DNA of 64,000 nt from Selaginella moellendorffii (GCF_000143415.4 NW_003314265.1:2150777-2214776); one strand, 5' to 3'; shown: positions 1-64,000, counted from the stretch's first letter. Made by a program: numbers and translations. The notes: a model not told the origin generated them from the letters alone.

Positions 1-611
1 AACCAATGAAATCTTGGCTGTTGCCTGAGAAGGTCTAGATCACCTTGAGTCTCCTTCGAATCGTAAGTGGCTGAGAGGTGTTTTCCCTCATTGTCATGTG
101 CATAGGGAAACAAACGTCCATACGGGAATCGTGGTGCACACGAGAAAAACATTTGATAAAAGCCCTCATTAATAGACAGCATTTCTTGCGGGATAGTTTT
201 TCCTTGGAGCTGCAAGGCTGAGTTTCTTCACTGGTCCATGCAAGGGGTCTGTATGGTCGAGGCCAAACTGGCGAAGCTTAAGTGCGGCATCAAAAAGATA
301 ATGGTAGCATTCTGCCTTCTTCGCAAAAGATTAAGAGTCAAGCTGGAAAAAATACTATCACCTGAGTTTTAGCACAGAACCACGAGTCACCCCAAACGTG
401 ATCCCATGGTTTCTCACTAACGCTGCCGTCGTTCATGGATAAGCGGCACTCTTCCAGCAAAACACGAATAAGAAAGACAACAGTGAGAAACGAACGAGCT
501 TTTACTCACGGCTGCTGCTAAAGAATCCGTGAGCTCATATTCATATGCAGAGTTTTCAATGATCGGGACTACGAGTTAACCATGCCCTTCGATTCCTTTG
601 ATCATCTCCAT
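1..611 (-). pseudogene. DEP1: DEP1 (methylthioribulose-1-P dehydratase/enolase-phosphatase) pseudogene fragment
   Basis: Manual minus-strand translation gives MEMIKGIEGHG*, LVVPIIENSAYEYELTDSLAAA, LVRNHGI[frameshift][31 protein letters not shown] and LFPYAHDNEGKHLSATYDS. Short introns, a stop and a frameshift are present. Confidence 0.85.
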
Positions 612-924
612 GTCCACGACGGTGCGATGTATCGCCGGCTGAGATCCAGAAGCTGTGCAGGCACGCAACAGCAGCACGGAAGAGCCATCCAGCAGGCTGT
701 CCGATCAGCAGGATTCCTCGTCCCCTCCAGCTACGTTTTGGACTAATTCTCTTTTTGTCCTTATGGTACTTAGCTTACGTTTAGGGTTCATCGTTGATGT
801 ATACAATACTCAAACTTAGGGTTCATCGTTGATGAAGGGCTAGGGCGGTGGATGCCGCGGACGGGATGTCTTGGGGTTGGGGTCGCGACCCTTCCACTCT
901 GCCCATTGATCGGAGCTCCAGCTT

Positions 925-2797
925 CTCTCTCCACTCTCGCAAGGTAAGTTCGTTTAGATAGGGCTTTTCTTTGCGTTAGCAATAAGACAAAAGCGAAGCT
1001 GCTTGCAACGACCTAAGAGGTATGCTAGAGGCGATCAAGAAATCGTGTTGAAACTCTCAACGTTTGAAGACACCAGGTTCGCTCTTTCGATTGCAACGCA
1101 AAAGTGAGCCAGTGACACTACAAACAACTCAAACAAGCAAAGTGAAACAACGAGCCAAGGAACTCTCAACGCGAAGGATGTGGACAACGCTCTGTGAATA
1201 CAAACAAACTAGATCAACGACACTTAGTTCCATGTTGCCAGGTTCGCGTGTGTTTCGAAATTTCTTGTCATGAAGAAGCCAACATGTCGGTGCTGCTCAA
1301 CGACGATAAGAACTGAAAAACGCCTTGTCACAGCGTGTGCCAAGAAGAAAAATGCTACTAGATTGGAGAGATTTTGTGTCAACGTTTTGGAGAGATTGTC
1401 AGTGCTTTGAGTTATGTTGTTGCTGCGCTCAACGCAAGACCGGTGAGCTGAGAAACAACGTTGGGCATCTGCGATCTTCAGAACTTCAATCCAGCTGAAG
1501 ACGTACATGACAATGACAACAACAATCATGATCCGTCGCTGATCCTTGGCCGGACCGGTCAACTGCCGCACCTCTCCACCTCTCAAGGTAAGGGCTTTTC
1601 TTTGCGTTAGCAATAAGCAAGTAAGACAGAGATTTGCCAGGGACAAGAAAGCGAAGCTGCTAAGAGGTATGATAAACGATAAAAGAAAGGAGGCGATCAA
1701 GAATTCGTGTTGAAACTCTCAACATTTGAAGACACCAGGTTCCCTCTTTCTTTTCGATTGCAACACAAAAGGGAGCCAGTGCTAAGATGATGTGCTCAAA
1801 CAACTCAAACAAGCAAAGTGCAAAACAACGGGGATTTGTTCTAATTTCTTGTCATGAAGAAGCCAAGTGACAGCTCAATGACGATAAGACGTGTGCCAAG
1901 AAGAAAGATGCTACTAGATTGGAGAGATTTTGTATCAACGTTTTGGAGAGATTGTCAGTGCTTTGAGTTATGTTGTTGCTGCGCTCAACGCAAGACCTGC
2001 GAGCTGAGAAACAACGTTGGGCACCTGCAATCTTCAGAACTTCAATCCAGCTGAAGACATACATGACAATGGTCAAACCTCAATGAATACCTCAACGATC
2101 ATGATCCGTCGTTGATCCTGGACCAGCCCCTCCACCTCGCAAAGGTAAGTTTATTTATTTTTCTTTGTGTTGGCAATAAGCGAGTAAGACAACGAAACAA
2201 GAGAGACTTGCTGGAGACAAGAAAGCGAAGCTGCTTGCAACGAGCCAAGAGGTATCAACAATAAAAGAATTATCAACGATAAAAGAAAGGCTAGAGGCAT
2301 TCAAGAACTCGTGTTGAAACTCTCAACGTTTGAAGAATTCAGGTTTGCTCTTTCTTTTCAATTGAGAGTGCTGACAACGGGGTCAAGAAGATGCTATGCT
2401 CAACGCAAAAGGGAGCCACACAGTCAAGCTAAGATGATATGCTCAATCAAACAACTCAAACAAGCTAAGTGCAAAGCAACAGTTCAAGCAACTCTAAATG
2501 CGAAGGGAAATTTGTGAATACAAACAAAACTAACGATCATTAAAAGTTGATGATACTTAGCTTCAGGGTTTGCGTGTGTAAATTTGTTCTAATTTCTTGT
2601 CATGAAAAAAAACAAGTGACGTGATGGTAAGAACTAAAAAATGCTGTGTCCAAGAAGAAAAATGCTACGAGATTGGAGAGATTTAATTGTTGCTACGCTC
2701 AATGCAAGACCTGCGAGAAACAACGTTGGGCCAGAACTTCAATCCAGCTGAAGACGTACATTGACAATGGTCCAACCTCATTGAAAACAACGACCAT
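925..2797 (+). repeat. Three diverged tandem copies of a ~560-670 bp non-coding unit
   Basis: Units start near 925, 1571 and 2128 with ctccac..caaggtaag. All share gtgttgaaactctcaac, caaacaactcaaacaagc, ttcttgtcatga and gaacttcaatccagctgaagac. Confidence 0.85.
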
Positions 2798-3142
2798 GAA
2801 AACTCCAAAGTCAAAGGAATGTGCATAGCGTGAATTTACAACTCATATATTGGTTTGTCTAACTAGGATGTTTTCTGTTCAACGAAGTGGAAGTCGAAGT
2901 TTAAGAGCTATTTGTTCTAACCAAAATGTTTGTTCAAAGAACGCCAGGAGAGGCTTCAGTCTTCCAGGCTTTAGTTTTTTTTATGGTTTCCCTAACATCT
3001 TTTTGTTTTTGGAACGCTATGAGATTGCAACGGTAACGTTCCAGGGCTATCTAACGATGGGTAGGCAGTGGCAAAACGAGACGATCTATACAAGTGGTTT
3101 CCTTACATATACAAAGTTGCAAACATTTGTTTAGTAGTTATG

Positions 3143-3600
3143 TCAAAAAACATTCCCAGAGACGAGCTTCTGGAGGCTGTGGCAGCTACTCAAGAGCTCG
3201 TTAAACCTCTTGTAGCTGTCCGAGCTTGAAGACTTCGGGCTCGTCACTTCCAAGCCGATCCCTTCTGGCGTGAGCACGAGCAGCTTCGTGTCCTCTGTCC
3301 ACGGCCGAGGAATTTCTTCCAGTCCAATCGCTGCTGCCTGAGTATTTTCATCCAGCCTTGCCACTAGCTCGTCCAGTCGTGCCTCTGGCTCTGTCTGAGG
3401 GTTCTTCTTCGTCCCTGGCGTTCGGGAGTAGACTCAAAAGCTCGAGCTCATTTCCGCTTCTCAGGTACTCGAGCTCGTGCCTGACCATTGCGTCCTTTGG
3501 CTTTGAAGTTGCAGTATCACGGGCAGTCTCAGTCTCCTTGGTGTACTGCTGGTTGTATGTCTCCACAAAACTCACAACCTTTTCCTGGATCAACTCGGGG
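3143..3600 (-). pseudogene. Unidentified degenerate coding-like fragment
   Basis: Two overlapping frame-shifted ORFs (3348-3593, 3143-3364) with protein-like composition. No family recognised. Confidence 0.25.
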
Positions 3601-3997
3601 ATGTGGCCACCTTGGAGGCGAGACGCAAACGTGAGACTCTTTTTGTAGTCCCCTACCTCGTCTCTGTGAAAGGGAGAGGCTCGCTGTTAAGACGCATCAG
3701 CTTCTTCCAAACACCCGACGCCAGTTTGCCAGGATCGCTCGCTGGGTGCAACATGGCTAGCCTCCGGTTCTTCATAGCTCAGGTACACTTCCAGCGGAGC
3801 AAGTAGAGACTTGTATTCAATGGTTTTGTATGACATAAACTGGTTTACTCTGCCTTCTACACCTCTTGCATACTTTGAAAACTGTTAATGGTCAAAGGCA
3901 TGAATAAAGACCATTAGCCAGGAATTTTTTGACTCGACTATAATGAAGATAAATGGCCATGTGGTGTGCTACCAAAAGGCTGGGCAGGTTCCTTTGA

Positions 3998-4338
3998 TCA
4001 AAGCGCTGACAATCTCTCCAAAACGTTGCTAACCTAGTATGGCACACGCTGTGACATGTCGTTTTTCAGTTCTTATCGTCGTTGAGCAAAACCAGCATGT
4101 CACTTGGCTTCTTCATGACAAGCAATTAGAACAAATCGAAAGACACGAGAACCTGGCAACGTAAACCTAAGTATTGTTGATTGTTCATATTCGTCCACAT
4201 CAGTGAGTTCGCGTTGAGAGTTGGCCCGTTGTTTTGCAGTGTCACTGGCTCCTTTTTGCGTTGCAATCGAAAAGAAAGAGCGAACCTAGTGTGAGAGTTT
4301 CAACACAAATTCTTGATCCCCTCTAGCCTTTCTTTTAT
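3998..4338 (-). repeat. Inverted partial copy of the 925-2797 repeat unit
   Basis: tcaaagcgctgacaatctctccaaaacgttg and gagagtttcaacac..tcttgatcccctctagcctttcttttat are reverse complements of unit blocks. Confidence 0.85.
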
Positions 4339-4609
4339 GGCATTGGATTAGGCAGCGAGGATCATGTTGAGAGTCCAAAGACCGCGAGAAATCAATCTGC
4401 CAGCGATTAGGGCGTGGAACAAACTAATTTACTCTCCTACAGCTGACGATGCCACTCATGAAGAGCAGCACCTCCAAAAACTAAAGTAGCCTTCGTGCAT
4501 TCATTTCTTTCGTGATGAAAACCACAGAAACAGGGCCCATACATCTTTAGACCATGGAGTCAAGGGGACCATTCGCCACTCTTATTTGAAGCTCCCGTGC
4601 GGAGAGGAA

Positions 4610-6039
4610 CTAGCAGTCCAGGGTTGTAAACCTCGCAAAGAGCTCGCTTTGCAGCAGCCTCTTCATCTGCTCCACGAGCAGCATCACCACAATCCGGCGC
4701 TCTCGCATCCCGCCCTGGGGCATGGGAAGTAGCACCACCACCCCGTTGCCATACCACGGCTCCAGCACCATCGAGAAGTGGGCCGGCCGCCCCCCAAACT
4801 CAAACTCGTACACCGGGAATGAGTGCAAGCTGACACTGAAGATCCCCATCCCGGTGCTGGGTGGCAGGACGTTGAGCCCGATATCATGACTCAGCACGCC
4901 ACGGAGGAAGCGAGGAGTGAGCGTGGCAAAGGGGCAACCACGTAAGAGTGAGGGGTGCTGTATTATGCATTTCTTCCTCATGGCCCTTGCGCAGCGTCTC
5001 CTCCATCCAGTCGATGGTAGACTGGATCCTCTCCTGGCCTACGTTGCGGACATCCTCGTGGAAGAGCCGCGCGGTGTGGGAGATGTGCTTGTTCTTGAGA
5101 TCGCCCACGGCGCACGGCAGGCAGAGCGTGAAGGAGGAGGTGCCGCAGTACTCGCTCGGCATCGGTGATGCACTTCCAGACGAGAGCCGAGACGGCCTCG
5201 AAGGAGGTCGAAGGCTGCTGCCGTATGCGAACGGGCCAGACGCGATCTCGTGCTTGAGCTCCGCGAGCTGCTGCTCGTTCATGTGGAATGCCCGGACGTG
5301 GTAACTGGGCTTGAAGTCCTGGGCGGCCTTGTCCATCTCCTCGGCGATGGCGGGGGTCACAGCAACGAAGTCCCGGACCGGCACGGTGACGCTGGGCGGA
5401 TCCCACGCCTTGAGGAGGCTGGAGTCGAAGCTGGGCGGTGGATTCGGCGGTGGGAATCCCCGGTGGAGCTCCGACCAGGCCTTGAGGAAGGGGAAGACCG
5501 AGGAGCCGTCCAGGAGGGTGTGGCTGGTGACGAGGCCCAGAGCTATCCCGCCACACCGGAACTTGGTCACCTGGGAGAGTAGTCAAAGCCGATCAAAGCC
5601 GGTCAAAGGACTTACCTGAACTTTGAGCTGAGGGAAGTTCTCCGGATCGGTGATCGCGGTCTGGGCCGGGTTGAGCTCCTGCCCGATGGAGCACTGCTTC
5701 ATGGAATTGCCCCAGTCGCCGAAGCTCGCATCGGTGAAGGCCACCACGAACTCGATGCCACGGTCGTTGCAGTCGAGGATGGGACGGTCGAGGCCGGTGA
5801 TTCTGGGCCTCCCGGCTAGCGGATAGTACGGGACGAGGATCCGGGAGAGCGAGTCCTTCAAACTCGCCACCAGTGAATCGAAAGAGCTTATGTGGTCCAG
5901 AGCAGCTGGGTAGTAGTAAACTTGCTTGAGATAGTTCTCGGCCAGGACCTGGATTTGGAAGTTGCAAAGCCAGAGTGCAGAGCTGCGGTGTTGGGACCGC
6001 TGGAACGATCGTCGACACGGACTCTACGCGCACAACCAT
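4610..6039 (-). pseudogene. BAHD acyltransferase pseudogene
   Basis: MVVRVESVSTIVPAVPTP, LKDSLSRILVPYYPLAGR, PQLKVQ|VTKFRCGG, HTLLDG (HXXXD) and a DFGWG-like YEFEFGGRP. Intron 5571-5615, frameshifts near 5980 and 5215, a deletion near 5155, and an 89-bp insertion. Confidence 0.9.
4884..4982. mobile_element. 89-bp insertion (4889-4977) flanked by TCATG direct repeats
   Basis: TCATG at 4884-4888 and 4978-4982. Removing the insert plus one repeat restores the frame (LRKGHDIGLNV). Confidence 0.7.
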
Positions 6040-6099
6040 CTTTGCAACCAAAGATGAAATCCACAAAAACCACAAAAACACTCAAGAGAGGGAGAAAGA

Positions 6100-6299
6100 A
6101 TCCCACTTTTGATGCATGATTGACATGGCGGCTTCACACACTGCAGGAGGGCTGCATAGGGGCGGACCAGATTGGTGGAGATGGTGGTCTTGCCTGAGGC
6201 AGTGTGGCCGCACATGAACAGCTTGGCAATTGATGGTGTGACTAGAGCGCTTTTTGCAAGAACGGGGCTCTTCTGAAATAGAGCATTCCTGTACTTCAT
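6100..6299 (-). pseudogene. Roco copy 1, Roc P-loop remnant downstream of the LTR insertion
   Basis: KYRNALFQKSPVLAKSALVTPSIAKLFMCGHTASGKTTISTNLVR, near-identical to 24900-25100. Confidence 0.9.
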
Positions 6300-6594
6300 T
6301 GTAGCAACCAAAAACCCAAGTTCAGGGGACTCTGACTTTGAACCCAGGGCTGCATTGGAGCCATAGATTAAATCATGCACAGCATATAGTATATGCTAGT
6401 AGTTAGAACCACTAGCCTTTCAAAAGGGGGAATCTGAATTATGGATCCCTATCTCCATTCCATCGTTTTTTTTATCAATACACAGCATTCTTTTACTCGT
6501 GCTTCTTCTCTGCCCTTGGAGATTGGGCTCTTTTCTCTTTTGTTTTCTTACTAACAATAGATTTCCAGTGAAGAGGAGTTTTCACACCTCTTCA
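6300..6594 (+). repeat. 5' LTR
   Basis: TGTAGCAACC...CTCTTCA; 11 differences from the 3' LTR by manual comparison. Confidence 0.95.
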
Positions 6595-6762
6595 TTTGGC
6601 AACCACGGCTTCTGAATTCCCCTTCAGGTTCACAAATTCTTCCATTTTTTTTCTCCCTTCTCTGTGCGCAGATAGCAAGAACGATCCAGAAATCTACCCA
6701 TCTCGCTCAAATTCGCCCAAATTACGCCCTAATTCGTACATTCACCCAAATTCAACACGCAA

Positions 6763-8870
6763 ATGCCACTGCCACCATGGATCAACGGCGTCCAAGCGGT
6801 TGCTGCCCAACGCAGTAAAGACAGACACTTTCCAGAGGAGATCTTTGAAGAATCTGCAAGCTCTCTCTCAAGATCTCCAAGTCCAATCACCGACGGAGAA
6901 CACCAACGACTCTCTTTGACAAGAAACTCCAATCTACCAGCACCTTCATCAGCGAACGCCCTCAGCAGCTTCATTGGCAAACTCCATCTCCGAGCACAAG
7001 ACCACCCACTCCAAGCTCGAGACATCAACCAGCGCCCTCGACACAAACCGACACCACTACCGAAACGAACCCATCTTCCGTGCAGTCGTCGACCCAGCAA
7101 TCCTAGCGTTCCGACAGAATTCCAATTCCTGCACCCACTCCAAATACCGAAGCACATCCTCAAAACCTACACCAACGACGAACCCATCACTCTGTTACCC
7201 GGTATCGGACAACTTGTTGAGGGACAACTTCACAACGCACCACTGATTTTTCAACAACCCTTCCGACAAAGTCAGCAGCTCAGCACTGAAACAACAGTCC
7301 GAACTCGGTTCGAAATCAACACGTTCGCTGCAACAACTCTCGCCAATCACGCCATCGCCCAATCCAGACTCGAACAACTCGACGACATTATCGAAGAAAT
7401 CATTCCAGACAAACCCGAATATCCGAAACTCTTCATTGAACTCCATCTCGGCACCAACAAGTGGAAGACCAGTTTGCATACTGCACCAGCACACTCGAAC
7501 CAACACAACTCGGCTGAACACAACCCAACCCAACACGCACCACCGTCGATATTTGCACTGAAAAGAAAGAACAAGCTCACAACGACTTTATCGAGAATTG
7601 GCCCACCGACAGTCTTCCCGAAGTTCTGCCCAAACTGCATGATTGACTGCAGACACGAATCTGACACCAACAACCAGTAGAAGAATGCATGTATCCAAAA
7701 CCACAAAGAACATCCAGCAAGTTGGAAGAAGACCGACAACGGCTTATCCGACATTTAGATAGAGATTTGAAGAACTTAGAAACAAAGAGAAAGAAAGACC
7801 AAGAGAAGTTGAATCAAGTTGTTAGACCCTCCAAGAGAGAGAATTACATCTGACACGAATTATTACCGCGAGCTAACTCCGACGAACTAGTATCGGACAT
7901 CCGCGAAGAATACGACAACTACACAACACCACCGGACACACCACCGGCAGCACCCTCGACGGCACCCACCGAAGTGCCCGAGCCTGAATCACCACCCTCG
8001 ACGGCACCCACCAAAGTGCCCGAGCCCGACCGAACATTCGAGTAGTCGACACAGACTACGCCCGAGCAACAAAACATTTTTCAAGCAGCATACAACCACT
8101 TCAAAGGTACATTCACCAACCCCATCTACAGTGACGACGAACGACCAAGTTTCCCGCCCACCTTCACAGACTTCACCAGACCAGCACCATTTTTGCCATA
8201 CCGACCAATCGTCACAACATCAATATATCCCACATTTGCTTCCAACATCTACCGAAGCCCGCTATCAGCAAGACCTTTCGAACACGCTTTTGACTTCAAC
8301 ACGCCGACGAGACAACAACTCGGCTTCACCAATTACAGTCGCACTCCGATATACCCAGTCAACAGCAGTAAAGACGAACAACCCGAATCGTCCAATAGTC
8401 AAGCACTTGACGTCAACAACTCACACCGAACTGCCGAACAGCTACAATCATACAACAACAACGAGATCGACGAACCAATTGTCGACGACAATAATCTTCC
8501 ACAACAACCATAGTCACCACACAACTATACATTCGAAGAACTCTTTGACAATTTAGAAGAACAACCACAACCAACACAACATAACTCCGACAAGTACGTC
8601 GACAACAAGTTCAAGCACCATCTTCCGAAAATCAACACCGGCAAGCAACCCAACACCAACGACGACGTCGACGACACACCCGAAAACAGTCCCAACATAG
8701 AAGAACAAATAGAGAAGAGTCCACTAAACAACAACAACAATTCACCACCTTCCTCTTACACCAACTTTGCCGTCGACCCCGACAACCCCTTGCTACAAAT
8801 CACTTTAGCACTCCACAGTGACAACCTGACAAAACAACCTCGACAATACCGACATTACTACCAACAGCAA
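6763..8870 (+). pseudogene. Long extra 5' ORF or gag N-terminal extension of the retroelement
   Basis: ORF 6763-7680, then after a frameshift a frame running through 8193-8513 and 8790 into gag, broken only by isolated TGA/TAG codons. Contains a PSTAPT(E/K)VPEP duplication at ~7951-8027. Confidence 0.6.
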
Positions 8871-11800
8871 ATGGCAGTCACTACCGCCGTCGCCAACATA
8901 CTTGTCGGAAGACACGTCTCCTATCCACTATTTCATGGTCTGAAGTCAGAAGACGCCAAGAAACATGTTGAACAGTTCCAAGAAGCAATCTGAATCAATG
9001 GCCAGACGACCGAACTTCCATACTACTTCCGATGTACCCTTCGAAAGAGAGCCAACGAATGGGCTCAAACACTTCCTCAAAATACAAGTTTCGACGACCT
9101 CGCACTCAAGCTCGTAGACCGATGTGAGTCTTCCCTCACTCAAAGCCAACGACTTCACAAGATCCAAAAACTCAAGCAGAAGTCTGGTCAATCCATCGAC
9201 GACTACACTCAAACCTTCACTCGACATGCCAGCAAATGCAGCAACAGTGCCACCGAAACATTACTTTACCAATGGTACATGCAAGGCCTCCGACGATCCC
9301 TCCGAGAAGCGGCAACACACATCAAGAGCCCTTCAAGATGTTCAAGCTCGACAAATGACAGCACAAGTAGATGACACGGATAACTCAGATTCTGATAGCA
9401 GTTCCAACAACGACTCCGATGATGAACTCGGAGAGAGCACCAAGTCAAAACTTCGGAAACTTACGAAAACAATCGACAAGCTCAAGGGAAAAGCCAAGGC
9501 CGACATCAAAGAATTTCGATCTGGAATTTGGTGTACTAAGTGCAAGAACGAAGGACATCCGGCAAGTGACTGCAAGCTCCAAATCTCCAAATGCCAGATC
9601 TGTACCAAAGAAGGTCATGACACCAAGACTTGCAGATTTCAAAATTCTCCAGAAGTTCGACAAGTCTTGAACTATCCCCGACAGCAGTTTCGACAACCAT
9701 ATCCAAATCAATACTTCGACAATTACCAGGCACAACCTCCGACAAACTGGAGACTGCCAAGAAACAACTTCCAACACCAGAGTCGACAATGGAATGATCA
9801 ACCTCGCTATAACAACTATAACAATTACAACAACGACTACAACAACAACAACAACAATCGACAACACCCGCCGAACCGGAACTACCCAGCAAACCAAGAC
9901 AACTACAACCAAGGATACCAACAATACCCAAGATACCAAGGCCAAGGTTATCAAGACCAGGCCTACCAAGGCAACTACAACAACCGACCATGGCAACCTC
10001 GACTTCAAAACCAAGGCGGTCCGCCGAGACTTGGTCCACCGCCTCCTCGACAACAAGATCAGAACCAGCAGCAACCACCAACAACAAGGATGGTCGAGAC
10101 TGATGAACTACCTTATGCCGACAATGACGACTCAGATCCTCAAGTCATGGCAGTACAAACCCAAGCACAAATTCGAGCAGAAAAACAACAACAACCGGAT
10201 AGAGATTCCGGAGATAGTGAAGAGAAAGGCCCTGAGAGCCCGACAAAACTTCGAGAATGGAAAAAGAAGCAGAAGTTAGCTGCTAAGATATAGCAGCAAC
10301 TGGCTCTACAACCACCCGAATTAGTGATTTTAGACTTCGACAATGAAGCTCAACCATCACCAGCTCGACAACAATGCCAAGACTCAATACTAGAAAACGG
10401 ACAGACAAATCATCCAACATGAACACCGACACCAGAACACAATTCGGCAAACTTTGACAAAATCCAAGCAGTCGCAGAGACTATCCTCAACCAAAATATT
10501 CAGATCACCATCGGCCAACTGCTGAAGATTGCACCCTACCTCACCAAACAGCTCACCGATCTGACATCTGCACCGACCAACACTTTGATAGACTCGCCCA
10601 CACTCAACTCGACACAGACAGCTGTTGACACATTTCGAACCGAGATTCAACCAGGCGATTGTGACAATGATGTTCCGACAATCGACCTACGACTCGACAA
10701 ACATCTTGTTCGAGGAGCCATAATTGATGGCGGCTCCAGCGTTAATATTATTGAAGAAAGTCTTGTTCAACAACTCAACATCGGCCCAGTTCACCCAGCA
10801 CCTTTCAATGTCCGAATGGCCGACCACCGATCTGTTCAACCCAAAGGCATCATCCGAAAAGTCAACACCACCATTCAAGGCGTCGAAATACCAGTCAACT
10901 ATGGTGTCCTCAAACTACCGGAGCAGACTGATGGATACTCGATTCTCCTCGGTCGACCTTGGCTCCGAACTGCCCAAGTTTATCAAGATTGGCCCAATGA
11001 CAATCTTATCCTTCGAGGACCGGACGGACCGACAACCGTGTCGACAACAGCGATCAAATCGCTGTCCAGCCACAACCGACCTATTTACTTGGAAGAATAT
11101 AATCTCGAAGATGGCCTCGACGACTATGAAGAACAACAAATTCTCAAAGCCTACCCCGATCTCGAACCTTTGGCTGAGATCGACCTCTTCCGAATTGTCG
11201 CCGACTTCCAACGAGAACGACCCCCGATTACATCAGCACTGAAAAATCCAGTCACTCGAGATACAAAACTCGAAGCACCACCGGCATTCACAGTCGACAA
11301 CCACAACAAAGTTGCCTACATTCCATCAATTCCAGCAGACCAAAAACTTGAAAAAGTCAGCCTTGCCGACGACGGCAACGAACACTATATTGTACTCGCC
11401 ACTGACATCTCGGCAAGTTTTCGAGACAAAGGCATCAATCTTCTCCGAAAGAAGAAACACTTGTTCGCTTGGAGTTATCGAGACCTTAAGGGAATTTCGC
11501 CAAAACTCAGCCTTCACACCATCACCTTTCTTCCAGACTCAAAACCAAGAAGACAAGCAGCCTACCGGATGAATCCGAATCTGATGGAACAAGTAAAGAA
11601 AGAACTCGACAAGCTTCTCCAAGTTGAGTACATCTACCCGATTCAGAATCTGATATGGCTTTCACCACTAGTGGTTGTGCCCAAGAAAAATGGCAAACTT
11701 CGAATCTGCGTCAACTATAAACATCTCAATGACGCCACCGAAAAAGATGTCTTCCCAATACCATTTACCGACGAAGTTCTTGACGCAGTCGCCGGACACG

Positions 11801-14130
11801 AGATGTATTCCTTCCTCGATGGTTTCTCCGGCTACAACCAAATTCACATCGCCGAAGAAGATCAGCACAAGACAGCATTCATCAGTCCATGGGGAGCCTA
11901 TGCTTATCGACGAATGCCTTTTGGACTCTACAACGCCCCATTCACCTTCCAAAGGCTTGTTACCAACACTTTCTGAGACTACCTCACTGACTTCATGAGA
12001 GTCTTCATGGACGACTTCAGCGTTTTCAGCTTGGAAGATCAACATCTTGAATGCCTGGAGAAATGCCTCAACAAGTGCGAGGAGAACAACATAGCACTCA
12101 ACCCCGACAAATGCGCTTTCTTCGTCAAATCTGGAGTACTTTTCGGCCACGTTGTCTGCAAAGACGGCATTCTCATCAACAAGGACAAAGTCGACGTCAT
12201 CTCCAAACTTGAACCGCCGAAGAACCAGAAAGAACTTCGGCGCTTCCTCGGCAAAGTCAGATATCACCAACGATTCATCCACAAGTACGCTCACATTGCC
12301 AAACCACTCACCGATGGACTAAAACAAGATGCCCAATGGACATGGACGTCCGAACAGCAACAAGCATTCAACAATCTCCGACTCAAACTAACAACAGCAC
12401 CGATCCTTGCCAAGCCCAACTGGACACAAGAGTTCCACATTCATGTCGACACTTCCGACGTAGCCACTGGTGCAATTCTGAGCCAAACTCAACACGACAA
12501 CCGAGATCAGCCGATCTACTACGCCAGCCGACTACTCAACCCAGCTGAACGAAATTACACCACCACCGAGAAAGAAGCTCTCATGATCTACTCACTTCAG
12601 AAGTTCCGACACTACATACTATCAACCAAAGTCGTAATTTTCGTCGACCACAAGGCACTCCTTTACCTCATCAACAAACCGATATTATCTGGTCGAATAT
12701 CAAGATGGTTCCTTTTACTACAAGAATACAACTTTGAGATCGTCCACAAACCCGGCAAAAATCACGAACAAGCAGATTATCTCAGCCGGATCACCACCGG
12801 CGACAAACCCGAAAGACTTACTGATGACTTACCCGACTCAAACCTATTCTGAGTTTCAATACCAGCAACCTGGCTCGACGACGTCTTCAGTTACCTGAAC
12901 TCAGCAAAAGTTCCAGATCAGTACACTACGTCTGACCAAAAGAAGACTTTTGTTGCTAAAACCCGACAATACTCAGTCATCGGAGGCACTCTCTACAAAC
13001 TAGGAATTGACAACATTCTTCACCGATGCATCAAACCACAAAGCACAACTCAAATCATCAAGGAAGCTCACGATGGACCTTCCGGCGGACACTTTGCCGC
13101 TGACACCACAGCTCGGAAGATTCTTCAAGCCGGCCTCTGGTGGCCGACACTCTGGCATGACACTGAAGAATTCTGCAAACACTGTGACACATGTCAAAGA
13201 CACCGATTACCGCCAAAAACTCAGACTCAACAACTCAACCCAACATTCCCAATGGCACCATTTCAGAAATGGGGACTCGACTTCGTCGGACCCCAAATCA
13301 GCACCCGTCGACGAAATCAGTACATCATCGTCGCCACCGATTACACTACCAAGTGGGCCGAAGCAATACCTCTCCAACATGCCACAGCGAAAGCAACAGC
13401 AACCTTAATCTACGAAAATATCATCACTTGTTTCAGCACACCACTCGAACTCGTCACCGACAGAGGCACCCACTTCATCAACCAAAAAATCGAACATCTC
13501 GCCACCGAGTTCAAAATCCGACACAAAACGTCGACACCATACTATCCTCAAGGCAATGGTCAAGCAGAAGCAACGAACAAAACACTGAAGACCATCCTCA
13601 AAAAAGTCATCAACGATTCCGGCAAAGACTGGGATGACAAACTTCTCGACGTACTTTGGGCCTTTTGCACTGCGTATAAAGTCACCACTGACATGACGCC
13701 ATTCAAACTCGCCTTTGGAACAGAAGCCATCACACCAATTGAATTCATCGTCCCAAGCATGCGAGTCACCGTCAAATATAATCTCGACACCCGACATGCA
13801 GTTCGAGAAAGGCTTCAGCAACTCGAACATCTCGACGAACTCCGACTCAACGCCCTCTGGACACTTCATGCCATCCAAAAACAGAGAAAAGCTCGGCACG
13901 ACCGACAAGCATCCCGGCATAACATTCCCAAATACAGCGTCGACGACCATGTTCTCTGGTACCGAGGACCCATCGGCAAACTTGGCCGAAAACTCCACAC
14001 CAACTGGCAAGGACCTTTCAAAATCATTGAACTATACCCCAATGGCACTGCCAAAGTCAGCACACTCGCTGAAGAATTCACTGAGATCGTCAACCTCAAC
14101 AAGCTTCGACCATATCACGTCAACATATTC
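8871..14130 (+). pseudogene. gag-pol polyprotein (disrupted)
   Basis: Two CCHC knuckles (CTKCKNEGHPASDC, CQICTKEGHDTKTC), protease IIDGGSSVN, RT FLDGFSGYNQI and VFMDDF, RNase H HVDTSD, integrase WGLDF/DRG/QGNGQAE/WQGPF. In-frame stops at 8991, 10291, 11974 and 12850. Confidence 0.95.
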
Positions 14131-14535
14131 AGCATCAGCACCTCAGCAAATTTCAGACCCAAACCGACAAACACCCCAAAACCAACAATCAACACTCACC
14201 CCAGCAGACAAACTTTAACTCAAATCAGTTCGACACAACTCAACTCAACTCAACACGAACTCATCCACCAACTTCACCAACAAACAGCAGCAAAAATTTC
14301 TAAGTCCCAAGCTACCGTTGGATCAATGCCACCTGAGCAAATATCAACAGTTGAACTTGAGTTAACTTCATCACCAATATCCACCATTGATTTGCAATCA
14401 AGCCAAATCAAACCACATCATTTCCGTCAACAAATCTCGACTGTTCATCACCAGCAATCGAGCGCTGCACGATCAGCCAACCAACAGTTACAGGTTTCAA
14501 GAACCCTAACGGGGCGAGCACTTCGATCGCAGAAA

Positions 14536-16381
14536 ATGAAGAGAAAGATGCCAGCTCATCCACCCCGGCGCCTCAGATACGTCATACACCATATTCCTAA
14601 GCTTCCCAGCAACGACACAACCACCTGGCTCAAGGAACACGGATTCGAGCTCCTCCACAAGGCCTTTTCAACACACCCTGATCAAAAACTAGCGAGGAAA
14701 CTGGCCACCTCCTTCAACCCCAAGAACAGCACCATAACCGATGGCACCAACGAGATCACCCTCAGCCCAGCAAGAATCGCCTCTGTTTTCAAAATCTCCA
14801 ACAAGGGACTGCTCAAATTTCAGGAGAAGTTCCACAGCAAATCATCAAGGCCAATTGAGAAATTACCGGTGAGCTCACATGGGAGGACATCGAGGAGCAG
14901 CATATGGATCGCCTCAAAGCCCTCCTCCTCTACGCCCAACAGATCGCACCATCAGCAAGCGCACAGCAGAAGTCTACGGAGCTCTACTCGACGGCAAACG
15001 TGTGAACGTGGCACATCATCTCCACGAGCTCCTTCTCAAGCTTCTCGACCGCGCCATCCTCGCCACACTCAACAAGAAGACCATGCGGACAGTAATCTTC
15101 CCACTGCTGATCGCTTTACACCAAGCTCTTCCCAACAAGCAACCGTGGACAACCCAAACGAACTCCACAGAACAAAGCGACAGCTCCGAAGAACACTCAG
15201 AATCAGAAGGAGCAACTCCCAGCAAGAAACTGAAGCCAGCATCTCAACAATCAGGCTCAACTCACTCCAACAACACCAGCTCCAGCAACAAACACTCCAA
15301 CAATTCAACTCCACTTCGCCGCCGCTTCACACGCAAAACACCAGTGAATCCAGCTCCCAAACCACTGATCTGAGAGCACCTCATCATCAGCGACAATGAA
15401 GACAACTCACACCACCATCCACACTCACCCCAGAGCCCGCATCCACTCGAATCACCCCCAAAACCAACAACTTCTCACAAACATGTCAACATCGCCAAAG
15501 AAAAATGTCAGCTGCTCGCCCAGAACTCAATTTCTCCACCAGCTGAGAACAACATTCTCAACGCCCCGACCTCCTCGACACGTTCCACAAAAGAAAACAT
15601 TGACTACCTTCGCCAATCACTTGAAGAACACGCAACCATGCCTCCTCCAGCAAATACCACGACCAGCATTCACAAAAATTCCGCCCCTTCAACAAAATTT
15701 CAAGCGAAAAATTTCTCAACGGATAAATTAATTTCAGCGCCACATCTGGGCCGTTCATCCACCATCAAACTGAAAAGCTCATCTCCAACCACCTCAAAGA
15801 ATCTGGCCCGACCACGTCACCCACATCCGACGAAGCAGATTCAGCCTCCAGCAACTTCAACTCCCGGGACCAAGAACACAGCGAACCCTAGCGAGAAACA
15901 CCAGGATCACGGAGCAGGAGCAGGAGCAGCAGCCATGCCTCAGCCACAGAGTTAGGTACGCCGTGATTATGACGAGATCAGGAAGGAGTACGAAGATAAA
16001 CTTCGCGACCCAAGCTATTGCACCCGCAAGTTGTTTGAAGCCCTCGATCAACACATGCACCGCAAGCAAGCAAACTACTTCCCAACACCAGCCGACATTG
16101 CACAGCATCTTCTCAAGCAAGACTCCTTCATATACACCCGGGGAGCGATCAAGAAGGAATTCTATGAGCCTTTAAACCACCGGCTGGATACTCAAATTGA
16201 AGAGATGAAGCAGATCCGCACTGACCTCCGGGACATCAGGAAGATCGTCTCCAAGCAGCCATCAACCCCATCAGCAGCTCACGAATTCACCTACAAATTC
16301 AAATACGAAGAGCTCAACACCCGCTACCGAAAACTCGAGGATGATCATACTGCCCTACTGGCTGAGGTAGCCGACCTCTAG
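14536..16381 (+). pseudogene. 3' extra (env-like/Athila-type) ORF of the retroelement
   Basis: Frame-shifted segments including VYGALLDGKRVNVAHHLHELL..TVIFPLLIAL, a low-complexity middle and a C-terminal coiled-coil-like stretch. Confidence 0.6.
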
Positions 16382-16541
16382 GAAGATGGGACAGATCCAC
16401 CAGACAGCATCCCTAACCACGAGCTTACACTCCCACAGCAAAAATGTCGCCTCTATCGACTTGAACAGCAGCAGCAACAAGCGATGGAAACTGACTATGT
16501 TCGCACCGAGGATGGTGTCTAGTTCTGTCAGGGGAGCAGAA

Positions 16542-16836
16542 TGTAGCAACCAAAAACCCAGGTTCAGGGGACTCCGACTTTGAACCTAGGGCTGCATCGG
16601 AGCCATAGATTAAATCATGCACAGCATATAGTATATGCTAGCAGTTAGAACCGCTAGCCTTTCAAAAGGGGGAATCCGAATTGTGGATCCCTATCTCCAT
16701 TCCATCGTTTTTTTTATCAATACACAGCATTCTTTTACTCGTGCTTCTTCTCTGCCCTTGGAGATCGGGCTCTTTTCTCTTTTGTTTTCTTACTAACAAT
16801 AGATTTCCAGCGAAGAGGAGTTTTCACACTTCTTCA
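16542..16836 (+). repeat. 3' LTR
   Basis: TGTAGCAACC...TTCTTCA, 295 bp. Confidence 0.95.
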
Positions 16837-18063
16837 TTCACCCTCAACCATCTGTCCTCCAACAGTTTGGAAGCCCATTCCTCGCGAATGCGAATGCGCA
16901 GTCTCTAGATCCGGCTGCTGTAGTTGGCCTCCAAACTGCTGAGAATCGCATCTTGATTCTCCTTGAGAGGATGAAGGTCACGTGAGGAAAGGCTTCCATT
17001 CTGCTTACAAAAATCAGTGTCAATATCAAGACGAACATGTTGAAAAAACCACAGGTAACAAGGAGAAACTCGCATCTTGATACTCGTTGAGAGGAAAAAT
17101 GTCATTCTGCTTAAGAAAATCAGTGTTAATATCAATGTTGAAAAAACCACTCACCTTTTCCCAAGGTAACAAGGAGAAACTTTCAAGCTTGCAATATGGG
17201 CTCTTCAGCAGCTGGCCCATGAGCTGCGTGGAAGATAAATCAAATTTCAATGCTGTTAACTCCAGGAACCAGAATTTGGACTTCGCATTGTCGTTTATGC
17301 AATCTTCCAGCAGGGAGATCTCCGCAAGGCTGGGCTCATTTGAAATTCCAAGGCCCTCTATTGCTCCAAAGATTTGGCTGAGTAGCCTACTCGCCTGATC
17401 ATTTGGGATGTCGACCAGCGTAAGCTTCCGTAAACTTGTTCCAGCCTGGAAGAGGGCAGGGGTCAAGTATTCATTCTGATTGAGGGACAGCTCCCAGATC
17501 TTGCAGGCTGCATCTTGCAGCAGCTTCTCCAGGTTGGGTGAGCAATGGCAATTATAAAGCTCCAGACGTTCTAAATACTTCGCAAGTGTTGATCCTGCTA
17601 AAGCATCTAAGTCTACAGCACAGGAATCTAGAAAAAGCGTCTTGAGCTTGATTGGCATCCCCTTGTGCTTGGCAGCAGCAATAGCATCATCCAAGCTGCG
17701 AATCACCTCCTCGCCAAATTTGTTTCCAATAATAGCAAGGCTGCTTAGCTTGGACACAGTTGCATCTAGAAACCCCTCCACTTTGTGGTAGCCCTCCCTT
17801 CACACGATTACGTGCTCCAGAGTGTTGTCCTCCAGCAGCAGCAGCTCGCGCAAGCCTTCGAAGTCTTCTGAATCGAAGTTTGCTGCTCTGTGTCTCTGTT
17901 CCTTCAGTTCCCTCACACTCGACACCCTATGGCTCTCCATCTTAGAGAAAATGCTTCCCAAATCCTTGTAATCATCTATCCGGGCCTGCTTTGGCTCCCC
18001 CATGACTTCCAATGGAATACCATCAGAAATTACAACAAATGTCGTTGATGAATCAACATCCAA
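16837..18063 (-). pseudogene. Roco copy 1, N-terminal LRR half (TRN1-like)
   Basis: Aligns to 25100-26150. In-frame stops at ~17800 and ~16905 and an internal duplication at 16947-17181. Confidence 0.9.
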
Positions 18064-18864
18064 ATGACAACTTGGAAGTCGCTAGAAAAGATGAATCAGT
18101 GGCTTGGCATGCTTCTTGGCTTTAAACATGAAATCAGATACCTACGGTGCACGTCGTACAAAGTGGCATCAATCATGCTAAATCTTTTTCTTTTTCTTTT
18201 TCTTTTGCTTTGTAAAGGTAATTGTTTTTGTAGGCAATTAGCAAAGCACATGCGTTAGACAAGCTGTACAAGTTTCGTAGGTAGCTTCTGAAGAGAAGAA
18301 TGCCAAGCAGCAGCTCGTTCTCTCACTTGGAGCGTCTAACAACGATTTACTTACATGCTCTCAAATTCTCGATCTTGAATGGATTTTAGTCCGCAAAAAT
18401 GCGACTCCTATATATTTACATGGAGAAAATGATTTAGGGGAAACAGAGTATGTCATTTAACTAGAAAACTAACAAGATCTTCCAAGAAAGAAGAAAAAGA
18501 ATAAAAAAGAAGACCCACAGGGATATCACATCCACGGGCGTTGGGTCGTTCTTCCATCTTGCCGGAAGAAAGAAAAAAAGAAAAGAAAAGAGGATTAAAG
18601 CAAGATCCGGAGAGACAAACCTGATCATGCAGTCGGATGAGGATGGAGCCCCAGCCGTGGGCGAAAACGAGCAGCGGCACCGGATTCAGGCGCGGTCGCT
18701 TTGTATGGATGGTTTCGAGCTCATCCACAGCGGCCTAAACAACTTTTTGGTGGAGGGATTTGTTTAGAGTTCTTTTGCGGTACGGGGGGCTGGCTTTCAT
18801 GGCAGCGACTTGGGAGGTACATTTCTTGGAAGAGCTTGCTTGGATTTGGATCGAACACGTAATT

Positions 18865-19889
18865 TATGGCGTGCAATTCGTAAAAGGGTGAGTGTTACTG
18901 CAGTAGATTTCACTCACAATACAATGTCCATGTGGCAGTTTTCTATTGGTTTAGCATTAAATGTCATCTGGATGCCTCATGGATACCCCATGGATGCTGG
19001 CCCAATGAGTCGATGATGTCCTTATGCCACAAATCATTAAGTTTGAGTGATGGAATCGCTCCAGAACACTGGAATCCGGAGCTGTGATCGCGGCTATTGC
19101 TATCAATCCCTAGCAGCACCGCAGCTCTCCATACCACCCGAAATATCCCCTACACCATAGCCAAGAACAGATTCTACAGAGCATAGAATAATAGAGCACT
19201 AAAGTAGGGCACTAAGGCAAGGAAGCGTACTTGTCATCGCCTTCTCCCCTGCGTTGCCATCCAGCTCGTCCCCGGCAGCTCCAGCTTGGTGACCTCCATC
19301 CTCAAGAATTGCAAGGAAGTAAGAGGATTCAACTATTGCCTAGACGCTGTGGCGGGTAACAATGGGAGCATTGATGATTGCGAGCAGCACAGTGGCGGTC
19401 GGCAATGCGGGGAGGACACGGCGATGGCCGTTGATGACGATCAAGGCTGCCACACTCCCAAATTCTAGATGGAGTTAGATGGAGTATGCTTGCTATGACA
19501 TTATGTTAAAAGAGGTGTGCCAAAAAAGGATAATTCAATTCTTTTGCCATGAGCCCCAAGAGCAAGATGTGAAAACATAGTGCTCTAGATAAAGTAGTAT
19601 GATATGCAATTTAGTCGATTGTCCATTTGGTTTGCAACATTAACAACTTGCTAGAATGCATGGGATGAATGGGTTTATGGGCCATGAATGGCTCCATTCC
19701 ATACATAGCATGGGTCATTGCTATGGGCATGATGCCCCATCCGGGGTATAAGGATTGGATATTCGTAAAATATTCTATGCTTGTGTTTTTTTCACACTCA
19801 TATTACACGTGGACCAATAACAGGCATACACGTGGTATGAGTGAAATCCACCGTTGTAAAATCCACCCTTTTACGAATTGCACGCCATA
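18865..19889. mobile_element. Non-autonomous TIR element, 1025 bp, 5-bp TSD TAATT
   Basis: Perfect 26-bp TIR TATGGCGTGCAATTCGTAAAAGGGTG, extending to ~50 bp imperfect. TAATT on both sides. Absent from the paralogous site at ~30216-30232. Confidence 0.9.
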
Positions 19890-20299
19890 TAATTGTTATT
19901 GACTTGATTCTCTCGTGGTTTTCTTGCCTTTTTTTGGGTTTAGAACATCCACGATGAAGAACGGGGATACGCAAAACAAGCAAAGAAAAGCGAGTATAAT
20001 CGTTTCACATGAAATCAACGACTGTGGTATTATGTCATAGGAGAAACGAAAAGATCTTTCTGGAAATTCTTTAGACCATATCCATTAAAGGGCTTTTTTT
20101 TATATTGCTCGGTTTCTAGGGTTTAGCGATGGCGCTCGGCCATTTTAACACGAACCTGACAGAAGAAAACGTTTTAAGTACCTTCAAATCCTCGTCGTCG
20201 ATAGACGAGAACTTTCTTTCCTCCTTTCATAAAGAATCGAGAAACATAAAATGCAATAATGATTAGACCAACAAAGGGTAATGTGGTGTAGGACTCGTG

Positions 20300-20960
20300 G
20301 CTCTGGAGTGGAGCGAATGGTGCTCGCCGGTAAGCTCCAAATGCGCTAGCTCTCTAATGGAGTCAAGGTCTACATTGCCACGGATTCCAGGGACGTAGAG
20401 GGCGACGATGGGGAAGTACTCTCTATTGTTTGGGACCTTGACGACGGCAGGAAATCTGATGCGGCGCCGCCCTTGTCTAGATTCTCCGAGGCGGCTGCTG
20501 CTGGAGAGGACGAAGCACAGCCGATTGACACCGATGTGCTTTCCAGCGGTGGTGGTGGTGCTCAAGACAATTCCGGGAGCTGAGATGAGGAGCAGCGGTA
20601 CTAGCAGGAACTTTACGAGAAAGAGCTTGTGGAACTAGTGACGACGATGGTCGTGCTCCAGACGAGCGCTCGGGGTCGGACTCGGACTATGACGATCGAT
20701 CGCCACCCCCGCAGCTACGTAGTATTGATATGCTGCGAGGCTGCCGAAGCGTGGACGAGTTTGAGAGGCTTAACAAGATCGACGAGGGGACTTACGGGGT
20801 CGTCTATCATGCTTGGGACAAGAAGAGTGGAGAGATTGTGGTGCCCAAGAGAGTGAAGATGGACCACGAGAGAGAAGGATTCCCCATGACTTCTCTACGG
20901 GAAATCAACGTTCTTCTCTCGTTTCACCATCCATCGATCGTGGATGTCAAGGAAGTGGTG
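20300..20960 (+). pseudogene. CDKG: CDKG-type kinase 5' fragment
   Basis: [55 protein letters not shown], then truncated. Upstream stops present. Confidence 0.9.
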
Positions 20961-21017
20961 GTCTCATGCCTTACAAAGCAATGACTAGTGCTCTTTCAAT
21001 GCGTCAAGTATCTGCAC

Positions 21018-21667
21018 AACTGATCAAGCTCTTTTCTGGAACTTATGACAAAGAAAGAGCTCGGATCACTATTACCGCAGGTGCTGGCGGAACCGATGTG
21101 CAGGTAACATTGTGTGCTGATATCTTTTTAGAAGCTTTGAGATTGTTTTACATACATTCCAGCACAGGGTGAGATGCTTCTAAGGATGTACCAGCGATGG
21201 GCTACCAGGTCGGGGTTTAAGTCGACTGTGGTGGAGAGTTAGGAAGCTGAGATCAAATCGGCCACACTCGAGATCGACAGGGGAGAGAAAGGCACACACA
21301 GGCTGGTACTGTGCGTGCCTTTCAACGCCAAAGCTCTACGACAGGTGAAGCAAACGTTAGTTTCATCGAAACTCTTGTCTCAACGTTTGCTTCTCTTCAC
21401 AGACGAGCTTTGCAGGAGTGGAAGTGACGGCTCTGCTGGAAGAGAACGAGATCGAGGTGGAGTAACCCGATGGCGACCTTGAGATTACAACGTGTAGATC
21501 TGGAGGCAAAGGCGGGCAGAACTTAAACAAGGTCGAGACTGCTGTTCGTGTCACGCACATTCCAACCGGGATTGCTCTTCGCTGCTCAGGTACATGAAAT
21601 GAAGTAACCGCGCAGTGCTCTCATCCAAGCTCCTGGTGATTCTCGAGGAGCAAAGGGCAACCGAGAT
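21018..21667 (+). pseudogene. prfB: Organellar peptide chain release factor 2 fragment
   Basis: [65 protein letters not shown]. Introns retained; stops and deletions. Confidence 0.9.
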
Positions 21668-21674
21668 CAAACCG

Positions 21675-22322
21675 GTTCTAGTGTTGGCTGTGGAAACACT
21701 GAACGGCAGGACTTTAAGCTGAAGTTTGAGACAGTGTTACAGGTATTGACAGATGCGTTGCTGTTTGTTGTGAAACTTTTTCTTCCTTCGCAGTGTAGGC
21801 TGGAAAGCATTTTAAAACGAGGCAGGAGGATTATTATCGTGGGGCACTTGAACATTTCTCCATATCCTATTGATTCATGTGACACTGACCAAAAATTTGA
21901 TACCAATACGTAAGTCACTCACTGATTCAAGCCGCTCTAGTAGTTTTTAACATGTTCATTTTAACAGGAGCCGTCAATGGTTTAGATCATTGCTGGTGAG
22001 CGAGGGTGGTGCGTTTTCAGACTCGTTTCGCGTGTTTCATCCTGAAATGTAACTCTTCACGGTTTTTGTCTGGCCAAATCATACCTGCTTATATGTATCT
22101 TGTCAGCAGAGCCTTACACTTGCTGGTCTCAGGCATCGGGTACGGAAGAGTTTAACTATGGCAGTCGTATTGATCATGTTCTTATTGCCGGTCCCTGCGC
22201 TGGCCATTGTCAGTGTCTTGATGGATCGCATGACAATAGTACCTGTGACGGATTTGAAGGGTGTGGAACAGAAATGGGTGACATTTTTCTTGAGTTTAAG
22301 CGTGCAAAGCTGGACATCCTTC
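21675..22322 (+). pseudogene. APE2: AP endonuclease 2 fragment
   Basis: [47 protein letters not shown]. Truncated at the junction with the Roco copy 2 3' flank. Confidence 0.88.
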
Positions 22323-22378
22323 TGTGTCCCTCGTCCAGAGCTCTTTTGGTGTTTCAAATCATCAGAACCAACCCTTCT

Positions 22379-25300
22379 TCAATAATGGTGATCTTCACAG
22401 ACCCAGCCACTTGGACTTTTGAGGAGTCCAAAACACTTCTTCATCATCAAGATTCGGTCCTCGCCATATCGTTGAGGTGAATTCTTTTTCACATACTCAA
22501 ACAACTCCACAATGTCATCTTTTGATGCTGGTTGCAACCTGTTATCGAGATCGCCTTCAAAGCAGGAGTCGATTGTAGCCTTCAAGCCATTTGCACCAAG
22601 CTCAATCAAGGTGCCGACCAGCTCCCCTCCCTCAGGCAATGCCACTTTACCGAGCTTTGCGAGGGTGAAACACATTGTGATGCCTGGGACGAAGATGTTG
22701 CTATACTTTTTGAACCATTGATTTGGGATAGTGATTGGTACTCCTGGGTACTTCTTCAAATCAACTGGGTGACAGCCGCTTGGATGCTCACATAAGTACC
22801 TAATATTTGCGCGTTTCCCAATCAGTGGTGAATATTTTAGCAACAGATTTGACTCCATTGTAAGGTGAGGGAGTTTCGGACACTCCAGCTTAGTGGATTC
22901 CAACAGTGATGAGCAACTCTTGATCAATGCGTTTTCTGTGTCCTTTAGGCCCTTTTGCAGCTTCTGTAAAGATCCTTTGATATTTGTTATGGAGACTTTG
23001 AAGTCCTCCATATATATCTGAATCCCTTGCATTTGATGCTTGTGTAATTGGTAGCAAAAGTTGGCAAGCTTGCTCATGTCATCACTTTCAAACTTTGGGA
23101 TCTCGACTTGCACAAGCTGTTGCTGCTGGCTTTGATACAGTGGCACTATGTGCTGGTTGTATTCTGTGACAACCTCTTCGACAGCACACTTACGTGGCTG
23201 AATAATCTCGTTGACTTCACTTGGCATCAAGAGTTCCAAGACACTTGTGGAGTCACCAAAACCCCAGGTAAAGTGATAATCAAAGCCATCCCTAGCTACC
23301 ATCTGTTTAACCTCTTGCAGTACCCAACAGCCCTTGCTGTTTTCATCGCATGAGCCCTGTTGTCCTGATGCTTTCCCAAATTGTCTTACCTTCACTGGAT
23401 TCAGAACATGCTCTTCAAGCTTGATGAAAGGACAGGCCCTGTTAGTTTCCTTGACTACACAATCCCGTATCTCCTTCATGAACTGCTCCCCTTTGAGTCC
23501 CCTCTTTTCCTCCTTGGGCACCATCAACATAATATCCACCCATTGCCGATCTGTCCAATGCTTATAATCCCCACCAATAGTCACCAGAACTTGAATGAGA
23601 TCCTCTTGGAAGGAAACCCAACCAGCACCAATTTTACTTCCATGGCCCCATCTGTCACACATCTCCTTCACCTTGGCTTGAATAACTGCAAATACTCCTG
23701 CTTTCAACCAACGAACACACAGACATCAATGTTTAATCTCAGCAGTCAAGAGCATAATTACCTGATGGGAGAAGAACGAAGCCCTTCATAGTGTCGTCTG
23801 CTTGCAATCTCCGACCCCAACAATCATATGTTTGCTCGGTTTCAATCCATCCAGTGAACTCATCAGGCAATAATGCAGGCACAATCAGGTGTTCTGGCCG
23901 ATTTCGTGGCTCTGACCACCTTATGTCCCAGCTCCTCATGCCATCAGGAATCAAAACCCCCATCTCACAGAGCAGCTTGAGCAGGAAATAGATGTTGCCC
24001 TCTGCAGTCTCTCCAAGTGTTTTGAGCTCTTGTACTGCTTTCACAGTAGACCACTTGGGTTCCCCCCACTTCATCTTATCGTTTCTCTCTTGCTTAGGAA
24101 TGAAAATTCCTAACACAGTATGGAGAAACCATGGCATGTCTAGAACTGCATTGTTGACAATCAATGCAGCTTCCTTGTCGTTTGGATCCGTGTTTTGATA
24201 TGTGTCATCTGCCCCAAAGTAGACAGCTTCTCCCATATCATGTAGGCAGATGAATGTGTATTGTGCAGCAAATGCCTGAACTTCTTTCTCCCCCTGCAAC
24301 CAAGCCTTGGACATCTCATGTAGGTCGACCACCCTCTGCTGGACAATTGTTTGTGCCTGTTTGTGGATATGATACCATGGTGTGGATGAACCCCGCCCTC
24401 TGATAACCTCATCACAAGTCCAGGGAATCACAGGAATTTCATTTATCATTTCGCCCACTGCTATCGCCAGCTTTGGCTTCAGTTCCTTCTGTACCTGACG
24501 AGCATTCAACCCATTCACCTCGAAATAGTGATCACCACGTTGGCCCTGAACAAAGTCTAGCCTGTCCTTATACTTGGGTACCAGTGACGTCGCAGCTGCT
24601 CGAGCTTCTACCAAGAAACCGTGATCACGAACAAAGATGTTGAGTACTAAGAAAATGGTGGGTTTCCTAGCTGGTGTTGCAGTTTGGTGGGCCGCTATGA
24701 AGCGAAACCAGTATTGGAGCTCTGTTTCCAAGTCTGTTTTCATCTCACCTCCAGGACCTCCAACCTTGCACACCACCATGAAGAGATCTTTGTCGCTGCC
24801 CCTGAGGAAATAGTGATGAAAAGCGTGGTAGACCTCCTGGCCTCCCAGATCGTAAATCAGGAGTTTCTTCCTCTCACCAAATCTGAGAGTCCTCCTCTCA
24901 ATTCCCACTGTTGATGCATGATCCTGACGCGGCGGCGTCACGCACTGCTGGAGGGCGGCACAGGTGCGGACAAGATTGGTGGAGATGGTGGTCTTGCCCG
25001 AGGCAGTGTGGCCGCACATGAACAGCTTGGCAGTTGATGGTGTGACTGGAGCGCTTTTTGCAAGAACGGGGCTCTTCTGAAATAGAGCATTCCGGTACTT
25101 CACCCTCAACCATCTGTCCTCCAATAGTTTGGAAGCCCACTCCCCGTGAATGCGCAGTCTCTGGATCCGGCTGCTGTAGTTGGCCTCCAAATTGCTGAGA
25201 ATCGCATCTTGATACTCCTTGAAAGGAAAAATGTCATCCTGCTTAGTGTCAATACCAAAACCCCCAGGTAACAAGGAGAAACTTTCAAGCTTGCAATATG

Positions 25301-26090
25301 GGCTCTTCAGCAGCTGGCCCGCGAGCTGCACGAAAGAGAAATCTAATGATGTGAACTCTAGGAACCAGAGCTTGGACTTGGCATTGTTGTTTATGCAATC
25401 TTCCAGCAGGAAGATCTCCGCACGGCTGGGCACATGTGAAATTCCAAGGCCTTCTATTGATCCGCAGATTTGGCTGAGTAGCGCCTGATCATTTGGGATG
25501 TCGACCAGCGTAAGCTTCCGTAGACTTGTTCCTGCCTGGAAGAGGGTGGGCGTCAAGTATTTATCGTTATCCAGGGAGAGCTCCCAGATCTTGCAGGCTG
25601 GATCTTGCAGCAGCTTCTCCAGGTGGGGCGAGCAATCGCATCGTTTAAGCTCCAGACGTTCTAAATACTTTGGAAGTGTTGATCCTGCTAAAGCATCTAA
25701 ATCTACGTCACAAGAATCTAGAAGAATCGTCTTGAGCTTGATTGGCATCCCCTTGTGCTTGGAAGCAGCAATAGCTTCATCCAAGCTGCGAATCACCACC
25801 TCGTAAAATTTGTCTCCAAAAATGCCAAGGCTGCTGAGCTTGGACACAGCTGCTTCTAGAAACCCCCCCACTTTGTGGTAGCCCTCGCACCAGAGTCTTA
25901 CGTGCTCCAGAGTGTTGTCCTCCTGCAGCAGCAGCTCGAGCAAGCCTTTGAAAACTGAATGGATGGTTGCTGCTCTGTATCTCTGTTCCTTCAGCTCCCT
26001 CACACTCGACACCCCATGGCTCCCCATCTCAGAGGAAATGCTTCCCAAATCCTTGTAATCGTCTATCCGGGCCTGCTTTGGCTCCCCCAT
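22379..26090 (-). CDS. TORNADO1-like LRR-Roc-COR (Roco) protein, copy 2, apparently intact (~1215 aa; exons 26090-23762 and 23697-22379)
   Basis: RNI-like LRRs; Roc motifs GHTASGKT, STVGI and YDLGGQEVY; COR motifs LHDMGEAVYF, LIVPALL and WGRRLQ; TRN1-like C-terminus CPKLPHLT..LCEH. A 64-nt GT..AG intron keeps the frame (LPSG|VFAVIQ). The true start may lie upstream. Confidence 0.88.
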
Positions 26091-26862
26091 AACGTCCAAT
26101 GGAATACCTCAGCAATTACAACAAATGTCGTTGATGAATCAACATCTAAATGACAACTTGGAAGTGGCTAGCAAAGATGAGTCAGTGGCTTGGCATGCTG
26201 CTTGGTTTTAAACATGAAATCAGATGCCAACTCTAACCTACGGTGCACGTCGTACAAAGTGACATCAATCATGCCAAGTTTTTTTCTCTTTCTTTTGCAT
26301 TTGCTTTGTTTTTGTAAGCAATTAGCAAAGCACATGCGTTAGACAAGCTGTACAAGTTTTGTATGTCGTCCGATGCTTGAGCACAGGCCAGGTAGCTTTC
26401 GAAGAGAAGATTGCCAAGTAGCAGGTCGTTCTCTCACTCAGAGCGTCTCCCGAGTCTAGAATTTTACAATAACAACGATTTACTTACATGCGCTCAAATT
26501 CTCGATCTTGAATGGATTTTAGTCGGCAAAAATGCGCCTCCTGGAGAAAATGATTTAGGGGAAACAGAGTATGTCATTTAACTAGAAAACTAACAAGATC
26601 TTCCAAGAAAGAAGAAAAAGAATAAGAACAGGGATATCACATCCACGGCGTTGCATCGCCCATCTTGCCGGAAGAAAGAAAAAAAGAAAAGAAAAGAGGA
26701 TTAAAGCAAGATCCGGAGAGACAAACCTGATCATGCAATCGGATGAGTATGGAACCCCAGCACCGTGCAGCGGCACCGGATCCAGGCGCAGTCGCTTTGT
26801 TTGGATGGTTTCGAGCTCATCCACAGCAGGCTAGACAGCTTTTTGGTGCAGGGATTTGTTTA

Positions 26863-29800
26863 GGGTAATGGGCCCAGGGTTAATAAAATAATGTAAGAAT
26901 TCATTTATTTAAATATAATTTTTGTACGTAAAGGTATAATATAAAAGTTTATATGATTTACTGCTTATAAACTAATTTTTAGAAAAAGCTACTCACAAAA
27001 TCTTAAAAACCGCTCATTACTAAAAAGTCTAAATTTATCCTAAGTCTGTCCATTTATGGCCCAATATCCATCCGTTTATGGCCCAATTTTTTGTCCATTG
27101 ATGGCCCTACCATTCTAGATTTGTTGCCGCAAAGAGGAGCGAAAGCAGTGTGGGATAATAACATTTTCCAGGTAACTACAAGCAAGCCTAGAGATATTAA
27201 AGTGAAAACAAGCAAATTTGTTATTTTTGTTTTTGGTGTTTGCTTAGCATTAAAGATTCTAGGACTTCATTCTTTCTCTTTCTTTTTTTTTTCTCATTGC
27301 TTCCTTTTCTTTCTCCCTTTTTTTTTCAAGGCTTCCAATTTTTTCTTCTCCATCGCTTCAGTTTTTCTAGTTGCTGCTTCTTCCCTCTCTTTTTTTTTGA
27401 TGGCTGCTGCTTTTTTCTTTTTTATTGTTGCTTCTTCTCTTTCCTTTTTCCTTGTAGCCCTTTCAATTACTTCCAATTTTTTTTGCTTCTCATGTGCTTC
27501 TTTTGTAGTGGCAATTGCTCCAACAACACTAGTGAATTCTGGACTTGTTAAAACAGTTCTAGCACTAGCTTGCAACATTGGTCCAAGTCAAGGACAACTT
27601 TGCACCCCTAGAAATAATTTTGCATGCAGGTATGCCACCTTATTGTTTTTTGATTGCTATCCAAGCACATTCATGTGTTGCTCATGCTGCTCAACTCGAT
27701 GCTCTAGCGAAGCTCTTGGGAAACAAAGTTGTAAGTGAATGAGAATTGAGAAGTGCTTTTTACCTAGCTGCTCAAGTTGTCTAAGAAGTTTAGGATGCTC
27801 AAGCTGGTCACGATCATTACTTGCTTACTGCTCAGGCTACACTGGATGTTGTAGATGGACCTCAGCCTGCACTGGATCCTCATGCTATTCAGGCTACACT
27901 AGATCTTGCTGAAGTTCTAGTTCATCATTGAGGTGGCTGAGCTCCAAAGTGTTTTTGAAGTCTGTTTCAAAGCTGTCAAGAGATACTTCACGGAGTGTAC
28001 TTGGACCAAAGTGAGTGTCCATAGCATTCTTGTTTAACAGCCATAAACCACTTGCTCTAAAACCAGATTGGATGTTTGCAGGTGTCAAAGCCATAGACAT
28101 AGCTCTACTGGATAACTGTGTAAGATCTCGACGATTGACTTTGTGTCCTAGATGTCCAAGAGTGTGTTCATCCACACACTGCCTGAAGTAACACTTGTAT
28201 GGCCCAAAACATGCAATGTTTAACGGCTGCATGTGGTGAGAAGTATGTGTTAGAAGAAGAATCACATTCACACTTAACATTTTTGCTGTGTCAAGTGCAA
28301 CCTTTGTAATATGGGATCTGTGGCCATCAACAATGAGAGCATGGCAGTTTGTAGGCAAGCATCCACCAGGTACTAATTTCACAAAGTGTTCAAGCCACTG
28401 TGGCCACAAATTGTCTGTCATATAGGCTTTCTTGCTAATGGTGAAGGCAGTTCCAACTTCACAATCTGCGATCCAATTTTGCATCTTCTGCTCACCTTTG
28501 AAGATATAAAAGCCAGGTATTTGTCCACCTACTGCATTTATGGCCACTAGAACAGTCATGTGCTTTGTGTTGTTTGGGATGATTCAGTAATAGGATCTTG
28601 CACCTCGAGCAGGTAACACTTTGACACTTCCAAAACGATTAGCCTGAACGCCAGTTTCATCAGCATTCCAAATGTGATCTGCCTTATAGTTGTTTCCAGT
28701 GTAAGTTGCTTCGAAGTTTTTGTAGAATTATGCCACTACTTGATTCAAGGACTTTGCTCATTGCAACTCCAAGGCCTCAGCAACTTTGCTACTGATCTCT
28801 GGATGTCTTTTCATAAAACCTTTGCACCATTTTTGACTTGGTCCTCCTTCTATCTAGGTAGTTACTCTGCCAGCAACTAACAGCTTTGCTGCATCTTTCA
28901 GTTGATTGAAAGTGAGTGGATAACCTATTTCAGCTCAAACTTTCACCAGAGATGGAAGAGACTCTTCTTCCGATGATGTAAGAATGGTGGGAGGACCTGG
29001 TCATCCTGTGCTATGTCCCCTTAACTGATCTCGCAAAGTCGTCCGATGTATGTTGAATTCTTGAGCAGCTTTTCTTTCAGACATGCCACACTCTTCCACC
29101 TCATGCATAGCCTTCTTTTTTGATTCTTCATTCCATGTTCTAGTTGCATGCTTATGGCTATGTGCTATGGCTGGAGGCTGACTTACAAGACATGGATAAA
29201 TAGTAGAGAAGTCAGACATTTCTTTTTCTTTTAACCTGACAATCTTTACCTTTGCAGTGCCAAGACATTGGCTTTCAGGTACACTTTCAGGGATAGGAGC
29301 TGCCAAACTTCTTTGCACCACAGGCTGGAAGCAAGTCTAGTTAAAAATCTAAAATGGAAACAGATAGTTACCTCTTGTTGCAAGGACAGCCCAGAATGGG
29401 ATAGCCTCTGGGAGCTGTGAGTGTTTGCGCACGAGCTCTTGAAAGTTGTGTTCTTTTGCCGTATAATATGTTGGTTTCTTGTTATAGCATTTTGACCAGG
29501 CAAGAAAATGGTGTGCGATGTGCTTCATGTATGCATATTGTGTTGGCTGAGCTTTGTAGTTGATTGAATAGTAAATCTTGTGATAGGATCTAAGAAATTA
29601 TTAAGAAATGAATGCTTTTCTTCTTCAAAAGAGTGGCATACCTTAAGATTTGATGTGTTCTTTCCAACTTTTTCACTTTTTTTGCCCACTCCTGAGATGA
29701 AATGCAGCTTGATGAATAGTTGAACTCAACAAATCCCTTATTCCTACAGTTTTATTAAGCTCTATTATAAACTCAGGAATATAGATGAAATAGAGCAATG

Positions 29801-30005
29801 AAATGCATTCCTTTTCTTCAAAATAATTAGATTTGTGATTGAAAAAAGTGATGAATGCTTGGATGACACTCAAATCCGTCATAACCTAGGATGCCATAAA
29901 ACCCGCCAAATAATTGCCACATAATTTTCTATTTATCACATCGACAAGGTTTGGGCCAAAGGTGGCCGGAATTAAGGACCCGGGCGAGAATTGGGCCTGT
30001 TACCC
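26863..30005 (-). mobile_element. pogo/Fot1-like (Tc1/mariner superfamily) DNA transposon, degenerate
   Basis: TIRs GGGTAATGGGCCCA / TGGGCCTGTTACCC and TA TSD. Empty site gtttagagt in block A at ~18762. Confidence 0.92.
27294..29200 (-). pseudogene. HTH-psq/CENP-B + DDE_1 transposase pseudogene
   Basis: TWNEESKKKAM..MSERKAAQEFNIHRTTLRD, IWNADETG, ALIVDGHRSH, HTSHHMQPLN and a K/E-rich tail. Several stops. Confidence 0.9.
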
Positions 30006-30789
30006 TAGAGTTTTTTTGCAGTACAGGGGATTGGCTTTCATGGCAGCGACTTGGGAGGTACATTTCTTGTTTGCTTGGATGGTTTATCCACAGCGGCCTA
30101 GACAGCTTTTTGGTGGAGGGATTTGTTTAGGGTTTTTTTGCGGTATGGGGGACTGGCTTTCATGGCAGCGACTTGGGAAGTACATTTCTTGGAAGCTTGC
30201 TTGGATTTGGATCTAACACGTCAATCTTATTGACTTGATTCTCTCGTGGTTTTCTTGCTTTTTTTTTTTTGGTTTAGAACATCCGTGACGAAGAAGAACG
30301 GGGATACGGAAAACAAAGAAGCAAAGAAAAGCGAGTATATTCGTTTCACGTGAAATTGGTACTATGCCGTAGGAGAAACGAAAAGATCTTTCTGGAAATT
30401 CTTTAGACCATATCCATTAAAGGGCTCTTTATGAGATTTGGAGGGGGTTTAGCGATGACGCTCTCTCGATAGGGTGAGCGATCGCGGCACAGGGAAGAGG
30501 TTCGCTCTTCCATTTTAACACGAACCCGATAGAAGAAAACGTTTTAAGTGCCTTCAAATCCTCGTCGTCGAAATCATCGAGTGGTACTAAGAAACGAAAT
30601 GATCTTTCTGAAATTCTTTAAACCATATCCATTAAAGGGCTTTTTTTTATATTGCTCGAGGTTTCTAGGGTTTAGCGATGGAAGTACCTTCAAATCCTCG
30701 TCGTCGATAGACGAGAACTTTCTTTCCTCCTTTCATAAAGAATCAAGAAACATAAAATGCAATAGTGAATAGACCAACAAAGGGTAATA

Positions 30790-31452
30790 GAGCGAATGGC
30801 GCTCGCCGGTGAGCTCCAAATGCGCTAGCTCTCATGCTCCCGCCCGAGCGAGCTAATGGACTCAGGGCCTACATTGCCACGGATTCCAGGGACTTAGAGG
30901 GCGACGATGGGGAAGTACTCTCCCATTGTTTGGGACCTTGACGACGGCAGGAAATCTGATGCAGCGCCGCCCTTGTCTATACTCCGAGGCGGCTGCTGCT
31001 GGAGAGGATGAAACACAGCCGATTGACACCGATGTGCTTTCCAGCGGTGGTGGTGACAAGACAATTCCGGGAGCCGAGATGAGGAGCAGCGGTATGAGCA
31101 GGAACTTTACGAGAAAGAGCTTGTGAAACTCAGCGATGACGATGGTAGTGCTCCAGACGAGCGCTTGGGGTCGGACTTGGACTATGACGATCGATCGCCA
31201 CCCCCACAGCTACGTAGTATTGATATGCTGCGAGGCTGCCGGAGCGTGGACGAGTTTGAGAGGCTTAACAAGATCGACGAGGGGACTTATGGAGTCCTCT
31301 ATCGTGCTCGGGACAAGAAGAGTGGAGAGATTGTGGCGCTCAAGAGAGTGAAGATGGTCCACGAGAGAGATGGATTCCCCATGACTTCTCGGAAATCAAC
31401 GTTCTTCTCTCGTTTCACCATCCATCGATCGTGGATGTCAAGGAAGTGGTGG
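30790..31452 (+). pseudogene. CDKG: CDKG-type kinase 5' fragment (block B)
   Basis: [27 protein letters not shown]; frameshift within PMTSLRE. Confidence 0.9.
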
Positions 31453-31512
31453 TCTCATGCCTTACAAAGAAATGACCAGTGCTCTTTCAATGCGTCAAGT
31501 ATCTGCACGACG

Positions 31513-32256
31513 ACTGATCAAGCTCTTTTATGGAACTTAATGACAAAGAAGGAGCTCGGATCACTATTACCGCAGGCGCTGGCGGAACCGATGTGCAGGT
31601 AACATCGTGTGCTGATATCTTTTTAGAAGCTTTGAGATTGTTTTACATACATTCCAGCACAGGGTGAGATGCTTCTAAGGATGTACCAGCGATGGGCTAC
31701 CAGGTCGGGGTTTAAGTCGACTGTGGTGGAGAGTTAGGAAGCTGGGATCAAATCGGCCACACTCGAGATCGACAGGGGAGAGAAAGGCACGCACAGGCTG
31801 GTACTGTGTGCGTGCCTTTCAACGCCAAAGCTTTACAACAGGTGAAGCAAACGTTAGTTTCTCGAAACTCTTGTCTCAACGTTTGCTTCTCTTCACAGAC
31901 GAGCTTTGCAGGAGTGGAAGTGATGCCTCTGCTGGAAGAGAACGAGATCGAGGTGGAGTAACCCGATGGCGACTATTGAGATTACAACGTGTAGATCTGG
32001 AGGCAAAGGCGGGAACGTAAACAAGGTCGAGACTGCTGTTCGTGTCACGCACATTCCAACCGGGATTGCTCTTCGCTGCTCAGGTACATGAAATGAAGTA
32101 ACCGCGCAGTGCTCTCTAAAAGTTTCTTCGTGTATCTAGAGGAAAGAAGCCAACTCCAAAACAAGATAAAAGCAATCGCGCTGCTCAAATCCAAGCTCCT
32201 GGTGATTCTCGAGGAGCAAAGGGCAACCGAGATCCAAGAGATTTGAGGGGACGTTT
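31513..32256 (+). pseudogene. prfB: Organellar RF2 fragment (block B)
   Basis: Same as block A plus ERSQLQNKIKAIALLKSKLLVILEEQRATEI. The GGQ region carries a deletion. Confidence 0.9.
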
Positions 32257-32329
32257 GGTATGGAGCTTCCTCGCTTTCATTTGCACTGATTGTTCTTTTC
32301 TGTTTGTTGATGGATTCTTTCTACCTAAT

Positions 32330-33757
32330 ACTCTTCAATATCTATGGTCCTAGTGTTGGCTGTGGAAGCACTGAACGACAGGACTTTAAGCTGAAGTTTT
32401 AGAAAGTGTTACAGGTATTGACAGATGCGTTGCTGTTTGTTGTAAAACTTTTTCTTCCTTCGCAGTGTAGGATTTTAAAACGAGGCAGGAGGATTATTAT
32501 CGTGGGGCACTTGAACATTTCTCCATATCCTATTGATTCATGTGACCCTGGTCCAAAATTTGATACCGATCCGTAAGTCACTCACTGATTCAAGCCGCTC
32601 TAGTAGTTTTTAACATGTTCATTTTAACAGGAGCCGTCAATGGTTTAGATCATTGCTGGTGAGCGAGGGTGGTGCGTTTTCAGACTCGTTTCGCGTGTTT
32701 CATCCTGAAATGTAACTCTTCACGGTTTTGGTCTGGCCAAATCATACCTGCTTATATGTATCTTGTCCAGAGCAGAGGCTTACACTTGCTGGTCTCAGGC
32801 ATCGGGTGCGGAGGAGTTTAACTATGGCAGTCGTATTGATCATGTTCTTATTGCTGGTCCCTGCGCTGGCCATTGTCAGTGTCCTGATGGATCGCATGAA
32901 AATAGTAGCTGTGACGGATTTGCAGAGTGTGGAACAGATATGTGTGACATTCTTCTCGAGTTTAAGCGTGCAAAGCTGGACACCCTTCCGAGGTACGCCA
33001 AAAAGACAGACTAGTTGTGGCCAGTGTTGATGTTTCTCCATGGCAGATGGAGTGGTGGGAGAAGCTTAAAACTGGATGGTTCAGATCACGCTCCTGCTAT
33101 TCTGCGCTTAAGCATTATCTTCCATTCCACCACATGAAGCTCCACAACTGGCTGCTCGATTTATGCCTGAGCTTTGCGCTCCTCAGGAAAGTATCAGTAA
33201 GTAACTTCTTAAAGCGAAGGACGTTTCTGACAACCGCTCGTGCTGACTGGTGCAGTTTCCATTTTCAGAAAGCTCAACGAGAGAACAACAGCTAACACCG
33301 AGCCTGATACAAGCCGAAATGTTTCCAAGCCTGGTTTTACACAGGAAACGGGCAGCAGGAAACTACAGAGGCTGTCACAAAGCCGATTGACAGGGTTTTG
33401 CTATCAAAGCATGAATCTTCTGACAAAATGAGCTGCACAGAGGTTGCAGTGCATGGGCAGAGCTCCAGCCTTACGGATGAAATCCAGCAATCAGCTGAAT
33501 CGTGCGACAATAACAACTGCTCAGAGGTTGCACCTTGCGGGGAGAGTGCCATTCTGATGGATATGTCAGATGAAACACCGACGGAAAGCTCTCAGCAAAG
33601 CTTGGAAAAATTGGCAGCAGGCTGGGAACGACTGAAGAGCTTGATGTCGCGAAATCTTCTATCGTGCAAGGGACATGGTGAGACTTGTGTCGTGAGAACA
33701 GTTAAGAAGGCTGGTCCCAATCTTGGCCGTGGTTTCTACGTCTGTACTCGAGCAAAG
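32330..33757 (+). pseudogene. APE2: AP endonuclease 2 3' portion (block B)
   Basis: FNIYGP, GSRIDHVL, GSDHAP, PIP-like QSRLTGF and GRF zinc finger CKGHGETCVVRTVKKAGPNLGRGFYVC. Confidence 0.9.
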
Positions 33758-33809
33758 GTGATCTTCCTTGAAAGATTCTTCATATTTTATTCGTTGTTTC
33801 CAACAGGGC

Positions 33810-34055
33810 CCAGCTTCCACTCACAAGCTCGGGATCTGAGACTTGGAACGCCTTGGTAATTACATCGTCGCTCACGTCCGGCCTGGAAGCAAAGACCGCC
33901 TTTGCAACCTCGAAGTCCCCGGATTCTGGCTGTTAAACGTGGCGATCCCCACAGCTTCCTCCTTCCCAACGTTGAGCTGGAAGTGGACGACCCGAGGAAA
34001 CATGACCCGACACGAACATGTTCCCGGCCTGGATCACCCCTCCGTACGCATAAGG
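33810..34055 (-). pseudogene. Germin-like (cupin) C-terminal fragment
   Basis: Manual frames give VIQAGNMFV, FPRVVHFQLNVGKEEAVGIATFNSQNPGT and AKAVFASRPDVSDDVITKAFQV, with frameshifts. Confidence 0.8.
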
Positions 34056-34490
34056 GTCCTCTTCTGATCCTGGAGCACAGGCCAGGAGGCTGGAGGAGAA
34101 GAATGGCCATTCAGCAGCTCACTGAGAAATCTCTTTCCCTAGTCTAGAATTTTCAATGAGAATTTTTTACTTGCATGCTACGCTCATGCGTGCACAGGGA
34201 GTAACTAAGGAACAGCTGAATCGTAGGACTCCTGCGTTGCACCGTTTCTTTGTGGAAACTTTGAAGTGTCCGATGGTGTGGAGAGAGGTCTTAAGGTTTG
34301 ATCTCTAAGTTCCCTAATTATATGAGCTCTGGACATACAATATATGAACTACACCTTGTGGATAAGCATATCGTCCCAAACATTCTGCCAAGAACTTAGC
34401 TGCTTTCTTTTGTTTTTTTTCTTTGAATAAAAATTCCTTCACTTCACTGCTTCTGAATTTTAGTAGTTTTACTAAGCCTGTGCCCTTCTT

Positions 34491-36222
34491 CTACAATAAT
34501 AGTGATCTTCACAGACCCAGCCACTTGGACTTTTGACGAGATCAAAGCACTTCTTCATCGGTCCTTGCCATATCGTTGAGGTGAATTCTTTTTCACATAC
34601 TCAAACAACTCCACAATGTCATCTTTTGATGCTGGTTGCAACCTGTTATTGAGATCGCCTTTAAAGCAGGAGTCAATTGTAGCCTTCAAGCCATTTGCAC
34701 CAAGCTCAATCAAGGTGCCGACCAGCTCCCCTCCCACAGGCAATGCCACTTTACCGAGCTTTGCAAGGGTGAAACACATTGTGATGCCTGGGACGAAGAT
34801 GTTGCTATACTTTTTGAACCATTGATTTGGGATAGTGATTGGTACTCCTGGGTACTTCTTCAAATCAACTAGGTGACAGCCGCTTGGATGCTCACATAAG
34901 TAGCTAATATTTGCTCGTTTCCCAATCAGTGGTGAATATTTAACAACAGATTTGACTCCATTGTAAGGTGAGGGAGTTTCGGACACTCCAGCTTAATGGA
35001 TTCCAACAGTGATGAGCAGCTCTTGATCAATGCGTTTTCTGTGTCGTTCAGAGCTTTTGTAAAGATTCTTTGATATCTGTTATGGAGACCTTAAAGTCCT
35101 CCATATATATCTGAATCCCCTGCATTTGATGCTTCTGTAATTGGTAGCAAAAGCTGGCAAGGTTGCCCATGTCATCACTTTCAAACTTTGGGATCTCAAC
35201 CTGCACAAGCTGGCTTTGATACACTGGCACTATGTGCTGGTTGTATTCTGTGACAACCTCTTCAACAGCACGCTTACGTGGCTGAATAATCTCGTTGACT
35301 TCACTTGGCATCAAGAGTTCCAAGACACTTGTGGAGTCACCAAAACCCAGGTAAAGTGATAATCAAAGCCATCCCTAGCTACCATCTGTTTAACCTCTTG
35401 CAGTACCCAACAGCCCTTGCTGTTTTCATCGCATGACCTGCTTTCCCAAATTGTCTTACCTTCACTGGATTCAGAACATGCTCTTCAAGCTTGATGAAAG
35501 GACAGGCCCTGTTAGTTTCCTTGACTACACAATCCCGTATCTCCTTCATGAACTGCTCCCCTTTGAGTCCCCTCTTTTCCTCCTTGGGCACCATCAACAT
35601 AATATCCACCCATTGCCGATCTGTCCAATGCTTATAATCCCCACCAATAGTCACCAGAACTTGAATGAGATCCTCTTGAAAGGAAACCCAACCAGCACCA
35701 ATTTTACTTCCATGGCCCCATCTGTCACACATCTCCTTCACCTTGGCTTGAATAACTGCAAATACTCCTGCTTTCAACCAACGAACACACAGACATCAAT
35801 GTTTAATCTCAGCAGTCAAGAGCATAATTACCTGATGGGAGAAGAACGAAGCCCTTCATAGTGTCGTCTGCTTGCAATCTCCGACCCCAACAATCATATG
35901 TTTGCTCGCTTTCAATCCATCCAATGAACTCATCAAGCAATAATGCAGGCACAATGAGGTGTTCTGGCAGATTTGGTGGTTCTGACCACCTTATGTCCCA
36001 GCTCCTCATGCCATCAGGAATCAAACCCCCATCTCACAGAGCAGCTTGAGCAGGAGATGTTGCCCTCTGCAGTCTCTCCAAATGTTTTGAGCTCTTGTAC
36101 TGCTTTCGCAGTAGACCACTTGGGACTTCATCGTATCGTTTCTGTCTTGCTTAGGAATGAAAATTCCTAACACTGTATGGAGAAACCATGGCATGTCTAG
36201 AACTGCATTGTTGACAATCAAT
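34491..36222 (-). pseudogene. Roco copy 3, COR/C-terminal half, 5'-truncated
   Basis: Near-identical to 22379-24165 including the intron. Several small frameshifting indels. Confidence 0.92.
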
Positions 36223-37531
36223 AAAAACTTTCGGTATACACTCACAAACTTAGATCATCCCAATCCCACACGAGACGTTTCTTCGCGAAGATCCCACGAG
36301 AAGAACGTGCTTATCGCACATTGTTCTATGTCAGAAAAAAATCAATGCGTGATTGACAGAAAACTGTGCGCCGACCGTCAGGAGAAGCGGCACTCTCCCC
36401 GAGGAGGATTCCAGCTCCAGGGAGCGACAGGAAATGGAGATTGTGAAGCCCTCGCTTCCCTACGCCTCCTCCAGCGCTCCAAACCCACGTCAAGCCGGTT
36501 AGATTCTGGATGCCGCATTTCCTTTTGTTCGTTTGATCGTGTGATTGTTTGATTTTTATTTCCTCTGTGTGACAGAGTTGTGCGCGGCCGGAGCTTTCAA
36601 AGGCGTCACGGCTTCGTATTATCGTCTTTCCATTCATCCTCTCGTACACAATGCTCCATCTGGTCTCACTGATCATGTGAACCAAGCACTCTTAACCACG
36701 GCTTGTCTTGTGGATCATAGCGTATAGACTGTGGTGATGGATGATCCTTGCGTTTTCCGCCTAGGTCCTGGGACTTGGATGGCTAGCTATCTCTTTGTTG
36801 CGGCCAGCATCCTCGCGAAGCTCTTGACTCAATCGCCATCAGAAGTTTCCAAGAGGTAAACATGGCTTTGCATGAAAGTTTTCACTTGCATGTTTTCTAG
36901 CGGGATTTGTTTTGTCACGACCATAGAACACATCTTTCGCTGCCGAGGCAACCTGGTCTTTGCTCGTTCCTGCGCCTTTTACGAGTATTGGTAACATTTA
37001 CTTCCTCGACTTGGTTGATTGATGAGGATTCTTCTTCTTCGTTACCTTCTTCTAAGGAGGGAACATCCTTCAAGCAGTAAGACGCTTTGGGGAACATTTG
37101 TCACTTGGGACGACCACCACCGGTGACAAGCATTTCTCGAGTGAGTCACGTCATTCTTTTCTCTCGTTCGTAAGAATGGCATCTCAACAGTGATATCTTA
37201 TGGCAAAGGAAGAATCCAGAAGAAGCAAAAGCTTTTAACGAGCTCGCAGGGATTTGATAGGACTGCAAATCCAAGCCGACTAAACAACCTCATGCAGGAC
37301 AAGCATGGATGCGTTGTAGCGGGTTCCTTAGTCAGCTGGGAACTGCTTTTCCCATTCGTCTGACGATTTCATGCGAAAGAGCTTGTTTTTTGTTGTGAAA
37401 GTTTCATATAGACAAACGCGATCAAGCTCTTGTAAGACAGGACCAAGTTTACATCAGGACGTGAGCTACTTTTGCAGGACACCTATTCCCTTTCTTGAAA
37501 TAAAAAGAAATTACAGAAGATTGCTAATAAA

Positions 37532-38296
37532 TTACGAGAAAAGGGGCACTAAGACGAACTCTGCGACGCCAGTATACTGCTCTCTTTGCACCGTGAAAAT
37601 CCCGTGCTTAGGGTGGAACACAATCCATCTAGTGGGAGTAAATCCCAGGAGCACCACACACTGCCCAATCCAGTACATGTTGTACGTGCTACAATACCAC
37701 GCCTTGCCACCGCCGTCATCCACAAAGGCATCATCTTTTTCAAGTTGCTCGCATCTCAAGCTCGTTACCACTGGGTGTCGATTCAAGAGCTCCAACACCA
37801 CCTCCTCGCTGGGTCGAGTAATCAAGCCCACTTTCCTCAAACTATTACCTAGAACATAAACTTGGAATAAATTCTTGTCCTGCTGCTTATGCCTGAAGAG
37901 CTCCAGTGCCTTATGGATCAAGGACAAGGCTGGCTGTTGGCGCTCCTGGAGAGAAAACTGGTGTGCCGTGGTGCCAAGCTTGGCCATGGCCTGGGAGCAA
38001 AGGTTTAACGCTCGCTCCCAGCAGCCAGAGCACCGTTTCGCTTCTTTGTTTACTGTGGCTATCGGCATACCTTGCTCATCGAAGTCAAACAGAGGCTGGA
38101 GATCACCGCCTCGAGGCGGATTAGTGCTTTTCAACTCGCTACCTGGAAAAAGACCGCTCCAGTCGACCGTCGCTTCCTTGGGAGATTTTCCTGGTATAAA
38201 AGGCTCAACCTGGTATACCCTCTGAGCCCTAGACGCCAGATCTCTGAGGCAACACCAGCGCGAAGCGTGGATCACAACATCCGGCTCCACTACCAT
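37532..38296 (-). CDS. Intronless orphan protein, possible divergent papain-like fold
   Basis: Open 254-aa frame from ATG 38296 with CSGCW and GQCVVLLGF..WIV motifs. Confidence 0.5.
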   Translation of the reverse strand: MVVEPDVVIHASRWCCLRDLASRAQRVYQVEPFIPGKSPKEATVDWSGLFPGSELKSTNPPRGGDLQPLFDFDEQGMPIATVNKEAKRCSGCWERALNLCSQAMAKLGTTAHQFSLQERQQPALSLIHKALELFRHKQQDKNLFQVYVLGNSLRKVGLITRPSEEVVLELLNRHPVVTSLRCEQLEKDDAFVDDGGGKAWYCSTYNMYWIGQCVVLLGFTPTRWIVFHPKHGIFTVQREQYTGVAEFVLVPLFS

Positions 38297-38526
38297 CTTT
38301 TTAGGGCAACCCTTCAAGTTTAACGGCAATTACTTTAAGCCTAGCATGATAGTCAATGCTTTTATTTATATTGAGCAGGATAAGATGAATTTGCCAATGC
38401 GATCACAAAACCTTGTGCTGTAAACTCGTTCCTCCCTTACAAGTGCTTGATCGGCCGCCTTAGCTTACACAAACGCAACAGCATCTTAAGAAAGAAACCG
38501 ATGAAACTAGTGACATACCTTGCTGA

Positions 38527-39844
38527 TTAGAATCGGGAATGAGCACCTGTCTTCCCATCCGCCCCATACAGCCAGTACTCAAACGAGCCTTCCACAAAGT
38601 TGTAGTAGCCACCATGGAGCGTGAGGTTGCCATTCATGACTGCGTCGTGCACGAAGGGAAAAGCCAAGAGGTTTGACAGCGATAAGTTGATAGACTCCTG
38701 GCACGAAATCGTCAGACGAACGGGGAAAGAGCAGCGCTCGCAGAGCAAACCTTTTCGCACATTGTGCACTGCTGTTCCAGGTCCTGGTCAGCTGCTGCCT
38801 TGAGAGCCGCGGTACGAGCCGCAAGCCCAATCTGGATCCAGTCTTCAACAAAAACACTGACTAAAAAATCACGTCAGATGTGCCAGAAAAGGAGAGAAAC
38901 AAGCAAAGCGAGAGCGTAAAAGTACCTCCGTTTCACATTTTCCTTCTGTGTCATGAGAGCAAGGATGCCACCACACCTGCTGTGCCCGATCACCATTATA
39001 CTCTCCACCTATGGACGGTTTGCAAAGCTTGTATTTGCCGGAAAATGGTTACCTTGAGAACCATGACGGCGTATTCAATAGCTGCACTAGTGCCGGGATA
39101 GATCATAGCCTGCCCGGATTTTCACAACCATGCTTTGGAATCCAAACCAAGAAAATTACAGAGTACCTGCTCTGGTGGAGGAACCATGTTAGCAATGTTG
39201 CGGACGACAAATGCTTCGCCTGGCCGGAATCCAAGAACTGTCGTGGGACATACTCTCGAGTCGGAGCAGGCAATGACCATGAACTGCACAAGAAATATAA
39301 GAGATGAGCCGTTTCGAGCGTTCTTAAGACCAGACAGCGCTTACCTTTGGAGTCTGCTTCACCGCTACTTCGCGAAACAGCTTTGGTTGCCTCCTGTCCA
39401 CAGCACAAATTCGGAAGTTGGCATTGAAACCGTCCAGGGATTCAGATTTGTCTGGCGTACAAGAAAGTCTCCTGCTTGAATTTTTCAAAGCCGTGCTGGA
39501 TTCTCTGCTTCACTCTCTCCGTTGGGGTGAATGTATTCTGCGCGATCACCAAAAAATCATAAAAAAGCCCAGAAGGACAAGAGTAAACTTACTTGGTATG
39601 CTTGGCAGAGGCTCGTGTGTCTCCCCGCCGCGCATTTGCCAAAACAAACAACGGAACAAAAGGTGCTGCCCAATCCTCCTGGAAACGGCGCTCGGATCAT
39701 CTTTTCTTCGTATTTAGGGTGTGCTCTACACACGCAGGCGCCAAGTGGTGTCCTACGTGCCAAAGAAAAACAGTTACAAAGAAAACCAATGAATACGTAC
39801 TTTACTCGCCGTGAGACCCGAGCTCGTTGAGGAAGAAGCACCAT
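38527..39844 (-). CDS. BCA: Beta-class carbonic anhydrase (multi-exon)
   Basis: [54 protein letters not shown]. Start uncertain. Confidence 0.93.
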
Positions 39845-40097
39845 TCACAGTATAAATATAAAGTAGCACCCGGAGCTCTCTATTCCTGAAACAAAATGTC
39901 TAAAAACCAAACAACGAACAAAAAAAAATAAAAAATGGTATAAATGCAGATACGACGAGGCAAGCAATACCTTGAAGATCATAATGCTCGAGCATCAGAA
40001 AGGCGAGAAATCAAGCTTGTTAAATTTTTCGTTAAGCATACTACAGTCATTCACACATCCAGGAGAAAATCACTTACCAGGGAAGTGATAAAAAAAA

Positions 40098-42195
40098 TCA
40101 CATGGATGCACTAACTATTATGTCACCGAATGGAACCTCTTGCTTCACTAAGAGAGACTGTTTGGACCCGAGGACCTGTTCCACACGCTGTCGGAAACAA
40201 GTCGCGAATAAAAAAATACACAACGTTACCAGAATGTCATAAAACATGCAAGCTGCAACTCTTCTAGTTTTTCCGGTCAGAATTTGTTCCAGCGACAAAC
40301 TCGCGTTCGGGGCCTGTTTGCTGAGCCTCTCCAACATAAGTGCTACCGCCCTGGTCACATGAAACATCATTGAGAATATATTTACCACTTGATAAGCACT
40401 GACCTCGTCCGTCCGGAGCATACATCACTGTCTGGAGCCTGGGAGTCACGGCCGTCTACAAGTTCTGTAAGGAGATCAGCGAAATGGTGAAGTGGAAAGT
40501 GCAAAAAGTATCATCACCTTCAAAATGGCAATCAAAGTCCTGCAGAAAAAAAACCGAGTTCATAAAAAAATGAAACAAAATCACGCAGCTTACGGGTAAA
40601 TCAGCTACAGAGTCGACAGCTGGGTTTATAGAAGCGTTCAAATTGTCTTCCCCGTTCAGATTATCTCCAGCAAGCTTTTTCGTGGCGGCGATCTCTAAAA
40701 GTTTGTTAAAAATTAGTTCTTATGAACTTGGAAGGTAAGCTTAATACCTCTCTCTGTTTCGCGTTCCAAAACACCGTAAGTCCTCAGTTGATAGTTGCTC
40801 GCTGGCAGCCGGCTACCAGTTAGCAGCTGAAGCAACCTCTGGTCCCTAGCAGTCATGTTTTGCATAAGAAGCATTCGTCGATAACAGCAATCGGCTCTTT
40901 TACGAGGCCTTAGCAGGTCTTTTGTGCTACGGAGCTGGTTCTGTAGCAGGCTACCAAAACCCGGGAGTCAGAGTTGTAAACGAAATTATGATACTCGGCT
41001 TACTCGTTCGATAGCATGGTCGACATATCAAACGCAAGCCGCTTCCGCTTGTTTCTGGTCCTGACGTTGCTGCGTATCTCAGTGCATGGTTTCTGAGGTG
41101 TCCTTGGAGCGAAGGCCAACTCTGTGATAAAAGACAGTCACGAGCCTTTAAACTTACAGTAGCTCACCTGATTCTTTTTCGGAAAAATAGCCACAGTCTT
41201 GCGCGCGAATGGCCTTCTCCCTCTCTATCACAGTCTGAAAAGGAGCATCTGGCATTTGCTGATCAGCTATCTCATCAACGATCGAAGCCAAGGACCGCAT
41301 TGCCGTTGGACGTAGAAGGCTGTAAGGTGCTCGCTCCCTATGGTCTGCCAAGACGTCATTTGTTGGTGTTTGCGGCTGAAATACTCCATCGTCCACAATG
41401 CCGGACCATTCGTCCAAGTTTTCTTTCTCTTGGCTGCAGTACAGGGTACGTTACTCTCGTTGAAGAAAGGAATCACACCATACCATTGCGAGATGACTTC
41501 CTCAACTTCGAAGCCGAATGGCAAATCACCATCAGGAAATCTTTCTGTAAAGTAAAAAGTTAGAAACGACTAGACAAAAGCCAGTTCTCACCATCTAGCT
41601 CCGTGTTGTAAGATCCAAAATGATCTACGTTTGGCTGCAAAGTAATGTGCTCTGCCAGTGCAACGTGCAAATCGACATTGCTGCACAAACGCTAACAGAA
41701 AGTTAACAGTGCAACATTGCCAATCATATTCCCGTACCTGTGTACTGCGTTTACAACCTCTTCTTCCCGAAAAGGATCGAGCAAGTCAGCCAAGTTTCCA
41801 GCATAGCCCACACAAAGGCGCTCAGTTTCCAGTAGAGAAGCGTCGCTAGCTTTGATGCTCAGCCTTTTGATCTTCTCCCAGGTCTCGTTGGAGACTGCCA
41901 GGAGGTAGACAACCTTCCTAGAGTAAATGCGTGCCACGCCCAGCAACAGATAAGCGGACACTCTCAAAGACAGCGGCACGTCGGGGAAGCGAAGGATTTC
42001 ATCTGCCAAAACCCCACGCCTTTGAGCTCGAGTGCGCAAAAACCACGACTTTGAGCGCAAACATGACGGAAGATAAGACTTACCAACAGTTGTAGCGATG
42101 TCTGCCGCGCTTATCTCGCTCCTGGCAAGCCGGCGCTCCACATGAGCCGCGCGCCACGCCGTTCCCAGCGGCCCCTTCCTTGGCAGAGATTGCAT
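40098..42195 (-). CDS. RAD21: RAD21/REC8-family cohesin kleisin (multi-exon)
   Basis: N-terminal KGPLGTAWRAAH..LSLRVSAYLLLGVARIYSRKV and C-terminal TRRVAACMFYDILV..QEVPFGDI. Confidence 0.9.
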
Positions 42196-42719
42196 TTACC
42201 CGTTCAGCAGTAGCAGTAGCTCGCATTCTTCGTCAAGCACTCGCGCAGAACACAAAACCTAGGTAGCGAGGATCGAGAGAGCGTCGAGAAAAATAAATAT
42301 CTGTTCAACGATCACAAACAACTTAAACGGTGCGGATTGAGCTGACCGTTTTTTACCTCGCTATTTGTCTGTCCCTGCCTGTAACAAAAAACTGTTAACT
42401 GTGTCTCATTGTAGGTATTACCAGTTAGACACCCGATCTCCCTCACCAGAGCACGAGTTCAGCTCTTGTCTAACTTCGTGTTAAGCTCTCCAGCCTTTCT
42501 CGGCCTCCTGGGAGGGAAAGTATGAGCCTGATGAAAGCTGAGTATTCACTGCTCTAAAAAACTTTGCATTGCCAAACAGGTATTGGATGCAAGAAAGTGG
42601 TGGCCGTGTAACAAGTCTCACTGAATGGATGCTACGCTCCACACCCTTGTAGTGGCTTAAAATCGAAATCAATGATGCAATCGCAAAGGTGACAAGCGGA
42701 GATGAAACAAGTATAATAT

Positions 42720-44400
42720 TCACTAATTAACATAACTTTTACGTTTCATACATTGATTGGAAAAGTAGGTGTGTGTAATATAATTCATTTGTGAATTTTA
42801 TTTTAATTACTATCTAGATGTTTATTATCTCAATATTTCTAAATTAATCATATAAGATAATTAAGTACACAGTTCCAAAATGGGAAAAACTTGCATATTA
42901 TATGGAATATAGGTCCTTCTTCTTTTTGTTTGAGATATTCTTATTAAGTGTTTTATTAAAGTATATATAATTTATTGTAAAACCCATAGTCTTAGTAATA
43001 AAATTATAAGTCACAAATTCATACACAGATAAGTATTTTGGTTTGAGCTTATATAGACAGTCTTTGGCAATATTTGTTTAAAAAAATTGTTGATTATTAT
43101 TAGTGAAACATAAACATTTTTATTTATCATTATGTTATTTATAAATAGTTGCAAATGTTTTTTTGACAACATGGCATTATAAAATGTATATTAACATTTA
43201 GTACCTCAGAAGATATTAAATTTTACATTAGTAATTCAAACAAATATATAAAGTTTTAAAATATATCTTATTAAAATTTTACAGTTTAAAATGAAGTAAG
43301 TTTTTGGAAAATATTTTATTTCTACCAGAGTATGGTGAAATCTCTTAAGAAAATCATTATATTAATAAATTAGTTAAAATATTTAATGATATATAGAAAA
43401 AATTTAAAAATAAGTTAAAGAGTATATGCTAGTGAATTACTATGAACTGTGCTAATATATTTTTTTATGAAAGTATAATTTCAAATATAAAAAGAGCTAA
43501 AGAAATGAAATTTGACATTTAATATAGTTAAATTGTCTTTGGGGTTATTTTTGGCTAAATAACAAAATTTGCCTTATTATTGATTTTTTTTAAATTTATA
43601 TTTTTAATCCTTGAGATAAAATAATAAAAACCATAATAAAAATATTTTAAAAATAATAAAAAAGTATAAATATTTATAAATATAAAAAAAATAATTACTA
43701 AGTTATACTTTATGATAAAGTAAAACATATAATTTGCATAATCTTCTAAGTTTCAAAAGGATTGTGAGAAATATAGTCTGCTATAACATCTCTTGAAAAT
43801 AAAATTCAAGAACACCTCCTCCAAAAGTGTTGACAGAAGTTTTAGACACTCGAAGTTATCGTTGATTTGTCAACTAATTATTTATATTATAAATATCTTA
43901 AAGTTTATAAAAATAATTTAGTTTAAATGTTTACTTTTAAGTTTTAACTATTTTCATAATAAAACTATCAAGAAAACTTTGACAATTATTTTTCAGAATT
44001 ATTATTTGAACTTAATTGATAATTAAAATGATTGTATATTGTGTTAAAACTTTAAATTAACTAAGTAAATAGAATTAAGTATGTTTAATATTTATATTTT
44101 ATACAACATTTATAGTTGCAAAACTATTTGTATATAAGTCCCAAAATAAACATAAATTAATTAATTGCACATTATAACAAGTTAAGCAGCTCACAAACAT
44201 AAAAGTAATGAACAAATAGATTTTTTATTTATAAAATTTTAGATAGTGAACTTTATATATATACAATAAATTCACATAATTTTTATGACTATACATGTAA
44301 TTCCTATAAAATTATTATTCTTATCTATATTCAATTGACTATTTCACCTTTTATAAAATATTAAACCTTTCAAGGAAAAAGGAATTACCAGTTCTAAAAC
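42720..44400. other. Very AT-rich non-coding island
   Basis: Abrupt composition shift; no ORFs of 60 aa or more in the track. Confidence 0.8.
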
Positions 44401-44642
44401 TTGAAGCGTTATGCGCAGGGCACGCCTTGTGTGCTTGCGGAAGAGGCGAAGCGTTGTTTGTGCGTGCCGTGGTAGCGTCACTGTCCATCATAGGAATCTC
44501 GTTCGCTGGACGCCCGTTCTTATAATGTCCCTAGCAGCGCGATGCTTTGCAGAGTTCCCGCGGCGCAATCGCAATGCCGTCGAGGAGGAGGACCTCAACC
44601 TCGCCCGCTATTGCGTAGCAGCAGCGGCATCGCGGCCGGATC

Positions 44643-47136
44643 ATGAAATTCCAGAAGCAGCTCCAGTTGCAGCTGGTGCCGGAATGGCGGGATTCCTACT
44701 GCGATTACAAGGATCTCAAGAAGGAGCTCCGCAAGATCAAGCGCTCCGGTCCGGCACGGCGATCTTGGATGCCAGGTTACCTCCTTGGCAGGCGCCGCAG
44801 GAAGATCGAAGTAATCTTTCTTTCTTGGCGATCGATCGTGGTTGCGAATTATATTTTGGTGGGATGTTGTTCCAGATTGTTGTGCATTCGCGAGGCGGCC
44901 ATGCGGCGTTTGAGACGGAGCTGGATTCCGCCGCTAGCGAGAATGAGCGAGCATTTTTCCGGGCGCTCGATTTGCAGCTCGGCATTGTCAATGGTTTCTA
45001 TATCGCCAGGGAAGGAGAACTCGAATCGAGAGCGCGTATGCTACTACTCCAGCTCGAGAATGATCATCACTCAGTTACTGGAGGTTTGTAGCATCTCTTT
45101 TGATAGTTTTGCTAATTTCCATTACTTACAGATGCGCGGAAGTCGAGCTCTCTTTGCAATGCGGTGGCCGATCTTTGCAGACAACTTTCTCTTCTACGTA
45201 ACTACAGGTTCCGGATTGATCAGGAATTCGCGAATGCTGATCTTTGGTGTGTTGGCTGCAGCACGCTAAATAGGATGGCATTCTGGAAAATCATGAAAAA
45301 ATTCGACAAGGTACCGTGATCACGCTTTTCCGTTCCTGGGAAGCAATCTTACGGGGTCCTTTGCCGTGCGCTGCAGATCACAGGACAAAACGTGAGCTCT
45401 GCGTACATGAGAGCTGTGGAAACGTCGTACTTTCGGACCTCGCATAAGGCATGTCTTTTGCTGCTTGGAAAAATCTTGTGATTTGTTCGTGGAAGCAGTT
45501 GCTTGACACGATGGACCAAGTGAACAGCATTGTCAAGCACACTTTCATCAAGGGATGGTACTATTCTTCGTCATCCTCGCGTACAAGTTTCTACTTTGGT
45601 ACGTGACTTGCATACCGGCCATGTAATTCGCAAGGTGTGTTGCGGCCTTGCAGGGCTTGTGACGGGGAGCTGTCTGGGATTGCTTGCAGCCTTCGTGCTG
45701 CTACATATTCTTTCTCGTAGGAAGAGGGGAGCGGCCATGCTGACAACGTTTTCAATATTCGGGTATGATCAAAGTTCACGTTTGAAGGAGCTGCGTTTAA
45801 ATCCTTTACAGCACTCTCGCGTTATTTGTGCTCCACTTGTGCATGTATGCCTGTAACGTCTACTTCTGGCAGCGGGCGCGGATTCACTATGCCTCCATGC
45901 TTGAGATGGCGCCGGGAGCGGATCTAAAACACCAAGACATTTTCCTCATAAGTCTTGCTCTTGCCGCGATTTTGCTACTCGGCATGGTTCTTTACCTTGG
46001 TGCTGATATTTTGGCCATTCAAGCTGTCACGACCAATGACATCCCGCTTTTTGTTATTGTGGTAAGTGAAGCAGTGATTCTAAGAAAGCAGTCATGCCAC
46101 TTCTAACAAATCTGCTGAAGATGGATTCAGGTTGTGGTGGCTCTACTTGTTATTCCTTACAATTATTTCTACAAGCCTGCACGATATGGTCTTCTGCGGC
46201 TGATCGCCCGGACCATCTTTTCGCCTCTTTCTGAAGTTCGTCTCCATCCCAGCCTGAGGTAGCTTGCTGAACGTTTTTGATATCTTTTTGCAGGTCAGGT
46301 TTGCAGATTTTTTCTTTGCTGACCAGCTTACTAGCCAGGTATCAGTATTCTTTCACACTTTTGTTTTTCTAGCTAAATCCATTCCATCGCAGGCTTCAGC
46401 TCTCAAGGATCTTGGTTTCTCTGTGTGCTACCATGGAGGCCGTGTTCTGGCTGGCAACACTGCAGTCTGCTTCACTTCTACATATCAGTGTGCCATGCTT
46501 TTGCTTCCGCAGTGGTGGAGAATTCTCCAGGTACGACTCTCTTCCAGAGCCTGGAGTGATCTTGCCTTTTCTAGTGCCTCAGGAAATGGCATGACGGAGA
46601 TCAAGTACAGCTTGCCAACGCTGCCAAGTATTTGTGCGGAATGCTTTCGCTCATGGCCAAGTTTGCGTACGCAAGAACAGGCTCCACACTCTGGTTCGTA
46701 TCATTCATAGTCATATCTTTGTGTACAACGATGTACCAGCTCTATTGGGATCTCGTCATGGACTGGGGGCTGCTCCAGCGACGGTCACGCAATCCTTGGC
46801 TCCGAGACGAGCTCATCCTCACGAAGAAAGCAATCTACATCGCGTCCATGGTCAGTACTCGTGGTAGTAATATCAACAACTCATGCTTGTTACGTGCACA
46901 GGTTGTCAACTCATTTCTTCGCTTTGCGTGGCTGCATTCTTTTTTATCTTTTCGTGCTGGCACGGATCAACAGGTGGAGCAGTTCATGTTTGCGTTCTTG
47001 GAAGTTCTCAGGAGAGGCCTCTGGAACTTTTTCAGGTAAAGAATCAATCCTCTACTCTGTTATATCGGAAGCAATGCTTCTCTCCCGCAGGCTGGAAAAC
47101 GAGCACAGCAGAATGACCAAAACAATCCCACTCTGA
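44643..47136 (+). CDS. PHO1: PHO1-family SPX-EXS phosphate exporter (multi-exon)
   Basis: MKFQKQL..VPEWRDSYCDYKDLKK, KIMKKFDK, FADFFFADQLTSQ, YWDLVMDWGLL, LEVLRRGLWNFFRLENEH. Confidence 0.92.
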
Positions 47137-47168
47137 AAGAAAAAGAAAAAAAAAGAGAAGAAAATGCT

Positions 47169-48449
47169 TCACAAATCCATAAGGTACGCGCAGCCGCCAG
47201 AATCGCATATCACCACGCCTTGATCGCCACCAACATTCTTCGAGAGCTCCGGCTGTGCCTCCCGATACTTTCTCCTCACAAACCTCGCAGCCTCGTCCGC
47301 CATCTCCGCCTTCACCAGCGCAACGCAGAAGCCTCGAAACCCCGCGCCGCTAAACCGCGCTCCATACACACCCGGCGCCTCCGCCAGTATTCCCCACAGA
47401 TCAATCAGCGCCTCGCAGCCACACTCGTAGTTCTCGATGGAGCTCCGCCCGGACTCGGTCATGAGCCGCCCAAACTCCGCCAGGTCCCCCGCCACCCAAG
47501 CCTTGACGCTGGCCTCCACCCGAGCTCTCTCCGAGAAGAAATGCTCCGCCCGCCTCGCGAGATGGCCGCCCTCCACCGCCGCTAGCTTCGCTTTGAGCCG
47601 AGTATACTCCTCCGGAGCTACGTCACCAAGCACCGCCACCTTTCTCTTCTTCTCCCTCCCGGCGGCCTCGAGAAGGAACTTGGCGGCCTTGTTACACTCG
47701 GACACCCGGAGATTAAACCCGGGCTTGGAAGCCAGCGCGTGGCGGAGGCCCGAGAAGGCGAGCAAGATCTTGTAGCTCGATCCTCCTCCTCCTCCTCCAA
47801 ACTGGAGAGATTGATGCGTTCGATCGAGCTCGTGGCACCGGATGAGCGTGAGGCAGCCCGGTCTCGCGAAGAGAATGGCCGATTGGTCCATGACACCGTT
47901 CTTGACGCCCAGGAACTCGTTCTCGAGGATCCGATCGAGTTCTACGTTGGCCTCGGGCGAGACGAGGAGATCGTTGGCGCGCTCCATCGCGAGGAGGAAG
48001 GCGATCCCCACCGCCGCGGAGGAGCTCACGCCACAGCCATGGAATCCCTCGCCGCCGTCGAGGAAGGCGACGATCCCCCTGGAGATGGCGTGTCCCGCGC
48101 GGAGGAGCGCGTAGCAAGCGCCGCGGGCGAGATCACCCCACTGGGACTCCGCGTCGCAATGCTCGATGTTGGTGGATTCTTGCGGGATCCGGAAGCTCAC
48201 CTCGCCAGGGAATTGGGCCGACCTCACGCGGATCTCCGGCCCCGCGGCCGCCGCGAATCCCAGGAGCACGCCACGATCCAGCGCCATGGTCGTGACGGCG
48301 CCGCCCTGGTGATCGACGTGGGCGCCCAGTGGGCAGATCCGGTATGGCGACGCCACGATCTGGAAGCCTCCTGATTGAGCGCCCATCGCTTCCACATTCT
48401 TGCGGATTTCATCGACGTGATCCTGCGTCGGCCAGTGGCGCTCGTCCAT
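47169..48449 (-). CDS. GALAK: Galacturonokinase (GHMP kinase), intronless, 426 aa
   Basis: WPTQDHVDEIRKNV, SPYRICPLGAHVDHQGG, GVSSSAAVG, GVMDQSAI, NYECGCE, GARFSGAGFRG. ATG at 48449. Confidence 0.93.
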   Translation of the reverse strand: MDERHWPTQDHVDEIRKNVEAMGAQSGGFQIVASPYRICPLGAHVDHQGGAVTTMALDRGVLLGFAAAAGPEIRVRSAQFPGEVSFRIPQESTNIEHCDAESQWGDLARGACYALLRAGHAISRGIVAFLDGGEGFHGCGVSSSAAVGIAFLLAMERANDLLVSPEANVELDRILENEFLGVKNGVMDQSAILFARPGCLTLIRCHELDRTHQSLQFGGGGGGSSYKILLAFSGLRHALASKPGFNLRVSECNKAAKFLLEAAGREKKRKVAVLGDVAPEEYTRLKAKLAAVEGGHLARRAEHFFSERARVEASVKAWVAGDLAEFGRLMTESGRSSIENYECGCEALIDLWGILAEAPGVYGARFSGAGFRGFCVALVKAEMADEAARFVRRKYREAQPELSKNVGGDQGVVICDSGGCAYLMDL

Positions 48450-48482
48450 GGAAATGCCAAGAACCCTACCTGGTTCCCTGGC

Positions 48483-50345
48483 ATGAATCTCGCCATCGCT
48501 GGGGATACGAGAAAAGAGATCCTTCACGCGATCGAGGCCTGTCAGGATTTGCCCCAGGCTCGAGAGCTCCACGCTTGCTTGGCCAGCTCCGTGGATCTTA
48601 GGGCCGCCGATGGCGATCCTTTCCTGTCCAACAAGCTCATCCAGATGTACGCGAGCTGCCGTGGCGCCGATCTCGCGCGCGAGGTCTTCGATTCCACCCG
48701 GCACAAAGATTTCTACACCTGGGACTCGATGCTCTCGTGCTACACCCGGAATGGGGATTTCCAGCAAGCGCGATTGTTCTTCGCCGCCATGCCGGAGGCG
48801 AGCATTGTCTCTTGCAACACGATGCTCGCGGCATTTGCCAAGGCTGGGGAATTGGATCTCGCGAGAGATCTGTTTGATCGGATGCCCGAGAAAGATATCA
48901 TCTCCTGGACAACGATTCTAGCAGCAAATGCGCGAGCAGGGTTTCTTGATCGATCTTGCGAAGTATTTGCGCAAATGCCCCTTGTCAATCTTGTGTCGTG
49001 GAATTCTATCCTTACGGCAAATACCCAGCTCGGGGATTTACTCTCAGCCATAGAAATCTTTCACGACCTAATTCCGGAAAGGAATCTGGTGTCATCTACG
49101 GCCATGATCGCCGCCCTCGGGCAGGCTGGACGGCTGGATGCCGCGAAGAAACTATTTGATGAGATGCCATTCCGGGATCTCGTGTCGTGGACTGCGGTCC
49201 TGGCCGCTTATTGCCAGTCCCGGAATCTGTCAGGTGCCACGTGGCTATTGGATAGAATGCCCGAGAGGAATGTCGTGGCGTGGACGACCGTGATAAACGC
49301 TTTCGCGCAGGAGGGGAATCTGGAAGAGGCGGAGCGAGTATTTCGTGAGATACCGGTCCAGACGCCGGTATCTTTGACCGTGATGCTCACCGCATATGCC
49401 GTGAACGGGCATCTGGATCTGGCAAAGGATCTCTTTGATGGGATGAAAGAGCGCGATCTTGTTGCTTGGAACGCAATGCTCACAGCGTTTGTGGAAAGCA
49501 ATAGTTTTGAGGACGCGAGAAGAACTTTTGACAGTGTTCCCGAACGAAGCATCGAATCGTGGAATCTACTGCTCGAAGCATTTGCCACGACAGGGCATTT
49601 GGAAATGGCAAGGCGGCATTTCTCACAGATGCCGCATGGAAATCAAACCTCCTGGAACACAATGCTGCTCGCTTCGGTGAGGGCCGGAGATTTGGAGCAG
49701 TCGCAATGCCTGTTCGAGCAGATGCCTCATCGCGACACCACTTCCTGGAACACAATCCTGGCGGCGCACGCTACCAGCGGCGATGACAATCGAGCCCTCG
49801 CGCTATTTCACTCGATGCCGCAGCGAAACCCACAGTCGTGGAACGCGATCCTGGCAATGCACTGCTCCAATCGAGATATCGACGCTGCCAGGAGCCTGTT
49901 CGCGGCAATGCCGTGCCGCGACGCCATCGCCTGGAACACGATGCTCGCCGCCCACGCCCAGATGGGCGGCCCTAATCGAGCCAAGAAATTCTTTGACGCA
50001 ATGCCGGATCAAACCCTCGCTTCCTGGGCCACACTGCTGTGCGCGTACGGCCACACCGACGGGGCGGTGGCCCTATTCGACCTGGCCAAATGTACGGTCT
50101 CACCGGACGCGGTGTGCTGGGTGCTCGTCCTAAACGCGTGCAGCCACTCGGGGCGGTGCTTTCTCGCCGGGTCCTACCTCCGGTCCATGGCGTACGACTT
50201 TGCCGTACGGCCGACGAAGCAGCACTACAATTGTATCGTGGACGCGCTCGCAAGGGGCGGCTACGTGGCGGAAGCCCACGAGCTTGTGGCGGAGATGCCC
50301 TTTGTCCCAGATTCTTTGGAGTGGACTTGTTTGCGCGGCGATTAG
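48483..50345 (+). CDS. PLS-class pentatricopeptide repeat protein with many short repeats and a truncated E domain
   Basis: Repeated ~31-aa units (LFDRMPEKDIISWTT-type), ACSHSG, HYNCIVDALARGG and MPFVPD. Confidence 0.92.
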   Translation: MNLAIAGDTRKEILHAIEACQDLPQARELHACLASSVDLRAADGDPFLSNKLIQMYASCRGADLAREVFDSTRHKDFYTWDSMLSCYTRNGDFQQARLFFAAMPEASIVSCNTMLAAFAKAGELDLARDLFDRMPEKDIISWTTILAANARAGFLDRSCEVFAQMPLVNLVSWNSILTANTQLGDLLSAIEIFHDLIPERNLVSSTAMIAALGQAGRLDAAKKLFDEMPFRDLVSWTAVLAAYCQSRNLSGATWLLDRMPERNVVAWTTVINAFAQEGNLEEAERVFREIPVQTPVSLTVMLTAYAVNGHLDLAKDLFDGMKERDLVAWNAMLTAFVESNSFEDARRTFDSVPERSIESWNLLLEAFATTGHLEMARRHFSQMPHGNQTSWNTMLLASVRAGDLEQSQCLFEQMPHRDTTSWNTILAAHATSGDDNRALALFHSMPQRNPQSWNAILAMHCSNRDIDAARSLFAAMPCRDAIAWNTMLAAHAQMGGPNRAKKFFDAMPDQTLASWATLLCAYGHTDGAVALFDLAKCTVSPDAVCWVLVLNACSHSGRCFLAGSYLRSMAYDFAVRPTKQHYNCIVDALARGGYVAEAHELVAEMPFVPDSLEWTCLRGD

Positions 50346-51178
50346 GGCTCTTGGTAGATATTTGTCCCTCACGGGCGACGTGCCTGGTTTTGATGCTCAC
50401 ACAGGCACACCAGCAACGTATCAGATGATCCAAAGTTGTGGCGAAGCATGGAGCCAGCGACACATGGTAGTTGTCAATGCCAGGAATTTGTGGGTTGCCA
50501 CACAAAAGAAAAGATGCTATCATATTCGCCCATAGTTCTCCAAATCTTATTTCATCACAACATTGACACGGTATTGACAAATGCATCCCTCCCACCGAAA
50601 GAGTTAGTGGGCCGCATTACCTGTCAAAAGATCGTCGTACTTTTTATTGCGGCCGTCAGATGTGCCAGGAACGGACGGTGGATCTTATCGACTATGGCCC
50701 GCCTCCAGCTTGGAAGCTCCTTTCAAAATTCCCTCCATATCCATTTAGCCACACGTATAGAAAATTCTGGCCACTCGTTACTGGATGAGGACACACGGAT
50801 GGCGTGGATCGCGGGTGCTATTCCGGAATCTACCAGGCACGCGGACGGCGGCGATGCGTTTGACGGGCGGAATCGTGTGGACGCTTTAAAGGGGGAAACT
50901 GGCCACGACTCATCCACAATCGAAGAACACTCCCTTTCGTCCACGCGAAGGGAAGCGTCTAGACTATTAGGTCAGCTAGCCGCCAAGGAATCGAGCGAGC
51001 GAGCGTGCGATTCTCTGTCCAGGTGCACTCTTCTCTTCCCGGCGGTGTGTAGTTTTCCGAAATTGGTAGCGCATTCATCCATTTCTTGTCGATCGCGGCC
51101 CCAGAGGTTTTCCATTTCATCCTAGATAGGCTTGAATCAGAGGAAATTTCAGCGCGCGGTCTCTCAAATCCTCGGGAA

Positions 51179-52166
51179 ATGGCGCAGGTCTTGCATCCCA
51201 CTGCGAGAATCTTGTCGAGTGAGAACGCGCGGCTTGTGGTAGGGGAATCGTCGGTAGCATCGTCGTCGTCGCATTCGTGCGTGAGATTGGGCGCTGCTCC
51301 ATGGAGTTCGCAGTTTTGGGGGATTTCTCGGCAGCTGGCTGTCAGAAATCGGCAGCAGCAGCGGCAACATTGCTCGAGATTGAGAGCGGGCTCTTCGGGG
51401 ATGTCCAAGGTGAGATTTTTTATCCTCTTTGCGAGGGAATTTTCTAGTTCCTCAAGTATGCGGGTGATTTGTTTGACTTAGAAGTAAATTTTTTTTCTTC
51501 TTTCTCTAACGGTGTGTGTGACGCGGTGATAGGTGTTGAACACGGCACCGTGGTTGAAATGGTGGGATAAGGATGGAGCGCCCAACATGGTGGAAATCCA
51601 CTCCATGCAAGAATTCATTGACGCACTCTCCACTGCCGGGGATAGACTCGTCATTGTGGATTTCTACGCAAGACATTGCAACGGCTGTAGAACGCTCTAT
51701 CCAAAGGTGATTGAATGCTTCTTTTTTTCTTTCCTCTCCAAAAAAAAAAAAAGTTTTTTATTTCTTTCTTGGGACTGATTTTGGGTGAATACGTGCAGCT
51801 GTGTAAGATCGCAAAGGAGCATCCGGAGGTTCTCTTCCTCAAGATTAACTACGATGACAACACGGAGATCTGCAAGGCCTTGAATGTCAAGGTGCTGCCG
51901 CTCTTCTTTGTGTACCGCGCTCAGGGCCACCTCGAGTCATTCTCTTGCACCATCTCAAAGGTGAGAGCTGGATTGAAAATTTCTCTCTAGAGATTTTTGC
52001 CGGACTGACCTGACTGTGACTGTGATTACCTCCGATGCAGATCCAAAGATTGAGAGATGCGATTGCCAAATACACCGACGTGACGCCAGTTGCCAGTGGG
52101 GTGGGAAATCTTCAGCTCGCTGGATCCAAGCAACCAACTGGAGCTGGAGCGTCACTCGCGCTCTAG
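51179..52166 (+). CDS. ACHT: ACHT/Lilium-type atypical plastid thioredoxin (4 exons)
   Basis: Transit-peptide-like exon 1, KWWDKDGAPNMVEIHS, AGDRLVIVDFY..HCNGC..LYPK, LNVKVLPLF, ESFSCTISKIQRLRDAI. Confidence 0.88.
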
Positions 52167-52278
52167 ACTTCTAAATCTCTCTTTTTTCCTCCTCTTTAGA
52201 GTCGAGCCACTTGTACAGAAGAATCAAGTAATTAATTAAAATTGACGTAGTTTGATGTATGCGATCACTTCCAAGGTT

Positions 52279-54246
52279 TCACGCAGCGTACATGTTAGAA
52301 AGCAGTGCGTAAGGCCCAGAATTTGATGGCACAAATCCTTTCTCCAAGACCACCTCTCCTGCCTTGCCAAACTCTCCGTGCGTCTTACACGCATCCACGA
52401 AAGCCGTCCAGGCAATAACGTCGGCCTTGCATGGCATGCTCTTGATCAGCTCCGCCACCTCCGCCAGCCTCCCGGCTCGTCCCAGCACGTCGATCATGCA
52501 GTGGAAGTGCTCCGTCACGGGGGCGATGCCAAAGTCCGCTACCATCATCGCGAAGTAGTCGCAAGCGTCGCCCAAGAGCCCGGCGTGGTTGCAGCTCGAG
52601 AGAACGCTGGTGAAGCAGCCTTCGTTGGGCGGTACTGCCCCGTCCACCGCCATAGCCCGGAAGAGCTCGATCGCTCGCTGGGTATTCCCCGAGTGGGCAT
52701 ACGCGCCGATGATCGTGTTCCAGGAGATGACGTTCCTCCTGGAGCCGAGCTTGGCGAACGCGGCCATGGCGGCACCGAGGTTGCCACACTTCCCGTGCAT
52801 GTTGATGATCGCGTTTCCGATAACCGGGTCTCTGGCGAGTTCGACGTTGATCAAGCTGGAGTAGTCCCTGACGTTGGTGTGAATTGCCTCGGCGTCTGCT
52901 GCTACGGCAGATCCCGCGCAGGCGTCGATCGCTCCCAGGAGCGTCACCTCGTTTGGTTTCACTCCTTCGTGGATCATCTGGCGGTACGAAGCGAGAGCTT
53001 CCTTGCACCGGTGGTTTTGGCTGTAGGCCGAGATGAGCCCGCTCCAAGAGACAACGTTTTTCTCTGGCATATTGCGAAAGACCTCTCTAGCGACCTCCAC
53101 GCACCCGCATTTGCCATACATGTTGAGAAGAGCGTTTCCGATTCTTACGTCGGATTGGAAGCCGCAGAAGCGGACGCTCGAGTGGACGAGCTCGGCGATA
53201 GCGAGGCTGCCGAGCTTGGAGCACGCGTCGATCGCCGCGATGAAGGTGATCTCGTTCGGCTGCACGCCCTCTAGATCCATCAGCGAGAAGGTTTCCATGG
53301 CGGCTTTCTCCATCTCGTTCTGAGCAAGCGCGGCAACCATTGTGTTCCACGAGATCACGTCTCTGGCGGGCATCTTGCCGAAGAGGTCTACGGCTCTGGC
53401 GATGTGCCCGTTTTGAGCATACGCTGCCATCATCGCGTTCCACAGCGTGACACCTTGTTCTTTGTCTGATTGATCACAGTGTTTTGAGAGAAAGTAGCTG
53501 TCGAAAACACTCTTAGCGTCTTCCACAGCGCCGCACTTGCCATACAGGTTGACGAGCGCGGTTCGCACGACCAAGTTCATCGCAAAATCATGCTCATGCC
53601 CGTCGAGTAGACAAGAGTGGATGATCCGTCCGAGATCCAGCGCCAAAACGCTTGCACAAGCGTCGAGGATGATCACATACATAACCCGGTCGGGTTGGAC
53701 GCCCTCGAGATCCATCCGCCGGAACATCAAAATGGCCTCTACAAAATACCCAGCCATGGCATATGCCGAAACCATGAGCGTCCACGACACAACGTCCGGC
53801 ACTGGTATCCGATCGAAGCACTCTCTCGCCTCACGCAACAAGCCACCCTTCGCGTAAGCTCCAAGCATCTCATTCCATGACACTGTGTCTCTCTCGGGCA
53901 TCTGCTCAAAGACCGCCCGCGCGAGATCGTAATGCCCGTTGTGGGCATACGCCGCGAGCATGATGTTCCAGGAGAAGACATTGCGGCGCTTGATGCCGCG
54001 GAAGACCGTACGCGCCTCGCCGACGCTGCGGCACCTGCCGTACATCTGGACGAGGAGGTTGCAGAGGTAGCGGTCGGTGGCGTGGCCGGTGGCGGCGATC
54101 CGCGCGTGGAGGCGCCGCCCCTGCTCCAGCGCTTGCGCGCGCCCGCATTGCTGGAGGAGCGACGCGTACGCCGCCGGCGTGCACGACGAGCTGGGGCAAA
54201 AGTCCAGGCGATCGATCGCCTCGCTCAGCCGATCCAGCGATGCCAA
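52279..54246 (-). CDS. PLS-class PPR protein with E domain
   Basis: PLS repeats, SCNHAGL, HFHCMIDVLGRAG, YALLSNMYAA. The frame begins at TTG; first ATG is at 54045. Confidence 0.9.
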   Translation of the reverse strand: MASLDRLSEAIDRLDFCPSSSCTPAAYASLLQQCGRAQALEQGRRLHARIAATGHATDRYLCNLLVQMYGRCRSVGEARTVFRGIKRRNVFSWNIMLAAYAHNGHYDLARAVFEQMPERDTVSWNEMLGAYAKGGLLREARECFDRIPVPDVVSWTLMVSAYAMAGYFVEAILMFRRMDLEGVQPDRVMYVIILDACASVLALDLGRIIHSCLLDGHEHDFAMNLVVRTALVNLYGKCGAVEDAKSVFDSYFLSKHCDQSDKEQGVTLWNAMMAAYAQNGHIARAVDLFGKMPARDVISWNTMVAALAQNEMEKAAMETFSLMDLEGVQPNEITFIAAIDACSKLGSLAIAELVHSSVRFCGFQSDVRIGNALLNMYGKCGCVEVAREVFRNMPEKNVVSWSGLISAYSQNHRCKEALASYRQMIHEGVKPNEVTLLGAIDACAGSAVAADAEAIHTNVRDYSSLINVELARDPVIGNAIINMHGKCGNLGAAMAAFAKLGSRRNVISWNTIIGAYAHSGNTQRAIELFRAMAVDGAVPPNEGCFTSVLSSCNHAGLLGDACDYFAMMVADFGIAPVTEHFHCMIDVLGRAGRLAEVAELIKSMPCKADVIAWTAFVDACKTHGEFGKAGEVVLEKGFVPSNSGPYALLSNMYAA

Positions 54247-54453
54247 AAGTCAAACCCGCTCGATTCGATTTGCCGCGAGAAATTGTGGCGAAAAATCAAA
54301 TTGCCGCGAACAGTCAAACTTAAGAAATCTGCCGGAAGAAACTAGTGGAAGCTGATCGATTAGCGAAAGCTTGTGAAGTTACTAAGAACGAGACCTTTGG
54401 GTTAAACGGGATTAAATCGATCGTCCTTGAGATAAAAGGGCAAAAGAGAGATT

Positions 54454-54538
54454 TGGGGTGAGAGAGGCTCGAACTCTCGACCTCAAGATAACTCAGAAGC
54501 TATGAGACCTACGCGCTGACCAACTGCGCCACCACCCC
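54454..54538 (-). tRNA. trnM: Elongator tRNA-Met(CAT) with 11-nt intron (54490-54500)
   Basis: GGGGTGGTGGCGCAGTTGGTCAGCGCGTAGGTCTCATA[gcttctgagtt]ATCTTGAGGTCGAGAGTTCGAGCCTCTCTCACCCCA. Confidence 0.95.
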
Positions 54539-54592
54539 TGATGGAAGTAACGGTTTTAGCGAGTGATTTTACCCATCGAGCGTAACATTGCG

Positions 54593-56100
54593 ATGAAAGG
54601 GACGACGATGAAGGTAGGCTAGCCTAGCATCTCGCGCTCTTTTTCTTGTTTATCTTGCGCTTACTCCCACTCCCAGTCCAGAGTGTGATGTGGTCCGAGC
54701 CAGAGCTGGCCGGATACCTGGACAAGCGCGGCAGGAGATCCGATTCGTGGAAGAGGCGCCTCTTCTTGCTCCAGGGCCATGCCCTATTCTATTTCGTCAA
54801 CGAATGCCAGGTTTCTACACAAGGCTTCTTCGTTTCCTTTCTTTAGTTTTCTCTCTTTACAGGTGCGCACGGGTTTGCCTTCAGCTGTTATTCCGATGGA
54901 AGGAAGCAAAGTCGAAGTTTCAGGACGATCGAGGGAGTCGAGCAATGGATTCGTCTTCCATTTGTTTCTCGGCGCGCAGTACGCCGGGCTTGCGAGGCGC
55001 AGCGCTTACGTCCTTGCGGCAGACTCCCACGAAGCATTGGTGTGTTCTCCCCGCGCATATAAAAGGTCCACTGCTTATATCACCATCTTCTCGCATCGCG
55101 GTTTTTGTAAAACGTCGTCGAAAATGTGCACAGGCGGCCTGGATCCGGATGATGAAAATCGCGTCATACTCTCGAGAAAGCCTCAATGGTGAGCCAAAGT
55201 TTTAGAGGATCTTATACTCTCGCCAACAATTCTCTTGCGACATCTATAGGCAAGCTATGGAAGTCGAGATCACGATATGCAGAGATCAAGCATGATTTAT
55301 CCGAGTCGCCATCGGACAAGGAGCTGCTCGAGTCGAAAGCGGGGCTCGAGACGCAAGGGCTGCAGGTTCCATTTCTCGTTGATTGATCACTAGAGACATC
55401 AAGACGTGATTTTTTCTTGCGGGACAGAGGGAGCTACGGCGATGCATGAAAGAGAGGGAAGAAGTCGCAAGGGAAGTGGAAGAAGCCACTCTAGAAGCGG
55501 ATAGGCGTGAAGCAGCAGTTTCTCATGCCGCAGCGTCGTGGGACTTGATGCAAATTCGCGCATCAAGCAAAGGTTTGTTCATTTTACATTTTTTCTCTTC
55601 GTCTCCATCTCAGTTGAGCCATCTAAATGTTTGAGCACGTAGGTGGTCGTGGCAGCTCCTTCTCGGATCTGGAGCATGAGCTGCAAAGTATCGAGAAGCT
55701 ATACAAGCTCTTGCAAGCTAAAGGCAATCTGTACCAGGGTCTAGGCACTGAAAGTGTAAGGCTTTTGTCTTTGTCAAAACTGGCTTTTCGAATGCATTCT
55801 TTGCAGCTCCGGGGTGACGCTCAGATCCATCTACAAAAGCTACTAAAACATGCTGTGCTTTTGATCCAAGATCGTCACTCTCAGGTAGAACTTGTCCTTG
55901 AGAACGCTATCCTTTTTCCTCTCGTCTTGGAAGCTAACGAGCTCGTCTCGCAGATCCGTGCTGGAGCTCCCAGGTTCTCTTTCCACATTGATCCGAAAAT
56001 CTACGACCAAGAAACTTTCAATGCGAATGGAAGTCACGAAGGAAGACGAACGACGCGAGGAGCGCAAAGGATGCGAGTAGCAAGAGCTAAAGCCTCGTAG
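54593..56100 (+). CDS. PH-domain plus coiled-coil protein (multi-exon)
   Basis: GYLDKRGRRSDSWKRRLFLLQGHALFYF, YVLAADSHEAL|AAWIRMMK, then heptad-rich exons. Confidence 0.75.
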
Positions 56101-56210
56101 GGAATGGACGAAGAACAGCCATGGCTCTTCACGCTTTTACGAGAGTAGCTCTCTGCAAGACGGGAGTGATCACGTTTTAAAATTGTCCGCATTGTTGTAT
56201 GATCGAGATT

Positions 56211-56218
56211 TAGGGTTT
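56211..56218 (-). promoter_or_regulatory. Telo-box (AAACCCTA) just upstream of the GCN1 ATG
   Basis: TAGGGTTT ending 16 nt before ATG 56235. Telo-boxes are typical of plant translation-machinery genes. Confidence 0.45.
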
Positions 56219-56234
56219 AGAGTGTTCCTCCGCC

Positions 56235-59200
56235 ATGGGCGATCTAGCGCTCGTCGCGGCGAGGCTTAGCTCGCCGTCCACCAAGGAGCGCGTCTCCCTC
56301 TTCCGCGCGAGCTTGTCATCGTTGCTCGATTTGCCAGGTGATGGATTTCTAGCTCTAGGTTTCGATTCCGGCAATGCTGACGCCCCTTCCAGATGAGCAC
56401 GCGGTGGATCACGTCCCCGAGCTGGTTGCGATTGTTCTCGCGACGCTGCATCTCTACGATGATCGCGCCTCGCAGCTGGCAGTGGACTCGGTGATAATCA
56501 AGGCGCTCAAGCTGCCAGCTTTCGTCAAGGCTTTCACTGGCGCGCTTGTCCAGGCGGCCGAGAGGAACGCCAAAGTGTGTACCGCCTCCACGCAGCTCAA
56601 GCTCCTGCGATGGACGTGCTTTCTCGTGAGTTTTGCTCCCGCGGTTGTGTCCGCCAGGAATGCGTTCTCCAGGATTGCTGCGGTCCAGTCTTCGCTGCTC
56701 TTGGCACTCTCGCAGGCACGGTATCGTCTAAGGCTAGCTTCCAAGGCTTTGCTGCTTCGCTCACTGATCCAGGTATGGAGGTTTTCTTTCTCTTCCCTGG
56801 GATTTATGAAAGTTTCAATGCTGAAGGTGAATGGCTTGTACGAGAACTACGTCTCTGAGCTTGAGGCCTCGCCCTCGGAGAGAAGCGGGCTCATTTCTGT
56901 GCTTCTGGAGTTCGCTGCAAGGGATCCAGCTCTTCTTTCGGTGAAGAAGGTAAGAAGTTTATTTGCAGAGCTCTTGGCAGTGAAATGTGTTATCTTGTCA
57001 GGCCTTTTTTGTCGATCTTTACGTGAAGTTGGTACTTGGATCGCGAGAGAAGCCTTCGAAGGCGATCAGCGAAGCGTTTGAGCCACTTTTCAAGCACCTG
57101 TCGCATGATCAATTCGGGGGAGTGGTCGTGCCGGCTGCAGTAAGGATGCTCAAGAGGAGCCCTGAGATTGTTCTGGAGGCCGTTGGAGTTCTTTTGAAGC
57201 AGACACCGCTGGATTTGAGCAGATACACAGGCGAGTTTCTACCCGTGGTTTTGCTCCAATGTCGACATAACGACGAGGGAAGGCGAAGGGAAGCGCTGCA
57301 AACTCTCAGCTGGATTGCACAAAAGTCGGGTGACACAGACTCGCTGTTAACAATGGTCCAAGCCATCAAGTCCATACTGGGAGGTTAGTTGTGTCTAAGA
57401 GCATTGCTAACTCACGGCTAACTAGCTCTTGTGCCAGGCTCTGAGGGTAAACTGACGTTCGTCTACCAAAGGCTGGGGTTGATCTATGCGTTGCGCGCCA
57501 TTTGTGACGCTGGACAAGGCAAAGCGGTTATTCACGCTGCAGGTGTTATCAGCCCGCTGCTTATTTCTCTGTACAAAGACGATGGTAAGTCCTGGTGCTG
57601 CCTTTGATATTTTTGCTGCTTACATGTGTGGGACAGGAAACGAGGAAGTCCGAGTGGCCATTCTATCGTCACTAAGTTCATCGCTTGGAAAAGCCGAGCG
57701 TAACTTGCCAGCTGAGTGCTCAAGTTTTTTCTCGGCTGGACTTAAAGAGAAAGAAACTATGAGAAGAGCACACTTGCGTTGTCTTCGCCAGGCATTTTTC
57801 AATGAAGAACTTCCGATTCTTGTGGGTTTGAAGCTTGTAAGGCGTTCTGTTCTGAAACAGCTTTTTTGCAGGCGTTCCCGCTAGTTGATCAGCTGATCCA
57901 ACTAGCCAAAACTGGCATAGCAAAACCTGCACAAAGAATAGACGGGATTTATGCTCTTCTTTTGCTACTCAAGATTGCATCCATCGACAGCAGAGCTGGT
58001 GAGCGATTCAAACAACATTTTGAGCCAATAAACATCCTTCTTTGTATTCTTGTAGATGACAAGCTGCTCAAGGAAAAGATCATTTCGTCAATAACGATTC
58101 CCGAATCTACGTTTTTCTCGACAGTTGTATGACTTTTTCGTTGCCTCGTTTGGTTTGGTTTGATCTAACCACGTATGAACAGAATTTGAAAATGCAAACG
58201 GAGGACTGCAGTGCTTTGATAGAACTTCTTGAAGATTTTTCAAATTATCAGCTCTCCAGGTAGGCACAAATCGTATCTTTGCACAATATCAAAATTTACG
58301 TGGGTTGCAGAGGAAGTAACGAGGGGCTAACTGAACGTTCCAAGGTAATAAACTCAATCATGTGCCAACAATTGCTAATGATTTTCTTGCTGTAGAGCCT
58401 CGTAAGCTTTCTTTGGCACCAGTCATGGGATGTAAGAAGAGCTGCAGCAGCTGCTGTCGGGCGTCTACAAGTAGCGTCTTTAGCATATGCGAAGGAGCTT
58501 TTCGAGTCCTTTTTGAATTGGCTTCCCACTTTACATGACCAGCTTCATTCGCAAATGCGGTAAATCTCACTCCTATGTTTTGAAGCTTGTATTTTTCTAA
58601 TGCTCAGATGTGCAGTGGAATCGAGAATGATAGTTCGCCTTTAGAGGTTCCTTCATCAGATATTCTTTCTAAAGCACTACTATCACTAGGATGTACATCA
58701 CTAGTGCGGGATCCCTCGTATTGTACGCATTTCCTAATAGCTTTTCACCACGACTGTATCTTGCGTGGTCAAAAGTATAATCCATATTGGAAGGTAAGCA
58801 ACCTTTTCCTGTGGCACATGCATCTGACTTCTTTGCCAGGACTTTGCAAGACGCATAAGTAAACAAGACGGGGAACGTTCCCTTCGTGCCGTCCTAAGAT
58901 CTGATCCCGGTGCTGTCTGGAAGGTTATTATTTGAATTTTTTGATGCTGGATACACTTGTTCATGCTGCAGGTCCTGGCCGGGGCGAACGGGTTGACCAG
59001 TGAACAACCGGCCATTTCAAAGGCAGCAATTGTTGCGCTTGGTTTAGTCATACAAATGATACCTGATGAAATGTTCAATCATTTTATCCATGTAGGTTCT
59101 CTTCTTCTTATTGGAATTACGTACTTACTTCCTTGCAGGGTGTAAAGGATCTAGCGGATTGGAGCTCTCACAATGGTCTCAATGCCAGCGATATCAAGGT

Positions 59201-62200
59201 GGATATTACTCACGTATTAATTTAATTTCGAACCTTCCTTGGCAGATATTCAACACTCCTGAAGGTGTTCTGTCTACTGAAGGCGGGGTGTATGTTGCGG
59301 AAGTGGTGGTGGATAAAAATGTCAAGCAGGCAAAAGGTCGATTCAAAATGTATAATGAATCCGGAAATGGAAAGGTACTAGGCTGTTTTTGACATTATGG
59401 TGGCTAACGAAATTTGCTGTAGGACACAATGGCGAAGTCTGCTTCCCGGCCGTCTGCGCCTAGAGACGTGAGTAAAGCTTCTAAAAAGACTGGTACTTTT
59501 CTTGTTTTGTCAATATGTTCCATTTGTGATGGCTTTTTTTTTTCAGGTGAATCGAAACCAACTAAAGAAGAAGCAAGAGATTATCTTTTAAAAGAAGAGG
59601 CTATTGTTCGTTCCAGAGTATTGCATCTAAGGACGCGGTTCACTGTGGTTCTAAGAGCTATTGCAGCTGTTGCGGATGCCAATTTATGTTTTGTGCATGA
59701 TCATCTTCCTGCTTTGGTAAGCTATATACATTATTGCAGTTTTCACTCATATTTGACGAATGACCAGATCCCACTTGTCCTTCCGCTTCTGAAGTCGCCA
59801 ATTGTTAGCGATGAAGCGTTCCATACGATGGTCAAATTAACGGGATCGGTGACTCCAGCACTCAGATACCTGGCAACTGATATTGCAGCTGCTATGAAAA
59901 TATTGGTGTCGTCGTTTTCTCTACAAATTTACTTGGATGAGGAGAAAGGCGTTGTTCGGAGAGTGATCACGGGAATTGTGAGCGCTTGCGTGCGTGAACC
60001 ATTCCCCGCGGAGTCATTCACTCTAGTTTTTCCGGTATGATTTCTCTGCGTTTAATTCGTCTTTGTTCTAAACTTTTAGTTTTTACAGATTGTTGAGCAA
60101 GTCCTGCTCCAAACCAAGAAAACTAAATTTCATGACGGCCTACTTCGTGTCTTGTCAATCCATTGCTCTCCTCAAATGCATGTACCGCGCTCAAAAATGA
60201 TTTCGGTATGCAGTTGTTTTCTGTGCTCATAAACAAATTCTGGGTGGCTGTTCAGGTGCTGTATCATGTGCTTGGTTTATTTCCAAGTTATCAAGCTGTA
60301 ATTCTCCCAATTTTGAATGAGTTGTCCCGCGGTATCAGTCCAGTAGATTTGCCAGAGGTACTTTTAAAGTTCGTCTGTTTAGACATCTTAATTTATGGAT
60401 TTGCAGACTCTCGCTGGTGTTTATTCCAAGTACGCGCATGTACGAGTTGCGTGCTTAAGCTCGACCAGATCGGTACCTGTATTTGCTAAAGGTGCAGTGC
60501 CTCACAACGCCGTTGTAGCAAGTGCACTGTGGATTGCATTATACGATCCTGAAAAGGTATGGTGCTTGTTGTTTCTTTCCCAACAAATGTGTTAGGAATT
60601 GTTTAGGTGGTAGCAGACATTGCAGAGGATATCTGGGACCTTTATGGGCATGATCTTGGAAATGATTATGCCGCAGGCATACTGGGAGCCTTGTCGCATG
60701 TGAACTTAAATGTTCGTCAAGCGGCTGCCACTGCGTTAGCTGCAGCCATGGAGGAGTATCCAAGCAGTACACAAGTAACCTTTTTGTATATTGTTTTTAT
60801 CGCATGCTTACGTTGGTGTCAGGAAACACTATCGGCTTTGTTTACCCTCTATTCGAGGGATCTTCCTAGTGAAGGGAATCAGGTTGATCCTGGTTGGCCT
60901 GGAAGACAAGGTGTAGCGTTGGCCCTCGAAGCAGCTGCAGACATACTTACTGCCAAAGACTTACCAGTTCTATCAACTTTTCTTATTTCTCGAGCCTTGG
61001 TACGTCTCTGTGCTGAATAAGCAAGTAAAATGTATCGGTTTACTTCCTACAGGCAGATACGAACTCTGACGTCCGGTCTAAGATGGTGGAAGCTGGCGTA
61101 GCAATAATCGATAGACACGGAAAAGATAGCATTGCGGTTCTCCTCCCTATATTCGAAAACTATTTAAGTAGAAAGGTACGTGCTTCAAATCTTTTTACAG
61201 TTTTGTCTGTAATTACTCTGACTACGCAGGCAGTTGACGAAGAACGCTATGATTTAGTTCGGGAAGGTGTCGTGGTGTTCATGGGGGCTTTGGCCAAACA
61301 TCTCTCTCAGGTATAATTTTCGTTTCTTTGCTACCTATAACGAAATGTCCACCAGGATGATCCAAAAATACTTGTCATTCTAGAAAGACTGCTTGAAATG
61401 CTGAAAACTCCTTCAGAATCAGTTCAACGTGCTGTGTCAAACTGCCTAGCTCCATTAATGCTGATCCACCAGGTATTTCACTTGAGTTTTTGGATAATTC
61501 AGCAACTTGATAATCAGGTGGATTCTGAGAAACTTGCAAAAAACTTGCTTGAACAACTTGTGCAATCGGAAAAATATGGAGAGCGCTACGGAGCTGCATT
61601 TGGATTGGCCGGGGTAGTAAAGGGGAAGGGGCTGTCTTGCCTGAAGAAGTTCGGTGTAATGCATGTCTTGATAACTAGCATTGAGGACAGGTGAGTCGTT
61701 TTGCTTGCGTTATCGAGTTTTACGTTGAAATGGTGCAGAGACTCCGCAAAAGCTCGTGAGGGCGCATTGCTAGGCTTCGAATGCCTCTCCGAGAAACTTG
61801 GACGTCTTTTTGAACCGTAAGGATTTATTATACTAGCATTTCATCTGTTTAACATTTTGCTGCAGGTACGTAATACGAATCCTACCAGAGCTGCTTGTGT
61901 GTTTCTCCGACTCCGTTTCAGCAGTACGCGACGCGGCTGATCTAACTGCTCGGACTATTATGTCGCAACTTACCGGTCAAGGTGTTAAACTTGTTTTACC
62001 GGCTCTTTTGAAGGTGAAAATTTCATTGAACTGGAATTGCTTTCTTACTTCGTGTATTCATCTGAATATAGGGGCTAGAAGATCGAGCATGGCGCACAAA
62101 GCAGGGAAGTGTTCAACTGCTTGGGGCTATGGCTTTTTGTGCTCCTCGGCAGCTCTCGCAATGCTTGCCAACAATTGTCCCGAAGCTTAGTGAGGTAAAC

Positions 62201-64000
62201 ATATCTATTTGAAATACATGATATTTAAAATACCGTTGTCTTCTTGCAGGTGCTCACCGATACACACCCGAAAGTTCAAGCAGCGGCTCAAACTGCTTTA
62301 CAGCAGGTTGCTACTTCTTCTTAATTTGTTTTCTTTTTTCTAAGGTGATTTGCCTGTTAACAAGGTGGGAAGTGTCATAAAGAATCCGGAGATTTCGGCG
62401 CTTGTTCCTTTACTGCTAGTTGGAATTTCGGATCCGAATGAACACACAAAATCTTCTCTTGATGCGCTATTACAGGTACATTTGACTTCCTTGTTTCTTT
62501 GACGAACATTAGTGCACTGCAGACAATATTTGTTAATACCGTGGATGCTCCGGCCTTGGCTCTTGTGGTCCCTATTGTTCATCGCGGTTTAAGAGAGCGA
62601 AGTTCGGAGACGAAGAAAAAGGCCGCTCAGATAGTTGGAAACATGTGCTCCTTGGTTACTGATTATAAAGATATGCTTCCATACATGCTATTACTGCTTC
62701 CGGAGGTCAAAAAGGTTCTTGTGAAACGCATTGAACTTTCGCTATCTAATCTGCGGTTTTCCAGGTTTTAGTGGACCCGATTCCTGAAGTTCGTTCTGTT
62801 GCTGCAAAAGCTCTTGGCTCCCTTACCAAGGGTATGGGAGATGACAACTTTCCATCACTAGTGCCGTGGCTTCTTGAGACGTTGAAGTCTGAAAATAGTA
62901 GTGTCGAAAGATCTGGGGCTGCTCAAGGCTTGAGCGAAGTTTTGGCTGCGTTAGGCATGGATTATTTCGACAAGCTTCTACCGGATATCATAGAAAATNN
63001 NNNNNNNNNNNNNNNNNNNNNNNNNNNNNNNNNNNNNNNNNNNNNNNNNNNNNNNNNNNNNNNNNNNNNNNNNNNNNNNNNNNNNNNNNNNNNNNNNNAT
63101 CTCACGTTATTTAAGGTAACTTGTTCTGCATCATTTGAGTCTCTTCATCTTTTCGTATTTTGCAGTATCTGCCGAGCTCCCTTGGTTTATCGTTTCAGAC
63201 TTATCTGCCTCGTGTTTTACCAGCTATTCTAGACGGTGGGATCTCCTTCTTTGCAATTTGTAATCTAATGTTCTCTTCATTTCAGGACTGGCCGACGAAA
63301 ATGAATCGGTCCGTGACGCGGCATTGAGTGCCGGACACGTTTTTGTCGAACACTATGCAACAACGTATTTTAATTTTTATCACGATATCGTTTTGAAACT
63401 CTATCCATTTTCAGGTCATTACCTCAACTCCTTCCTGCTGTTGAGGAAGGGATTTTTCATGATAATTGGCGGATATGACAGAGTTCCGTTGAGCTTCTTG
63501 GAGACCTTCTCTTCAGGTGATATTCTTCTTCTTCAGTTTTTTTTATAAAATTATCCTCCTTAGGTGGCCGGGACGTCTGGGAAAGTTGTATTGGAAGGAG
63601 GAAGTGACGATGAAGGAGCAAGCACCGAAGCCCATGGCCGTGCCATTGTGGACATTTTGGGAAGTCAGCGCCGGAACGAAATTTTGGCTGCTCTATATAT
63701 GCTTCGGTCGGATGTTGGTATGACGGTTCGACAGGTATTGTGATTCCTAGGCTTGATGAGAAGAAGTCAAGTGATGATTGATGTTCTTACAGGCAGCTTT
63801 GCACGTCTGGAAAACAGTGGTTGCGAACACCCCAAAGACTTTAAAAGAAATAATGCCGGTTCTTATGAGCACACTCATATCATCTCTCGCGTCATCATCT
63901 GCTGAACGCCGTCAGGTGCTTTTCAAGTTGCTAGAGGAGGTTGATTTTACGTTTGAAATTACAGGTTGCAGGTCGATCTTTAGGGGAGCTAGTTCGAAAA
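56235..64000 (+). CDS. GCN1: GCN1/ILITYHIA HEAT-repeat protein (many exons, continues beyond window)
   Basis: [92 protein letters not shown]. Confidence 0.95.
62999..63098. other. Assembly gap (run of N)
   Basis: About 100 N inside GCN1. Confidence 1.

What the first reader, a model, noticed from the sequence alone, without database searches (positions are those of the whole stretch)
16837..26090. TRN1-like LRR-Roc-COR cluster with hypervariable LRR faces: candidate non-NLR receptor system
Seen: copy 1 vs copy 2 differences cluster at the positions in and just after each LxxLxL strand. Examples are LEHVIV*R/LEHVRLWC, LAIIGNKFGEE/LGIFGDKFYEV, LELYNCH/LELKRCD, LSLNQNEY/LSLDNDKY, LGISNEPSL/LGISHVPSR and LELTALKF/LEFTSLDF. 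Scaffold residues, the Roc P-loop remnant and the COR/C-terminus (copy 2 vs 3) are near-identical. Known: TORNADO1 is a developmental Roco gene in Arabidopsis, and exposed-strand hypervariability in tandem clusters is the signature of NLR/LRR immune receptors. Inference: an expanded, diversifying Roco family acting as a recognition system.
Basis: partly seen in the sequence, partly recalled or inferred. Interest (0 to 1): 0.82.

Follow-up and report, generated by a model that had tools for sequence, protein, structure and literature searches.

The report
Hypervariable LRR-GTPase (Roco) gene cluster, Selaginella
A spikemoss locus holds one intact, transcribed LRR-GTPase (Roco) gene and two dead fragments from a small family whose repeat-domain rim evolves under strong diversifying selection, as in disease-resistance genes, though no function has been tested.

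Summary
On the minus strand lies one intact two-exon gene of about 1215 aa (26090..22379). Its 64-nt intron is confirmed by spliced RNA contigs from three studies. The fold is LRR-Roc-COR-A/COR-B, then a long helix and a TORNADO1-type C-terminal module.

The other two copies are dead:
- Copy 1 (18003..16839, resuming 6299..6102) has stop codons, is split by a 10.5-kb LTR retrotransposon and is truncated.
- Copy 3 (36233..34496) is a 3' fragment with eight frameshifting deletions.

The organism is Selaginella moellendorffii or a very close relative. Five other loci carry paralogues at 83-86% protein identity.

Across nine LRR-coding copies, variability is periodic. It is near zero at LxxL and maximal at repeat positions 7-10. 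Codon models give omega 1.45 for the N-terminal 300 codons. M2a beats M1a (2dlnL 128-186), with about 17% of sites at omega 6-7. These sites fall mostly at positions 7-9 and on one face of an N-terminal helix. Roc and COR show omega 0.6-0.7.

The family is a lycophyte/fern Roco clade, not the TORNADO1 orthologue. A receptor or immune role is plausible, since Selaginella has about 2 NLRs, but it is untested. This scan reached similar readings at other loci of this genome.

The parts
23762..26090 (-). Copy 2, exon 1 (776 codons + 1 nt): N-terminal cap, about 10-11 LRRs, Roc GTPase, COR-A
   Evidence: One ORF from the ATG at 26090. Pfam Roc PF08477 at aa 358-476, E 4e-8. AF2 model pLDDT 75, pTM 0.70. 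Foldseek top hits are LRRK2 and the C. tepidum LRR-Roc-COR structure 6hlu, E 1e-14.
25263..25982 (-). LRR solenoid coding region (aa 37-276). Repeats start at aa 61, 85, 119, 143, 168, 190, 212, 241, 268. Hypervariable codons include 65, 67, 68, 89, 91-93, 125, 149, 150, 152, 174, 175, 196, 219, 223, 224, 247-249, 254.
   Evidence: DSSP strands of the AF2 model fall at positions 3-6/7 of each LxxLxL. Variability by register. Site models. Residue columns.
25983..26090 (-). N-terminal cap (aa 1-36) with a hypervariable helix face (aa 16, 19, 23, 26, 31)
   Evidence: AF2 helix 15-24. Over aa 1-60: omega 1.9 pairwise and M0 omega 2.16 in the block-wise fit. pN/pS 3.5 for aa 14-33 in four independent pairs.
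24501..25040 (-). Roc GTPase domain (aa 351-530): G1 GHTASGKT, switch I Thr394, G3 DLGGQ
   Evidence: Near-invariant columns G360, G365, K366, T367, T394, D414, G417, Q418 across 27 relatives including TRN1.
23698..23761 (-). 64-nt GT-AG intron, phase 1
   Evidence: Sequence. Contigs of three runs from three studies skip exactly these 64 nt, with ends CT..AC on the + strand. The junction matches the RefSeq paralogue models...LLPS|GVFAV....
22379..23697 (-). Copy 2, exon 2 (438 aa + stop): COR-B (exon-2 aa 1-163), long helix (about 205-266), TRN1-type C-terminal module with invariant P273, C302, E303, H309, G318, L424, W431, C433
   Evidence: VIA-align to C. tepidum RocCOR 3dpu_B: Z 10.2, rmsd 2.9 A, 132 aligned; LRRK2 COR-B: Z 8.1-8.6. 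Alignment A2 with Ipomoea TRN1 and Marchantia proteins.
21790..22378 (-). Approximate 3' UTR of copy 2
   Evidence: RNA contigs reach from the stop codon down to about 21790-21990.
16839..18003 (-). Copy 1, 5' pseudogene part (aa 1 to about 331): two in-frame stops and an internal duplication of about 100 nt. Promoter homology to copy 2 continues to about 18767.
6300..16838 (+). LTR retrotransposon inserted into copy 1 at codon about 331: 297-nt LTRs at 6300-6596 and 16542-16838, 96.3% identical, TG..CA ends, flanking TTCAT/TTCAC
   Evidence: Reverse transcriptase ORF 10585-11976. Integrase ORF 13252-15399.
6102..6299 (-). Copy 1 continuation (aa 331-397, including the P-loop GHTASGKT), after which homology ends
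34496..36233 (-). Copy 3, 3' pseudogene fragment (aa 637-1214): 97% identical to copy 2 in coding sequence, with eight frameshifting deletions
19896..22322 (.). Flank downstream of copy 2, co-duplicated with the flank of copy 3 (30227-32988, 86-94% identity)
   Evidence: The copy-3 flank continues into a GRF zinc-finger ORF at 33398-33859. The same kind of neighbour sits beside the paralogues in L001 and L002.

Best explanation
The window holds one working member and two decayed members of a lineage-specific family of cytosolic LRR-Roc-COR G-proteins in Selaginella. The family evolves by tandem and segmental duplication, pseudogenisation and partial gene conversion.

Shown:
- Domain order is N-cap, about 10 ribonuclease-inhibitor-like LRRs, Roc GTPase with intact G1-G3 motifs, COR-A, COR-B, long helix, TRN1-type C-terminal module.
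- The gene is transcribed and spliced.
- A stripe formed by the end of each LRR beta-strand and the following loop (repeat positions 7-10), plus one face of an N-terminal helix, is under strong diversifying selection. The rest of the protein is conserved.

Inferred:
- The variable stripe is a binding rim that tracks fast-changing ligands. The most economical guess is pathogen-derived or pathogen-modified molecules.
- Binding changes the nucleotide state or dimerisation of Roc-COR, as in other Roco proteins.
- The conserved C-terminal module carries the output.

On this reading the family is a functional analogue of NLRs in a plant with about 2 NLRs.
For: Architecture:
- Pfam Roc.
- AF2 plus Foldseek to LRRK2, C. 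tepidum Roco and M. barkeri Roco2.
- COR-B by VIA-align, Z 10.2.
- TRN1-type C-terminus.

Expression: spliced contigs in three runs from three studies. The LRR part 25274-26108 is covered in run X1 with no listed differences.

Family:
- Five paralogue clusters at 83-86% identity.
- Five further loci with DNA, including tandem copies and fragments.

Selection:
- Pairwise NG86 over 36 pairs gives omega 1.93 at LRR positions 7-10 (36/36 pairs above 1) and 1.9 in the N-cap. Other LRR positions give 0.63, Roc 0.70 and COR 0.58.
- GY94 M0 omega is 1.45 for codons 1-300.
- M2a versus M1a gives 2dlnL 185.7 for codons 1-300 and 127.7 for codons 1-273. It gives 88.5 without the two fragment copies and 87.7 for the LRRs alone. 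In these fits 14-20% of sites have omega 6-7.
- The signal persists in four blocks, each fitted with its own tree: 2dlnL 32.6, 46.0, 10.6, 29.8.
- Sites with posterior above 0.95 in the LRRs fall mostly at register 7, 8 and 9 and show 3-6 residue states among nine copies.
- Four independent pairs give pN/pS 1.93 at positions 7-10 (p=0.02).
- My M0 likelihood and tree length equal IQ-TREE's GY+F3X4 values to the second decimal.

Context:
- S. moellendorffii has about 2 NLRs (PMC3782705).
- LRR-ROCOs with positively selected LRR sites are candidate immune receptors in brown algae (PMC11378527).
Against: - No ligand, localisation, induction by pathogens or signalling output is known.
- Several of the nine copies analysed are pseudogenes or truncated.
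- Gene conversion among paralogues is evident: dS is 0.126 in the LRRs against 0.05-0.06 in Roc/COR, and the trees conflict. Recombination can inflate site-model likelihood ratios.
- The site models are my own implementation, using naive empirical Bayes posteriors.
- The position set 7-10 was chosen after seeing the data.
- Pfam finds no LRR or COR family.
- No single contig spans the whole gene. Contigs over Roc, COR and exon 2 carry recurrent 1-3% differences, so part of the RNA may come from an allele or a near-identical paralogue.
- The only characterised plant relative, TRN1, is a developmental gene.
Confidence: 0.6

Rival explanations
1. The diversifying selection is real but the function is not immunity. 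The variable rim co-evolves with a fast-changing endogenous partner. Examples are a paralogous protein family, transposon or virus-derived proteins, or a self/non-self or reproductive recognition factor. Alternatively the family diversifies a TRN1-like developmental signalling role.
For: - The only studied plant relative, TRN1, acts in development (Cnops et al. 2006, cited in PMC11378527).
- The C-terminal module is shared with TRN1.
- No pathogen-response data exist.
- The RNA runs that hold the gene appear to be ordinary transcriptomes, and contigs of the gene were laid from four studies.
Against: - Tandem clusters with many pseudogenes, omega of 6-7 on an LRR rim and a conserved switch domain are the combination typical of pathogen receptors.
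- The genome is poor in NLRs.
Confidence: 0.25
2. There is no adaptive diversification. The pattern is relaxed constraint in a decaying family, combined with gene conversion that homogenises the 3' half and mosaic exchange in the 5' half. On this reading the site-model signal is an artefact.
For: - Two of the three copies in the window are dead, and several copies at other loci are split or truncated.
- dS differs 2-2.5-fold between the LRRs and Roc/COR, and tree topologies conflict.
- Omega in Roc/COR is fairly high, at 0.6-0.7.
Against: - Relaxed constraint drives omega towards 1, not to 1.45 overall or 6-7 at a site class.
- The signal persists without the two fragment copies, in four short blocks with their own trees, and in tree-free independent pairs.
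- The variable sites are strictly periodic and are flanked by invariant core leucines.
- Copy 2 keeps a 1215-codon open frame and is spliced.
Confidence: 0.1
3. The gene is simply the Selaginella orthologue of TORNADO1, and the cluster is an assembly or haplotype artefact of a single developmental gene.
For: RefSeq names some paralogues 'protein TORNADO 1'. The S. moellendorffii assembly contains two haplotypes (own knowledge).
Against: - In the Roc-COR tree the family sits in a lycophyte/fern clade. The clade of Ipomoea TRN1 plus Marchantia Mp5g17320 is separate (bootstrap 99).
- Identity to Ipomoea TRN1 is only 27% over Roc-COR.
- The copies differ by 5-15% in DNA, lie in tandem within single scaffolds, and have different flanks.
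Confidence: 0.03

Closest known systems
TORNADO1 (TRN1/LOPPED1) of Arabidopsis and its orthologues (the plant Roco protein)
   Same: - Domain order LRR - Roc - COR - long C-terminal region.
- The C-terminal module aligns with invariant Pro, Cys-Glu, His, Gly, Leu, Trp and Cys columns.
- Roc G1-G3 motifs are conserved.
   Different: - Only 27% identity over Roc-COR, E 2e-9.
- A separate clade in the tree.
- The N-terminal 225 residues match nothing outside the family.
- This family is multi-copy, clustered, rich in pseudogenes and under diversifying selection. TRN1 is single-copy in angiosperms and developmental (own knowledge; Cnops 2006).
Brown-algal LRR-ROCO candidate immune receptors (Ectocarpus, Saccharina; Zambounis 2012; PMC11378527)
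   Same: LRR-Roc-COR architecture, expanded family with many pseudogenes, and positively selected sites on the LRR binding face.
   Different: - There the LRRs are built from shuffled 72-bp phase-2 exons, with alternative splicing. Here the whole LRR domain lies in one exon and varies by point substitution and gene conversion.
- The LRR type differs: 23-residue repeats there, 22-29-residue ribonuclease-inhibitor-like repeats here.
- The TRN1-type C-terminus is present here.
- The lineage is unrelated (stramenopiles versus land plants).
Prokaryotic and animal Roco proteins (C. tepidum Roco, LRRK1/2, MFHAS1)
   Same: The LRR-Roc-COR fold matches (Foldseek E 1e-14; COR-B Z 10.2). The presumed mechanism is a nucleotide-dependent conformational or dimerisation switch.
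   Different: No kinase, ankyrin, armadillo or WD40 domains. Sequence identity is 12-17%. These relatives are not hypervariable families.
Plant NLR (NB-ARC-LRR) resistance genes
   Same: Intracellular P-loop NTPase switch joined to LRRs; tandem clusters; birth-and-death evolution; sequence exchange; omega above 1 at exposed LRR positions.
   Different: - The switch is a Ras-like Roc-COR GTPase, not a STAND NB-ARC ATPase. No NB-ARC, TIR, CC or RPW8 domain was detected.
- The LRRs are N-terminal rather than C-terminal.
- The variable positions are 7-10 of the repeat rather than the whole xxLxLxx set.

Membership tests
Roco proteins (Roc-COR tandem) | Roc (Ras of complex proteins) GTPase domain with P-loop and DxxGQ | tested here: met
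   Pfam PF08477 scores 33.9 bits against a cut-off of 27, E 4e-8. GHTASGKT and DLGGQ are read directly. G1-G3 columns are near-invariant across 27 relatives.
Roco proteins (Roc-COR tandem) | COR domain directly C-terminal of Roc (COR-A and COR-B) | tested here: met
   Met by predicted structure only. Foldseek of exon 1 hits 6hlu, 4wnr and 3dpu. VIA-align of exon-2 aa 1-163 to COR-B of 3dpu_B gives Z 10.2, rmsd 2.9 A, and to LRRK2 gives Z 8.1-8.6. No Pfam COR hit.
Roco proteins (Roc-COR tandem) | GTP binding and hydrolysis; nucleotide-dependent dimerisation | not testable with these tools
   Needs biochemistry. A canonical G4 NKxD motif was not seen by eye in copy 2 and was not analysed further.
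LRR-Roc-COR subclass | N-terminal leucine-rich repeat solenoid | tested here: met
   The AF2 model has 10-11 strand-helix repeats, pLDDT 80-90. Nine LxxLxL motifs are in register with the strands. Foldseek also hits ribonuclease inhibitor and NLRP LRRs. No Pfam LRR family is matched.
TORNADO1 orthologue group | TRN1-type C-terminal module after COR | tested here: met
   Alignment A2 has invariant P273, C302, E303, H309, G318, L424, W431 and C433 shared with Ipomoea TRN1 and Marchantia proteins.
TORNADO1 orthologue group | Groups with angiosperm TRN1 in a phylogeny (orthology) | tested here: not met
   In the Roc-COR ML tree, Ipomoea TRN1 groups with Marchantia Mp5g17320 and M. paleacea 1408 (bootstrap 99). 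The window's family lies in a separate Selaginella/Adiantum clade. Sampling was 27 sequences chosen by similarity to the query.
TORNADO1 orthologue group | Role in leaf, vein and root patterning | not testable with these tools
   Needs genetics.
Plant NLR | NB-ARC (STAND) nucleotide-binding domain | tested here: not met
   Pfam scans of both exons find only Roc.
Brown-algal LRR-ROCO receptors | LRRs encoded by shuffled 72-bp exons | tested here: not met
   The whole LRR domain lies within the single 2.3-kb exon 1.
Hypervariable receptor gene families (R-gene-like evolutionary signature) | Tandem or segmental clusters with birth-and-death turnover | tested here: met
   The window holds one intact gene and two fragments. 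L004 holds two tandem copies; L002 and L005 hold extra fragments; L003 is a split gene.
Hypervariable receptor gene families (R-gene-like evolutionary signature) | omega above 1 at predicted exposed LRR positions, with a conserved switch domain | tested here: met
   with the caveats of recombination and my own implementation (the M0 fit was validated against IQ-TREE). Three-dimensional exposure was inferred from repeat register and DSSP only.
Hypervariable receptor gene families (R-gene-like evolutionary signature) | Response to, or recognition of, pathogens | not tested
   No suitable data could be examined. The run labels were coded, and the one read-laying run was used for splicing.

The most novel reading that the evidence does not exclude
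Selaginella has almost no NLRs. It uses an expanded, diversifying family of LRR-Roc-COR GTPases as an intracellular pathogen-recognition repertoire. This would be a third, independent combination of LRRs with a P-loop switch for immunity, alongside NLRs and the brown-algal ROCOs. The TRN1-type C-terminal module would be its signalling output.
Probability: 0.3. Interest if true: 0.85.

Novelty: new variant of a known kind. Interest (0 to 1): 0.68.

Why it matters
Land-plant intracellular immunity is thought to rest on NLRs, yet S. moellendorffii has about two (PMC3782705). A transcribed, clustered LRR-GTPase family with omega of about 6-7 on a periodic LRR stripe is a concrete candidate for what fills that gap.

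It would link the so far purely developmental plant Roco protein TORNADO1 to a receptor logic. It would also parallel the brown-algal LRR-ROCO hypothesis in a different kingdom.

The question is directly testable. The hypervariable residues, the P-loop lysine (K366) and the conserved C-terminal Cys/His module give clear targets for mutagenesis. In the held literature, a search for Selaginella plus ROCO returned nothing relevant.

Tried and rejected
Searches that gave nothing useful:
- The look-up of encoding contigs failed for the RefSeq isoforms P0002 and P0003. Other family models (GenBank P0010/P0011 and RefSeq P0005, P0006, P0013) worked.
- Pfam gave nothing for exon 2 or copy 1.
- The PDB sequence search gave only weak LRRK2 Roc hits, E about 0.05.
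- Foldseek of the exon-2 model found nothing below E 1e-3. VIA-align then identified COR-B.
- The residues after exon-2 aa 163 matched only generic long helices, so that part has no assignable fold here.
- The ESM Atlas feature search of exon 2 returned only sub-threshold viral RdRP rows (scores up to 0.79), which I treat as noise.
- The search of earlier findings 'near' was blank.
- The literature search for Selaginella plus ROCO gave one irrelevant paper.
- Two IQ-TREE runs failed on a thread setting.

Readings considered and rejected:
- TRN1 orthologue.
- NLR.
- Pure relaxed constraint.
- Haplotype artefact.

Analysis choices and limits:
- The linker, codons 274-300, was excluded from the robust selection tests. 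It overlaps an in-frame mini-intron that is spliced in some paralogue models and partly deleted in copy 2, so its alignment and coding status are unreliable.
- No model coordinates were available to scripts, so selected sites could not be mapped in three dimensions.

Full report
WHAT IS THERE

The stated region and its surroundings carry three minus-strand copies of one gene (self-BLAST; tblastn with paralogue P0002).

Copy 2 is intact.
- It starts at the ATG at 26090. Exon 1 runs to 23762.
- A 64-nt GT-AG intron spans 23761..23698.
- Exon 2 runs 23697..22379, including the stop.
- The product is about 1215 aa.
The joined protein was never built.

Copy 1 (18003..16839) shares about 770 nt of upstream sequence and the first 331 or so codons with copy 2.
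- It has two in-frame stops and an internal duplication of about 100 nt.
- At codon about 331 it is interrupted by a 10.5-kb LTR retrotransposon on the + strand.
- The element has 297-nt LTRs at 6300-6596 and 16542-16838, 96.3% identical, with TG..CA ends and flanking TTCAT/TTCAC. It carries reverse transcriptase and integrase ORFs.
- Copy 1 resumes at 6299..6102. This stretch holds the P-loop remnant. Homology ends there.

Copy 3 (36233..34496) covers residues 637-1214. It is 97% identical to copy 2 in coding sequence but has eight frameshifting deletions.

The flank downstream of copy 2 (19896-22322) is duplicated downstream of copy 3 (30227-32988). A DDE transposase ORF lies between copies 2 and 3.

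ORGANISM AND FAMILY

The word-index protein search returned only Selaginella moellendorffii proteins, at 83-86% identity. They are named 'ROCO family protein', 'protein TORNADO 1' or uncharacterised, and lie on at least five scaffolds.

DNA of five such loci (L001-L005, assembly GCA_000143415.2) was fetched.
- The window is a distinct locus, at most about 95% nucleotide identity to any of them.
- Those loci contain further tandem copies and fragments.

The exhaustive HMMER search of 1.84 billion representatives found only seven clusters below E 1e-30.
- These are other Selaginella Roco subfamilies and Adiantum fern proteins.
- Ipomoea TRN1 matched at E 2e-9, with 27% identity over Roc-COR only.
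- Nothing outside the family matched residues 1-225.

In a Roc-COR ML tree the family is a tight Selaginella clade inside a lycophyte/fern group. The clade of Ipomoea TRN1 with Marchantia Mp5g17320 (bootstrap 99) is separate. The gene is therefore TRN1-related but not the TRN1 orthologue.

ARCHITECTURE

- Pfam finds only Roc. The P-loop GHTASGKT and DLGGQ are intact, and G1-G3 columns are near-invariant across 27 relatives.
- The AF2 model of exon 1 (pLDDT 75, pTM 0.70) shows 10-11 strand-helix LRRs, a Ras-like domain and a helical COR-A.
- Its best Foldseek matches are LRRK2, the C. tepidum LRR-Roc-COR crystal structure and M. barkeri Roco2. Ribonuclease inhibitor and NLRP LRRs rank lower.
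- Exon-2 residues 1-163 match COR-B of C. tepidum Roco (Z 10.2, rmsd 2.9 A, 132 aligned) and of LRRK2.
- A long helix follows, then a C-terminal module that aligns with TRN1 and liverwort proteins. That alignment has invariant Pro, Cys-Glu, His, Gly, Leu, Trp and Cys columns.

EXPRESSION

Twenty public runs from eight studies hold parts of the gene. Contigs of four runs from four studies were laid on 21600-26600.
- Contigs of three runs skip exactly the 64-nt intron, so they derive from spliced RNA.
- Coverage runs from about 21790 to 26108 and stops just upstream of the ATG.
- The diagnostic LRR part (25274-26108) is covered in run X1 without listed differences.
- Roc, COR and exon 2 contigs carry recurrent 1-3% differences. 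These point to an allele or a near-identical paralogue.
- No contig covers 24940-25273, and none spans the whole gene.

THE HYPERVARIABILITY

Among six family proteins, mean pairwise difference by region is:
- about 0.21-0.22 in the N-cap and LRRs;
- 0.65 in the linker;
- 0.08-0.10 in pre-Roc, Roc, COR and the C-terminus.

I set the repeat register from the nine LxxLxL motifs. They coincide with the DSSP strands. In that register:
- variability is 0.04-0.10 at positions 1-4;
- it peaks at 0.41-0.58 at positions 7-10;

For nine DNA copies projected on copy 2's frame, pairwise NG86 over 36 pairs gives:

| Region | omega | Note |
|---|---|---|
| N-cap | 1.9 | |
| LRR positions 7-10 | 1.93 | all 36 pairs above 1 |
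| Other LRR positions | 0.63 | |
| Roc | 0.70 | |
| COR | 0.58 | |

I wrote a Goldman-Yang codon likelihood. Its M0 log-likelihood and tree length equal IQ-TREE's GY+F3X4 values. Its results are as follows.
- M0 omega is 1.45 for codons 1-300.
- M2a against M1a gives 2dlnL of 185.7 for codons 1-300.
- It gives 127.7 for codons 1-273, 88.5 without the two fragment copies, and 87.7 for the LRRs alone.
- In these fits 14-20% of sites have omega 6-7.

Sites with posterior above 0.95:
- In the LRRs: 67, 68, 89, 91-93, 125, 149, 150, 152, 223, 224, 247-249 and 254. These are mostly register 7, 8 and 9.
- In the N-cap: 16, 19, 23, 26 and 31. The spacing fits one face of helix 15-24.
- These sites show 3-6 residue states among nine copies.

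Controls:
- The region 301-776 has M0 omega 0.73 and only 3% of sites in a positive class (2dlnL 18.7).
- Four short blocks, each with its own tree, all keep the signal.
- Four independent sister pairs give pN/pS 1.93 at positions 7-10 (p=0.02) and 3.5 in N-cap residues 14-33 (p=0.013).

Copy 1 against copy 2 alone gives omega 1.21 at the hot positions and 0.48 elsewhere, which is not significant. Their coding divergence (10.5%) exceeds that of the adjacent upstream DNA (6.3%).

CAVEATS

- dS is twice as high in the LRRs as in Roc/COR, and the two halves give conflicting trees. For example, the two L004 copies are sisters only in the 3' half.
- Gene conversion therefore homogenises the 3' part. 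Exchange may also occur in the 5' part, and that can inflate likelihood ratios.
- Several copies are pseudogenes.
- Posteriors are naive empirical Bayes.
- The 7-10 position set is post hoc.
- Three-dimensional exposure is inferred from register, not from coordinates.

INTERPRETATION

Shown:
- a transcribed LRR-Roc-COR gene in a tandem array that evolves by birth and death;
- strong, periodic diversifying selection on the strand-end and loop stripe of the LRRs and on an N-terminal helix face;
- a conserved GTPase switch and C-terminal module.

Inferred: the stripe is a ligand-binding rim, the Roc-COR switch transduces binding, and the ligands are probably pathogen-related.

The inference rests on analogy with NLRs and with brown-algal LRR-ROCOs (PMC11378527), and on the near absence of NLRs in S. 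moellendorffii (about 2; PMC3782705).

A non-immune recognition role remains a serious rival. Pure decay or artefact is unlikely.

RELATION TO EARLIER NOTES OF THIS SCAN

After my analysis was essentially complete, a word search showed six notes on other loci of the same genome with the same reading. One of them lies about 168 kb before this window. They agree with the result here but are not independent evidence of function.

Noticed in passing
window 6300-16838: About 10.5-kb LTR retrotransposon on the + strand, with marked GC and AT skew. LTRs are 297 nt and 96.3% identical, with TG..CA ends. Reverse transcriptase ORF at 10585-11976 and integrase ORF at 13252-15399. It is inserted inside copy 1, so the insertion happened after the duplication.
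   Followed up: partly
window 19896-22322 and 30227-34488; L001 15570-17802; L002 14553-16389: The Roco gene was duplicated together with its downstream neighbour, an Exo_endo_phos plus GRF zinc-finger (APE2-like) gene. A GRF ORF lies at window 33398-33859. The same neighbour flanks the paralogues in L001 and L002.
   Followed up: partly
window 25230-25262 (linker, codons about 277-287) and 24940-25273: Paralogues carry an in-frame 48-nt mini-intron here. It is spliced out in RefSeq models and translated in JGI models. In copy 2 it is reduced to about 23 nt, too short to splice, and is read through. No RNA contig covered 24940-25273 in any of the four runs.
   Followed up: partly
window 22379-23697 (exon-2 aa 270-438): The C-terminal module shared with TRN1 has invariant Cys302, His309 and Cys433 and a frequent His at 436. 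This suggests a possible metal-binding site. No solved fold matched this part.
   Followed up: no
nine copies: window copies 1 and 2, L001-L005: Synonymous divergence is 0.126 in the LRRs against 0.05-0.06 in Roc/COR, and the trees of the two halves conflict. This is evidence for gene conversion that homogenises the 3' part of the genes.
   Followed up: partly
window 22546-24876: RNA contigs from several studies share the same 1-3% differences from the window over exon 2, COR and Roc. This suggests an expressed second allele or haplotype, or a near-identical paralogue.
   Followed up: no
window 27894-28559 (minus): ORF with a DDE_1 transposase domain between copy 2 and copy 3.
   Followed up: no
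window 47169-54246 and 42001-44000: A galactokinase-like GHMP kinase ORF (47169-48767) and two PPR-protein ORFs (48375-50345 and 52279-54246) lie in a GC-richer block. There is an AT-rich stretch (GC 0.30) at 42-44 kb.
   Followed up: no
L004 10001-13741 and 18589-21309; L005 17053-18012; L002 4698-5641: Other loci of the family also hold tandem full copies, or N- or C-terminal fragments. L003's gene is annotated as two proteins (544 + 623 aa).
   Followed up: partly
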